Shown: piece after piece, positions 1-64,000 of the stretch
How the letters are laid out: every line of letters starts with the position of its first letter
Position numbering within the stretch: position 1 is the first letter of the stretch
Assembly (NCBI GenBank): GCA_035221665.1
Contig: CM069133.1
Span: forward strand, 84,444,001 to 84,508,000
Length of the DNA stretch: 64,000 nucleotides
Direction: 5' to 3'
DNA from: Okamejei kenojei
Lineage: Eukaryota
Made by a program: the position numbers and the translations under genes
Notes under the pieces: model-generated
Databases searched by the model: none
The model's input: the letters and a program-made list of their open reading frames with translations, nothing else
What the model was told of the DNA's origin: nothing

Positions 1-680
1 CCTTCTCACAATCCAGGCACACAAATAATATTTCCAATGAGGCAGTGATTCACTTGCACTTCTCCCAATCTGGTGCAGAGTATTCAGTGTTCATAAGGTT
101 TCCTCTACAGTGGATAGCAAATGCAGATTGGTGATGGCTGAGCAACCATCTGTCTTCAGTCTGTATTAGATATCCATAAGCATCCAGTTGTCTGTTGCTT
201 TAATTCTCTATGCTTTGACCTATCTGTTTGTGACCTCCTGAACTGTTACAAAGAGACCCAATGCACGTCTGAGGACCAAGACCTCATCATCTTTTAATTG
301 GATATTGCAAACCTCTGGACTCAATGCTGAACTCCCCAACTTTAGGTGACATGCTTTATTTGTCATTTTCAATACTGCACCCAGCCATCCATCTGTGATA
401 TTGATTCAGTTTTTCTTCCTTCATTGTCAGAGCGCGACATTCTGGCCATCCCACACCACCCTGCTGTTTGGAACATGTTACACAGACAAAGATGCATCAT
501 CACCTTCCAATTGTTGCCTTTAATTCAGTTGACTGGACAACTCATCCCCACCTTAATTCCAGCCTCATATATTCCCTTTGTCCTATTTACCCATCCTACC
601 ACTTTTTCTTTGACCTGAAACATTGACTGTTTTTCTTTCCACACATGCTGCCTAACCAGCTTTACAGTATATTCCAATCA
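1..680 (+). mobile_element. Old, degenerate Penelope-like element fragment (GIY-YIG region plus pLTR remnant)
   Basis: Aligns by eye with the better copy at 47520-48250 (ttcacttgcacttctcccaatctg; cctcatcatctttt; acctctggactcaatgctgaactccccaacttt). Ends with a decayed pLTR (ttgacctgaaacatt...atgctgcct). Confidence 0.65.
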
Positions 681-1896
681 TTTCCCGTCTTTACAGCATT
701 ATCAATTGAGCAGGAAAACACAATGGCACAAAACATTTCATTGGTAAAACTCAACATCACTGAAGAAATCAACCAGATATTTGGATAAATGAAATGGTAC
801 AATCAATTCACTAGATGGATTAAATGGCAGAACTACACCATTGAGAAAATTCAATGGCATCAAGCAAATCATTCAGTGTTGACACAGTGACTCAAGATTG
901 GAGACAGGTAAAGATTTTCTTCGTGAAGTTTGAGTTGAAGGCACTGAGGCAGTAAGTGGTGGGCTCAGAAGTGCAGCAACCCTCAGTTGTTTTCTGCCTC
1001 TGTTTTCATCTAACATCATTCTCACTCCCGAAATGTTGAAAAATAATCATTTATTCTTGCTGCCTTGAAAAATGGATCCTCTTGAAGTCAAAGATGGAAG
1101 CATTTTAATCTCCCTTTAATATACCAAATATACCAAACTCACTGAGAGTAAGATTCAACGGTTCAAAGATCTAGTAACCTTCAAATTAGATTATAACAGA
1201 TTGAGGTTGCCATTTGTACAAATGTATTAATTTGATTTGTTTGAAATGGGTTAAAAAGAACAGATTCTCACTAAAAGTTTATTGTGATCACACATTTCTC
1301 CTGTGCATCTTTTTTTTTAAGGATCCCGCATGGCTCCAATTGTTAACCCTGTTAACAGCACGTATCTGTTTAATTGTTTTTAAAGTTAGTGTTTGTCCCA
1401 CATCAATGCCAAGATTTTTGTGGGTCACGTACAATGCGCAACAGTAATATCCTGTTGTTCCTCATACCATAATGTCAGATAACTTCTGGTGCTGGGGATT
1501 GTCTCAGCTGCTCAGTTCAAAATGACATGTCCATTTTGAAAGAAGTATCAGTTCCTCTGGTTTCACAATTTTTCCCAGTAAACAAAATAAAGTGTAAATC
1601 TTCTTGGTGTTTTGAGATATAATTTAAATGACATTATTACAGAAGATGATTTCATTTTAAAGCAGGAAGGTAGAAATGTCTGAACGCCCTCACTCTGCCT
1701 GCCCGCATATTATTATCTGCTGCTCAAAGCCCTCAGGCTTGGGTGGATTCTGTTTGCATGTACAAATACCAGACGTATATCAAAGCTATGAATAACTTAC
1801 GTGTATGCTCTTTTACCACAATCCATTTGTTGTCACTGCGTTTTTAAAAAGGCACAGTGCCTGAATTTACTAACAATGTATTTTAATGACATAGAG

Positions 1897-1998
1897 AGGT
1901 CTGAGGAAGGGTTCCGACCAGAAATGCCACCTATTCCTTTTCTCCAGAGATGCAGCCTGACCCGTTGAGTTACTCCAGCATTTTGTCTCTATCTTTGA
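1897..1998 (+). mobile_element. Penelope-like pLTR fragment with hammerhead-like core
   Basis: CTGAGGAAGGGTTCCGACCAGAAATGCC followed by acctattccttttctccagagatgcagcctgacccgttgagttactccagcattttgtctctat, the unit repeated throughout the window. Confidence 0.8.
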
Positions 1999-2069
1999 AA
2001 CGCACTGTTTGCTGATGATAAAACGCCTGGTTGGAAGAATAAACTGTGTGGAGATTGCAATAATTGTGT

Positions 2070-2640
2070 ATTCACATGCAGGCACTTGGACAAGTAGTTG
2101 GAACTTGGTCAAGAATGTGTGAAAATGTAATGTCCCACATTTTGGCAGGAAGAATGAGAAAACATACTTTTTAAATGATAGGAACTTATCATTTGGAACT
2201 TATCAAATGTTGGTCCTTCAGGAAATGTTAATGCATTCATTTACTGGGGTCTGGGAATTTCTGGCAAGGTCAGAATGCATTACTCATCCCTAACTGCCCT
2301 ATAAGAGGTGGTAGTGAGCTACCTTGTTGAACTGCTTTGATAATACTGCCACAATGTGCTTATGTAACTAAGACTCTGGCATGAAACCCATTAGTGAGCT
2401 GCAACTTGGTAAGTGCCGCTTAGTAACACTTTTAATTACACTTTCCATACCATTGTTGGCGATTGCTGACGATGATCTGGGTATGCTTGTACATGAAACA
2501 CAGCAGGCTAACATGAAGGTACATTAACCAGCTTCATACCATTAATAAAGGAGATTGCAAAACAAGATTAAGAAAATCCTACTGTAGGTGAGTATTGCGA
2601 CTACAACTTTATTGCGACTACAACTGAATACTGGATTCAG
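2070..2640 (+). mobile_element. Very old CR1 RT-region fragments, interrupted by another LINE fragment (~2230-2345)
   Basis: aaatgtaatgtcccacattttggcaggaagaat resembles the CR1 KCEVIHFGRKN block. gatctgggtatgcttgtaca and caactgaatactggattcagt resemble downstream CR1 blocks. Confidence 0.45.
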
Positions 2641-4084
2641 TAACTGAAATGAAATACTAAAGACTTGGATGTATATGACTTTGTAAGTCATCCCACAGTG
2701 CCTTACAACCTTGAAACCTTCCTGAAGTATATTCACAACTGTAATATAGGAAGAAGGAAACATGGCAGTATATTAGCAAAGGTCCAAGCAGTAGAAGGTT
2801 TAACCCTCTCAATTCTGGTCTACCATTCAATAAAATCAATCATAGCTCCTCCTCATTCTCATCTCAAAACCCCAATTCCTTTAATATCCTTCAGTTTTGA
2901 ATAAGACAACTCAACGTGCTAAGTATCACTGCTGTGAATCTTTACAGCCAACCTTTCAGGCTCAGGAAGAAATATCATGCAAAGCTTGAGAATATGCCCA
3001 TAGAGAGAAGTAGAATCGGTGGCAAGGAAATAGACAGGTAGAGCCTGAAGATGACAATTTTGATCTTCCCCATGTTTAACATGGGGAAGATCAAAATTTG
3101 GAAAATACAGCGTTCAGGGCTGGATTGCAAATAATCTGAAAACAGAGAATTATCATCCATAATTCAACTATGTTTCTTAACAAGACTGTTATTCTCAGTT
3201 GTAGCCCTGCCATTTCTACTGCAGAATGGTGCCATTGTTGTAGGAATCAGTTATATACCATCACTATAATCTTCACAAAAATCCAGCTAAATATATTTAC
3301 TGTCTTATTTTTATTCTGAGTGATATTTTGGCAATCTCTCAAACTGATTTTTGGAGCAGCATTGATCCACAAGCAGACATGTTGCAACTAGAATTCAGCT
3401 TGTGGCAAACGGTGCCACTCCCAGACAGGTTACCCAAGGTAAAGCAGGAGTAGTTGAGGTCATTGTGTCCTCGATGCACATGTGGGGATATGAGAAGGAG
3501 AATTAAATCTGGCTCCTTTCCATCCTTAATCACTGAAATGGTTCCACAAGGGAAATATTTGCAGGGTGGAGGTAAAAATTCTCAGAAGTGTGGGTGTATT
3601 TAAAGAACAAAACAACCAAAGTCCCATTGCTAAAGTCGATGTGGTTATAAGTGCTTGGGGAATTCATTTTTTCCCAATTTGTTGCCCATAGTTTGTTTAA
3701 GAGATTAATTTGTGTTTTAACTTGAAAACACAGTTGTTTTGCGAATCTGGCTTAAAGATATTTCAAGTGCAATTTTATTAATTAATGCATGGAAAATAGA
3801 GCATGGCTTCAAATAAACCAAACTAAATTTGAAAGAAATAATTTCAATCATGTTACTGTTAAAGAACTAAGTTTATTGTTGTGCTTTCCTCTATGCTGTC
3901 ATGTGGACATCTAATTCTGGGTGAGTGACAATATCCCACAATTGGATATAGGAACATCAAAGCTGGAAGCTTTGGCCCCTGGCTGCCACTGCTTTTTCAG
4001 TCTCAATGCAATCCATGCCCAACAGGGCAGAAGTAGGTTTCCAACGGCCTCTCCGCCGTCATTAACATTACCAGGTTGGTTTTG

Positions 4085-4595
4085 GAATAGTTCTGCCCAA
4101 GACCCCGAGAAATTGCCAAGTTATAGACATAGTCCAGTCCAGCACACATACCAAACTCCCTGCCATTGACTCCATTTACACCACGTTCTCTCAGAAAAGT
4201 AGCCAACATAATCAAAGGCTTATCCCACCTTAGCCATTCCTTCTCTCCCCGTTTTTATCGGGCAAATGTTACAGAAGCTTGAAAGCACGCATTCCCGGAC
4301 TCTGCTTCTTCTGGGAGCTCTTCTCCTCTGTTAACATGCTTTTAAATGGCCCTTCCATAAGCTAAGTAACTGTCTGATTCAACACTATCCCTTCGCAGAC
4401 TTGGACTTTCTCTATGGAACTGATGCGCTACAATACTGGGAACTATATTCTACATTCTCCTTTGCTCTGCCTTGTGTACTTTAGTTGGATTTGATTGCAT
4501 TAATGTATATTGTTATCAATCTGATGGATAGTATGGAATACAAAGCTTTTCACTGTACCTCAGTAAACGTGACAATAATATACCTAAACCTAAGA
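4085..4595 (+). mobile_element. Rex1/Babar-like LINE 3' fragment
   Basis: gccaacataatcaaaggcttatcccacc (IIKD.SHP-like), then a 3' UTR ending aaagcttttcactgtacctcagtaaacgtgacaataa plus an (acctaa) tail. Confidence 0.65.
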
Positions 4596-4920
4596 CTACT
4601 CCACCTCAATCATATTATCAATCCTTGTTCCCTCCTCAGCCCACACACTCAAGCATTGGCCTATGCTTCTCATTTTCAAATTTGGCTAGTCTGGTGCATA
4701 TTCTAATACACAGTTGCTTGCATCTACCTCACATCATTCTTCCATTAAACCCAGAAATTTCTGAACTACATTCTATCCCAGTCACCCAACACAACACCGT
4801 AACAATTCAACTTCCTTTCTCTTTTCCTTATGTTAAACTCCCTCAATCATCCCACCTCTCTAAAACTTTAGCTTTGCAGCCTCCTAAAACTATCTCTATT
4901 TCTCCTCCCCTGTTTCTGGT
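4596..4920 (+). mobile_element. Ancient L2-like LINE 3' fragment
   Basis: C/T-rich, heavily decayed similarity to the L2 ORF2 C-terminus (atattctaatacacagttgcttgcatctacc). Recognised by eye only. Confidence 0.35.
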
Positions 4921-5127
4921 GCATCACCCAATATACTTCTTCAGTGGGGGAAGAAACACTTCTCTTTCTCAGTTCAGCTATTGTCAAGTGGACAGAGATA
5001 GTTTTCTCTCAGATTAACATTTTCTTTCAATCCAATCTGTAGACTTCCTCTTTGCATTGAGAACTTTGCATTTTAATTTATATTGAGTGTAGTTATAACC
5101 ACTATCAGTTTAAGAACCTGGTTGGCA

Positions 5128-5962
5128 AAATTTGCAGCAGGATCTTGATCAGTTGGGCAGGTGGGCTGAGGAATGGTTGATGGAGTTTAATACAGAGAAG
5201 TGTGAGGTGCTGCATTTTGGGAAGTCTTATCAGGGCAGGCCCTATACTGTGAATGGTAGGGCTCTGGGGAAAGTTGTAGAGCAGAGGGTTCTAGGAGTGC
5301 AGGTACGTAGTTCCTTGAAAGTGGCATTATGGGTGGAGAGAGTTGTCAAGATGGCTTTCAGCACATTGGCCTTCATCAGAGTATTGTCTAGAAGTTAGGA
5401 GGTCATGTTACAGTTATACAAGACATTGGTGAGGCCACATTTAGGGTATTGTATTCAGTTTTGGTCACCCTGTAATAGGAAAGATTTTGTTAAGCTGGAA
5501 AGGGTGCAGAGAAGATTTATGAGGATGTTGCCAGGACTCAAGGGCCTGAGCAACAGGGAGAAGTTGAGCAGGACTTAATTCCTTGGAGCGCAGGAAGATG
5601 AGGGATGATCTCATAGAGGTGTAATATGAGATGAATAGATAGGGTAAATGCACAGATACTTTTACCCAGAGTAGGGGTAAAACCAGAGGACAGGATTAAG
5701 GTGAGGGGGGGAAAGATTTAACAGGAACCTGAGGGGAAACCTTTTTTAACACAAAGGGTGATAGGTATATGGCACAATGTTACAGAGCAGGCAGTTGATG
5801 CAGATACAATCACAATGTTTAAAAACAATTTGGACAGGTACATTGATAGGATAGATATAGAACGATATGGGCCAATAGCAAGTTGGTGGGCCTAGTGTAG
5901 ATGGGGTTTGTTGGCGTGGCCAGGTTGGGGAGAATGGCCTGTTTCCATGCTCTATGACTCTA
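5128..5962 (+). mobile_element. CR1 LINE, 5'-truncated
   Basis: ORF 5132-5398 (QQDLDQLGRWAEEWLMEFNTEKCEVLHFGK) is CR1 ORF2. Ends ggcctgtttccatgctctatgactcta. Confidence 0.93.
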
Positions 5963-7629
5963 ACTTCATGAGGATTTGTTTTTAAACATTCTGCTTTTTC
6001 TCTGCCCTCTCCTGTGTCATTCTTCCTTTGAAAAGTAACCACACTCTCAGCCACAAAGTAATGCAAGTCATCCCTCTTGCTACATTGAAACCTCAGTCGG
6101 AATGAACAGTCAGACAGTCAAGATGTCTTTTCAACGTGTATTGCAGTCATGTGAGAAATGATCACCTGCTACTCTGAGGGCAAGGTTTTCATGGCAAAGC
6201 TTCGGTCCCTATGCACCTGGTCAATATGGCTATAGGATTATAGTTCTGTAATCATAAATTAAAAGCTTGAGTAAGCCAGTGTAGTCTTGTAAAATGCCAC
6301 CTCTTCAAGAAACAACCCTTTTAAATAGCAATTTTAATTCTATAATACTTCTGCATATTGATTTTAAGTTTGGAGAGCAAGGAAAAAGTTCAAGACCTTC
6401 AATGCAGGAATCACTGGTGTTTACACAGGTTTGACAGATTCAGTGCCAGGCATGGGTTTCAAATTCTTGGCGAATGAAGGAGACAGAAGCAACAAAACGG
6501 ATGTAAGGAATTCCACAATAGCAGTGCAAGAAGAAATGTTTAGCATGAATAAAAAAAAATAATTGTCTTCTTCTTCAGTTCATTGCTCTGATATGCTCCA
6601 CCCTTTCAGGAGAGTTGTGTAAATACAAGTCATTATTAGAGTCATATGGCATGGAAACAGACCACTCGGCCCATCATGTCCATGCTGACCAGGACACATA
6701 TTTTATTAATCGCATCTTCCAGCTCTTGGCTCACAACCCTGAATTCCTAGATAATTCAAGTGGTAAAACATGTTGTTGCTGAGATAGTTTGCATTTCAGA
6801 GTCTTTTTGTAATTACTTTTCTTATCCCTGTTCTGTTATTAATCTTTTATCATTCAGAATATCTGCATCATTGCACACAAGATCAAAACATTCCAACTTA
6901 ATGAACTGATCCTTTACTAACTCTGCCATATATAAATACTGAAGAAAATGAGGATAGATTGCAATACCATGGCACTTTGAATGTTGGGACGTCATCAAGT
7001 GCAATTCAGTTAAAATGCCAAGATACAAAATTCTGGTTGTACTAATGGCTCCAGAGTGGAAGCTCTTGTGAAATAATGAAGAGCACACATTGAAAACATG
7101 AGCACGTGCAGCAGAGCTGGATCACTGCCTGATCCAGAGGGACAAGCCTTTGACTAACAAGTTCCATCAACATCAATGCTAGCAGAACTGGTAAAGAAGG
7201 AAGTGAGCGCTTTTCACAGAAAGAACCAAGCTTTACTCCTTGTTGTTGCAATTTAAGATTAGGGAACTCCCATTGGCCTGCCGCCATGTTGAAAGCAATC
7301 ATTTACCAATAGGACTGCTTTCAGGCATGTACCATGCCACTATTGATGGGGACAATTTTTTGCACTGAATTTATCCCTTTCAAACTCCACTTTGGAGTGC
7401 TTGGGTATTGTAAAAAAAAAATAATTTCAAGATTATGCTTCCTTATTCTGGACCTAGATTCCTTCCCATTCCACCACCGGCAGAATAAATAATTTCTCTT
7501 TACCTTCTCTGTCAAATCTGTTAATAGTTTCAAATACCATTTTCATTTTATGCCATCATACCTTCTTTAAAGGAAATATATGCCTATTTTTGCTGCATTT
7601 CATCCCCCTGTCCAGCTGTTAGTTCAGGT

Positions 7630-7933
7630 TTTTTTAGTTTAGTTTAGAGATACAACGCAGAATCAGGTCATTCGGCCCACGGTGTCTGCGCCGACCTGTG
7701 ATCCCCACACAATAACACTATCCTACACACAGAAGGGACTATTTACAAATTTACTAAACCAATTAGCCAACAAACCTGTGGGTCTTTAGAGTGTGGGAGG
7801 AAACCGGAGCTCCTGGAGAAAACCCACGCAGGTCACAGGGAGAATGTACAAACTCCGTACAGACAAGCACCCGTAGTCAGTTTCAAACGTGACGCTGTAA
7901 GGCAGCAACTCTACCACTGCGCCACCGTGCCAC
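7630..7933 (-). mobile_element. HE1-type tRNA-derived V-SINE
   Basis: Minus strand starts ggcacggtggcgcagtggtagagttgctgccttacagc (A box), then the V-domain gtttgtacattctccctgtgacc, a CR1-like 3' end and a (ctaaa)n tail. Confidence 0.9.
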
Positions 7934-10900
7934 CCAATGTGATGACTTATGGTAAACTATTCAGTGCTGCCAAACATTGGAGCCAAAGTGAAACCTATCC
8001 TCGTCTGATTTCCTGGCGCAGCCATTTCTGGGAATGAGTTCAGGATGCTAGGCTGGAGGTTGATGAAGATCATTCAGCAGTTAGATCTCCTTCTCAATGA
8101 CTGGCAGAAATAAGGCTGAATGCAAGGGTGCAATCAACTACCCCGCGTGGACTGGGAGTCACCCCTGCAGTCAACCACGTGTAGCTGATCACCACCCGGT
8201 CACGCTGAGCCACGGGGGATAAACATGAATATCTGCCCATTCAGCCTGTAAGGACTATTAAAGAGTGCATGTTTCAAAATATTTGGTTCCCCATTCAAAA
8301 CAGTTAAGAGACAATTTATTTTTCTCTCAAGGGCCATGGAATATTGCCATGTATGGACAGGAACGCCTAGTTAAGGTGACAGTCAGATCAGCAACATAAT
8401 AGCAAAGCAGGGTCTACTTCTACTGTGAAATTTTATGCCCATGTGGTGACTTTTTTTTATAATTGGGATTTTCAAGGGTTTTCAGTTCCTTATGAAGCTT
8501 TGAAGCTGCGTCTCTTTGTTTTGGATTTGGCCCGTCAATCTCTAATGCCACTGAGGCCGTGGGACATTGTGCTCTGGTGAAGCACCAGCATTCCTTGCAG
8601 CAACTGAGGCCGTTTCTTGGCAGCTTCACCGCGCACCTGGCTCCTTGCGGCCCATAGCTGCCACAGGCCCACGCCTCTGGTGCACCTCAGGTCAAAGGTG
8701 TTTCTAGTGACCAGAGAATATTCCAGACTTGTTTTTGTCCAGATATACAATCCAGCTAGAATGGAAAGTAAATCCTGTGAGGCCCTGCTATGGTGAGGAG
8801 CCGCAAGTGAGCTGAGTTCCTTTCAGAATAAAGCAGCAACTCTCTAGTGCTAGTTCCTCTCTCTTGAAATGTGAGGGTTTATCCAGCTATTTTCTCCTTT
8901 GTTTATGATACTGGATTAAAAAATGTAGTAAAAAAATACAATAAAATCCCATATCTCGATGGAACACTAAGGACCACTTCTTGCACTAATTGTGTATTTT
9001 TGCACCAATGACTTGTGTTTTTGCACATCTTTTTCTTTCTCACCATCTTGTAGGGTTTTGTGTAATTTACATATAATTAATGTTTTTGTGTGTTTGTCTC
9101 AGTCTCTGTGCCCGTGTTGCTGCCGCAAGCAAAGTTTTCACTACGCTTGTATTTCACTTTCTTCTGCTCTAGACTTGGTGCACTAGGTCTGACCCAGGAG
9201 CACTTGAATACTGGCAAAGGATGCAAAACATCTGCAGCTCTGCCACTGCTCCCATTGACTGGACCAGAGTCTGCAGAAGTTGCAAATCTTTCAAACTTTG
9301 GACTGCAACTAATGTAAGCATCAATCTTCCTTCACTAAAACTTCCAAGTAAGATAGTTGATCAACTGTTTTTGTTTAAATCTCATGTTCTCTATTGCTAA
9401 TTCACTGGTGGGGAGGCTTGATGAAGTTGCACTGCCTGGCACTGAGACTTTCACTGAGTGAGCAGGCCATGAATTCTGGCTGAACTTATCTGAAGTATGG
9501 CAACAGAAGCAGGCCTTGTGGGCCAAGTTTTGTTTATAGTCCATGACCTACCTCCCACTCAAACTACTTACTTTCTCCCACCCCTGTTTTCCAGAACTCT
9601 CTGAACTTCTTAATTTTAAAAACTCCTACACATTTCTCACAACAAAATCAACAATGGCGTTTTGACAGTAAACGCCACATTCCCTGAAGTCATTCATCAT
9701 CAGTTGCTGGCCATTTCGTGCTTCCATGGAACTCACCAACTGCTGGAAACTCTCCAACTTGCATGAGAGGCACACAACTCTCCACTGAGCTGCTGACAAA
9801 CATGGCGTGTGGGGAGCGCACCAATTCCAGTGTTTCACCAAATCACATTGTCATCCACTACCGCAGCTTTGAATATCCCTCTTAATTACTGAACTTGGAA
9901 TGAAACTAATCAATACTTAGCAAGAAATAGTTGAGGGAGCTACCTTCATCAACCAAGAGTGACCAAACAAGGAGTAGGTTGTGGAATTCAGATTACATGG
10001 AAGATATTTCAGCTGCAGTAAGTACGAATCATACAATGGATATTAATTGAGTAAAATTGTCGATAGTTCATTTCCATTAATTTTCTGGCAGATGTGGGAC
10101 AGCAGAGCAAACTTGAACTTCTCCCACTCAAATATAATTGTATTTTAGCAGTGATGCCAGGCAGACTTTCAGGACTTTGCAAAGTTTGGTTTTAAATTTT
10201 TTTAATGCGACTGCGTTCAATCAACTGATGTCCACATTGTTGGGATGGAAAGCAAGACTTTGCTTTTGCTTCAACAGTGATCCCTCCTCTCTCTCCTCCA
10301 AACTCAAGAATGTTTGAATCTGCAAAGACGCTACAGCTCTCCTGGGGCGAATCGTGTGCTAGAATGTGGCATTGCATGATACTTGAAAAGGAAGTTAGCA
10401 AAATGAAGTGTTTTTTCAAGACCTTCTTAAGAATAATTTTGGTTGCTCCATTAGAAGTGCATGCAGTGGTCGAACAGATAGGAGGTGAAATGAAGTTCAT
10501 TGTTTGATACCATCTTCAACTGGACGCCAGGTTGTAAACCTCTGTCTCTGCCCCTAAATTGTGCATTTAGTGTTGTGTATCATCCCGCAAGTGAACTTCA
10601 GAATGAATGTCAACATGGCCTACAAAACTGTTGTTATCATTTTGATAAAAAACAAAGTGTGCTGTTTGGCCACCTTCATATCTGTGGGGTGTTCTTTCAT
10701 TGGTTCATTCTCCACTCTTGGCAGACTGTAGATGTCAACATTTTAGATATATCTCAAAATAAGAGAAATATAAGAAACCTTTAGCAATACCCTTTATGTT
10801 TACAATGGCAGTAAAAACTGGCTTTGCACGACATGGCTGGGGATGTAGGTTCAGACTTCAGACAACCATGATCAATGAACAATTCCAATATTTTGTTCTA

Positions 10901-10954
10901 AAATGGTTGCATATCCAAACTTTGCTTGAATTGGTCCAACCTTTGGGTCTCTTT

Positions 10955-13900
10955 TGAATGCAATCAGTGAATCGGCCTCCACTGCCTTCGGAGGCAGAGA
11001 ATTCCATGAATTCACAACTCTCTAGGTGAAAACGTTTTTCCTCATGGCCGACCCCTTATTCTTAAACTGTAGCCCCTGGTTCTGGACTACCCCAACATTG
11101 GGAACATGTTTCCTGGATCTTAATAATAATCCCTTCATAATTTTTCTATAAGATATCCTCTCATCCTTCTCAATTCCCATGAATACAAGCCCAGTCACTC
11201 CATTCTTTCATCATATGACAGTCCCACCATCCTGGGAATTAACCTCGTGAACCTACGCTGCATTTACTTAATAGCAAAAAAGTCCTTCCTCAAATTTGGA
11301 GACCAAAACTGCACACAATATTCCAGGTGTGGTCTGACCAGGGCCCTGTACAATTGCAGAAGGACCTCTTTGCTCCTATACTCAACTCCTCTTGTTATGA
11401 AGGCCAACATGCCATTAGCTTTCTTCACTGCCTGCTGATCCTGCATACTTACTTTCAGTGACTGATATACAAGGACACCCAGATCTCATTTTACTTCCCC
11501 TTTTCCTAACCTGACACCATTCAGATAATAATCTGCCTTCCTGTTCTTGCCACCAAAGTGGATAACCTCACATTTGTCGACATTATACTGCATCTACCAT
11601 GCACTGCCCACTCACCCAACCTGTCCAAGTCACCCTGCAGCCTCATAGCATCCTCTTCATAGTTCACACTGCCACCCAGCTTTGTGTCATCTGCAAATTT
11701 CAATCCCCTCGTCCAAATCATTAATGTACAACGCAAAGAGTAGCGGCCCCAGCACCTACACTTGCAGAACACTAGTCACTGGCAACCAACCAGAAACAGC
11801 TCCTTTCATTGTCACTCTGTCTTCTGCCATCCAGCCAACCTGCTATCCATGCTAGTATCTACCCTTTGATACTGTGGGCTCTTATCTTCCTAAGCAGCCT
11901 AATGTGTGGCACATTATCAAAGGCTTTCTGAAAATCTAAGTAAACAACATCCAATGACTCTCCTTTGTCTGTCCTGCTATTTACTTCTTTAAAGAATTCC
12001 AACAAATTTGTCAAGCAAGACCTCCCCTTCACAAACTCATGCTGACTTTGATCTATTTTATCGTGAACTAAGTTCTCCGTAAACTCATCCTTTATAATGG
12101 ACTCTAAAATCTTACCAACCACCGAAGTCAGACTAACTGGCCTATAGTTCCCTCTGTGTAAGAAGGAACTGCAGATGCTGGTTTAAACCGATGATAGACA
12201 CAAAATGCTGGAGTAACTCAGCGGAACATTTTTTATTCCCCATTATCACTTCTCCTGCGTCAATTTCCAGCGGCCCAACTTCCACTCTTGCCTCTTTCTT
12301 ACTCTTTATATATCTGAAAAAACTCTTGCTATCCTCTTTTATATTATTAGCTAGCCTACCTTTGTTTTTCTTCTCGTATTTTGCCTTTTTAGTTACCCTT
12401 TGTTGTTCCTTAAAAGCTTCCCAATCCTCTGGCTTCCCACTTTGCTATGTTATACGCCTTCTCTTTTAGTTTTAGACTGTCCTTGACTTCCCTAATCAGC
12501 CACGGTTGTCTCTTCCTCACCCTAGAATCTTTCTTCCTCTGGATGAAAAGATCCTGCATCTTCCGGATTATTCCCAGAAATTCCTGCCATTGCTATTCCG
12601 TCATCCCTGCTAGGGTCCCTTTCCAGTCAATTTTAGCCATGCCTCTGTAGTCCCCTTTGCCCAGCTGCAATAGTGACACATCCAATATCACCTTCTCCCT
12701 CACAAATTGCAGATTAAAACTTATCATTTCGTATTCGCTACCTCCTAATGGTTCCTTTAACTTGAGTTCCCTTATCAAATCCAGTTAATTACATAGCACT
12801 AAATCCAAAATTGCCTTTTCCGTGGTCGGCTCCACCACAAGCTGCTCTAAGAAGCCATCTCGGAGGCACTCTACAAATTCCCTTTCACGGGGTCCAGTAC
12901 CAACCTGAATTTCCCAGTCTACCTGCATGTTGAAATCTCCCATAACCACCGTAGCATTGCCTTTTTTACATGCCAATTTTATCTCGATATAACTTGTACC
13001 CTATATCTTGGCTACTCTTTGAGAGCCTGTAAATAACTCCCATTAGGGTCTTTTTACCCTTATAATTTATCAGCTCCATCCACAATGACTCAACATCTTC
13101 TGGCCTGATGTCACCCCTCACTAAGGACTGAATTTCATTCCTAACCAACAGAGCTACCTCATCCCCTCTGTCCACCTTCCTGTCATTCCGATATGACGTA
13201 TAACCATGAATATTCAGCTCCCAGCTCCAATCCACTTGTGGCCACGTCTCTGTAATTCTCACAACATCATACCTACCAATCACTAACTGTGCTGCAAGCT
13301 CATCTACTTTGTTCCTTATACAACGCACATTCAAACACAACACCTTTAATTCGGTATTCACCTCCCTTCTCACTCTGGTCCCGATTTTACTCGACCTTAC
13401 TCTCCTACCCATTGAGCGTTCCGACCCATTATTTCTGGAGACTTCTGTAACATTTCCTGCACTCTCTTTCCCTGTAACTATACCATTACACTTCCAATTT
13501 GCTGACCACCCCCCCCCCCCCCCCCACTATTTAGTTTAAAGATCAGTCTACAGCCCTAGTTATATGGTTTGCCAGGAGTCTGGTTCCAGTTGGGTTCAAG
13601 TGGAGTCTGTCGCTTCGGAACAGTTCCCTCCTTCCCCAATACTGGTGCCAATGTCCCACAAATACAAACCCACTTCTTCCACGCCAATGTTTGAGCCACG
13701 CGTTCAACTCTCTAATCCTCTTAAGCCTATGCCAAATTGCATGTGGGTCAGGTAGCAATCCAGAGAATATTATATTCCTGGTTCTGCTTTCAAATTTGTT
13801 ATCTAGCTGCTCAAATTCCTTTAGCAGAACCTCTTGTCTCGTTCTACCTACGTCATTGGTACCCACATGGACCATGACGATTGGATCTTTTCCCACCCAC

Positions 13901-13960
13901 TCCAAGATCCTCTGCAGATGAGAGGAGATATCCTGAACCCAGGCACCAGGCACGCAGCAG
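10955..13960 (-). mobile_element. CR1 LINE, near full length with internal deletions and frameshifts (ORF1 esterase, APE endonuclease, RT)
   Basis: 13543-13953 SGNH esterase (VMVHVGTND...DRLHLN). 12966-13412 endonuclease (LCLNVRCIRNK, ITETW). 12785-12976 MGDFN/ILDLV. 11859-12122 YLDFQKAFD. 11521-11772 FADDTKLGG. Confidence 0.95.
12156..12226 (-). mobile_element. Penelope-like pLTR 3' piece nested in CR1 at a deletion breakpoint
   Basis: gtgtaagaaggaactgcagatgctggtttaaaccgatgatagacacaaaatgctggagtaactcagcgg is the reverse complement of the pLTR end. Confidence 0.85.
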
Positions 13961-27572: not shown

Positions 27573-28181
27573 AGGAAGGAACTGTAGATGCTGGTGTAAA
27601 CCAAATATAAACACAAAATGCTGGAGTAACTCAGCAGGACAGGCAGCATCTCTGGAGAGAAGGAATGGGTGATGTTTCGGGTCGAGATCCTTCTTCAGAC
27701 TGAAAGTCATGGGAAAGGGAAATGGGAGATATAATTGATGATACAGAGAAATACACAATGAATGAAAGATATGCAAAAAACATGACCTCTTCCATTGTCA
27801 GTGTGAGGTAAATTGGAGGAGCAGCATCTCATATTTTGCTTGGGCAGCTTACAGCCCAGTGGCATGAACATTGATTTCTCCAACTTCAAGTAACCCCAGT
27901 ATTCCCTCTCTCTCCAATCCTCCCCCACCCAAGTTGCACCAGCTTCTCATTCTCACCCATCAAACAGCTAACAATGACCTGTTTCCTTTATCATCGTTAC
28001 TTTATTTGCATATCTTTCATTCACCGTTCTATATCTCTATGCACCACTGTCCATATCTCTCATTTCTCATTCCCGTTATTTTCCCTTTGAAGAAGGGTCA
28101 TGACCCGAAACATCACCCATTCCTTCTCCTCAGAGGTGCTGCCTGTCCCGCTGAGTTACTCCAGCATTTTGTGCGTATCTT
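27573..28181 (+). mobile_element. Penelope-like element, 5'-truncated, with inverted 5' pLTR
   Basis: 27573-27785 is an inverted pLTR. 27790-27892 encodes the GIY-YIG C-terminus (KLEEQHLIFCLGSLQPSGMNIDFSNFK*). Direct pLTR runs to 28181. Both pLTRs carry hammerhead-like cores. Confidence 0.9.
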
Positions 28182-28464
28182 TAGTTCTACATTCTACATT
28201 CTATTCTAACACAGAAATTTGTGGAGTACTTTATAGAGGAGTGGGGTGGAAGATATAGAACTGGATGTGAAATCAGAGTTCAAGAGTTGGAAACGACATC
28301 CAAAATGTTGACTGGATACATGGGATATGGGAATGTTTTTATGGTGAAGAGACTCCAGGACAATTAGAGAAGCTTCATGATGGATTTCTACTGACTATGG
28401 CAAAGGCAGAAAGGTCACCAACGATGAAGAAATGAACTGAAACACATGTCAGGTCAACCAGAGG

Positions 28465-28548
28465 GGGGGACCCGAAACGTTGCCTATTTCCTTCGCTCCA
28501 TAGATGCTACCTCACCCTCTGAGTTTCTCCAGCATTTTTGTCTACCTC
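28465..28548 (+). mobile_element. pLTR fragment of a second Penelope-like subfamily
   Basis: gacccgaaacgttgcctatttccttcgctccatagatgctacctcaccctctgagtttctccagcatttttgtctacct. Confidence 0.75.
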
Positions 28549-29435
28549 GGATCAACCGGAAGCTAGTTGTAGGATGTGGAGAAGGAGAGGCTTGAAGATG
28601 ATGACTAGGTCTTTTAATTCATTCTTCATGAGAATAAGCCTGGTGTAGGCAAAAGACAAATTCGATTCAGTCTGGGATTGAACTTCAACAAGCTGAACAA
28701 TCTTTGAATTATGAAAAATAAATACAGAAATCACTGAAGTGTATACTAACATAATTAGCAAAAGACAAAATTGCGGCTTTACTCTAATGGCAAAGGCCAT
28801 GTCACTTCATGCAATGTGAATCTCAATGGCAAGGTTAAAACAGTATATTGAACCAGGCTTGAGAATCAAAATAATTAGGTTATTTCTTTATCATACATCT
28901 CCATGGTTCGGGGCAATTCAAAACCTTTTCACTCATTGAAAAATGTCCTCTGGATAGCTTTACTGCTTACTGCTACTGAATGAAGATACTGTATGTTGTG
29001 ATTGGAATGAGGTTTGCAGGTTTCACTGGCTTTTTGGCATTGCTGACCAGGCCACCCTACACAGCTCGGGTTAATCGACCTTGAGAAGAGGTGCTGCATT
29101 AGCGTGATTGCTTGAAGTCTCCCATGGTGTTGTTGGACAGGGAGTTCCAGGATTTATAGCCAGCAATGGGGAAATGTTCATATATTTCCAAGTCAGGATG
29201 ATGTGCAATTTGGGAGGGAATATGCAAGTAGTGGAACACCTGCTGCTCTTCTCCTTTTTGGTGGTCGAGTTTGAGGATTTGGGAAATGCTGTGAGGAGCC
29301 TGCTCGACTAGCCTGGAAGATTAATTCAGATAAGTGTGAGGTGTTACATTTTGGGAAGCCAAACCAGGCCAGGATCTTCACAGTGAATGATAAAGCTCTG
29401 GGGCGTGTGTAGCTTTCTCCTCCTATTCTGTCAAT

Positions 29436-29552
29436 TTGAAGAAGAATATTGACCCGAATCATTGTCTATCCATTCCCTCCACAGATGCTGCCTGACCAGC
29501 TGAGTTCCACCAGCAATTTCCTCAAGATTCCAGCATCTGCAGTTCCTTGTAT
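29436..29552 (+). mobile_element. Penelope-like pLTR fragment
   Basis: ttgaagaagaatattgacccgaatc...cagatgctgcctgaccagctgagttcc...ccagcatctgcagttcct. Confidence 0.75.
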
Positions 29553-30149
29553 TTAATTGGGAGATCAGTCCCACGGTTGAATGAAAGTTCAATATAGTAA
29601 TTCCCTCAATATCAACCCTTAGAGACTAGATACCCTGGGTACATCCTGACTCAGTAAGACAGACCCACCAGAGGAGATGGCACAGATTTATAGCCTTAGA
29701 GTCCTCAACATTGATACCAGGCCCCATGAATCATCAGGTCAAACACAGGCAAGCCACCTACTGAAGGCAACGTATCCATCCTCTCTCAGTTGATGAATCA
29801 GTGCTATTCCGCACTACAGAGGAATGGGAAGGAGCAGTGAAAGTTGCAAAGGCACCAAATGCATATGTGTTCAATGATCACTGGGTAGCTTGGTAGCTTT
29901 GTCTCAGACACACAGCTGGCTAAGAAGATAGTTGTCAAAATGGAATTGTGATGCTTCATAACTGAACCAAGATAGGAAAAACCTACTTGATGTTGCACTT
30001 CACATTCTACTGTGGTAGATGGGTCTGTCCATTATTGCAAAATCTAAGCTGGCTAATAATTCCCAATTAATCCCAGGGAACAAATAACGGATGGGGCATA
30101 TTGTCAACAGTGTTAAGCACATGGAAGATAGGTTGCCATATTGAAGATC

Positions 30150-30247
30150 AGCCTGAGGAAGGGTCTCGACCCAAAACATCACCCATTCCTTCTCCCCAGC
30201 GATGCTCCTGTCCCGCTGAGTTACTCCAGAATTTTATGTCTACTTTT
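30150..30247 (+). mobile_element. Penelope-like pLTR fragment
   Basis: cctgaggaagggtctcgacccaaaacatcacccattccttctccccag... Confidence 0.82.
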
Positions 30248-30480
30248 GAGATCAATTGTCCAAACCCCACAATATCACTGCAAAAGTTGCTCAGGGAAGT
30301 ATTAAATGCCCAACCATCTTTTGCTGCTTCATCAATTAATTTTCTTCCATCATGCGACTAGGAGTAGGGATGTTTATTGATGATTGCAAAATGTTGAATC
30401 CCATTCCCAACTTCTCAGCAAATGATGCAGCCCATACCTGCGTGTACCAAGACTTAGTCAGTATCCGTGCATGGGCTAAT

Positions 30481-31123
30481 AGAAACATAGAAACATAGAA
30501 ATTAGGTGCAGGAGTAGGCCATTCAGCCCTTCGAGCCTGCACCACCATTCAATATGATCATGGCTGATCATCCAACTCAGTATCCCGTACCTGCCTTCTC
30601 TCCATACCCTCTGATCCCCTTAGCCACAAGGGCCACATCCAACTCACCCTTAAATATAGCCAATGAACTGGCCTCAACTACCCTCTGTGGCAGAGAGTTC
30701 CAGAGACTCACCACTCTCTGTGTGAAAAAAGTCTTTCTCATCTCGGTCTTAAAGGATTTCCCCCTTATCCTTAAGCTGTGACCCCTTGTCCTGGACTTCC
30801 CCAACATCGGGAACAATCTTCCTGCATCTAGCCTGTCCAACCCCTTCAGAATTTTGTACGTTTCTATAAGATCCCCTCTCAATCTCCTAAATTCCAGAGA
30901 GTATAAACCGAGTCTATCCAGTCTTTCTTCATAAGACAGTCCTGACATCCCAGGAATCAGTCTGGTGAACCTTCTCTGCACTCCCTCTATGGCAATAATG
31001 TCCTTCCTCAGATTTGGAGACCAGAACTGTACGCAATACTCCAGGTGTGGTCTCACCAAGACCCTGTACAACTGAAGTAGAACCTCCCTGCTCCTGTACT
31101 CAAATCCTTTTGCTATGAAAGCT
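30481..31123 (-). mobile_element. Young CR1 3' end with (CATAGAAA)n tail, nested in an older LINE fragment (30280-30480 and 31140-31215)
   Basis: ORF 30577-31152 (LYRVLVRPHLEYCVQFWSP...LRGDLIETYKIL...RTRGHSLRI) is an intact CR1 ORF2 C-terminus. Confidence 0.95.
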
Positions 31124-32356
31124 ATGTGTTTTAAACAACATATGTGCCGCAAAGGTGCCAGTCAATGACTACCTACAATGAGAGAGAGTCTGATCACCTA
31201 CTCTTGACATTTACAATCTAACACTCATGGGCATAGCAATAAGGTGAGAGGAGGAAAGTTTAATAGAGAAGCGTGGGGCACGTTTCTCTACACAGAGAGA
31301 GGTGTGGACCTGGAACGCCTTGTCAAGGGTGGTGGTGGAGGCAGATAGTAGCATCTAAAAGGTCTTTAGGGTTAGAGAGTTATGGATTATGTACAGGCAG
31401 ACTAGATCAGTTTAACTTGGCATCATGTTTGGCACAAACAATGTGGTCCATATGTCCCGTTCCTGTGCTGTACTGCTCTATGCGCTATGTTCCATCACTG
31501 GCTGATGTTGGCTGTCGTGTGTCCCTTCTACAAATGCACTGTTCCTCAAGTTTGTTTGCATGTAGCCTTACTCTGGCAATGGAAACCTGAGGATCAACAC
31601 CTCATATTCTGCTTCGGTAGCTTACAATCCAACGCTATAAACAATGAGTTCACCAATTCCAAGTAATATCTCCTAGCCAACAAGCACTTTAGATATGTTG
31701 TCACCTTTGTGTTGTGGGGATACATGATATCCAATTATCCATGATGGATCCTTAAAGGGCAAGGTAGGAGATGTTTTCCTGACATTGTTTAAGAGTTAAA
31801 TAGCAGCAGGATATTATTGAGCTGTTACATCCAGACTATCCACATTGAATGATTCCTGTTAGTAAATTAGAAGTTATGTGATGCTTGCAAATATCCTGAC
31901 TACAATCATCTGTCCCAGTGTGATTGGCACCGAAAAGCTATCAGCCGATGTGTTAAAATACGTGTAATTGGAACAAACGCATCCTTTCCTATTTATCTGC
32001 ATGATCCCACTGGTGATGGAATGTGTTAGTTGTTTAGGTGGAAGATCAAATGCATCTTACACATAATGATTTGCTTTTATACAATCCAGTTTTCATTCAC
32101 AAGGTGCCATGTGTACAACCTGCTGGTGGGACAATATGTTGCCATCTAGTGTTGGTAGTTAGCTCATGGCTACATGTGGCAGAGCTATGATATCTTTGAC
32201 CACTGGCCGGTTTTGCACAAGACTCACCTTTTGGGAAGAAGACGGGAAATATAGAGCCCTTACTACAGAAATAATGTGGCAACACAATAAGAAGGCAAGA
32301 TCACAGAAACACAAGACATTGCCACTCACTTTTTGAAAACTCAACTGAGCATTCAA

Positions 32357-32480
32357 TTTGAAGAAGATTTCCAACCTGAAACGTCCTTGTCTAATCCTTG
32401 CCCGAATGCTACCTGATCTGCTAGGTTCCTCCAGCACTTTGTGATTTGCTCAAGATTCCAGCATCTGCAGTTCCTTGTGT
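32357..32480 (+). mobile_element. Penelope-like pLTR fragment, degenerate
   Basis: ttgaagaagatttccaacctgaaacgtcc...caagattccagcatctgcagttccttg. Confidence 0.7.
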
Positions 32481-32654
32481 TTCCATCCTGCTGCTCATTT
32501 ATTGCCAGGCATAACTTCAGGATGAACATTATGGAGTGTCTATGTGGATTACTGTAGGTATCTGTTCCCTTTAGATGCAAGTCTGCATGCATCTTGTTGG
32601 GAGAATCAGCAATGTAATGTTAAAGTCTGCAACGTGGTTACCCTATATTAAATA

Positions 32655-33455
32655 CTAGAATAAGTGGGACCCGTTGTTTCACAGCTTCACACGGGAGGGC
32701 TGGTCCCCCAATGCAATATTCCACCTCTCTACCAATTCCAATATTGCTGGCCAGTGGGGGTGGGGGGGCTAGTATGGACATTGTGGGCCGAATGGATTCT
32801 TGGGCTGGCAGTCACTCAGGCCAGGCAGCTCAGTCACTCTGGCCAGGCAGCTCATTCACTCTGGCCAGGCAGCTCAGTCACTCTGGCCAGGCAGCTCAGT
32901 CACTCTGGCCAGGCAGCTCAGTCACTAGCCAGGCAGCTCAGTCACTCTGGCCAGGCAGCATTTTAGAACCAATAGATACACTTTTTGCAAGCATTTTAGA
33001 ACCAATAGCCACTTTTTGCAAGCATTTTAGAACCAATTGACACATTTTGCAAGCATTTTAGAACCAATAGAGACACTTTTTGCAAGCATTTATAGAACCA
33101 CATTATGGGCACTCACAGTTGAGTAGACATGTATTCCGTGCTATTCAGAGCTCAGAGAGACGTGACTTTCTGGCTTCCTCCAGATTGCAGAGACAGAGTG
33201 AGGCACACCACTTGCTGCTTTTATAGTCCCTCCCCCTCCCTCCATCAGGGGCAGCAGAGAATGGCTATTAAAAAAAAAACATTAATATCTCTCTGATCTT
33301 TCATCGATGGGAAACATCCTCTGGTCCAGGAAGGCGGAGGGGGGTGGGCTCTGAGCGAGCTGGCCAAATATGACAGCCATAGGTGGCGGCGTTCTCTCGG
33401 AAATCACACCACAGTGAGCCAAAAGCGGTCAAGATCAGACTTTAAGTAATATAGA
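32655..33455 (-). mobile_element. Non-autonomous Helitron with internal minisatellites
   Basis: Minus strand begins TCTATATTACT (33455) and ends CTAG (32655), inserted at A|T with no TSD. A 22-bp array (ctcagtcactctggccaggcag) at ~32813-32958 and a ~33-bp array (gcattttagaaccaatag...) at ~32957-33100. Confidence 0.85.
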
Positions 33456-33494
33456 TGTTGTTGCATTGTACACAATATTGGGAGTTTCTTCATT

Positions 33495-34010
33495 GTTAAA
33501 ACTGTACACACTGTGGAAAAATAGTGTGCAGTGCTGTGAGGAAGTATGTAGTGGTGAGAAAGTGGTGAGGCAATGTGCACTGTGGTGATACAGTGTGCAC
33601 TGTTTGTGAGACTGTGTTTGGTAGTAAGATAGTGTGCAATGTGGTGAGTGAGTCTTATCACCTTTAGACTGTGGGCTTTATGGTAAGACAATCTGCACCT
33701 TTGTGATAGAGTGCACCATGGTAAGAAAGCGTGCATTGCAGGAAGACATTATGCCTGTGATGAGCCAGACTGCACAGTGGTGAAATTAGTTTGTGGGCAC
33801 TGTGCTGAGACTATGCATTGTGATGAGACAGTGTGCACTGTGGTATGCCTGTGCACTTTGGTGAATCTGCGTGCACTGTGGTGAGTCTGTGTGTACTGTA
33901 CTGAGACTGCGCACTTTGGTTGGCCAGTGTGCAATGTGGTGAGAAAGTGTGCACAGTGGTGAAAAAATGTACACTATGCTGATACTGTGTACTGTAGTGA
34001 GACAGTGAGC
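33495..34010. repeat. Cryptic TG-rich tandem repeat (gtgtgcactgtggtgag-like unit)
   Basis: Recurrent gtgtgcac(t/a)gtggtga motifs about every 20 bp. Similar decayed tracts at ~26500-26760 and ~40190-40410. Confidence 0.75.
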
Positions 34011-34479
34011 ATCTTAATGAAACCATGTGCATGGAAGGGTTAAAAGGGTGTAACAATTGGAATATTCTCTATTGATTACAGAGAATATTCCAATTCTGGA
34101 GAGAGTGGTGTAGAGAAGTCTACAGAATCAGTTTTGCAGAGTTAAGAAACAGTGGATGGAACATTACGCACTGGATATATTCAGTATATCAAGGAGTGAG
34201 AGCAATATCCTGGGCAAATATACAGGTCGTTTATAGACACGTGCAAAAACAGGTGCAATTATGATGAAGGCTTTTCATCATCAAATAATAAACTGAGATA
34301 ATAAGAATGTAAAGGGCAAAGAGGACGGCGAGGTTCTAAAATAATTTCCGGCACAAGGTCTTTTTAGTTCTACAAGTAAGGTGTCATTTTTGGGCCAGGT
34401 TCCTGGTAATGGGCAGGGTCATGCACAAGGTTTCAGGAGGGTAACATTTAGGAGGGAGTGAACAAAATAATCTAAGATT

Positions 34480-35120
34480 TAGAAACACGGAACTGCAGAG
34501 GCTGGTTTATTTAGAAAAAGACACAAAATATGAAGTAACTCATCGCAGCATCCAGCAGCATCACTGGAGAATATGGATCGGTGATGTTTCGGGAACTTCA
34601 GAAATTGTTACGAGGTTGTGGAAGGGGCGGGGGGGGGGGGGGGGGGGGGGTGGAAAGAAAGCTGGAGGAGAGGAGGAACAGGGTCAATGTTTGGCTGGTA
34701 ATAAATGTACATAGTCAAGGGGGGGGTTTGATAAGCAGATGGTGGACATCGGCCAGGGATGAGAAAACAGAAAGTGTGAGACAAAAATATTGCAAATTTT
34801 AAAGCCAGAGGAAGGAATGTAGGTGAAAGGGGAAGGGGGACGGGACAAATAGATGTGAGTCGAAGTTGGGATCATGGAAGGGGAGGGGGTATTGGAAGAA
34901 AGGGGGGGGTGGAGGGGAGGAACAAGGATAGAAAGATGGTGGTGTTGTTTAGAGTTTGCCTAAAATTGGAGAATTCAATGTTCATACTATTGGGTTGTAG
35001 CTACCCAAGCAGAATATGAAGTGCTGTTCCTCCATTTGGTGAGTGGCCTTAGTCTGGCAATGGAGGAGGTACAGGACAAAAAGGTCAATATAGGAATGGG
35101 AAGGGGATTTAAAATGACAC
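34480..35120 (-). mobile_element. Penelope-like element 3' fragment
   Basis: The minus strand of 34965-35120 gives the GIY-YIG C-terminus (EEQHFIFCLG; PNSMNIEFSNF). pLTR and tail at 34480-34600. Confidence 0.8.
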
Positions 35121-35133
35121 ATCCGAGCACGTC

Positions 35134-35885
35134 CATAAGTTCAAAAGTCACAGGAGCAAAATTAGACCATTTGGCTCATCGAGTCTTCTCCACCATTCAA
35201 TCATGGGTGATCTATCTTTATCTCTCAACCCAATTCTTCTGCCTTCTCGCGTAACATTTGACACTGTCCCACTTAAGCCCCTGTCCCACTTAGGAAACCT
35301 GAACGGAAACCTCTGGAGACTTTGCGCCCCATCCAAGGTTTCCGTGCGGTTCCCAGAGGTTTTTGTCATCCAGCAGCCACCTTCGACTAGCATCGCAACC
35401 GGCTTTGACCAAAAAATTAACGATTTTTTTAAATGGAAACCACTTTCGACCATTAGAGAGACTGACAAAAACCTCCGGGAACCGCACGGAACCTCACGGA
35501 AACCTTGGGTGGGACGCAAAGTCTCCAGAGGTTTCCGTTCAGGTTTCCTTTTACTAATCAAATACCCATCAATCTCCACTTTAAAAATACCCAAAGACTT
35601 ACCTCCACAGCCATCTGTGGCAATGAATTCGACAGATTCACCCTCTGGTCCTACACTCTCCCACTAGTGGAAGCAATCTCCCAACATCCAATCTACCCCC
35701 TTCATCCTTCTAAACTCCAGCAAGTACAGGCCCAGAACCATCAAACATTGGTTCATCATACATTGACCCAATTAACCCCGGAATCATTCTCGTAAACCTC
35801 CTCTGAACCCATTGAATGCCAGCACATCCCTCCTTAAATGAATGCTAACATTGCATTTGACATCCTTACCACCAATTCAACCTTT
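35134..35885 (-). mobile_element. CR1 3' fragment interrupted by a MITE
   Basis: caggagcaaaattagaccatttggctcatcgagtc...ccattcaatcatgg, and ctccacagccatctgtggcaatgaattc are CR1 3' blocks. Confidence 0.8.
35264..35549. mobile_element. Palindromic MITE, PIF/Harbinger-like TIR (GCCCCTGTCCCACTTAGG)
   Basis: 35292-35360 (aggaaacctgaacggaaacctctggagactttg) is an inverted repeat of 35470-35549. The superfamily is inferred. Confidence 0.8.
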
Positions 35886-36195
35886 GAGTTTAGAGATACA
35901 GCGCAGAAACAGGCCCTTCAGCCCATTGAGTCCGCATCTACCAGCAATCCCCGCACATCAACACTATCCTACACAAGGGACAATTTTTACATTTATACAA
36001 AGCCAATAAACCTACAAACCTGTACGTCTTTGGAGTATGGGTGGAAACTGAAGTTCTCGGAGAAAACCCACACAGGTCACGGGGAGAACGTACAAACTCC
36101 GAACAGGCAAGCTCCTGTAGCCAGGATCGAACCCGGGCCTCTGGCGCTGTAAGCACTGTAAGGCAGCAACACTACCGCTGCGTTATCATGCTACC
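35886..36195 (-). mobile_element. HE1-type V-SINE
   Basis: B box ggttcgatcc (from ggatcgaacc), V-domain and CR1-like tail, as at 7630-7933. Confidence 0.9.
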
Positions 36196-36379
36196 CTATG
36201 GAATGTGGGAGGCTAACCTGCAAATTAATCTTTTGGGAATCCTGCATGAGCACCCTAAGTCTCTTTGCACCCCAAATTTCTGCATGAGTAGGGCAAAACA
36301 GTTGCCCAGTTTACAGGAGGTCAGATCGGGAACGCCGGATGCAGTAGATGAGGTCAGAGGAGTTATTCCATTATAAGAT

Positions 36380-37085
36380 TCAGGTCAGCTATTGAAAAGG
36401 AGTAATCTAAAGTAAAAATAACTAATTTATGGCCAATTTAAAAGAGATGAAAGTGGATCTTTGGAGTGTAGTTTAGAGTCCATGGAAACAGGCCCTTCGG
36501 TCCACTCTGACCACCAATCACCCATATGGTTCCCTGGATAACATAAATGATGCAGAAGAAGATAAGGGAACTAAAGATGGCTTGTGCCAAGTCAAAGCTG
36601 GGCAGATCACGAAAGAATCGGTGGGAAGTGAAAATTAATGTAAGAGAGGCAAAGCTTAGTAGCTAACATAACTGGGATACCAAAAGTATTCTACAAGCAT
36701 AGAAATAACAAAGAGTGACAGAGGTAGCAAAAGTAGTAGGTGTAGCTTACATGGACTTCAGTAAAACCTTTGACAAGGTCTCACGTGCGATTTTGGTACA
36801 AAAGGTTAGGGCCTTTGGAATTAGATCCAAAATTGGCTTGGAATCCAGGACAAATTGGTAAATTAGATCAAAAATTGGCTTGGTAATAGCAGACAAAGCT
36901 TGAAAGGAGAGAGTTATTTCTGTGGTTTGAATGCCTGTGATTAGAAGTGTTCCACAGTGATTGGTGCTGGGACTTTTACTGCTTCATATGGATATGAATG
37001 ATTTGGATGTGGATGTAGGAGGCACGATCAGTAAATTCACAGATGAGACTACGATTAGTGGAATTGTTGCCAGTGGGGAGATGAT
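36380..37085 (+). mobile_element. Old CR1 ORF2 fragments
   Basis: tacatggacttcagtaaaacctttgacaaggtc (YMDFSKTFDKV). ORF 36961 NDLDVDVGGTISKFTDET. Confidence 0.8.
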
Positions 37086-37094
37086 ACAGGGGCT

Positions 37095-37308
37095 CACTGA
37101 GTCCGCCCCGACCACCGATCACCGCACATTCGGGACAATTTACACACCAAGCCTATTAAACGACATACCTGTACCTCTTTGGAGTGTGGGAGAAAATCCA
37201 CTCGGTCACATGGAAAACATACAAACTCCGTACAGACAGCACCTGTGATCAGGATCAAACCCAAATCTCCAGCGCAGGCAGCAACTCTACTGCGGTGCCA
37301 CCGTGCCA
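37095..37308 (-). mobile_element. HE1-type V-SINE (internally deleted)
   Basis: ggcagcaactctactgcggtgccaccgtgcc head and V-domain. A second, older plus-strand V-SINE follows at ~37345-37510. Confidence 0.85.
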
Positions 37309-37530
37309 TCTAGTCGGTCCATTGAATCACCAAGAACAGAGATGTAATGCCTCACAGCTTCAGTGACCCAGGTTTGACCCTGACATCCGGTGCAGTCTGT
37401 CTGGAGTTTGTAATTTCTCCCTGTGATTGCACGGCTTTCCCTCTGGGTGCTCGGATTTCCTCCCACATCCCAAAAACACACAGGTTGATTAATGGGCCTC
37501 TGTAAATTGGCGACTGCATCTCCAAGTATG

Positions 37531-38441
37531 CATAGAAATATAGAAACATAGAAAATAGGTGCAGGAGTAGGCCATTCGGCCCTTCGAGCCTGCACCACCA
37601 TTCAATATGATCATGGCTGATCATCCAACTCAGTATCCTGTACCTGCCTTCTCTCCATACCCCTTGATCACTTTAGCCACGTGCCACATCTAACTCCCTC
37701 TTAAATATAGCCAATGAACTGGTCTCAACTTCCTTCTGTGGCAGAGAATTCCACAGATTCACCACTCTTTGCGTGAAAAATTTTTTTTCTCATCTCGGTC
37801 CTAAAAGACTTATCTTTAAACTGTGACCCCTTGTTCTGGACTTCCCCAACATCATGAACAATCTTCTTGCATCTAGCCTGTCCAACCCCCTAAGTACAGT
37901 TCTGGTCTCCAAATCTGAGGAAGAACATTATTGCCATAGAGGGAGTGCAGAGAAGGTTCACCATACTGATTCCTGGAATGTCAGGACTGTCTTATGAAGA
38001 ATGACTGGATAGACTCGGTTTATACTCCCTAGAATTTAGGAGATCAGAGGGGATCTTATAGAAACTTACAAAATTCTTAAGGGGTTGGACAGGCTAGATG
38101 CAGCAAAGATTGTTCCCGATGTTGGGGAAGGTCCAGGACAAGGGGTCACAGCTTAAGGATAAGGGGGAAATCCTTTAGGACCGAGATGAGAAGGAGACCC
38201 ATGAGTGGTGAGTCTCTGGAACTCTCTGCCACAGAGGGTAGTGGAGGCCAGTTCATTGGCTATATTTAAGAGGGAGTTAGATGTGGCCCTTGTGGCTAGG
38301 GGGAGCAGAGGGTATGGAGAAAAGGCAGGTACGGGATACTGAGTTGGATGATCAGCCATGATGCTATTGAATGGCGGTGCAGGCTCGAAGGGCCGAATGG
38401 CCTACTCCTGCACCTAATTTCTATGTTTCTATGTTTCTATG
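37531..38441. mobile_element. Two CR1 3' ends joined 5'-to-5' (tails outward)
   Basis: 37531-37894 is on the minus strand with a (catagaaa)n tail. 37894-38441 is on the plus strand with a (tttctatg)n tail. Confidence 0.92.
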
Positions 38442-38658
38442 TCAGAAAGTCAAGGATCCAGTGGCAGACAGGGGTGCAGATTCCTAGGACCTGGAGTCTG
38501 GAGATGGGATTATTGTAGTTAAGATGACAAATAGGCGTCTAACCTACGAATCATTATTGTCCAGGTGTTTCAGTGATCGGTTTAGGGCCATGGAGGTGGT
38601 GCCTGCTGTGGTCCTGTTGCAACCCTAAGCAAACCACTGTGGATCAATGCTGGAGTTA

Positions 38659-39337
38659 AGGACCAGTCCCACTTAGGCGATTTTTTAGGCGATTTTTTAG
38701 GCGACTGCCGGCGACTGTCATAGTCATAGCAGGTCGCTGAAAAAGCGGCGACTGGAACCCCCCATGACAATGTCTACGACAATATCTATGAAAAGCTACA
38801 ACAACCTACCACTTATTCGACGTTAAGCCACAACAAGCTACCAACAACCAACGACCCATTAGGCCATCCACCTATGACCACACCTACGACAATCTACTAC
38901 CACACAGGCGACAACCTACTACAACTGAAGTCAATCTACAACACCCGCGACAAGCTACGAGAAGCTACGACCCTGTCAGCGACAACTAAAGACAACTGAA
39001 GACAATTCAGTCGCTGGTACCTGTCGCCGGTTGTCATAGGTTGATGTAGGTAGTCGCCAATGGAATTCACCAGTCAGCACCGGCGCCAACCTACGTCACC
39101 TGGCGACAACCTATGATAGCACCTACGTCAGGAGAAATCAAGCTACGCTCAGTGGCGCCAACGCACTGTCGCCAAAATTTTTTGAACATGTTGAAAATCC
39201 AGCGATGACCAGAAAGACGCTACGATTCTTTGGGCGACTGAGGAGACTATTCACAGCATTACAGGCGATACTCCGGCGACCGTGTGATGACAATCCTGTA
39301 ATCACCGAAATAAAATAGCCTAAGTGGTACAGGCCCT
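38659..39337. mobile_element. PIF/Harbinger-like MITE
   Basis: TIRs aggaccagtcccacttaggc and gcctaagtggtacaggccct, flanked by TTA/TGA. The interior is made of ~10-bp (aacctacgac)-like repeats. Confidence 0.82.
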
Positions 39338-39374
39338 TGAATGTGCGCCATCACCAGTCTCTCAAAGCACTTCG

Positions 39375-39706
39375 TTTTTTAGTTTAGTTTAGTTTAAAGA
39401 TACAGCACAGAAACAGGCCCTTTGGCCCACCGAGTTTGCACTGACCAGCGATCCCCGCACATTAACACAAACCTACACACACTAGGGACAATTTACACTT
39501 ATACCAAGTATACAAACCCAAGCCAATTAACCTACAACTGTACATCTTTGGAGTGTGGGAGGAAACTGAAGATCTTGGAGAAAACCCATGCAGTCACACG
39601 GAGAACGTACAAACTTCATACATACAGCACTTGTAGTCGGGATCGATTTTGGATCTCTGGCGCTGCAAGCGCTGTAAGGCAGCAACTCTACCGCTGCGCC
39701 ATTGTG
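39375..39706 (-). mobile_element. HE1-type V-SINE
   Basis: Full head, V-domain and (ctaaa)n tail. Confidence 0.9.
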
Positions 39707-42524
39707 GCAGGGCTGCATGCATGGTGATAAGACAGTATGTACCGTGCCGCACTTCATGATGGTGAATGTCAAAACCACTGGATGGTGGTCAAAAAGGCTT
39801 GTTACCCTAGTTTTCTTCAGCTCTGGGATGATAGTGGTCTACCAGAAACAGACCTTAGAGTAGATTAGTGAGAGATTAGAAATGTCTGTGAATTAGAAAA
39901 GCTCTGCCAGCCTGCCTGCACAGATCCTGAAGACATAGTCAGAGACTCCATCCAGACCATTTGCTTTCCGTGGATTCACTCTGAGGAAGACCGATCTTCT
40001 GTCTGCCACAGTGACAGGACTGGTGCACATGAGACAGGCAGGTTGGGTGACATTCCTCCATCAGCCTTCTGTTCAAAGCGGGCATACAATGCATTGAGTT
40101 CATCGGGAAGGGACCCATTTTCACCAACAATGAGCATAGTGTTAGGTCTGTATGTACAATGTTGAAGCAATGGCAGTGAAACAGGGTGTTTCATAGTGAG
40201 ACTAGAGCACTCAGCTTTGGCTGAATGCAGTGTGAGACACGGTGCATGGTGTTGAGTTCGAACTGAAGTGAGACTGTTTACTGTGATGTATCTCAGCATT
40301 CTTAGGAGATACTGTGGTGGGACATCATGCACTGTGGCAGAGCTGCAGGTACTGTAGCATGACAGCATGTACCATGGTTGGATGATACACACTGTTGTGA
40401 GAAGGAGTGTCATTCTTCTCCAGAAATGTTGTCTGACCTGCTGAGTTGCTCCAGCTTTTTGTGTCTATAATATGTTAGTGATGTTGTTCTGGGTAAAATA
40501 CATAAGTATCCTATTTGAATCTTTAATTGTCCTTTTTGACAAACACGTAATGACAAAGTCATTGTCAAAGACAGAACATGTACACATGCTGGACATTAAT
40601 AACCGTGACCGTAACTTATTCAATGTTTCTATTCAGAGAGGTTGACTGATATTTCCTACCCACATAAAGAGCTGTTAGCTTAATCGCTGTTTTGAAAGAC
40701 CTTCTTTATGTACACCTGTTGGTAACAAGATAACAGCTGAGTCTATATTACAGCAATCAAATCTAAAGCTTTATTTATACCGAGCCAAACTGTGTGGAGC
40801 GTTTAATTATGCTCAGAGAAATTTAGCAGATGTGCCACATGTATACTTATGGCCAACTCAACTAAATATTCACTGCGCCTTAAACCTACTTGAGAAGGTT
40901 CTGGGAGAACCAAGTGCATATCGACCCCCTTGAAGCAAGTGAATACTTAGTATACGTGACAATACATGTTTCTCTTGTTCTATTTGTCTAGATGGTAATC
41001 GGGGGTTGGTAATTATAAAATGCATGGTGGAATGTGTGGGAATTTTGGTTTAATATCCATTCAAACTTATTAATGACCAGTCACTAGGGTAAGGCCTGTT
41101 TCTAAAAAGATTTGGCAGTATTCACTGCAAACTCACAGCCCAGACAAACACAATCAAATTTTAACTTTGTTGGCTATCATCGGGATCTTTGTCCGAAAAT
41201 GTAGCTGCTGCACTTTATTCTGGCACTTTGAAGAAATATTAGATCGGTGCAGAGAATTGAACCTCTGACCTCTGTGGTGGAAGAACCAGTGGCGGTTGGG
41301 GAATGTTATTTTCCTCCCCACCACCCGTACCGTTCCCCCCCCCCCCCACCCCTACCCGTCCCCATTCTGCCCCCACAATTATTGGAGATTTGTCATTTTT
41401 TCAGGGTCAGGGTTTAGAACAAAAATTGGCGGCAGCTAGTTTGATCACTTCAGTTAGTTCCAAACCACAGTTGTGCAGTTACTTTGAGATTGTCTTTGCC
41501 ATTGTGTGCACCGCCAGAAAACTTTCCATCTCTGACCGCTGAACCCTCACCTAATTTATTGTGTCTGAGGATCAACTTGGCCAAATGTGATCTTTGACAC
41601 CCACCCTTGCCCCTAAGGCATAACTCTCAGCAGTGTCGTCTGAGGGCACATCTGAGTTTGATCTCTGGCAATCCTGCACAACTCAATATAATTTGTTGTC
41701 TGTTGTGTTGACCTCATTTTATTTCTGTTGCCCTGCTGTCTCATTGTTGAATGTCTCAGACCAAGAACTGTTAGTGTGAACAGAGAATCATGCACGAATG
41801 CAGTGGAGCAAGAGGCCACGATGATTATGCCTCTTTAGAAGGGTTATCCAAATTATGTGTTGACATACGATCAAAAGTAATTAGAATCAGCAGTAAGCCA
41901 TTCAGCCCCTCATACCTGGTAAGCTCGTGGATAATCTTTTACCCCAGAAAACATCCTGCACCAATCCAATATTCCTTAATTCCCTTAGGGGTCCTGTTTC
42001 CTTGAAATATCAAAGAGAAGTTAAAAATCTCCTGAACCATATATTGAATAGTAAGATTAAACGAGAACTTACCCGTTTGAAGTTTGCTCTTTATTTTATG
42101 TGGGGTTACTATGAGCGATTACGTGAAGAAGGCTGCCAGTCCGCATGTGCGTCAATCTTCAAAGCAGCAGTGTGAAATCACAGATAACGGTCGTTGAAGT
42201 GACATAGTAAGATTAGAGAAGACTAGAACTACCAGATGACCTTTATGATACGAGGGTTGGGAGCAGAGGGCATGTAATCATCATAACTCCTCATAAAATA
42301 AAGATCAAACTTCAAACTTCGGAGTCACGTGAGTGATTCCGTGAAGATTTCAAAGCTCTGTGATGCGTGGAAACGAGTCCATGCGACACACTGCCTCAAT
42401 TGACCCAGGATGAGTAAACAATAAATAATGCATTCAAACATGACACAGACTTAAACATGTTGATGCTTTAATTAGCAAAAAAGAAAACAATAGCGACCCC
42501 TCTCTCTCCAGGGGGAAGCTATAA

Positions 42525-43496
42525 AACAGAACTTAAATGGAGTGGGCAAATACCCCCTGTGTGGCAAGAGGTTTATTATAGAACCTTTGAAATGTCAGTT
42601 CATTTGACCATCGGCCATAAGGATTTGGTCGAGAGGGACACCCAGTGCCCTCGCTGCTGACGTTGATGCAGCCCTGGTGGAATGAGATTTTAAAATGTCA
42701 GTGTCCACTCCCGCACAAACCTGTTTCAGCCACCTTGAAATGGTCTGTACCGTCAACCTTCTTATGAGACTTTTTGTGACTGATGAATATCGTTAATTCG
42801 GAACCTCTGAGGCTCTTGGTGACCTTGGTGACCTTGTTATACTGTTGCAAGTGCGTAACTACACATAACCGAAGGTCTATGGAGTATGGCAAAAAAATAA
42901 GTTTAAGCCCTGACGTCCCTGGCCTGCACTGCTTAATTAAATCATAAACATAAAATGTTATGTTATTTACAGATGAAACCATCCTGTCCAGTCGCAGCTT
43001 CTGCAACATCTGGACGCTTTACGCTGAAACCAGTGCCATGAGCATGACCACTTTGAGAGTGAGTCTGGGCAAGGACAGTGATGTAGCTGGAGCCCATTGG
43101 CGAAGCAGTGTGAGAACCACGCTCACATCCCACAATCTCCATGTACCTGGGCCTGGGGAGATTACAGTTAAAAATATCCTTCATGAACCTGGATATTAAA
43201 GGGTGAGACCCAACAGAGTGTAGTCCCAATCCCTGTCACAAGTACGATGATAAGGCACTCCTGGCACTGTTGATGGTACCATAGCTCAGTCGCTCATCAA
43301 AGTATACTGCTGAAAGAAATTCCAACACATCCGGTATGCTTGCAGTGTGATATGATATGTTCGACTGCAAGCAGAACGCCTCCCATTTCTTGATATGAGA
43401 GATGTACTGTTTTTTAGTACTATCCCTCCAAGCCGCAGTTATCACATCCACTGTACGACCTGATAGTTCGAGTCCCAGGAACGGTCTCCTCAGAAT
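42525..43496 (-). pseudogene. DIRS A tyrosine recombinase, disrupted
   Basis: N-terminal WRDSTKKQY...YGTINSARSALS, HPLISRFMK, ISRWLK, catalytic box KSHSTRAASTS and, after a frameshift, WSNELTFQRFYNKP. Confidence 0.92.
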
Positions 43497-45954
43497 CTGC
43501 AAATCAATAGATTAATACGGTCATGTAGTGGATGGTTCTCCCCAGTCACAGGGTGAACCAGCAGATTACTGCATTTGGGGACAGCCATAAAAGGCTGTGT
43601 TATTAGGCTAAGAATGAGTGAGAACCATGGCTATGTAGGCCAGTCGGGAACTACCAAAATGCCTGAGGTGGAGTCCTGCTTGATCTTAAGCAAGCAGCGA
43701 CCGATGAGGCAAAAATGCGGGAAATGCACACAAAAACATTCCACCCCAGTGTAGCAAGAATGCATCTACCGCTACTGCCCCTGGGTCTGGTTCCCATGCA
43801 ACATACTTTGGTAACTGGTGATTTAGTCTGGATGCAAACAAATCAATGTCTGGTACTCCATACCGAACGACAATATCATTAAATATTTCATGATTCAACT
43901 TCCATTCTGTATTGTCATTGAATTTTCGTGACCTGGTGTCCGCCACCATGTTGAATCTACCTGGTAAGTAGATAGCTGAAACCCAGATGTTTCTTGTAAT
44001 ACACCTGTGCCAAATAAGGTTAGCCAATTTTTCACAGGATACTGACTTGACTCCACCCATTAACGTATGCTACTGTGATTAACGTATGCTTCTGCTGTAG
44101 TGTTGTCAATTTGAAGCTGAACATGCAAGTCATGCATACTAGTACAATATGCCTTTAGGCCATAGAGTGCTCCCAACAACTCTAAATAATTAATGCCATG
44201 TGATTGAAGAATTAATGCCTCATGCATATTCCATCTGCGATTGCAGCTAGAGATGATATCGGTGGCTCCCCATCCTAGAGCACTAACATCAGTTTGTAAA
44301 ATAACTGAAGGTCTCTCAATCAGAATTTTAATGGAGCAATGCCAAATATTCGCTATCCACCACTGTAACTCAGCAATGGCTTCAGCTGCTAACCCCTTGG
44401 GTCTATTGAAGTGACCTGCATGTATTTTGAGTGCCTGCTAATTTGCACGTTGTAAATTTCGATAATGTAAAGGCCCAAACTGTGCAGCTGGAAAGCAACC
44501 ACTAATTTGCCAATTATACTAGACACGTGCCGACTAGAAGGTTGCTGCTCATCAACGAGATTGTTACAAGCTTCTATTAATTCTGATCTCTTGTCCCTAG
44601 GCAGTCACAGACATGTGAGTTGAATTAATGGTGAATCCCAAATAATCAATAACTCTAGATGGTATCAATTTGGATTTAACTGGATGGATGAGAAACCCCA
44701 ACTTCTCAAACATGAGTTTGATAGCTGAAACCGATAATTCAGCTGATTTCCGAGTTTTTCCTATGATTAAGATATCATCCAAATAGGCCGTTACAATATG
44801 ATTCTGAGCACGGGGTAGGCCCAACACCGGTTTTAACAATTTTGTAAATAATCTAGGGGCCGAAGTTAAACCATTAGGCAATGCTTTAAACTGCCATAGT
44901 TGCCTCATCCAGCTAAACTTCAAATATCTCTGGTGATTGCAATGAATGGGTACTGAATAGTAGGCATCTTTAAGATCTATGCATGCCATATAGCATACTT
45001 TGGAAACCAGCAGTTTAGCAGTAACAAAAGATTCTTGCCATAGAGGGAGTACAGAGAAGGTTCACCAGACTGATTCCTTTGATGGCAGGACTTTCATAAG
45101 AAGAAAGACTGGATAGACTTGGCTTGTACTCGCTAGAATTTAGAAGATTGAGGGGGGATCTTATAGAAACTTACAAAATTCTTAAGGGATTGGACAGACT
45201 AGATGCAGGAAGATGGTTCCCGATGTTGGGAAGTCCAGAACAAGGGGTCACAGTTTAAGGATATGGGGGAAGTCTTTTAGGACCGAGATGAGAAAATCAT
45301 TTTTCACACAGAGAGTGAATCTGTGGAATTCTCTGCCACAGAAAGTAGTTGAGGCCAGTTCATTGGCTATATTTAAGAGGGAGTTAGATGTGGCCCTTGT
45401 GGCTAAAGGGATCAGGGGGTATGGAGAGAAGGCAGGTACAGAATACTGAGTTGGATGATCAGCCATGATCATATTGAATGGTGGTGCAGGCTTGAAGGGC
45501 CGAATGGCCTACTCCTGCACCTATTTTCTATATTTCTATGTTTTCATGTTTCCATTTTGAAATGTTTATACTGCACAAAGGACTTAAGTCGAGTTAAATT
45601 AAGGATGATTCGAAACCCACCATCCTTCTTTTGTTTAGGAAATATATTAGACACAAATTGGCGAGATTGATGAAACGACTTCTCAATTAACTCTTTTTTA
45701 GATAACGTTTCAATTTCAGTTTGTACATCCAAAGACTCTTGTTGTGAAAAAAACAATGTCCAGCTTGGTGTATGCCGTGTAGGTGGACGCAAATTGATAA
45801 GGAATTCTATTCGGAACCCTTGTATACTGTGCAGTATAAACAAATCTGATGTTATCCTACACCATTAATTGAAAAACGAGTGTAATCTCCCACCAACTTA
45901 TAACTGATCCATACATTATATGTTCTTAAAAGAACCAGACCCACCTACCTCCAT
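43490..45954 (-). pseudogene. DIRS A pol (RT, RNase H, adenine-methyltransferase-like domain), disrupted
   Basis: KKDGGFRIILNL, IDLKDAYYSVPI, LPNGLTSAPRLFTK, YLDD. RNase H QTDVSALGWGA and INYLELLG. DIDLFASRLN...DAF...AFPAF. A CR1 is inserted at 45031-45548. Confidence 0.93.
45031..45548 (+). mobile_element. CR1 3' end inserted in DIRS A RT
   Basis: ORF 45213-45449 (SRTRGHSLRI...) and a tttctatg tail. The DIRS frame (HFKMET|FVTAK) rejoins across it. Confidence 0.95.
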
Positions 45955-45959
45955 GGTTG

Positions 45960-47097
45960 CTGGTTTATATTTCTGCCCCCGAGTTTTGGAGGGTAAGAAT
46001 GTTGGAGTGCGCCAATTGCACATGTTTGGCAAGGGCCGGCTTCGTCCTTGGCCTGAACCAGCTTTCAGCGAACCATTTGTAGAGATGCTGCCACCGACCG
46101 TTTTCTCCTTGTCGTCCAGCTACCTGACCCATTTTGATAGGTCTTCACCAAACAGAAGATTCGGCGGTTGCACATTGCTAGACTTGCACAGTGCCGCAAA
46201 CTTGGGGTTCAGAGTAGGATGGATGGCACTCTTTCTGAGACAGTTTATTTCAAAATGTGCATTGCACATTAGGGCCAGAGCATTCTGCTGCACCTCAGAC
46301 AGGGGCCCCCCATCGACCGACCTAGCGAAAGCTGTAATGCCTGAAGCGAGCAGCTTTAGTATCTTCTGGAGCCTCACTTCCTGGGCTCTGATACCTACAC
46401 CCATGTGACCCCAGATAGCGTGGTTCACAGTTGGCACTTTGATCGAGGCACAATTGGCGGGCGTTTCGTTTTTTTTTTAAGTTTCTTCCATTGTGAGGTC
46501 TTGCAGCTGGTGTGAGGCCATGTAATTTAAAGTCATGGCCAGATCTTCATCCAGCGTTCCCCAGTTTCAGTCGGGAAAGCAAATTTTGATGCCATGCTTG
46601 GTACCTCCGGTTCGCGCCCTTCTTGCCTTGAGGTATGCTCACCGGCTATACCTCCGAACTCGGAGTCAGAACAAAACAGACGCCGAATGCTCTCCTCCTC
46701 CAGGAGGGAGACATTATACAGCCCTTCAGCAGATGCCGCTGCCACGGGCCCCCGAGGAGACACGCGGATATATAGCTCCTCTTGCTGGAGCCTATCGTGA
46801 TGGAGCATCCTCTCCATCAGATGCTCCATCCTGGACAAACGTCCGGAGACGCTATCCATTGTGGGAGGGGAACCCTCCTGGCCTGACTCGTCTGAGTAAA
46901 CGGCCCTTATTAGTGGCTTTCCATCCCACCGGAGTAGCCACGGTGCTTTCAATCGGCACCAAGTCTGAAGCCATTGGCCGTTCCGCCAGTGACTCTGAAG
47001 GAGAGATAGATGGTCGCCCGCTACCCGCGCTCCCGCGGTCTTCCATAGCTGCTCTCCCGGCGGCCCGCCTCGACCTCACCTTAGTCATTTTCTCCAT
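45960..47097 (-). pseudogene. DIRS A ORF1 (gag-like), frameshifted
   Basis: Pieces 46852-47097, 46533-46952 and 46120-46437 (PTVNHAIWGH...LRKSAIHPTLNPKFAALC...LLFGEDL) are homologous to copy B ORF1. Confidence 0.85.
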
Positions 47098-47455
47098 TAG
47101 TTCGAACTTGCTCCTGTAACAAGAATTACCGACCCAAGAAAACAACCTCAACTAAGTTTTAAACACTTATCTGAGGGTTTTTAAAACTTACCGCTGGTGG
47201 AGCTACATGCCTGCCAGCCCGTCGTTGCGCCATGCATCAGACGTAATGATGCGCATGCGACCTGGCAGGCATCTTCACGGAATCACTCACGTGACTCCGA
47301 AGTAAAATCCCATAGCATCAGCTGGATGGTATGAATATTAGATTAAATTATACATTCCTGTTCTCGACATAATCAGATGCACTGTACAAATATTCAGTGT
47401 TACATTCCTATCAAAGAGCACTGAAAATGCAGTAAAGGAAACATGATATGGATAT

Positions 47456-48257
47456 AGACACAAAAAACTGGAGGAACTCAGTGGGTCAGACAACATCACT
47501 GGAGAAAAGGAGAAGGAGACCGCAGGAGATGCAACACCTGTCCCTATACCTCCACCCTCGACTCTGACCAGGGACCCCGACAGTCCTTTCAGATTAGGGA
47601 GAGTTCCACTTGCACCTCCTCCAACCTCAGTTATTGCATCCATTGTTCAAAGTGTGGACTCTTATACATCAGCGCGACCAAACATAGACTGGGCGATCAT
47701 TTCGCTGAATACTTTCGCTCTGTCCGCCTGGGCCTACCTGATGTCCCGGTTGCCAAACACTTTAATTCCCCTTCCCATTCCCACACTGACCGTTCTGTCC
47801 TGAGCCTCCTCCATTGCAAGGTTGGAGGAACAGCATCCCAGATTTCGCTTGGGCAATTTACAACCCAATGGTATTAATATTGATTTCTCTAGCGTCAAGT
47901 AACCCTTGCAACTATCTCTCTCCATCCCTCCCCCATACAAGTTGTTGTACTAGCTTCAAAGTCATCTTGTTGAGTCTCATTGTCTGTAACTCATTTTTGC
48001 CTCGACCACAGTTAACAAAGGGCCTGTCTCCTTTATCATCGTTACCTTTTTGCATATCTTTCTTTAATTTGTTCTATATCTCTCTATAACACCGTCTTTG
48101 TCTCTTGTTTCCATTTTCTGTGACTCTCAGTCTGAAGAAAGGTCTTGACCTGAATCATTACCTATTCCTTTTCTACAGAGGTGCTGTCTGACCCGCTGTT
48201 CTCCAGTTTTTATGTCTATCTTCAGTTTAAACCAGCATCTACAGTTCCTTCATACAA
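47456..48257 (+). mobile_element. Penelope-like element (GIY-YIG endonuclease region) with inverted 5' pLTR piece and 13-bp TSD
   Basis: 47522-47900 translates RRCNTCPY...TCTSSNLSYCIHCSKCGLLYISATKHRLGDHFAE...PVAKHFNS...LEEQH..FRLGNLQPNGINIDFS. TSD atgatatggatat at 47443-47455 and 48258-48270. Confidence 0.93.
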
Positions 48258-48288
48258 ATGATATGGATATGTCTGACTTTATAAGATA

Positions 48289-49057
48289 CTAGACCAAGCG
48301 CGGACCCGTTGGGTCCCGTTCCCCCAATGCAATATTCCACCAAACTGCGCATGCGCGGCTGATGGGCCCGCACTTTCCGCTGATGGCAGAAATTAAGTTA
48401 AAGTTAATAAAGTGAATGGGGGATCCGTGGAGGCGTTTATAAAATAGAACAAAACTTACCCTTTGAGCCGTTGGGCCCCCGTTGTGAGGCCAGGCAAGTA
48501 CATGCAGAAAAAAATTGTCTATCTGAAAATTGGCAAAGACCTCACCTGCGCACGTGTGGATACCGGGCCTACTGTGCACGTGCGGGGAGACACCATCATT
48601 TTGTGTCACTGCCATGACACTGGCACAATATTCTATTACGATGCGGCTGACAAGCCTCTCGCAAATGTGCAGGCATGGCCGTCAAGTGGGGCGCTGTTTC
48701 AAGTTAATGAAAGTTTAAAATGTCAATAATTTGAAAGATAAAACATCAATCGGAACGAAATGGCTAATGCACATCAGAGGACAATGATGAGTAAGGTGGG
48801 CCTAAAATTGTAGCACTATCATGTACCATTTTNNNNNNNNNNNNNNNNNNNNNNNNNNNNNNNNNNNNNNNNNNNNNNNNNNNNNNNNNNNNNNNNNNNN
48901 NNNNNNNNNNNNNNNNNNNNNNNNNNNNNNNNNNNNNNNNNNNNNNNNNNNNNNNNNNNNNNNNNNNNNNNNNNNNNNNNNNNNNNNNNNNNNNNNNNNN
49001 NNNNNNNNNNNNNNNNNNNNNNNNNNNNNNNNNNNNNNNNNNNNNNNNNNNNNNNNN
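48289..49057 (-). mobile_element. Non-autonomous Helitron (5' end lies in N gap)
   Basis: a|CTAG at 48289 next to the hairpin ggaccc-gtt-gggtcc. Shares the block gagtaaggtgg...tagcactatcatgtacc with neighbouring copies. Confidence 0.8.
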
Positions 49058-49064
49058 TAACATA

Positions 49065-50423
49065 CTCAACTAAGTGGGACCCCTTGGCTCCCATTCTCTC
49101 ACAGGAGGCCTGGTCCCCCAACACAATATTCCACCTCTCCACCAATCCCAATATTTCACCACTTACGCATAGCCCCCAAATGCACAGGGTGGCTGAAGGG
49201 TTCCCATAGTGACGCCTCTGATCACGGCTTGTGGACTCACAGTTCACTCAGTCATGGCTTGTGGACTCACAGTTCACTCAGTTGCGGCTTGTGGATTCAC
49301 AGTTCATGCAGTCATGGCTTGTGGACTCACAGTTCACCCAGTCACGGCTTGTGGACTCACGGTTCACTCGCTCATGGCTTGTGGACTCACACTTCCCTCA
49401 CTCATGGGAGGGGGTATGTGGGGGAGGGGAGGTGTGTGGGTGTCTGTGTGGAGTGTGTGTTGGCGAGGGTGTGTGTGTGCGGGAGGGGATGAGTGTGGGG
49501 GGAGGGGGTGTGTGGGGGAGGGGGATGTGTGGGGGAGGCGGGTGTGTGGGTGAGGGGGGTGTTGGTTGGGGGGGAGTGTGTGGGGGGAGGGGGGGGTGTA
49601 GGGGAGGGGGGTTTAGGGGAGGGGGGTGTTGGGGAGGGGAGGTGTAGTGGAGGGTGGTGTAGGGGAGGGTGGTGTAGGGGAGGGGGGTTTAGGGAGGGGG
49701 CGTGTAGGGGAGGCGGGTGTAATGGAGGGGAGGTTGTAGGGGAGGGGAGGGTGTAGGGGAGGGCAGGGGGGTGTAGGGGAGGGAAGGGGGGTTGTAGGGG
49801 AGGTGCGGATGTAGGGGAGGGGTTGTGAAGGGGTGGTGGGATGTGGGAGGGGGGTGTGTGGGCTCACCAGTTCCCGGCCCTGCCTCCAACTGCACTCACC
49901 GGCTGCAGGACCCGGTTCCGGACCCACTCATCTGCTCCCATCTGCTCCCATCACCAGCTCACAGCCCCCTGCTGCGGTACACAGCCCGCCCCCACCCGCA
50001 GAAAACACCCCACCCCGCCAGCAGAACACAGCCAGCCGCCGCCCGTGGAACACAGCCCACACTCCCCTGCTTCAGCTTTAAACTCGGCGGCTTCTGGACG
50101 GGTGGCTTCTGGACTGGCGGCTCCTGGACGGGCGGCTTCTGGGCATGTTCATAGACTCAGCCCTGACTCCGGGGTTTTATTCTTCGTTACCTTCATGGTG
50201 ATGACAGGCGAGAAGACCAATCTGCTGATCTCACGATTTGTTAAACCTTCATAACTTTTGTAATCCTCCACCAATCGGAACAATACTTGGTGGCTTGGAG
50301 CAGAGGGGAACGGCGAGTAAGGTGGTGAAAAAATCCTTGCGATATATGGTACTGTTTTTGTGCAAATTTAAATACAAAACAGACCGGAAGTGGTAAAAAT
50401 GAGAGTTTTAGTAATAGTATAGA
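49065..50423 (-). mobile_element. Non-autonomous Helitron with 30-bp minisatellite, G-rich tract and 15-bp repeats
   Basis: Minus strand begins a|TCTATACTATTACTAAAACTCTC at 50423, with a mutated 3' end at 49065. 30-bp array 49222-49405. (GGGGA/GTAGGGGA)-rich tract 49410-49860. (ggcggcttctggacg) array 50086-50143. Confidence 0.8.
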
Positions 50424-50427
50424 TTAA

Positions 50428-52270
50428 CTAGACCAAGTTGGACTGTAGGGCCCCATTCCCACAAAGCAATATACCACCACTCATCCATTCCCCCTACGTA
50501 ACCCATTCCCCAACGCAATATTACACCACTCACCCATGGCCCGCAACTGCGCAGGCACAGCTCATTTCCCCTCATCCCCCAACACTCTCTCCCCTTCCCC
50601 TTCACCCTCCCTCTTCTCTCCCTCTCCTCCTCCCCTCCTCCACTCCCTCCCTCTATCCCTCTCCTTTTCCTTACCTTCAGTCACCCCCTCCCTCTGCCTG
50701 CAGTCTGTCCACCCTTTTTTATTTTTATTTTTAGTCCTGTTAGATCAAAATGTTTGTTGTCAGTCTTATTTTATGTGGTGGGTGGGGGGAGGGGAAGGAG
50801 GAAACTTTATTCTGCAGTTTTCCTCCGAATCGCATCTTTGTCCTCTCCGTGCAGCCAACCCTTGGACTGGAGCAGCGTTTCCTGCCGGGACCGGCCAGGA
50901 CTACAGCTTCGCCGGTGGCATGGCGCTGGGCCACCATCATGGAGCGGGCGATGCCTTACCGGGCCGCCGTGCGGTAAGCTCTGGAGTGCTGTGACCGCTG
51001 ACTCCCAACATCGCGGAGCTGTGGCTGAGGGCTTCCAACCACGGGCGGCGCTGAATTTAAAACACCACGGAGCCTGGGATCCGAGATCACCAGAGTTGGA
51101 GCTCCAAACAGTGCGGCCTGAGGACTTTGGGTGTCACAGTCTCCGGGGAGGGAGCGGCCGCTGAGGACTTTTCCATGCCACTGAGGACTTTTCACCCGAC
51201 GCCGGTGTTCTATCTTCCCGGCAGGTGGGCCTATAACAACGGGCCGCCATTGCGGCAACTGGCTGCGGAGGCCTCAAATAGACCCCGACCTCGGGTGGTC
51301 TAGGAGGAGGAGGAGGAGACTGGACTTTTTGGTGCCTTCCATCACAGTGGAAAGTGTTGATTCTGCTGTGGGTGCATTTTCGTGTTGAATCCTATGGTGT
51401 ATTGTGCTTTTTTTTCTTCTTTTTTATTTTATATGGATGTATGGTAATCTAATTTTTTTTCTGTAAAGCACTTTGGCTTCAACATGATTTGATTTAAAAG
51501 TGCAATATAAATAAAAATTACTTACTTACCTATCTCTACCCTATCGCACTCCCCCACTAAACACAATGTTTAAATAACATTTATTCTCCTCCTTTCCCCC
51601 ACTCCATCCCTCTCCTTGCAACAATGTAACAATCCTCTTGTTGCACTGGGTGGAACACTGTTGATTGGCAGCTTATGTAAATGAGTTCCCATTGTGATGT
51701 CATTGTCAGGTGGAGCACTGTTCTTGACAGCTTATGTAAATGAGATACCATTGTGACATCATAGCTGCGAACTGCCAGAATCTGCCAGCAACTGCCACAG
51801 CACTTATTCTCAAAGTAGGTAAGTTTTGTAAAGTTATAAATATCAATAACTTGTGAAATATAACATCGATCTGCACAAAACTTGACACAAACCACCACAG
51901 GACAATTGTAAGTAAGGTGGTGCAAAGATGTTAGCGCTATCATGTACCGTNNNNNNNNNNNNNNNNNNNNNNNNNNNNNNNNNNNNNNNNNNNNNNNNNN
52001 NNNNNNNNNNNNNNNNNNNNNNNNNNNNNNNNNNNNNNNNNNNNNNNNNNNNNNNNNNNNNNNNNNNNNNNNNNNNNNNNNNNNNNNNNNNNNNNNNNNN
52101 NNNNNNNNNNNNNNNNNNNNNNNNNNNNNNNNNNNNNNNNNNNNNNNNNNNNNNNNNNNNNNNNNNNNNNNNNNNNNNNNNNNNNNNNNNNNNNNNNNNN
52201 NNNNNNNNNNNNNNNNNNNNNNNNNNNNNNNNNNNNNNNNNNNNNNNNNNNNNNNNNNNNNNNNNATAGA
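50428..52270 (-). mobile_element. Non-autonomous Helitron containing a nested retroposon
   Basis: a|CTAGACCAAG at 50428, shared ccccaacgcaatatt block, shared 5' block before the gap, and ataga|t at 52266-52271. Confidence 0.75.
50735..51531 (+). mobile_element. GC-rich SINE-like / LINE 3' UTR insertion with L2-type tail
   Basis: Ends tgtaaagcactttgg...aaaagtgcaatataaataaaaa(ttac)n, typical of L2-mobilised elements. The 5' boundary is approximate. Confidence 0.55.
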
Positions 52271-52934
52271 TAGAAGATAAGAGACTTGGTATGGTCATTG
52301 CCAACACTTGTGGTAATAATGATAATTCACTATGCTTGTGTGTCCCTCCACTTAATGGTGGTAGGCCATTTAAGATATCTGCGCTTGCATTCTGTTCTTT
52401 CTCAGATTGATTGAAGTTTATTTCACTTTGTCTTCGCAAGAGTGTTTGCCGCCCACCCTTTATTTCAGGACATGTGGAGAGTGAATTACATCAGCAGATG
52501 AATATCAGAACAAGACTGGGCAGAGAATGCTCCCTGTTATTTGCTTTCTCCACATGACTTACTATAATCTGCATGCATAGAAACTTATCCAGAAAGTTTA
52601 CTGCTCAATATTTGGAATATATTGACACATTTTACACTCTCTCTTATCTGGCAGTCTAAATTCTGCACGTTTACTGCTCAGGAAGTTTTAGATGACAGCT
52701 GTTCCTTCCAGCTACCTGCAAGGAAGACCTCTTTGATGCCTTACCAGTCTGAAAAGGACACGAAAATGTGTGTTACATATCATAAAAAGAAGATATTTTC
52801 AAAATATTTTAATAAATGATTGGAGTGAAATATTCTCAGTTATGTTCAGCTTCAATATTGAAGACCATGTTTGAAAATTAGCTTTTTGCTCATACAGGCT
52901 CACTATGGCAAGGTCTGTGCTTTTTAATACACAT

Positions 52935-53390
52935 AGTGCTGGAGTAACTCAATGGGTCAGGCGGCATCTCTAGAGAACATGAATAAGTGATGTTTCTCAC
53001 CTGGATCCTTCTTCAGTCTAATTGTTGTGGTGGGGGAAGAAAGCTGGAAGAGAGGAGGGGCAGGACAAAGCTTAGCGAGTGATGGGTAGATAAAGGCGAA
53101 GGCGTGTTTGGTAGGCAGATGATTTGACAAAAGGCTGAGATGAAAAGAAAAAATATATGAGATAAGGATTCCTTCTGAAGAAAGGTCTCGACCCAGAAAC
53201 ATCACCAACTCCTTTTCTCCAGAAATGTTGTCTAACCCACTGAGTTGCTCCAGATTTTTCTGTCTGTCTTCTGTTTAAACTAGCATCTGCAGTATTTTCC
53301 TACACTTCTCTAGGGATGTTGCCTGAACCACTGAGCTACTCCATCACTGTGTCTTTTTTTTGTTAACCAGCATCTGCAGTTCCTTGCATC
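52935..53390. mobile_element. Penelope-like pLTR cluster (inverted pLTR, direct pLTR, extra partial pLTR)
   Basis: 52935-53165 on the minus strand. 53175-53305 on the plus strand (ctgaagaaaggtctcgacccagaaacatc). 53305-53390 is a partial repeat. Confidence 0.82.
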
Positions 53391-53419
53391 TGTTTTGTCA
53401 GTTCAGATACGAAGTTGGT

Positions 53420-54430
53420 TCCAATCATATAGGTGGAAGGAAGTACTTTGTTAGTCTTGAGGACTATGTGTCACAGCTGCATGATACACCCTTTGGTGTA
53501 TCATGTAGCTCGCTGCCTTGGCCCATTACTCTTTTCCTTATATATGCTGCCGCTAGGAGGAGTTATCAAAAAGCATAATGTAAATTTTCAAAGTTATGCC
53601 GATGACACTCAGTTATACCTCTCTGTCGAACCCACTGATGCAAATGCCTTCTTTGACTTCCTGCCTATTTTCCATTAAAAAATGGATGAATGCTAACTTT
53701 CTTACACTCAACAATGACAAGACAGAAATATTATTACTTGGATCAAAACCCAAGAGAGAGATGTTACTCGGTAAACTGGGAAATTTGACTGCCTACGTCA
53801 AACAAGAAGTCACAAGCCTGGGGGTAAAAGTTGACAATGATCTTAATTTAAAATCTCATATAAATAAGGTAACAAAAGTGTGCTTTCTATCACCTCATAA
53901 ATATTGCTAAAGTATGGTCTTTCTTAACTAAACATGACTAAAAAACTCATACATGCTTTCATATCGAGCGGACTTGATTACTGTAATGCCTTATTTATTG
54001 GTCTGCCTTCAAAATCCACCAACAAGTTGCACCTCATTCAAAATGCCGCAGCCTGGCTCTTAACAAACAAAAAGAAAAGACAACATATCACCCAAGTATT
54101 ATACTCCCTTCATTGGCTCCCTGTGAGATCCAGGATTGATTATAAAGTCCTCCTACTTGTCTATAAAGCCCTAAATAGCTTAGGAGCAGCATATTTTACA
54201 GAGTCCCTCCTTCTCTATGTCCCTACTCGAGCGCTCAGGTCTTCCGATGCCGGCCAGTTAGTCTCTCAATGCTGCAGCAATAAGAACATTGGTAAAGCAG
54301 CCTTTTTGAATTACGCCTCCAAGCTGTGGAATACCCTACCCAGGGCTATGAGAGACGCCCACTCAGTTGACATTTTTAAGCAGCAGCTAAAAACTTATCT
54401 TTTCAATCAAGCTTTTAACTGACTTTAATT
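53420..54430 (+). mobile_element. L2-clade LINE, 5'-truncated RT and C-terminal region
   Basis: [89 protein letters not shown]. Confidence 0.93.
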
Positions 54431-54591
54431 CTTCTGATGACATTGTAAAAATTACCTTTATTCTCTGGTATTTATCTCAGCATACACTTCAGCAGATTTT
54501 GTGCTCATATAGTATATGGGAATCTGTATTTGACCTCAGTGTTTTTGTTTTCTGTCCTTTTACAATCTCAATTTTTTGTTTTTATTTTATA

Positions 54592-55839
54592 TCTATATGA
54601 TTAAAAGTCTCATCTTGACCACTTCCTGTCTGCGCTGTATATTGATTTTAGAAAAAACGCTACCATATATCACTATGATTTTTGGCCATCTTACTCACAG
54701 TCCTCCTCTGCTGAGCAGGCCCCAAGGATTTTTCCCATTGATGAAAAATACAAAAAGTTAAGAGTGTTTAAAAAACCTTGAGATCCTCTCGCCTGTCAAT
54801 CACCTCGATGAAGGTTATGTCCCTTCGGGGGGGTGGGGGGTGGGGCCAGGACTATAAAACCCCGGATGCCGGGACGTTGCAAGATCACGAGGGAGAAGCC
54901 ACGACTCTCATTCTAAGCTGTGAATCAACTGAACTGTGAGTCTGCAATGTACTTGCAATAAATGATTTGTTAGCCCTTAATGACAATGCCATGAGTTGTT
55001 TGGCCTGCTGCCCTGCCTGCGCTTGAAACTGCAATGCTTTATTAGGTCTGACTGTATTTGGAAGGAATAAATGCTTTATTAGGTCCGACTGTGTTTAGAA
55101 GGAATAAATGCTTTATTAGGTCCGACTGTTCAAAAGTCCCGCTCATTTCGTGACTTCCGCTAAAAGGACAGGTCACGCTGATTGCGTAACTTTACGGTGC
55201 GTGCAGAGGTCGTGCTGATTGCATAGTTTCTGGTAAGTCACGCTGATTGCGGAAGTGCCACTGACTGCGGAAGCCCCAAAGTGGAGAGGCCGCGCTCAGC
55301 TATGTGAGTATTCAAGAAAGTTTACTGCCATATATATGGTGTGTGAGTCAGTGATTGTGTGTGTATGTGTTTGTGAGTGTTTGTGTGTGTGAATGTGTGA
55401 ATGTGTGTGAGTGTGTGCGTGTGTGATTGTGTGAGTGTCTGTGNNNNNNNNNNNNNNNNNNNNNNNNNNNNNNNNNNNNNNNNNNNNNNNNNNNNNNNNN
55501 NNNNNNNNNNNNNNNNNNNNNNNNNNNNNNNNNNNNNNNNNNNNNNNNNNNNNNNNNNNNNNNNNNNNNNNNNNNNNNNNNNNNNNNNNNNNNNNNNNNN
55601 NNGTGCATGTGAGTGGTCTAATTGAATGAGTTGCTAGCCCAAGAATCCATTCAGCCCACAATGTCCATGCTAGCCATCTGGAAACCAGTCCCTTTGGCCC
55701 ACAACACCATGCTAGCGTGCCAGAAAGCCCCCCTCCACACTGGCCAGCAACATTGGAATTAGTGGAGAGGTGGAATATTGCGTTGGGGGACCAGCCCTCA
55801 CATGTGAAGATAGGACCCAACGAGTCCCACTTGGTCAAG
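54592..55839 (+). mobile_element. Non-autonomous Helitron
   Basis: a|TCTATATGATTAAAAGTCTCATCTTGACC start. End is ggacccaacgagtcc hairpin plus CAAG|t (mutated CTAG). 37-bp repeats at ~55032-55130 and a TG microsatellite beside the gap. Confidence 0.85.
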
Positions 55840-55877
55840 TTTTTTAATAAATCTGTGACTTTTATATTAACTGTCTA

Positions 55878-58362
55878 CATAGAAACATAGAAACATAGAA
55901 AATAGGTGCAGGAGTAAGCCATTCGGCCCTTCGAGCCTGCACCGCCATTCAATATAATCATGGCTGATCATCCAGCTCAGTATCCTGTACCTGCCGTCTC
56001 TCCATACCCCCAGATCCCTTTAGCCACAAAGGCCAAATCTAACTCCCTCTTAAATATAGCCAATGAACTTGCCTCAACTACTTTCTGTGGCAGAGAATTC
56101 CACAGATTAACCACAGATTCACACAGAGAAATCTTTTTTTCTCATCTCAGTCCTAAAAGACTTCCCCCATATCCTTAAACTGTGATCCCTTGTTCCAGAC
56201 TTCCCCAACATCAGGAACAATCTCTTGCATCTAGCCTGTCCAACCCCTTAAGAATTTTATAAGTTTCTATAAGATCCCCCCTCAATCTTCTAAATTCCTG
56301 CGAGTACAAGCCGAGTCTATCCAGTCTTTCTTCATAAGAAATTACTGCCATCCCAGGAATCAGTCTGGTGAACCTTCTCTGTACTCCCTCTATGACAAGA
56401 ATGTTTTTCCTCAGATTAGGAGACCAAAACTGTGCGCAATACTCTAGGTGTAGTCTCACCAAGGCCCTGTACAACTGCAGTAGAACCTCCCTGCTCCTAT
56501 ACTCAAACCCTTTTGCTATGAATGCTAACATACCATTCGCTTTCTTCTCTGCCTGCTGCACCTGCATGCTTACTTTCAATGACTGGTGTACCATGGCACC
56601 CAGATCTCGTTGCATCTCAGCTTTTCCGAATCGGCCGCCTTTCAGATAGTAGTCTACTTTCCTATTCTTGCCACTAAAGTGGATAACCTCACATTTATCC
56701 ACATTATACTGCATCTGCCATGCATTTGCCCACACACCTAACCTATCCAAGTCACCTTGCAGCCTCCTAGCATCCTCCTCACAGCTAACACTGCCCCCCA
56801 GCTTTGTGTCATCCACAAACTTGGAGATGTTGCATTCAATTCCCTCGTTCAAATCATTAATGTATATTGTAAATAGCTGTGGTCCAAGCACTTTGCCTTG
56901 CAGTACCCCACTAGTCACTGCCTGCCCTTCTGAAAAGGACCCGTTTATTCCTACTCTTTGCTTCCTGTCTGCCAGCCAGTTCCCTATCCAAATCAATACT
57001 GAACCCCCAATACCGTGTGCTTTAAGTTTGAATACTAATCTCTTATGTGGGACCATGTTGAAAGCCTTCTGAAAGTCCAGCTATAACACATCCACTGGTT
57101 CTCCCTTATCCACTTTACTAGTTGCATCCTCGAAAAATTCTATAAGATTCGTCAGACATGATTTACCTTTTATAAATCCATGCTGACTTTGTCCAAGAAT
57201 TTCACCACTTTCCCAATGTGCTGCTATCCCATCTTTAATAACTGACTCTAGTATTTTCCCCACTACCGATGTTAGACTAACTGGTCTGTAATTCCCTGTT
57301 TTCTCTCTCCCTCCCTTTTTAAAAAGTGGAGTTACATTAGCTACCCTCAAATCCTCAGGAACTATTCCAGAATCTAAAGAGTTTTGAAAAATTATCACTA
57401 ATGCAGCCACTATTTCTGGGGCTACTTCCTTAAGCACTCTGGGATGCAGCCGATCTGGCCCGGGGGATTTATCGGCCTTTAATCCATTCAATTTACCTAA
57501 CACCACTTCCCAACTAACCTGGATTTCACTCAGTTCCTCCATCTCATTTGACCCCTGGTCCCCTGCTATTTCCGGCAGATTATTTATGTCTTCCTTAGTG
57601 AAGACAGAACCAAAGTAGTTATTCCATTGGTCTGCCAAGTCCTTGATCCCCATGATCAATTCGCCTGTTTCTGACTGCAAGGGGCCTACATTTGTTTTAA
57701 CTAATCTTTTTCTCTTCACATATTTAAAAAAGCTTTTGTAGTCAGTTTTTATGCTCCCTGCCAGTTTTCTTTCATAATCTATTTTCCCTTTCCTAATTAA
57801 GCCCTTTGTCCTCCTCTGCTGGACTCCCAGTCCTCTGGTAGGCTGCTTTTTCTGGCTAATTTCTATGCTTCATCTTTAGTTTTGATACTATCCCTGATTT
57901 CCCTTGTTATCCACGGATGCGCTACCTTCCCTGATTTATTCTTTTGCCAAACTGGGATGAACAATTGTTGTAGTTCATCCATGCGATCTTTAAATGCCTT
58001 CCATTGCGTATCCACTGTCAACCCTTTAAGAATCAATTGCCAGCCTATCTTGGTCAATTCACGTCTCATACCTTCAAAGTTACCTTTGTTTAAGTTCAGA
58101 ACCCTTGTTTCTGACTTAATTATGTCACTCTCCATCCTAATGAAGAACTCAATCATATTATGGTCACTCTTGCCCAAGGGGCCACGCACAACAAGACTGC
58201 TAACTAACCCTTCCTCATTACTCAATACCCAGTCTAGAATAGCCTGCTCTCTTGTTGGTTCCTCTACATGTTGGATAAGAAATCTATCCTGCATACATTC
58301 CAAGAAATCATCTTCCTCAGCACCCCTGCCAATTTGATTCACCCATTCTATATGTAGATTGA
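55878..58362 (-). mobile_element. Young CR1 LINE ORF2 (endonuclease end plus RT), 5'-truncated
   Basis: ORFs 57863-58342, 57081-57719 (KSPGPD, NYRPVSLTS) and 56211-57056 (FVDDTKLGG). (catagaaa)n tail. Confidence 0.96.
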
Positions 58363-59299
58363 ATCTATGTCCTTACTGTTTTAAATTGTATTTTTGTTTA
58401 GACCTGTGTTTTTGTGAAAACCTGTGTTTTGGGGCTGCATTCAATTGTATGAAAAGNNNNNNNNNNNNNNNNNNNNNNNNNNNNNNNNNNNNNNNNNNNN
58501 NNNNNNNNNNNNNNNNNNNNNNNNNNNNNNNNNNNNNNNNNNNNNNNNNNNNNNNNNNNNNNNNNNNNNNNNNNNNNNNNNNNNNNNNNNNNNNNNNNNN
58601 NNNNNNNNNNNNNNNNNNNNNGAACCTCAAAGAACACACCATTCATTTATTTCCAGTTGTGGATTAAATCTATTATCCTTTTGTGTTCTAAGAAGACCAA
58701 TCTAAATTTTTCCACATAATGGAACTCCAGTCATAGTACTGGTAAATCCTCTTATATCACTCTCTGAGGATTGGTATCCTGGATGAGAATCACAGCATAA
58801 AATAGTAAGATTAAATGAGAACTTACCAGTTCGAAATTTGATCTGTATTTTATGAGGAGTTACGATGAGGGATTATGTGAAGACCCCATGCAGCACGCAT
58901 GCACGACATTCTTCAAAGCAGCGGTGTGGATTCACAGAAAAAACACAACGATTGAAATACATATAGTAAAGAAAAAATAAGAACTTAATTACCAGTTGAT
59001 CTGTATAATAGAGGGTGGGAGTGGAGGGCACGTAATCCCTCATCGTAACTCCTCATAAAATACAGATCAAACTTCGAACTGGTAAGTTCTCATTTAATCT
59101 TACTATTTTATTTCGGAGTCATGTGTGTGACTACGTGAAAACTTCAAAGCTCTGTGATTCCGAACCGTGTACCAGCTCATGCTTCACTCACTGTCTGAAG
59201 ACCTTTGAGGGAGGAAGTATGTTATCACAATCAACAATAACCTGTTTGTGAAGAAAAAAGGTTTATTAATAGCAACAAAAAACAGAGAGCTCCCCCGGG

Positions 59300-60303
59300 C
59301 CTAACCACCTGCTTGAGCCACCTTGAAATGGTTTGGCTCGTCACCTAACCATGGGGCTTCTTGTGGCTTATCCACAAGGCTTTTTCTATCCCTCTTAAAT
59401 TGTATGTTGTGTCTATGTAAATGGAGAGATGGGTCTTGGCACACAGCCGTGGGTCAGATGAATATGCCCGGAACTCCATACTGGAGGCGTGGTTCCTGGT
59501 CTAGTTTGTTGACCAGACCCTGAATATGGAATGTGATACGCTGTCCAGCCTCAGAAGGTGGAGGGACTGTACCCTTTGTGCTGACACTAGTGCCATGAGC
59601 ATGACGTATGTCGCTTGGGTACCAGACCCTGAGGCAGCAGCAGTTGATGCATTCACGCTGCATTGGGGGAAAATGTTCTTCTATGCTTTTCCCCCCTTCT
59701 GCCTCATCAGTCGGGTATTACGCAAGATTCAATTGGATTCCGCTTCAGGAATCTTGATAATACCTGACTGGCGTACACAGCTATGGTTCCCAGTGGCCCT
59801 CGACATGGCTGTCGGAACACCGTTGGAATTCCCCAGCAGTTCAGAATTACTAATCCACCCAGTGTCAGGCATTAGTCAGGGTAAGTTGTTCCAGCGTGAG
59901 TGACCTGGGTGCTGGCCATCCCCAAAGGTACGTCAGCACAAGCTGACATCCCAGATCTGAGTGTACCTTGGTCTGGGGGAATTAGTGTTAAAAATACCCT
60001 TCCTGAGTTTGACCACAATTGGATGGGACCCCAAAGCCTGTTGTCCTGCTGCTGGAACCAAATAAGCTGACAATGCACTCCTGGCTGTATTGATGGCGCT
60101 GTAGCCGAGTCCATCCCATTGTAATCCAACCAGGAACTCCACAACACTGGTAGCTGTTGCTGTTGAGTAGATAGTTCCTGTTTTGGTGCAATACCACTCC
60201 TATTTCCTTATGTTGGTCAGGTATTGTCTCCTGGTGGACTCCCAGTGGGATGCGGTCATCATGTTGATGGTGTCCTCAGACCCAGTAGATGTCTTTTTAG
60301 AAT
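59300..60303 (-). pseudogene. DIRS B tyrosine recombinase, C-terminal catalytic part deleted
   Basis: GLGYSAINTARSALS, GSHPIVVK, PRPRYTQIWDV, MLMALVSAQRVQSL, ISRWLKQ. The HxxR/Y box is missing. An inverted insertion lies at 59606-59878. Confidence 0.88.
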
Positions 60304-62179
60304 CTGCAAGCCAGGAGATTGACTCTCTCATGGCACAGGTGACTAATGTCTGACACTGGGTGGATTAGTAATTCTGGACTGCTGAGGAATTCCAACGGTG
60401 TTCCGACAGCCAAGTCGAGGGCCACTGGGAACCATAGCTGTGTAGGCCAGTCAGCTATTATCAAGATTCCTGAAGCGGAATCCAATTGAATCTTGCGTCA
60501 TACCCGACTGATGAGGCAGAAGGGGGGGAAAAGCATAGAAGAACATTTTCCCCCAATGCAGCGTGAATGCATCAACTGCTGCTGCCTCAGGGTCTGGTAC
60601 CCAAGCGACATACATTGGTACCTGGTGATTCAGACTAGATGCAAATAGATCGATATCTGGTGTGCCATATTGCTTTGTAATTTCAGCAAATACTTTGGGA
60701 TTTAACATCCATTCGATGTTATCGTTAAATTTGCGTGACCTGGTGTCTGCCACTGTATTTTGCTTACCTGGTAGGTAAGTTGCTGATAACCAATTATGTC
60801 TTTTGACACACCATTACCAGATTAGGTTGACCAAATTGTCACATCATCCATGTGGTTGATATAAGCCACCACCGTGGTATTATCTAATTGCAACTGGACA
60901 TGTGCGTGATGCGTATTAGATGAATATGCTTTTAAACCATAAAACGCACCCAACATTTCTAAGTAGTTAATACCCCGTGTCTGTAGGCAAGATGATTCAA
61001 AATTTGTCCATCTGCCCCCTGTGCTGGATTGCATGTTAGTTGCTCCCCAGCCCAAAGCACTGGCATCCATTTGAATGGTTAATACTGGGTTGGTGATTAT
61101 TATGGGACTGGAGCTAAGCCTAATGTTCCTTGTCCACCATTGTAACTCTGGAATGGATTCAGCAGTTAAATTCATAACTCGGTCAAAATGACCTGAGTTT
61201 TTCTTTAGCGCGTGCACTATTGTACAGCTGGAAAGGCTGCTACCATTTTCCCAATGACACTAGCTACCTGCCGTATGATTGACTGATGATTAACGATTAG
61301 TTCGTTGCATGATTGTGCTAACTCTGATGCTTTCCCCTTCGGCGGAGTTACAGTCATGTGAATAGTGTCAATCGTAAATCCAAGATAGTCCATGGTTGTG
61401 GACGGTGTCAAATTGGATTTATCTGGATGTGTGACAAACCCCAAAGTTTCAAACAAACGTTTGGGGGGCTGCTGCTGCTGAAATGGCTGTCTCCAAGGTT
61501 TTCCCTACTATTAAAATGTCGTCTAAATACGCCATGACTATATGCTTTTGTTTCCTCAATAATGCCAAGGCAGGTTTTAAGATTTTTGTGAACAACCTTG
61601 GAGCTGAGGTTAGCCCATTTGGTAAGGCTTTAGATTTCCATAGCTGTTTCATCCAGCTAAACTTTAGGTATTTACAATGCTCCTTGTGTATGGGTACTGA
61701 CTAGTAGGCATCTTTTAAATCAATGCTTGCCAGAAAGTACCCTCTAGAATCAATTGTCTGGCTGTTTCAAAAGTTTCCATCTTGAAATGTATATACTTAA
61801 CAGACTTGTTTAAAGAAGTTAAGTCAATGATGATGCGACATCCACCATCTTTTTTAGTTTTATTGAAAATATTAGACACAAATTCCAAAGGTTCATGTTT
61901 TGTTCTTTCAATGACATCTTTTGCTAGTAGCCTCATCAGTTCAGCTTGACCCTCTTGTTTCTCTTTGCCTGAGAGGGTGAATACCCTTTGGGGTATATGC
62001 TGAACTGGCGGCATGTTTTCATGAACAAAGTCAATTTTATAGCCATGAATGCTGCTGAGTATATATTTGTCATTAGTGATAGACTCCCATGCATCCAAAA
62101 ACAAGTGCAATCTCCCCCCTGTTAGTATAGAGCCCCTACTGCTCATATGCTGAGAGGAACCAGACCCACCTACCTCCAT
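60297..62179 (-). pseudogene. DIRS B pol (RT, RNase H, methyltransferase-like), disrupted
   Basis: MEVGGSGS start, KKDGGCRIIIDL, YLDD, QMDASALGWGA, INYLEML, DIDLFAS, YAFPP, ending NLLACRF*. Confidence 0.93.
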
Positions 62180-62181
62180 GG

Positions 62182-63442
62182 TTACTGGTGCTTCTTCTGC
62201 CTCTTCGCTGGACGATGAGGTGTCTGTTGGGCTGTAGAGGGCTGCTGTTGATGTTGATGTTGATGTTGCTGTTGATGTTGGGGGTGGTGCATTTTCCATG
62301 GGGTCCGCTCTGGGCCCTGGCCTGAAAAAGGCTTACGGGGAATGGTTGCGGACCCCGAGCTTTCACCAGTCCCATATGGTAGTCGGCGACTGGTGGACGC
62401 CGTGGGGTACTGCCGCCTGGGTTTGTTAGGTCTGCTCGGTCCCAAACCTGCCCTCATGAGACCAAAGGTCTTGGACTCTTTCTCCAGGTCTTTCACCTTT
62501 TTTGGAAGGTCCTTTCCAAAGAGCAGAATTGGAGGTTCTGAACCCGGTCTGCAAAGTCCTGCAAAGTCCTGCAAACTTAGGATTGAGGGCAGGCTTGATG
62601 ATTTCCTTCCGTAAATTGTTAATCTCGAATTGAGTGGTGCACAGCAGAGCTAATGTATCTTGCCGATTTGTGGTAATGTCCACACCATCTATGGACCGAG
62701 CATATGAAGTTATTCCTGCTGTCAGGAGTTTTAGGATTTTCCGGTGCTTCAACTCCAGGTTCCTGATATTCTGTCCCAAATGTCCCCAAATTTGGCTGTT
62801 TACAGCTGGTACATTCAGTGATGTACAATTTTCTGTGGCTGAATATAATTCAAGAGCCTCATTGGCCACCCGTTCTTGTAGGGGTTTTGAGGACAGGTGG
62901 TCAATGCTGGCTGCAAGTTTCAGCTCTAAAGGCCGACCCGCTCGTGGAATGGCCACGTAGCAGTTGACCACACCCAGCAGCTCTTCCTGATCCTGTACAC
63001 CCTGCGTACTCCGGACATCTTCAGCCAGCGACCCCTCTTCCTGACCAGCCCAGACCTGGTTGCCAATGCTGCCTTCAATAGAAGGTGAAGCAATGGCCAG
63101 TGCCGTAAAGGGCACTGCGGGAGTGCCTAGGCTGCCTTGGCGAGTCTGCTGCTGCTCTCTCAGCAGATCTCGCTGGAGCAATTGCTCCATAAGCCGTTCC
63201 ATTTGGCTTAGGCGGCTGCCTTTGCCGCTCTCGTGCGGTGAGGCATCTTCATCCAAATCGTCGGATACTACTGCCCGGTTCTGGCTGCAGGTACCTCCAG
63301 CCCGCTGCTCAGGCTGCACTAGCGGTGCTGGGCTCGGCTCGGTAGTCAATCCTGCCGCCTCTCGCCCACCCTCCAAAGAACGCTCCTCAACGGGAGACGA
63401 ATGGGGGCGAGCTACAGATTTCTTTCCTCTGGTCTTGCTCAT
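62182..63442 (-). pseudogene. DIRS B ORF1 (gag-like), one frameshift
   Basis: MSKTRGKK... ORF to ~62560. A 10-bp tandem duplication (gcaaagtcct) shifts the frame. The C-terminus LLFGKDLPKK...HQQQHQHQHQQQ...KKHQ* is in ORF 62182-62574. Confidence 0.88.
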
Positions 63443-63846
63443 TCTTTCTGGAACACAAAGCAGACCACAGAGAAAATACACACGACCACAGTAAAACACT
63501 TACCTGTCGGCCCGACTTTCAAATTGTAGCGGGAGCGCCTTGAACTCCCGTTCGTCGCGGGTGCACTGCATGAACGCTAATGTCATGCATGCGTGCTGGA
63601 CGGGGTCTTCATGTAGTCACTCAAGTGACTCCGAAATAAAATTAGATCCAGTGCTTCATTCATTGTGGAATGTGCAAAATGGCATGTCATAACCAGATGT
63701 GCATCCAGAATTATAATCATTTGAGAACATAAAATTCACAAGGGAGAAACACCAAAATTCTCTTCTTACATGAACAACATTAAAGAAAATACAATGAAAG
63801 ATTTATTACCAAAATAGAAGATAAATCAGGAAAGATTTTTCAATTG

Positions 63847-63941
63847 TCTGAAGAAGGGTCTCAACCCCAAACATCATCCATTCCTTGTCTCAAGAGATGC
63901 AGCCTGACCCACTGAGTTACTCCAGCCTCTTGTGTCTATCT
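63847..63941 (+). mobile_element. Penelope-like pLTR fragment
   Basis: tctgaagaagggtctcaaccccaaacatcatccattcc...ctgagttactccagc. Confidence 0.8.
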
Positions 63942-64000
63942 AAGATTTTTCCATAGGTTGGTGGATTAATAACAGAATAAATATCTGAAAAATGAAAGGA

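Follow-up and report, generated by a model that had tools for sequence, protein, structure and literature searches.

Pol as a likely alternative intron in DIRS1-like retrotransposons of Okamejei kenojei, with a probable Gag-recombinase fusion

In DIRS1-like retrotransposons of Okamejei kenojei, the tyrosine recombinase (YR) is likely made from an RNA from which pol has been spliced out, and the ribosome that reads this RNA probably arrives from gag, giving a Gag-YR fusion; we put the odds of this reading slightly above even (about 0.55). The proposed splice would join a donor at the start of pol to an acceptor at its end, and the recombinase would be produced as an extension of Gag, not as a protein begun at the ATG next to the donor. 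The spliced RNA would retain both termini and, if occasionally reverse-transcribed in trans, would found non-autonomous gag-YR lineages.

Two decayed DIRS1-like elements

The window, i.e., the whole analysed stretch of 64,000 nucleotides (contig CM069133.1), contains two decayed DIRS1-like retrotransposons, copies A and B, members of a family group that numbers thousands of copies. They had been described as clearly diverged, and indeed are only about 65% alike over pol.

42047..47308, minus strand: DIRS1-like copy A, termini located, with inverted repeats and RVT_1 and Phage_int_SAM matches
45955..47097, minus strand: broken gag region of A, whose 3' end shares the pol frame as far as the ATG
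45035..45547, plus strand: LINE-type 3' fragment inside pol of A, presumably CR1-like, 87-90% alike to 30483-30999, 37924-38442 and 55877-56407
42520..43496, minus strand: broken YR region of A, matching Phage_int_SAM_4 (E 1.3e-5); approximate end
58801..63642, minus strand: DIRS1-like copy B, termini located, with inverted pairs
59300..60303, minus strand: YR region of B, frameshifted and interrupted, end approximate
59606-59878: inverted duplication interrupting the YR of B, a copy of 60340-60613

Both copies are dead, with stops in pol, the LINE-type insertion of about 513 nt in A and the inverted duplication in the YR of B. The pol ORF contains a reverse transcriptase domain (RVT_1, E 1.6e-19 in copy A and 7e-20 in L022, an unbroken relative), followed by the motifs QTDAS..GWG and DLFAS..N/FYAFPPF, which we take to be RNase H and methyltransferase-like motifs; this part of L022 has no Pfam or PHROG match, and homologous proteins carry PF17917 and PF05869. 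A tyrosine recombinase ORF stands in place of a DDE integrase. In L022 it matches PF02899 (1e-7), PF00589 (4.6e-6, just below its cut-off) and phage integrase PHROGs (phrog_1, 2e-12), and the HSTRAAS, AGW and RFY motifs are visible in YR. The first ORF, of 411 amino acids, may be gag-like; it has no Pfam match and is 23-33% alike to the N-terminal parts of nine invertebrate YR-bearing proteins.

Copy A has an inverted terminal repeat (47271-47303/42316-42348) and a 3' complementary region; inverted pairs are found in A (I1, I2) and in B (I3-I5), and the elements end in ATT...ATT, i.e., have NTT termini. Long direct terminal repeats are absent in A and B, and so are the split direct repeats of Ngaro and PAT. 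According to sections of Piednoel 2011 (PMC3266345) and Gazolla 2022 (PMC9210276), DIRS1-like elements are about 5 kb long, encode gag, pol (RT/RH/MT) and YR in separate frames with a short pol/YR overlap, and have inverted terminal repeats with 3' complementary regions and NTT termini. The elements described here agree with those sections in their ORF frames, inverted repeats, NTT termini, length and short overlap.

Splice sites at the two ends of pol

The preliminary description pointed to an identical 27-nt block at the start of pol, and the same 27-mer does occur in both copies (45958-45932 and 62183-62157, minus strand). Its identity is not due to chance, since the 23-mer core of the block has 4544 exact matches in the genome and a control has none. 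The shared sites are confirmed as well: donor ATGGAG/GTAGGT and acceptor TTGCAG/ATTCT are present in A and B at the positions first given.

45932..45958, minus strand: 27-nt block of A, ACC-ATG-GAG and donor GTAGGT; cut between 45949 and 45948
43490..43510, minus strand: acceptor TTGCAG/ATT of A, overlapping the pol end C-R-F-stop; cut between 43497 and 43496
43497..45948, minus strand: predicted intron of A, 2452 nt, covering almost the whole of pol with RT and the putative RNase H and methyltransferase-like parts
62157..62184, minus strand: gag stop TAA, CC, ATG GAG and donor GTAGGT of B; cut between 62174 and 62173
60304..62173, minus strand: predicted intron of B, pol, 1870 nt; acceptor cut between 60304 and 60303

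In copies without interruption the predicted intron is about 1.9 kb. Past the acceptor the frame of A reads ILRRPFLGLELSGRTVDVITAAWRDSTKKQY; in B, as had been noted, the equivalent splice gives ILKRHLL, after which the YR frame is lost, with a short deletion relative to L022.

A genuine splice was expected to be conserved even at synonymous positions, and this holds for the donor. Among 25 family clusters chosen regardless of donor, its Val codon is GTA in 24, against a median top-letter share of 0.61 at fourfold pol sites; position +5 is G in 25/25, though the residue varies (G, S or R), and positions -2/-1 are AG in 25/25. The acceptor AG is present in all 35 clusters, with C at -3 in 34 of them, and the base that follows is free (A in 21, G in 12, T and C in one each; pol residue R or S). 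By itself the acceptor test is weak, because all-AGN Arg columns occur elsewhere in pol too. Together, the donor and acceptor consensus of a GT-AG intron appears to be under selection at the nucleotide level.

Genomic copies without the predicted intron

Splicing is likely because two independent lineages of genomic copies, P and Q, lack exactly the predicted intron. The exact junction of one lineage has 13 matches in the genome (control, 0), and the other is represented by at least 12 dispersed copies (12 fetched). P and Q copies match their full-length parents as far as the donor and pick up the match again at the acceptor, with differing flanks; both retain the leader intron (see below), and Q is a rearranged chimera. 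When 0-14 nt were allowed at the join, 13 of 13 matches had the exact join, and no near-miss around the predicted pair was found in the genome within this tolerance. When one codon was left free in another junction pattern, lineage P alone was recovered, and no intron-less copies of the much-sampled ATT-type families A and B were found. Sixteen new matches with one mismatch to the junction included three stretches of unrelated DNA (L099, L103, L104) and one unspliced element (L106), which were rejected. The proposed phase-0 removal of pol is supported both by these lineages and by conservation at synonymous sites, and the exact loss of pol in dispersed copies makes a splice at these sites a well-supported prediction.

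RNA reads cover the donor sparsely. In X11, the one run of raw poly(A) RNA, of which about 6% was covered and where most of the reads were less than 95% alike, donor depth was 1-8 on L022 and 0 on L070; at that near-zero depth no donor-acceptor joint was seen, which speaks neither for nor against splicing. Runs X1 and X2 are probably DNA. The joints listed for L022 (15 of 59) all come from run X5; L070 has a single joint, between termini.

The same data could be read without any splicing, if YR were reached by frameshifting from the end of pol and the intron-less copies were microhomology deletions produced by template switching of the reverse transcriptase. In L022, YR lies in the -1 frame relative to pol, the join in both lineages has 4 nt of homology (AG/GT, 2+2), other microhomology deletions and the chimera exist, and RNA gave no junction at a donor depth of 0-8, all of which would fit. 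However, each element contains about 29,000-39,000 pairs of 4-nt homologies at least 500 nt apart, and 46-67 pairs in frame within 100 nt of both splice sites, and still both lineages use the predicted pair, with no near-miss. Nor does the pol/YR overlap favour frameshifting: the YR frame closes 5-8 codons above the acceptor in most copies, and a slippery heptamer is absent from this overlap in nearly all of them. With donor conservation at synonymous sites also left unexplained, we consider this reading quite improbable.

The gag-pol boundary

Two layouts of the gag-pol boundary are present. Layout I (the type of B and family P) combines a separate gag stop with a pol in the -1 frame; under the splicing model with Gag-YR fusion, a -1 frameshift would yield Gag-Pol or, on spliced RNA, Gag-YR, and unshifted ribosomes would make free Gag. 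Layout II (the type of A and family Q) has gag and pol in one frame; here Gag-Pol would come from unspliced and Gag-YR from spliced RNA. Layout II has no obvious route to free Gag.

62323..62329, minus strand: U-rich heptamer of B, TTTTTCA, a candidate site for -1 frameshifting or for 3' splicing; 7 of 9 copies of the family have TTTTTTA
63448..63503, minus strand: candidate leader intron of B, 56 nt, predicted from sequence, upstream of the gag start codon at 63442
47114..47170, minus strand: candidate 57-nt leader intron before gag of A, donor G mutated to A; a donor-like site also starts at 47191

Copy A belongs to the family type without the U6A heptamer, and copy B to the type with the heptamer and a separate gag stop. 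As judged from sequence, the heptamer fits X XXY YYZ when read in the frame of gag, and the -1 frame is open from it; in layout I the pol frame is open from TTTTTTA, about 130 nt upstream of the donor, and in L022 it opens at the heptamer. The phase from heptamer to donor is as expected in 23 of 32 decayed copies, and gag TAA is kept in 32/32 copies with the heptamer versus 31/64 without it. Since gag-frame offsets (tblastn end or motif) are noisy in decayed copies, we relied on unbroken runs: the gag motif continues without a break into the pol frame in 22 versus 5 copies without the heptamer and 3 versus 8 with it (P 0.003 by copy, from 38 informative copies out of 96, which cannot be counted as independent events). 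In particular, L016, L065 and L069, relatives of A, are unbroken from gag motif to donor. No shared hairpin was found 3' of the heptamer (z below -2 in only 2 of 20 clusters).

A strong leader donor (AG/GTRAG, 60-170 nt inside) is present in 61 of 75 left ends. With narrow patterns, which make weak tests, no genomic copies were found joined across the leader intron or from leader to heptamer. This donor might be spliced directly to the YR acceptor, with YR begun at an internal ATG at codon 15-19, a possibility that we regard as very doubtful. The statement that YR has no N-terminal ATG is correct for A and fails for the family of B, which has ATG-ATG at YR codons 18-19 (60262-60257); more generally, 16 of 35 clusters have an ATG among YR codons 1-25, but 19 have none. 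Moreover, YR codons 4-12, which precede any internal ATG, have kept their residues while changing at synonymous sites (eight copies with indels excluded), as expected under protein constraint, and the genomic joins use the pol-start donor.

The ATG next to the donor

The preliminary description held that a single ATG is the pol start and is handed from RT to YR. The splice itself is supported, but the role of the ATG is not a general one. That it is the pol start is unclear in both copies: the pol frame of A is open, and gag-like, for at least 50 codons upstream, and that of B is open past the heptamer, with another in-frame ATG at 62299. The shared ATG is not general because it is found in only 8 of 17 RT-anchored clusters, AAG takes its place in all 53 matches of family Q (in a search that allowed ATG or AAG), and in intron-less Q copies gag continues in frame into YR. 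Several multi-copy families, including one intron-less lineage, retain the donor without the ATG.

In a rival model, which we judge rather unlikely, the same splice operates and RT and YR both begin at this ATG, two codons upstream of the donor. Ribosomes could get to the ATG by re-initiating past the gag stop (TAA-CC-ATG); alternatively, the leader donor could be spliced to TTTTTTAG, and TTTTTTAG/G does make a good 3' splice site too. The ATG occurs in 74 of 96 copies and ACCATGG is the commonest state (34 of 44 clusters overall), in sets biased by selection, and all heptamer copies combine ACCATGG with a TAA two bases upstream. Against this, besides its absence from the families just mentioned, the ATG is internal to the gag-pol frame in layout II, L072 has no pol-frame ATG between heptamer and donor, and, as weaker evidence, a narrow pattern for leader-to-heptamer joins had no match in the genome. 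In ATG-bearing families the ATG may still serve as a start, in the TAA-CC-ATG arrangement after the gag stop. The prevalence of ACCATGG is not accounted for by a pure fusion model.

Comparison with known systems

Splicing over pol to reach a downstream ORF is familiar from retroviral and gypsy env and from foamy-virus spliced pol, and HIV-1 uses UUUUUUA for its gag-pol frameshift, a U6A heptamer at the gag-pol overlap. The elements described here would resemble these systems in both respects, but here splicing would bring in a recombinase, probably as a Gag fusion, there is no evident protease, and the spliced RNA would keep both ends and be copied back into the genome. In plant Ty1/Copia elements, likewise, alternative splicing sets a protein ratio, according to parts of Oberlin 2017 (PMC5580714); there, however, the splice makes Gag alone, whereas here it would remove pol and bring in the integrating enzyme. 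In Ngaro, YR also starts in the -1 frame overlapping the pol end, and ribosomal frameshifting has been proposed there (Poulter and Butler 2015, as quoted in PMC13003380); in our elements, by contrast, nearly all overlaps lack a slippery site and have a conserved acceptor, and the repeats are inverted, not split direct.

For DIRS1-like elements, sections of PMC3266345 and PMC9210276 describe overlapping ORFs and do not mention splicing, whereas here pol would act as an intron; two gag-pol boundary layouts and amplified gag-YR derivatives are further differences from elements described there. A pol splice is likewise not described in the sections covered of PMC7192593, PMC2685390, PMC4157794, PMC13003380, PMC9940879, PMC3537659, PMC6681497, PMC5580714 and bioRxiv 2021.04.08.439009. 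We found no prior account in these sections; one may exist in Goodwin and Poulter 2001, Poulter and Goodwin 2005, Poulter and Butler 2015, Repbase reports or supplements.

The exact splice coordinates and the germline fossil record of spliced RNA bear on how the third ORF of DIRS is translated. If the proposed reading is true, tethering of the recombinase to Gag would account for its entry into the particle of an element without an evident protease, annotations that begin YR at an internal ATG would be truncated, and gag-YR elements lacking RT would have arisen by splicing, not by random deletion. Tentatively, and with somewhat less than an even chance, the scheme may extend from cartilaginous fish to sea urchins, with pol as an alternative intron, a Gag-YR fusion, families switching between frameshift and in-frame join, and spliced RNA founding mobile gag-YR elements. 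A metagenome scan gave two loci, neither covering a clean pol-YR boundary. Two sea-urchin NCBI protein models read gag...AFFRP...LPKE/VLKLP-YR, with the same -1-frame peptide and the same junction.

Elements A and B and their relatives

Two decayed DIRS1-like elements lie in the window, each with inverted termini, 3' complementary regions, and reverse transcriptase (RT) and integrase-type matches:

42047-47308, minus strand, DIRS1-like element A
58801-63642, minus strand, DIRS1-like element B

Both are dead and share only ~65% identity over pol. They and their relatives are ordinary DIRS1-like members, and the closest named homologues are from a skate, so a cartilaginous fish is the probable host. 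On re-reading the sequence, we found all features of the preliminary description at their reported positions. Segment 59606-59878 is an inverted duplication (96-100%) of 60340-60613, and sits inside the tyrosine recombinase (YR) gene of B. Around the two elements lie several decayed LINE-type fragments of RT and endonuclease (11859-19200, 30483-31161, 53584-54422 and 55877-58372); 13543-13995 resembles an SGNH esterase ORF1.

The pol-start motif has 4544 exact matches in the genome (control, 0), and 5118 when its third positions are freed; among the first 100 listed of the latter, all 100 use GTA for Val, 99 use GGT for the next Gly and 98 use GAG for Glu, and the following Gly varied in 6. 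We fetched 40 copies by motif, 40 by a donor-blind RT search, and a further 16 full-length elements related to two derivative lineages. Clustering these with A and B at 88% identity gave 44 clusters, with the donor placeable in 96 copies and the acceptor in 78. The unbroken layout is seen in L022, a member of B's family: gag of 428 codons, pol of 690 in the -1 frame, and YR of 332, in frame -1 relative to pol.

Predicted splice sites flanking pol

We put at roughly 0.8 the probability that the predicted splice, which removes pol between a donor after ATGGAG and an acceptor at the start of YR, is real. In 25 clusters picked donor-blind, AG at -2/-1, GT at +1/+2 and G at +5 are invariant, and +3 is A in 24; +4 may be G or A (C once), with variation in the encoded residue (G, S, R). 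This conservation exceeds the pol background, where the top letter at four-fold sites has a median share of 0.61 and, the donor block aside, reaches 0.9 at just 2 of 42. The acceptor AG is present in 35/35 clusters, with the base after it free, but this is a weaker test, since AGN is the sole codon type in several further Arg columns too.

In the majority of copies the YR frame is shut 5-8 codons upstream of the acceptor, and a slippery heptamer is missing from nearly all of these short pol/YR overlaps. Codons 4-12 of YR change synonymously while the residues are conserved (as with a Pro kept in 31/32 clusters through three codons). The N-terminus of YR is therefore translated, and entry must come from upstream; an ATG occurs within the first 25 YR codons in only 16/35 clusters.

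At 45932-45942 and 62157-62167 conservation runs beyond the donor consensus (GGGTCTGG), with third positions at 0.94-0.97 across clusters; this stretch may be an intronic splicing element.

Start of the recombinase product

The preliminary description had RT and YR share one ATG, with alternative splicing choosing between them. An ATG precedes the donor in 8/17 RT-anchored clusters, and some losses are single-copy decay, yet multi-copy families with an intact donor carry ACT, AAG or TCT/CCC/CCT at that position; judged from these sequences, the ATG is dispensable. A shared start is thus unlikely as the general arrangement, and we lean towards a Gag-led YR product; families that bear the ATG may combine both.

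Two layouts are seen upstream. Where a TTTTTTA heptamer lies ~130 nt upstream of the donor, every copy (32/32) retains the gag TAA, two bases ahead of the ATG position, versus 31/64 without the heptamer. Among informative copies, an unbroken run from the gag motif into the pol frame is seen in 22 of 27 that lack the heptamer, as against 3 of 11 with it. The first layout, that of B, would use a -1 frameshift at the heptamer, whose sequence is that of the HIV-1 site; no shared downstream hairpin was found among the copies examined, and the heptamer letters double as a good 3' splice site. Intron-less copies of lineage Q (A's layout) read gag...VTPVTKE^VLRRPYLG (caret, join), a naturally occurring Gag-YR ORF whose join lacks a Met, and those of lineage P (B's layout) read ...AFFRTGP...VTME^VLKRP, open from the heptamer onwards. 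Five decayed copies (L003, L024, L033, L036, L015) have CTTTCAG, two bases shorter, about 120 nt before the donor; this form would bring gag into the pol frame right where slippage would occur, and frames in these copies are inconsistent.

Predicted NCBI models from other animals include Diadema (sea urchin), reading gag...AFFRP...VTALPKE^VLKLPF-YR, and Ruditapes and Amphiura, where gag-like parts join the YR frame without RT. The DIRS literature within our coverage, which lies outside the main reviews, describes overlapping ORFs, and no pol splice was found in it. A frameshift hypothesis exists for Ngaro, as quoted in PMC13003380, and splicing is a known expression device of plant Copia retrotransposons (PMC5580714). 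Against that background, the predicted way of expressing YR, together with non-autonomous lineages probably founded by spliced RNA, would be a new variation among DIRS1-like elements.

Intron-less lineages

Searching the genome with a degenerate pattern for the junction found 13 exact matches (control, 0). Ten fetched loci constitute the single lineage P (gag, heptamer, ATGGAG^GTTCTG, YR), with 92-95% identity among most copies and about 89-91% for one. One mismatch recovered Q (AAGGAG^GTTTTA; 12 loci fetched), a chimera carrying a 1.8-kb insert; the remaining one-mismatch matches were three chance matches and one unspliced element. The P family has 188 matches, and 4 of the first 100 listed are joined copies; in the Q family, 13/53 are. 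No intron-less copies of the ATT-type families A and B were found by the junction-pattern searches.

Full-length parents of both lineages have GAG^GTA(A/G)G, a complete pol and TGCAG^, and alignment of derivatives with parents reaches the donor and picks up again at the acceptor. With the join allowed to vary by 0-14 nt, the exact join alone was recovered. Right-hand flanks differ from copy to copy, hence the intron-less copies transposed; P and Q are one event each, not many independent events. Against a splicing origin count these single events, the 2+2 nt homology at both joins, the lack of recovered joined copies in families A and B, the leader intron kept by both lineages and the chimeric structure of Q. 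Random deletion by 4-nt homology could choose among ~30,000 pairs per element, of which ~50 are in frame and close to both sites; given two exact hits, the intron-less copies are probably reverse-transcribed spliced RNA, a reading that depends on how many deletion lineages the genome holds.

The Q insert (L127:3528-5305), near the 5' end, contains part of a different DIRS family, ending just beyond that family's own donor, as well as a full-length copy of U6 snRNA (Rfam 60-63 bits; L091:202-306, L098:215-318, L101:248-352), and was carried along during transposition. In family P the gag 5' region is longer and consists of tandem repeats of roughly 85 nt (L107-L109:0-1100, L111-L118), internally duplicated in L129 and L130.

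Candidate leader intron and RNA

Directly before the gag ATG, 61 of 75 left ends have a conserved candidate leader intron of 47-75 nt (mostly 51-61) with a near-perfect donor (47114-47170 and 63448-63503 in the window). It is retained in every readable copy, P and Q included, and many families have a second GGTAAGT ~20 nt upstream of its donor.

In X11, the single raw poly(A) RNA run covered, depth at the pol donor is 1-8 (L022) and 0 (L070), and no junction is listed at such depth, which is uninformative for the splice. The run also has a pile of reads reaching a depth of 135, chiefly first mates mapped to the plus strand, with one shared loose end (L022:3139-3639, L070:3331-3777); it is probably a host transcript with an antisense DIRS fragment.
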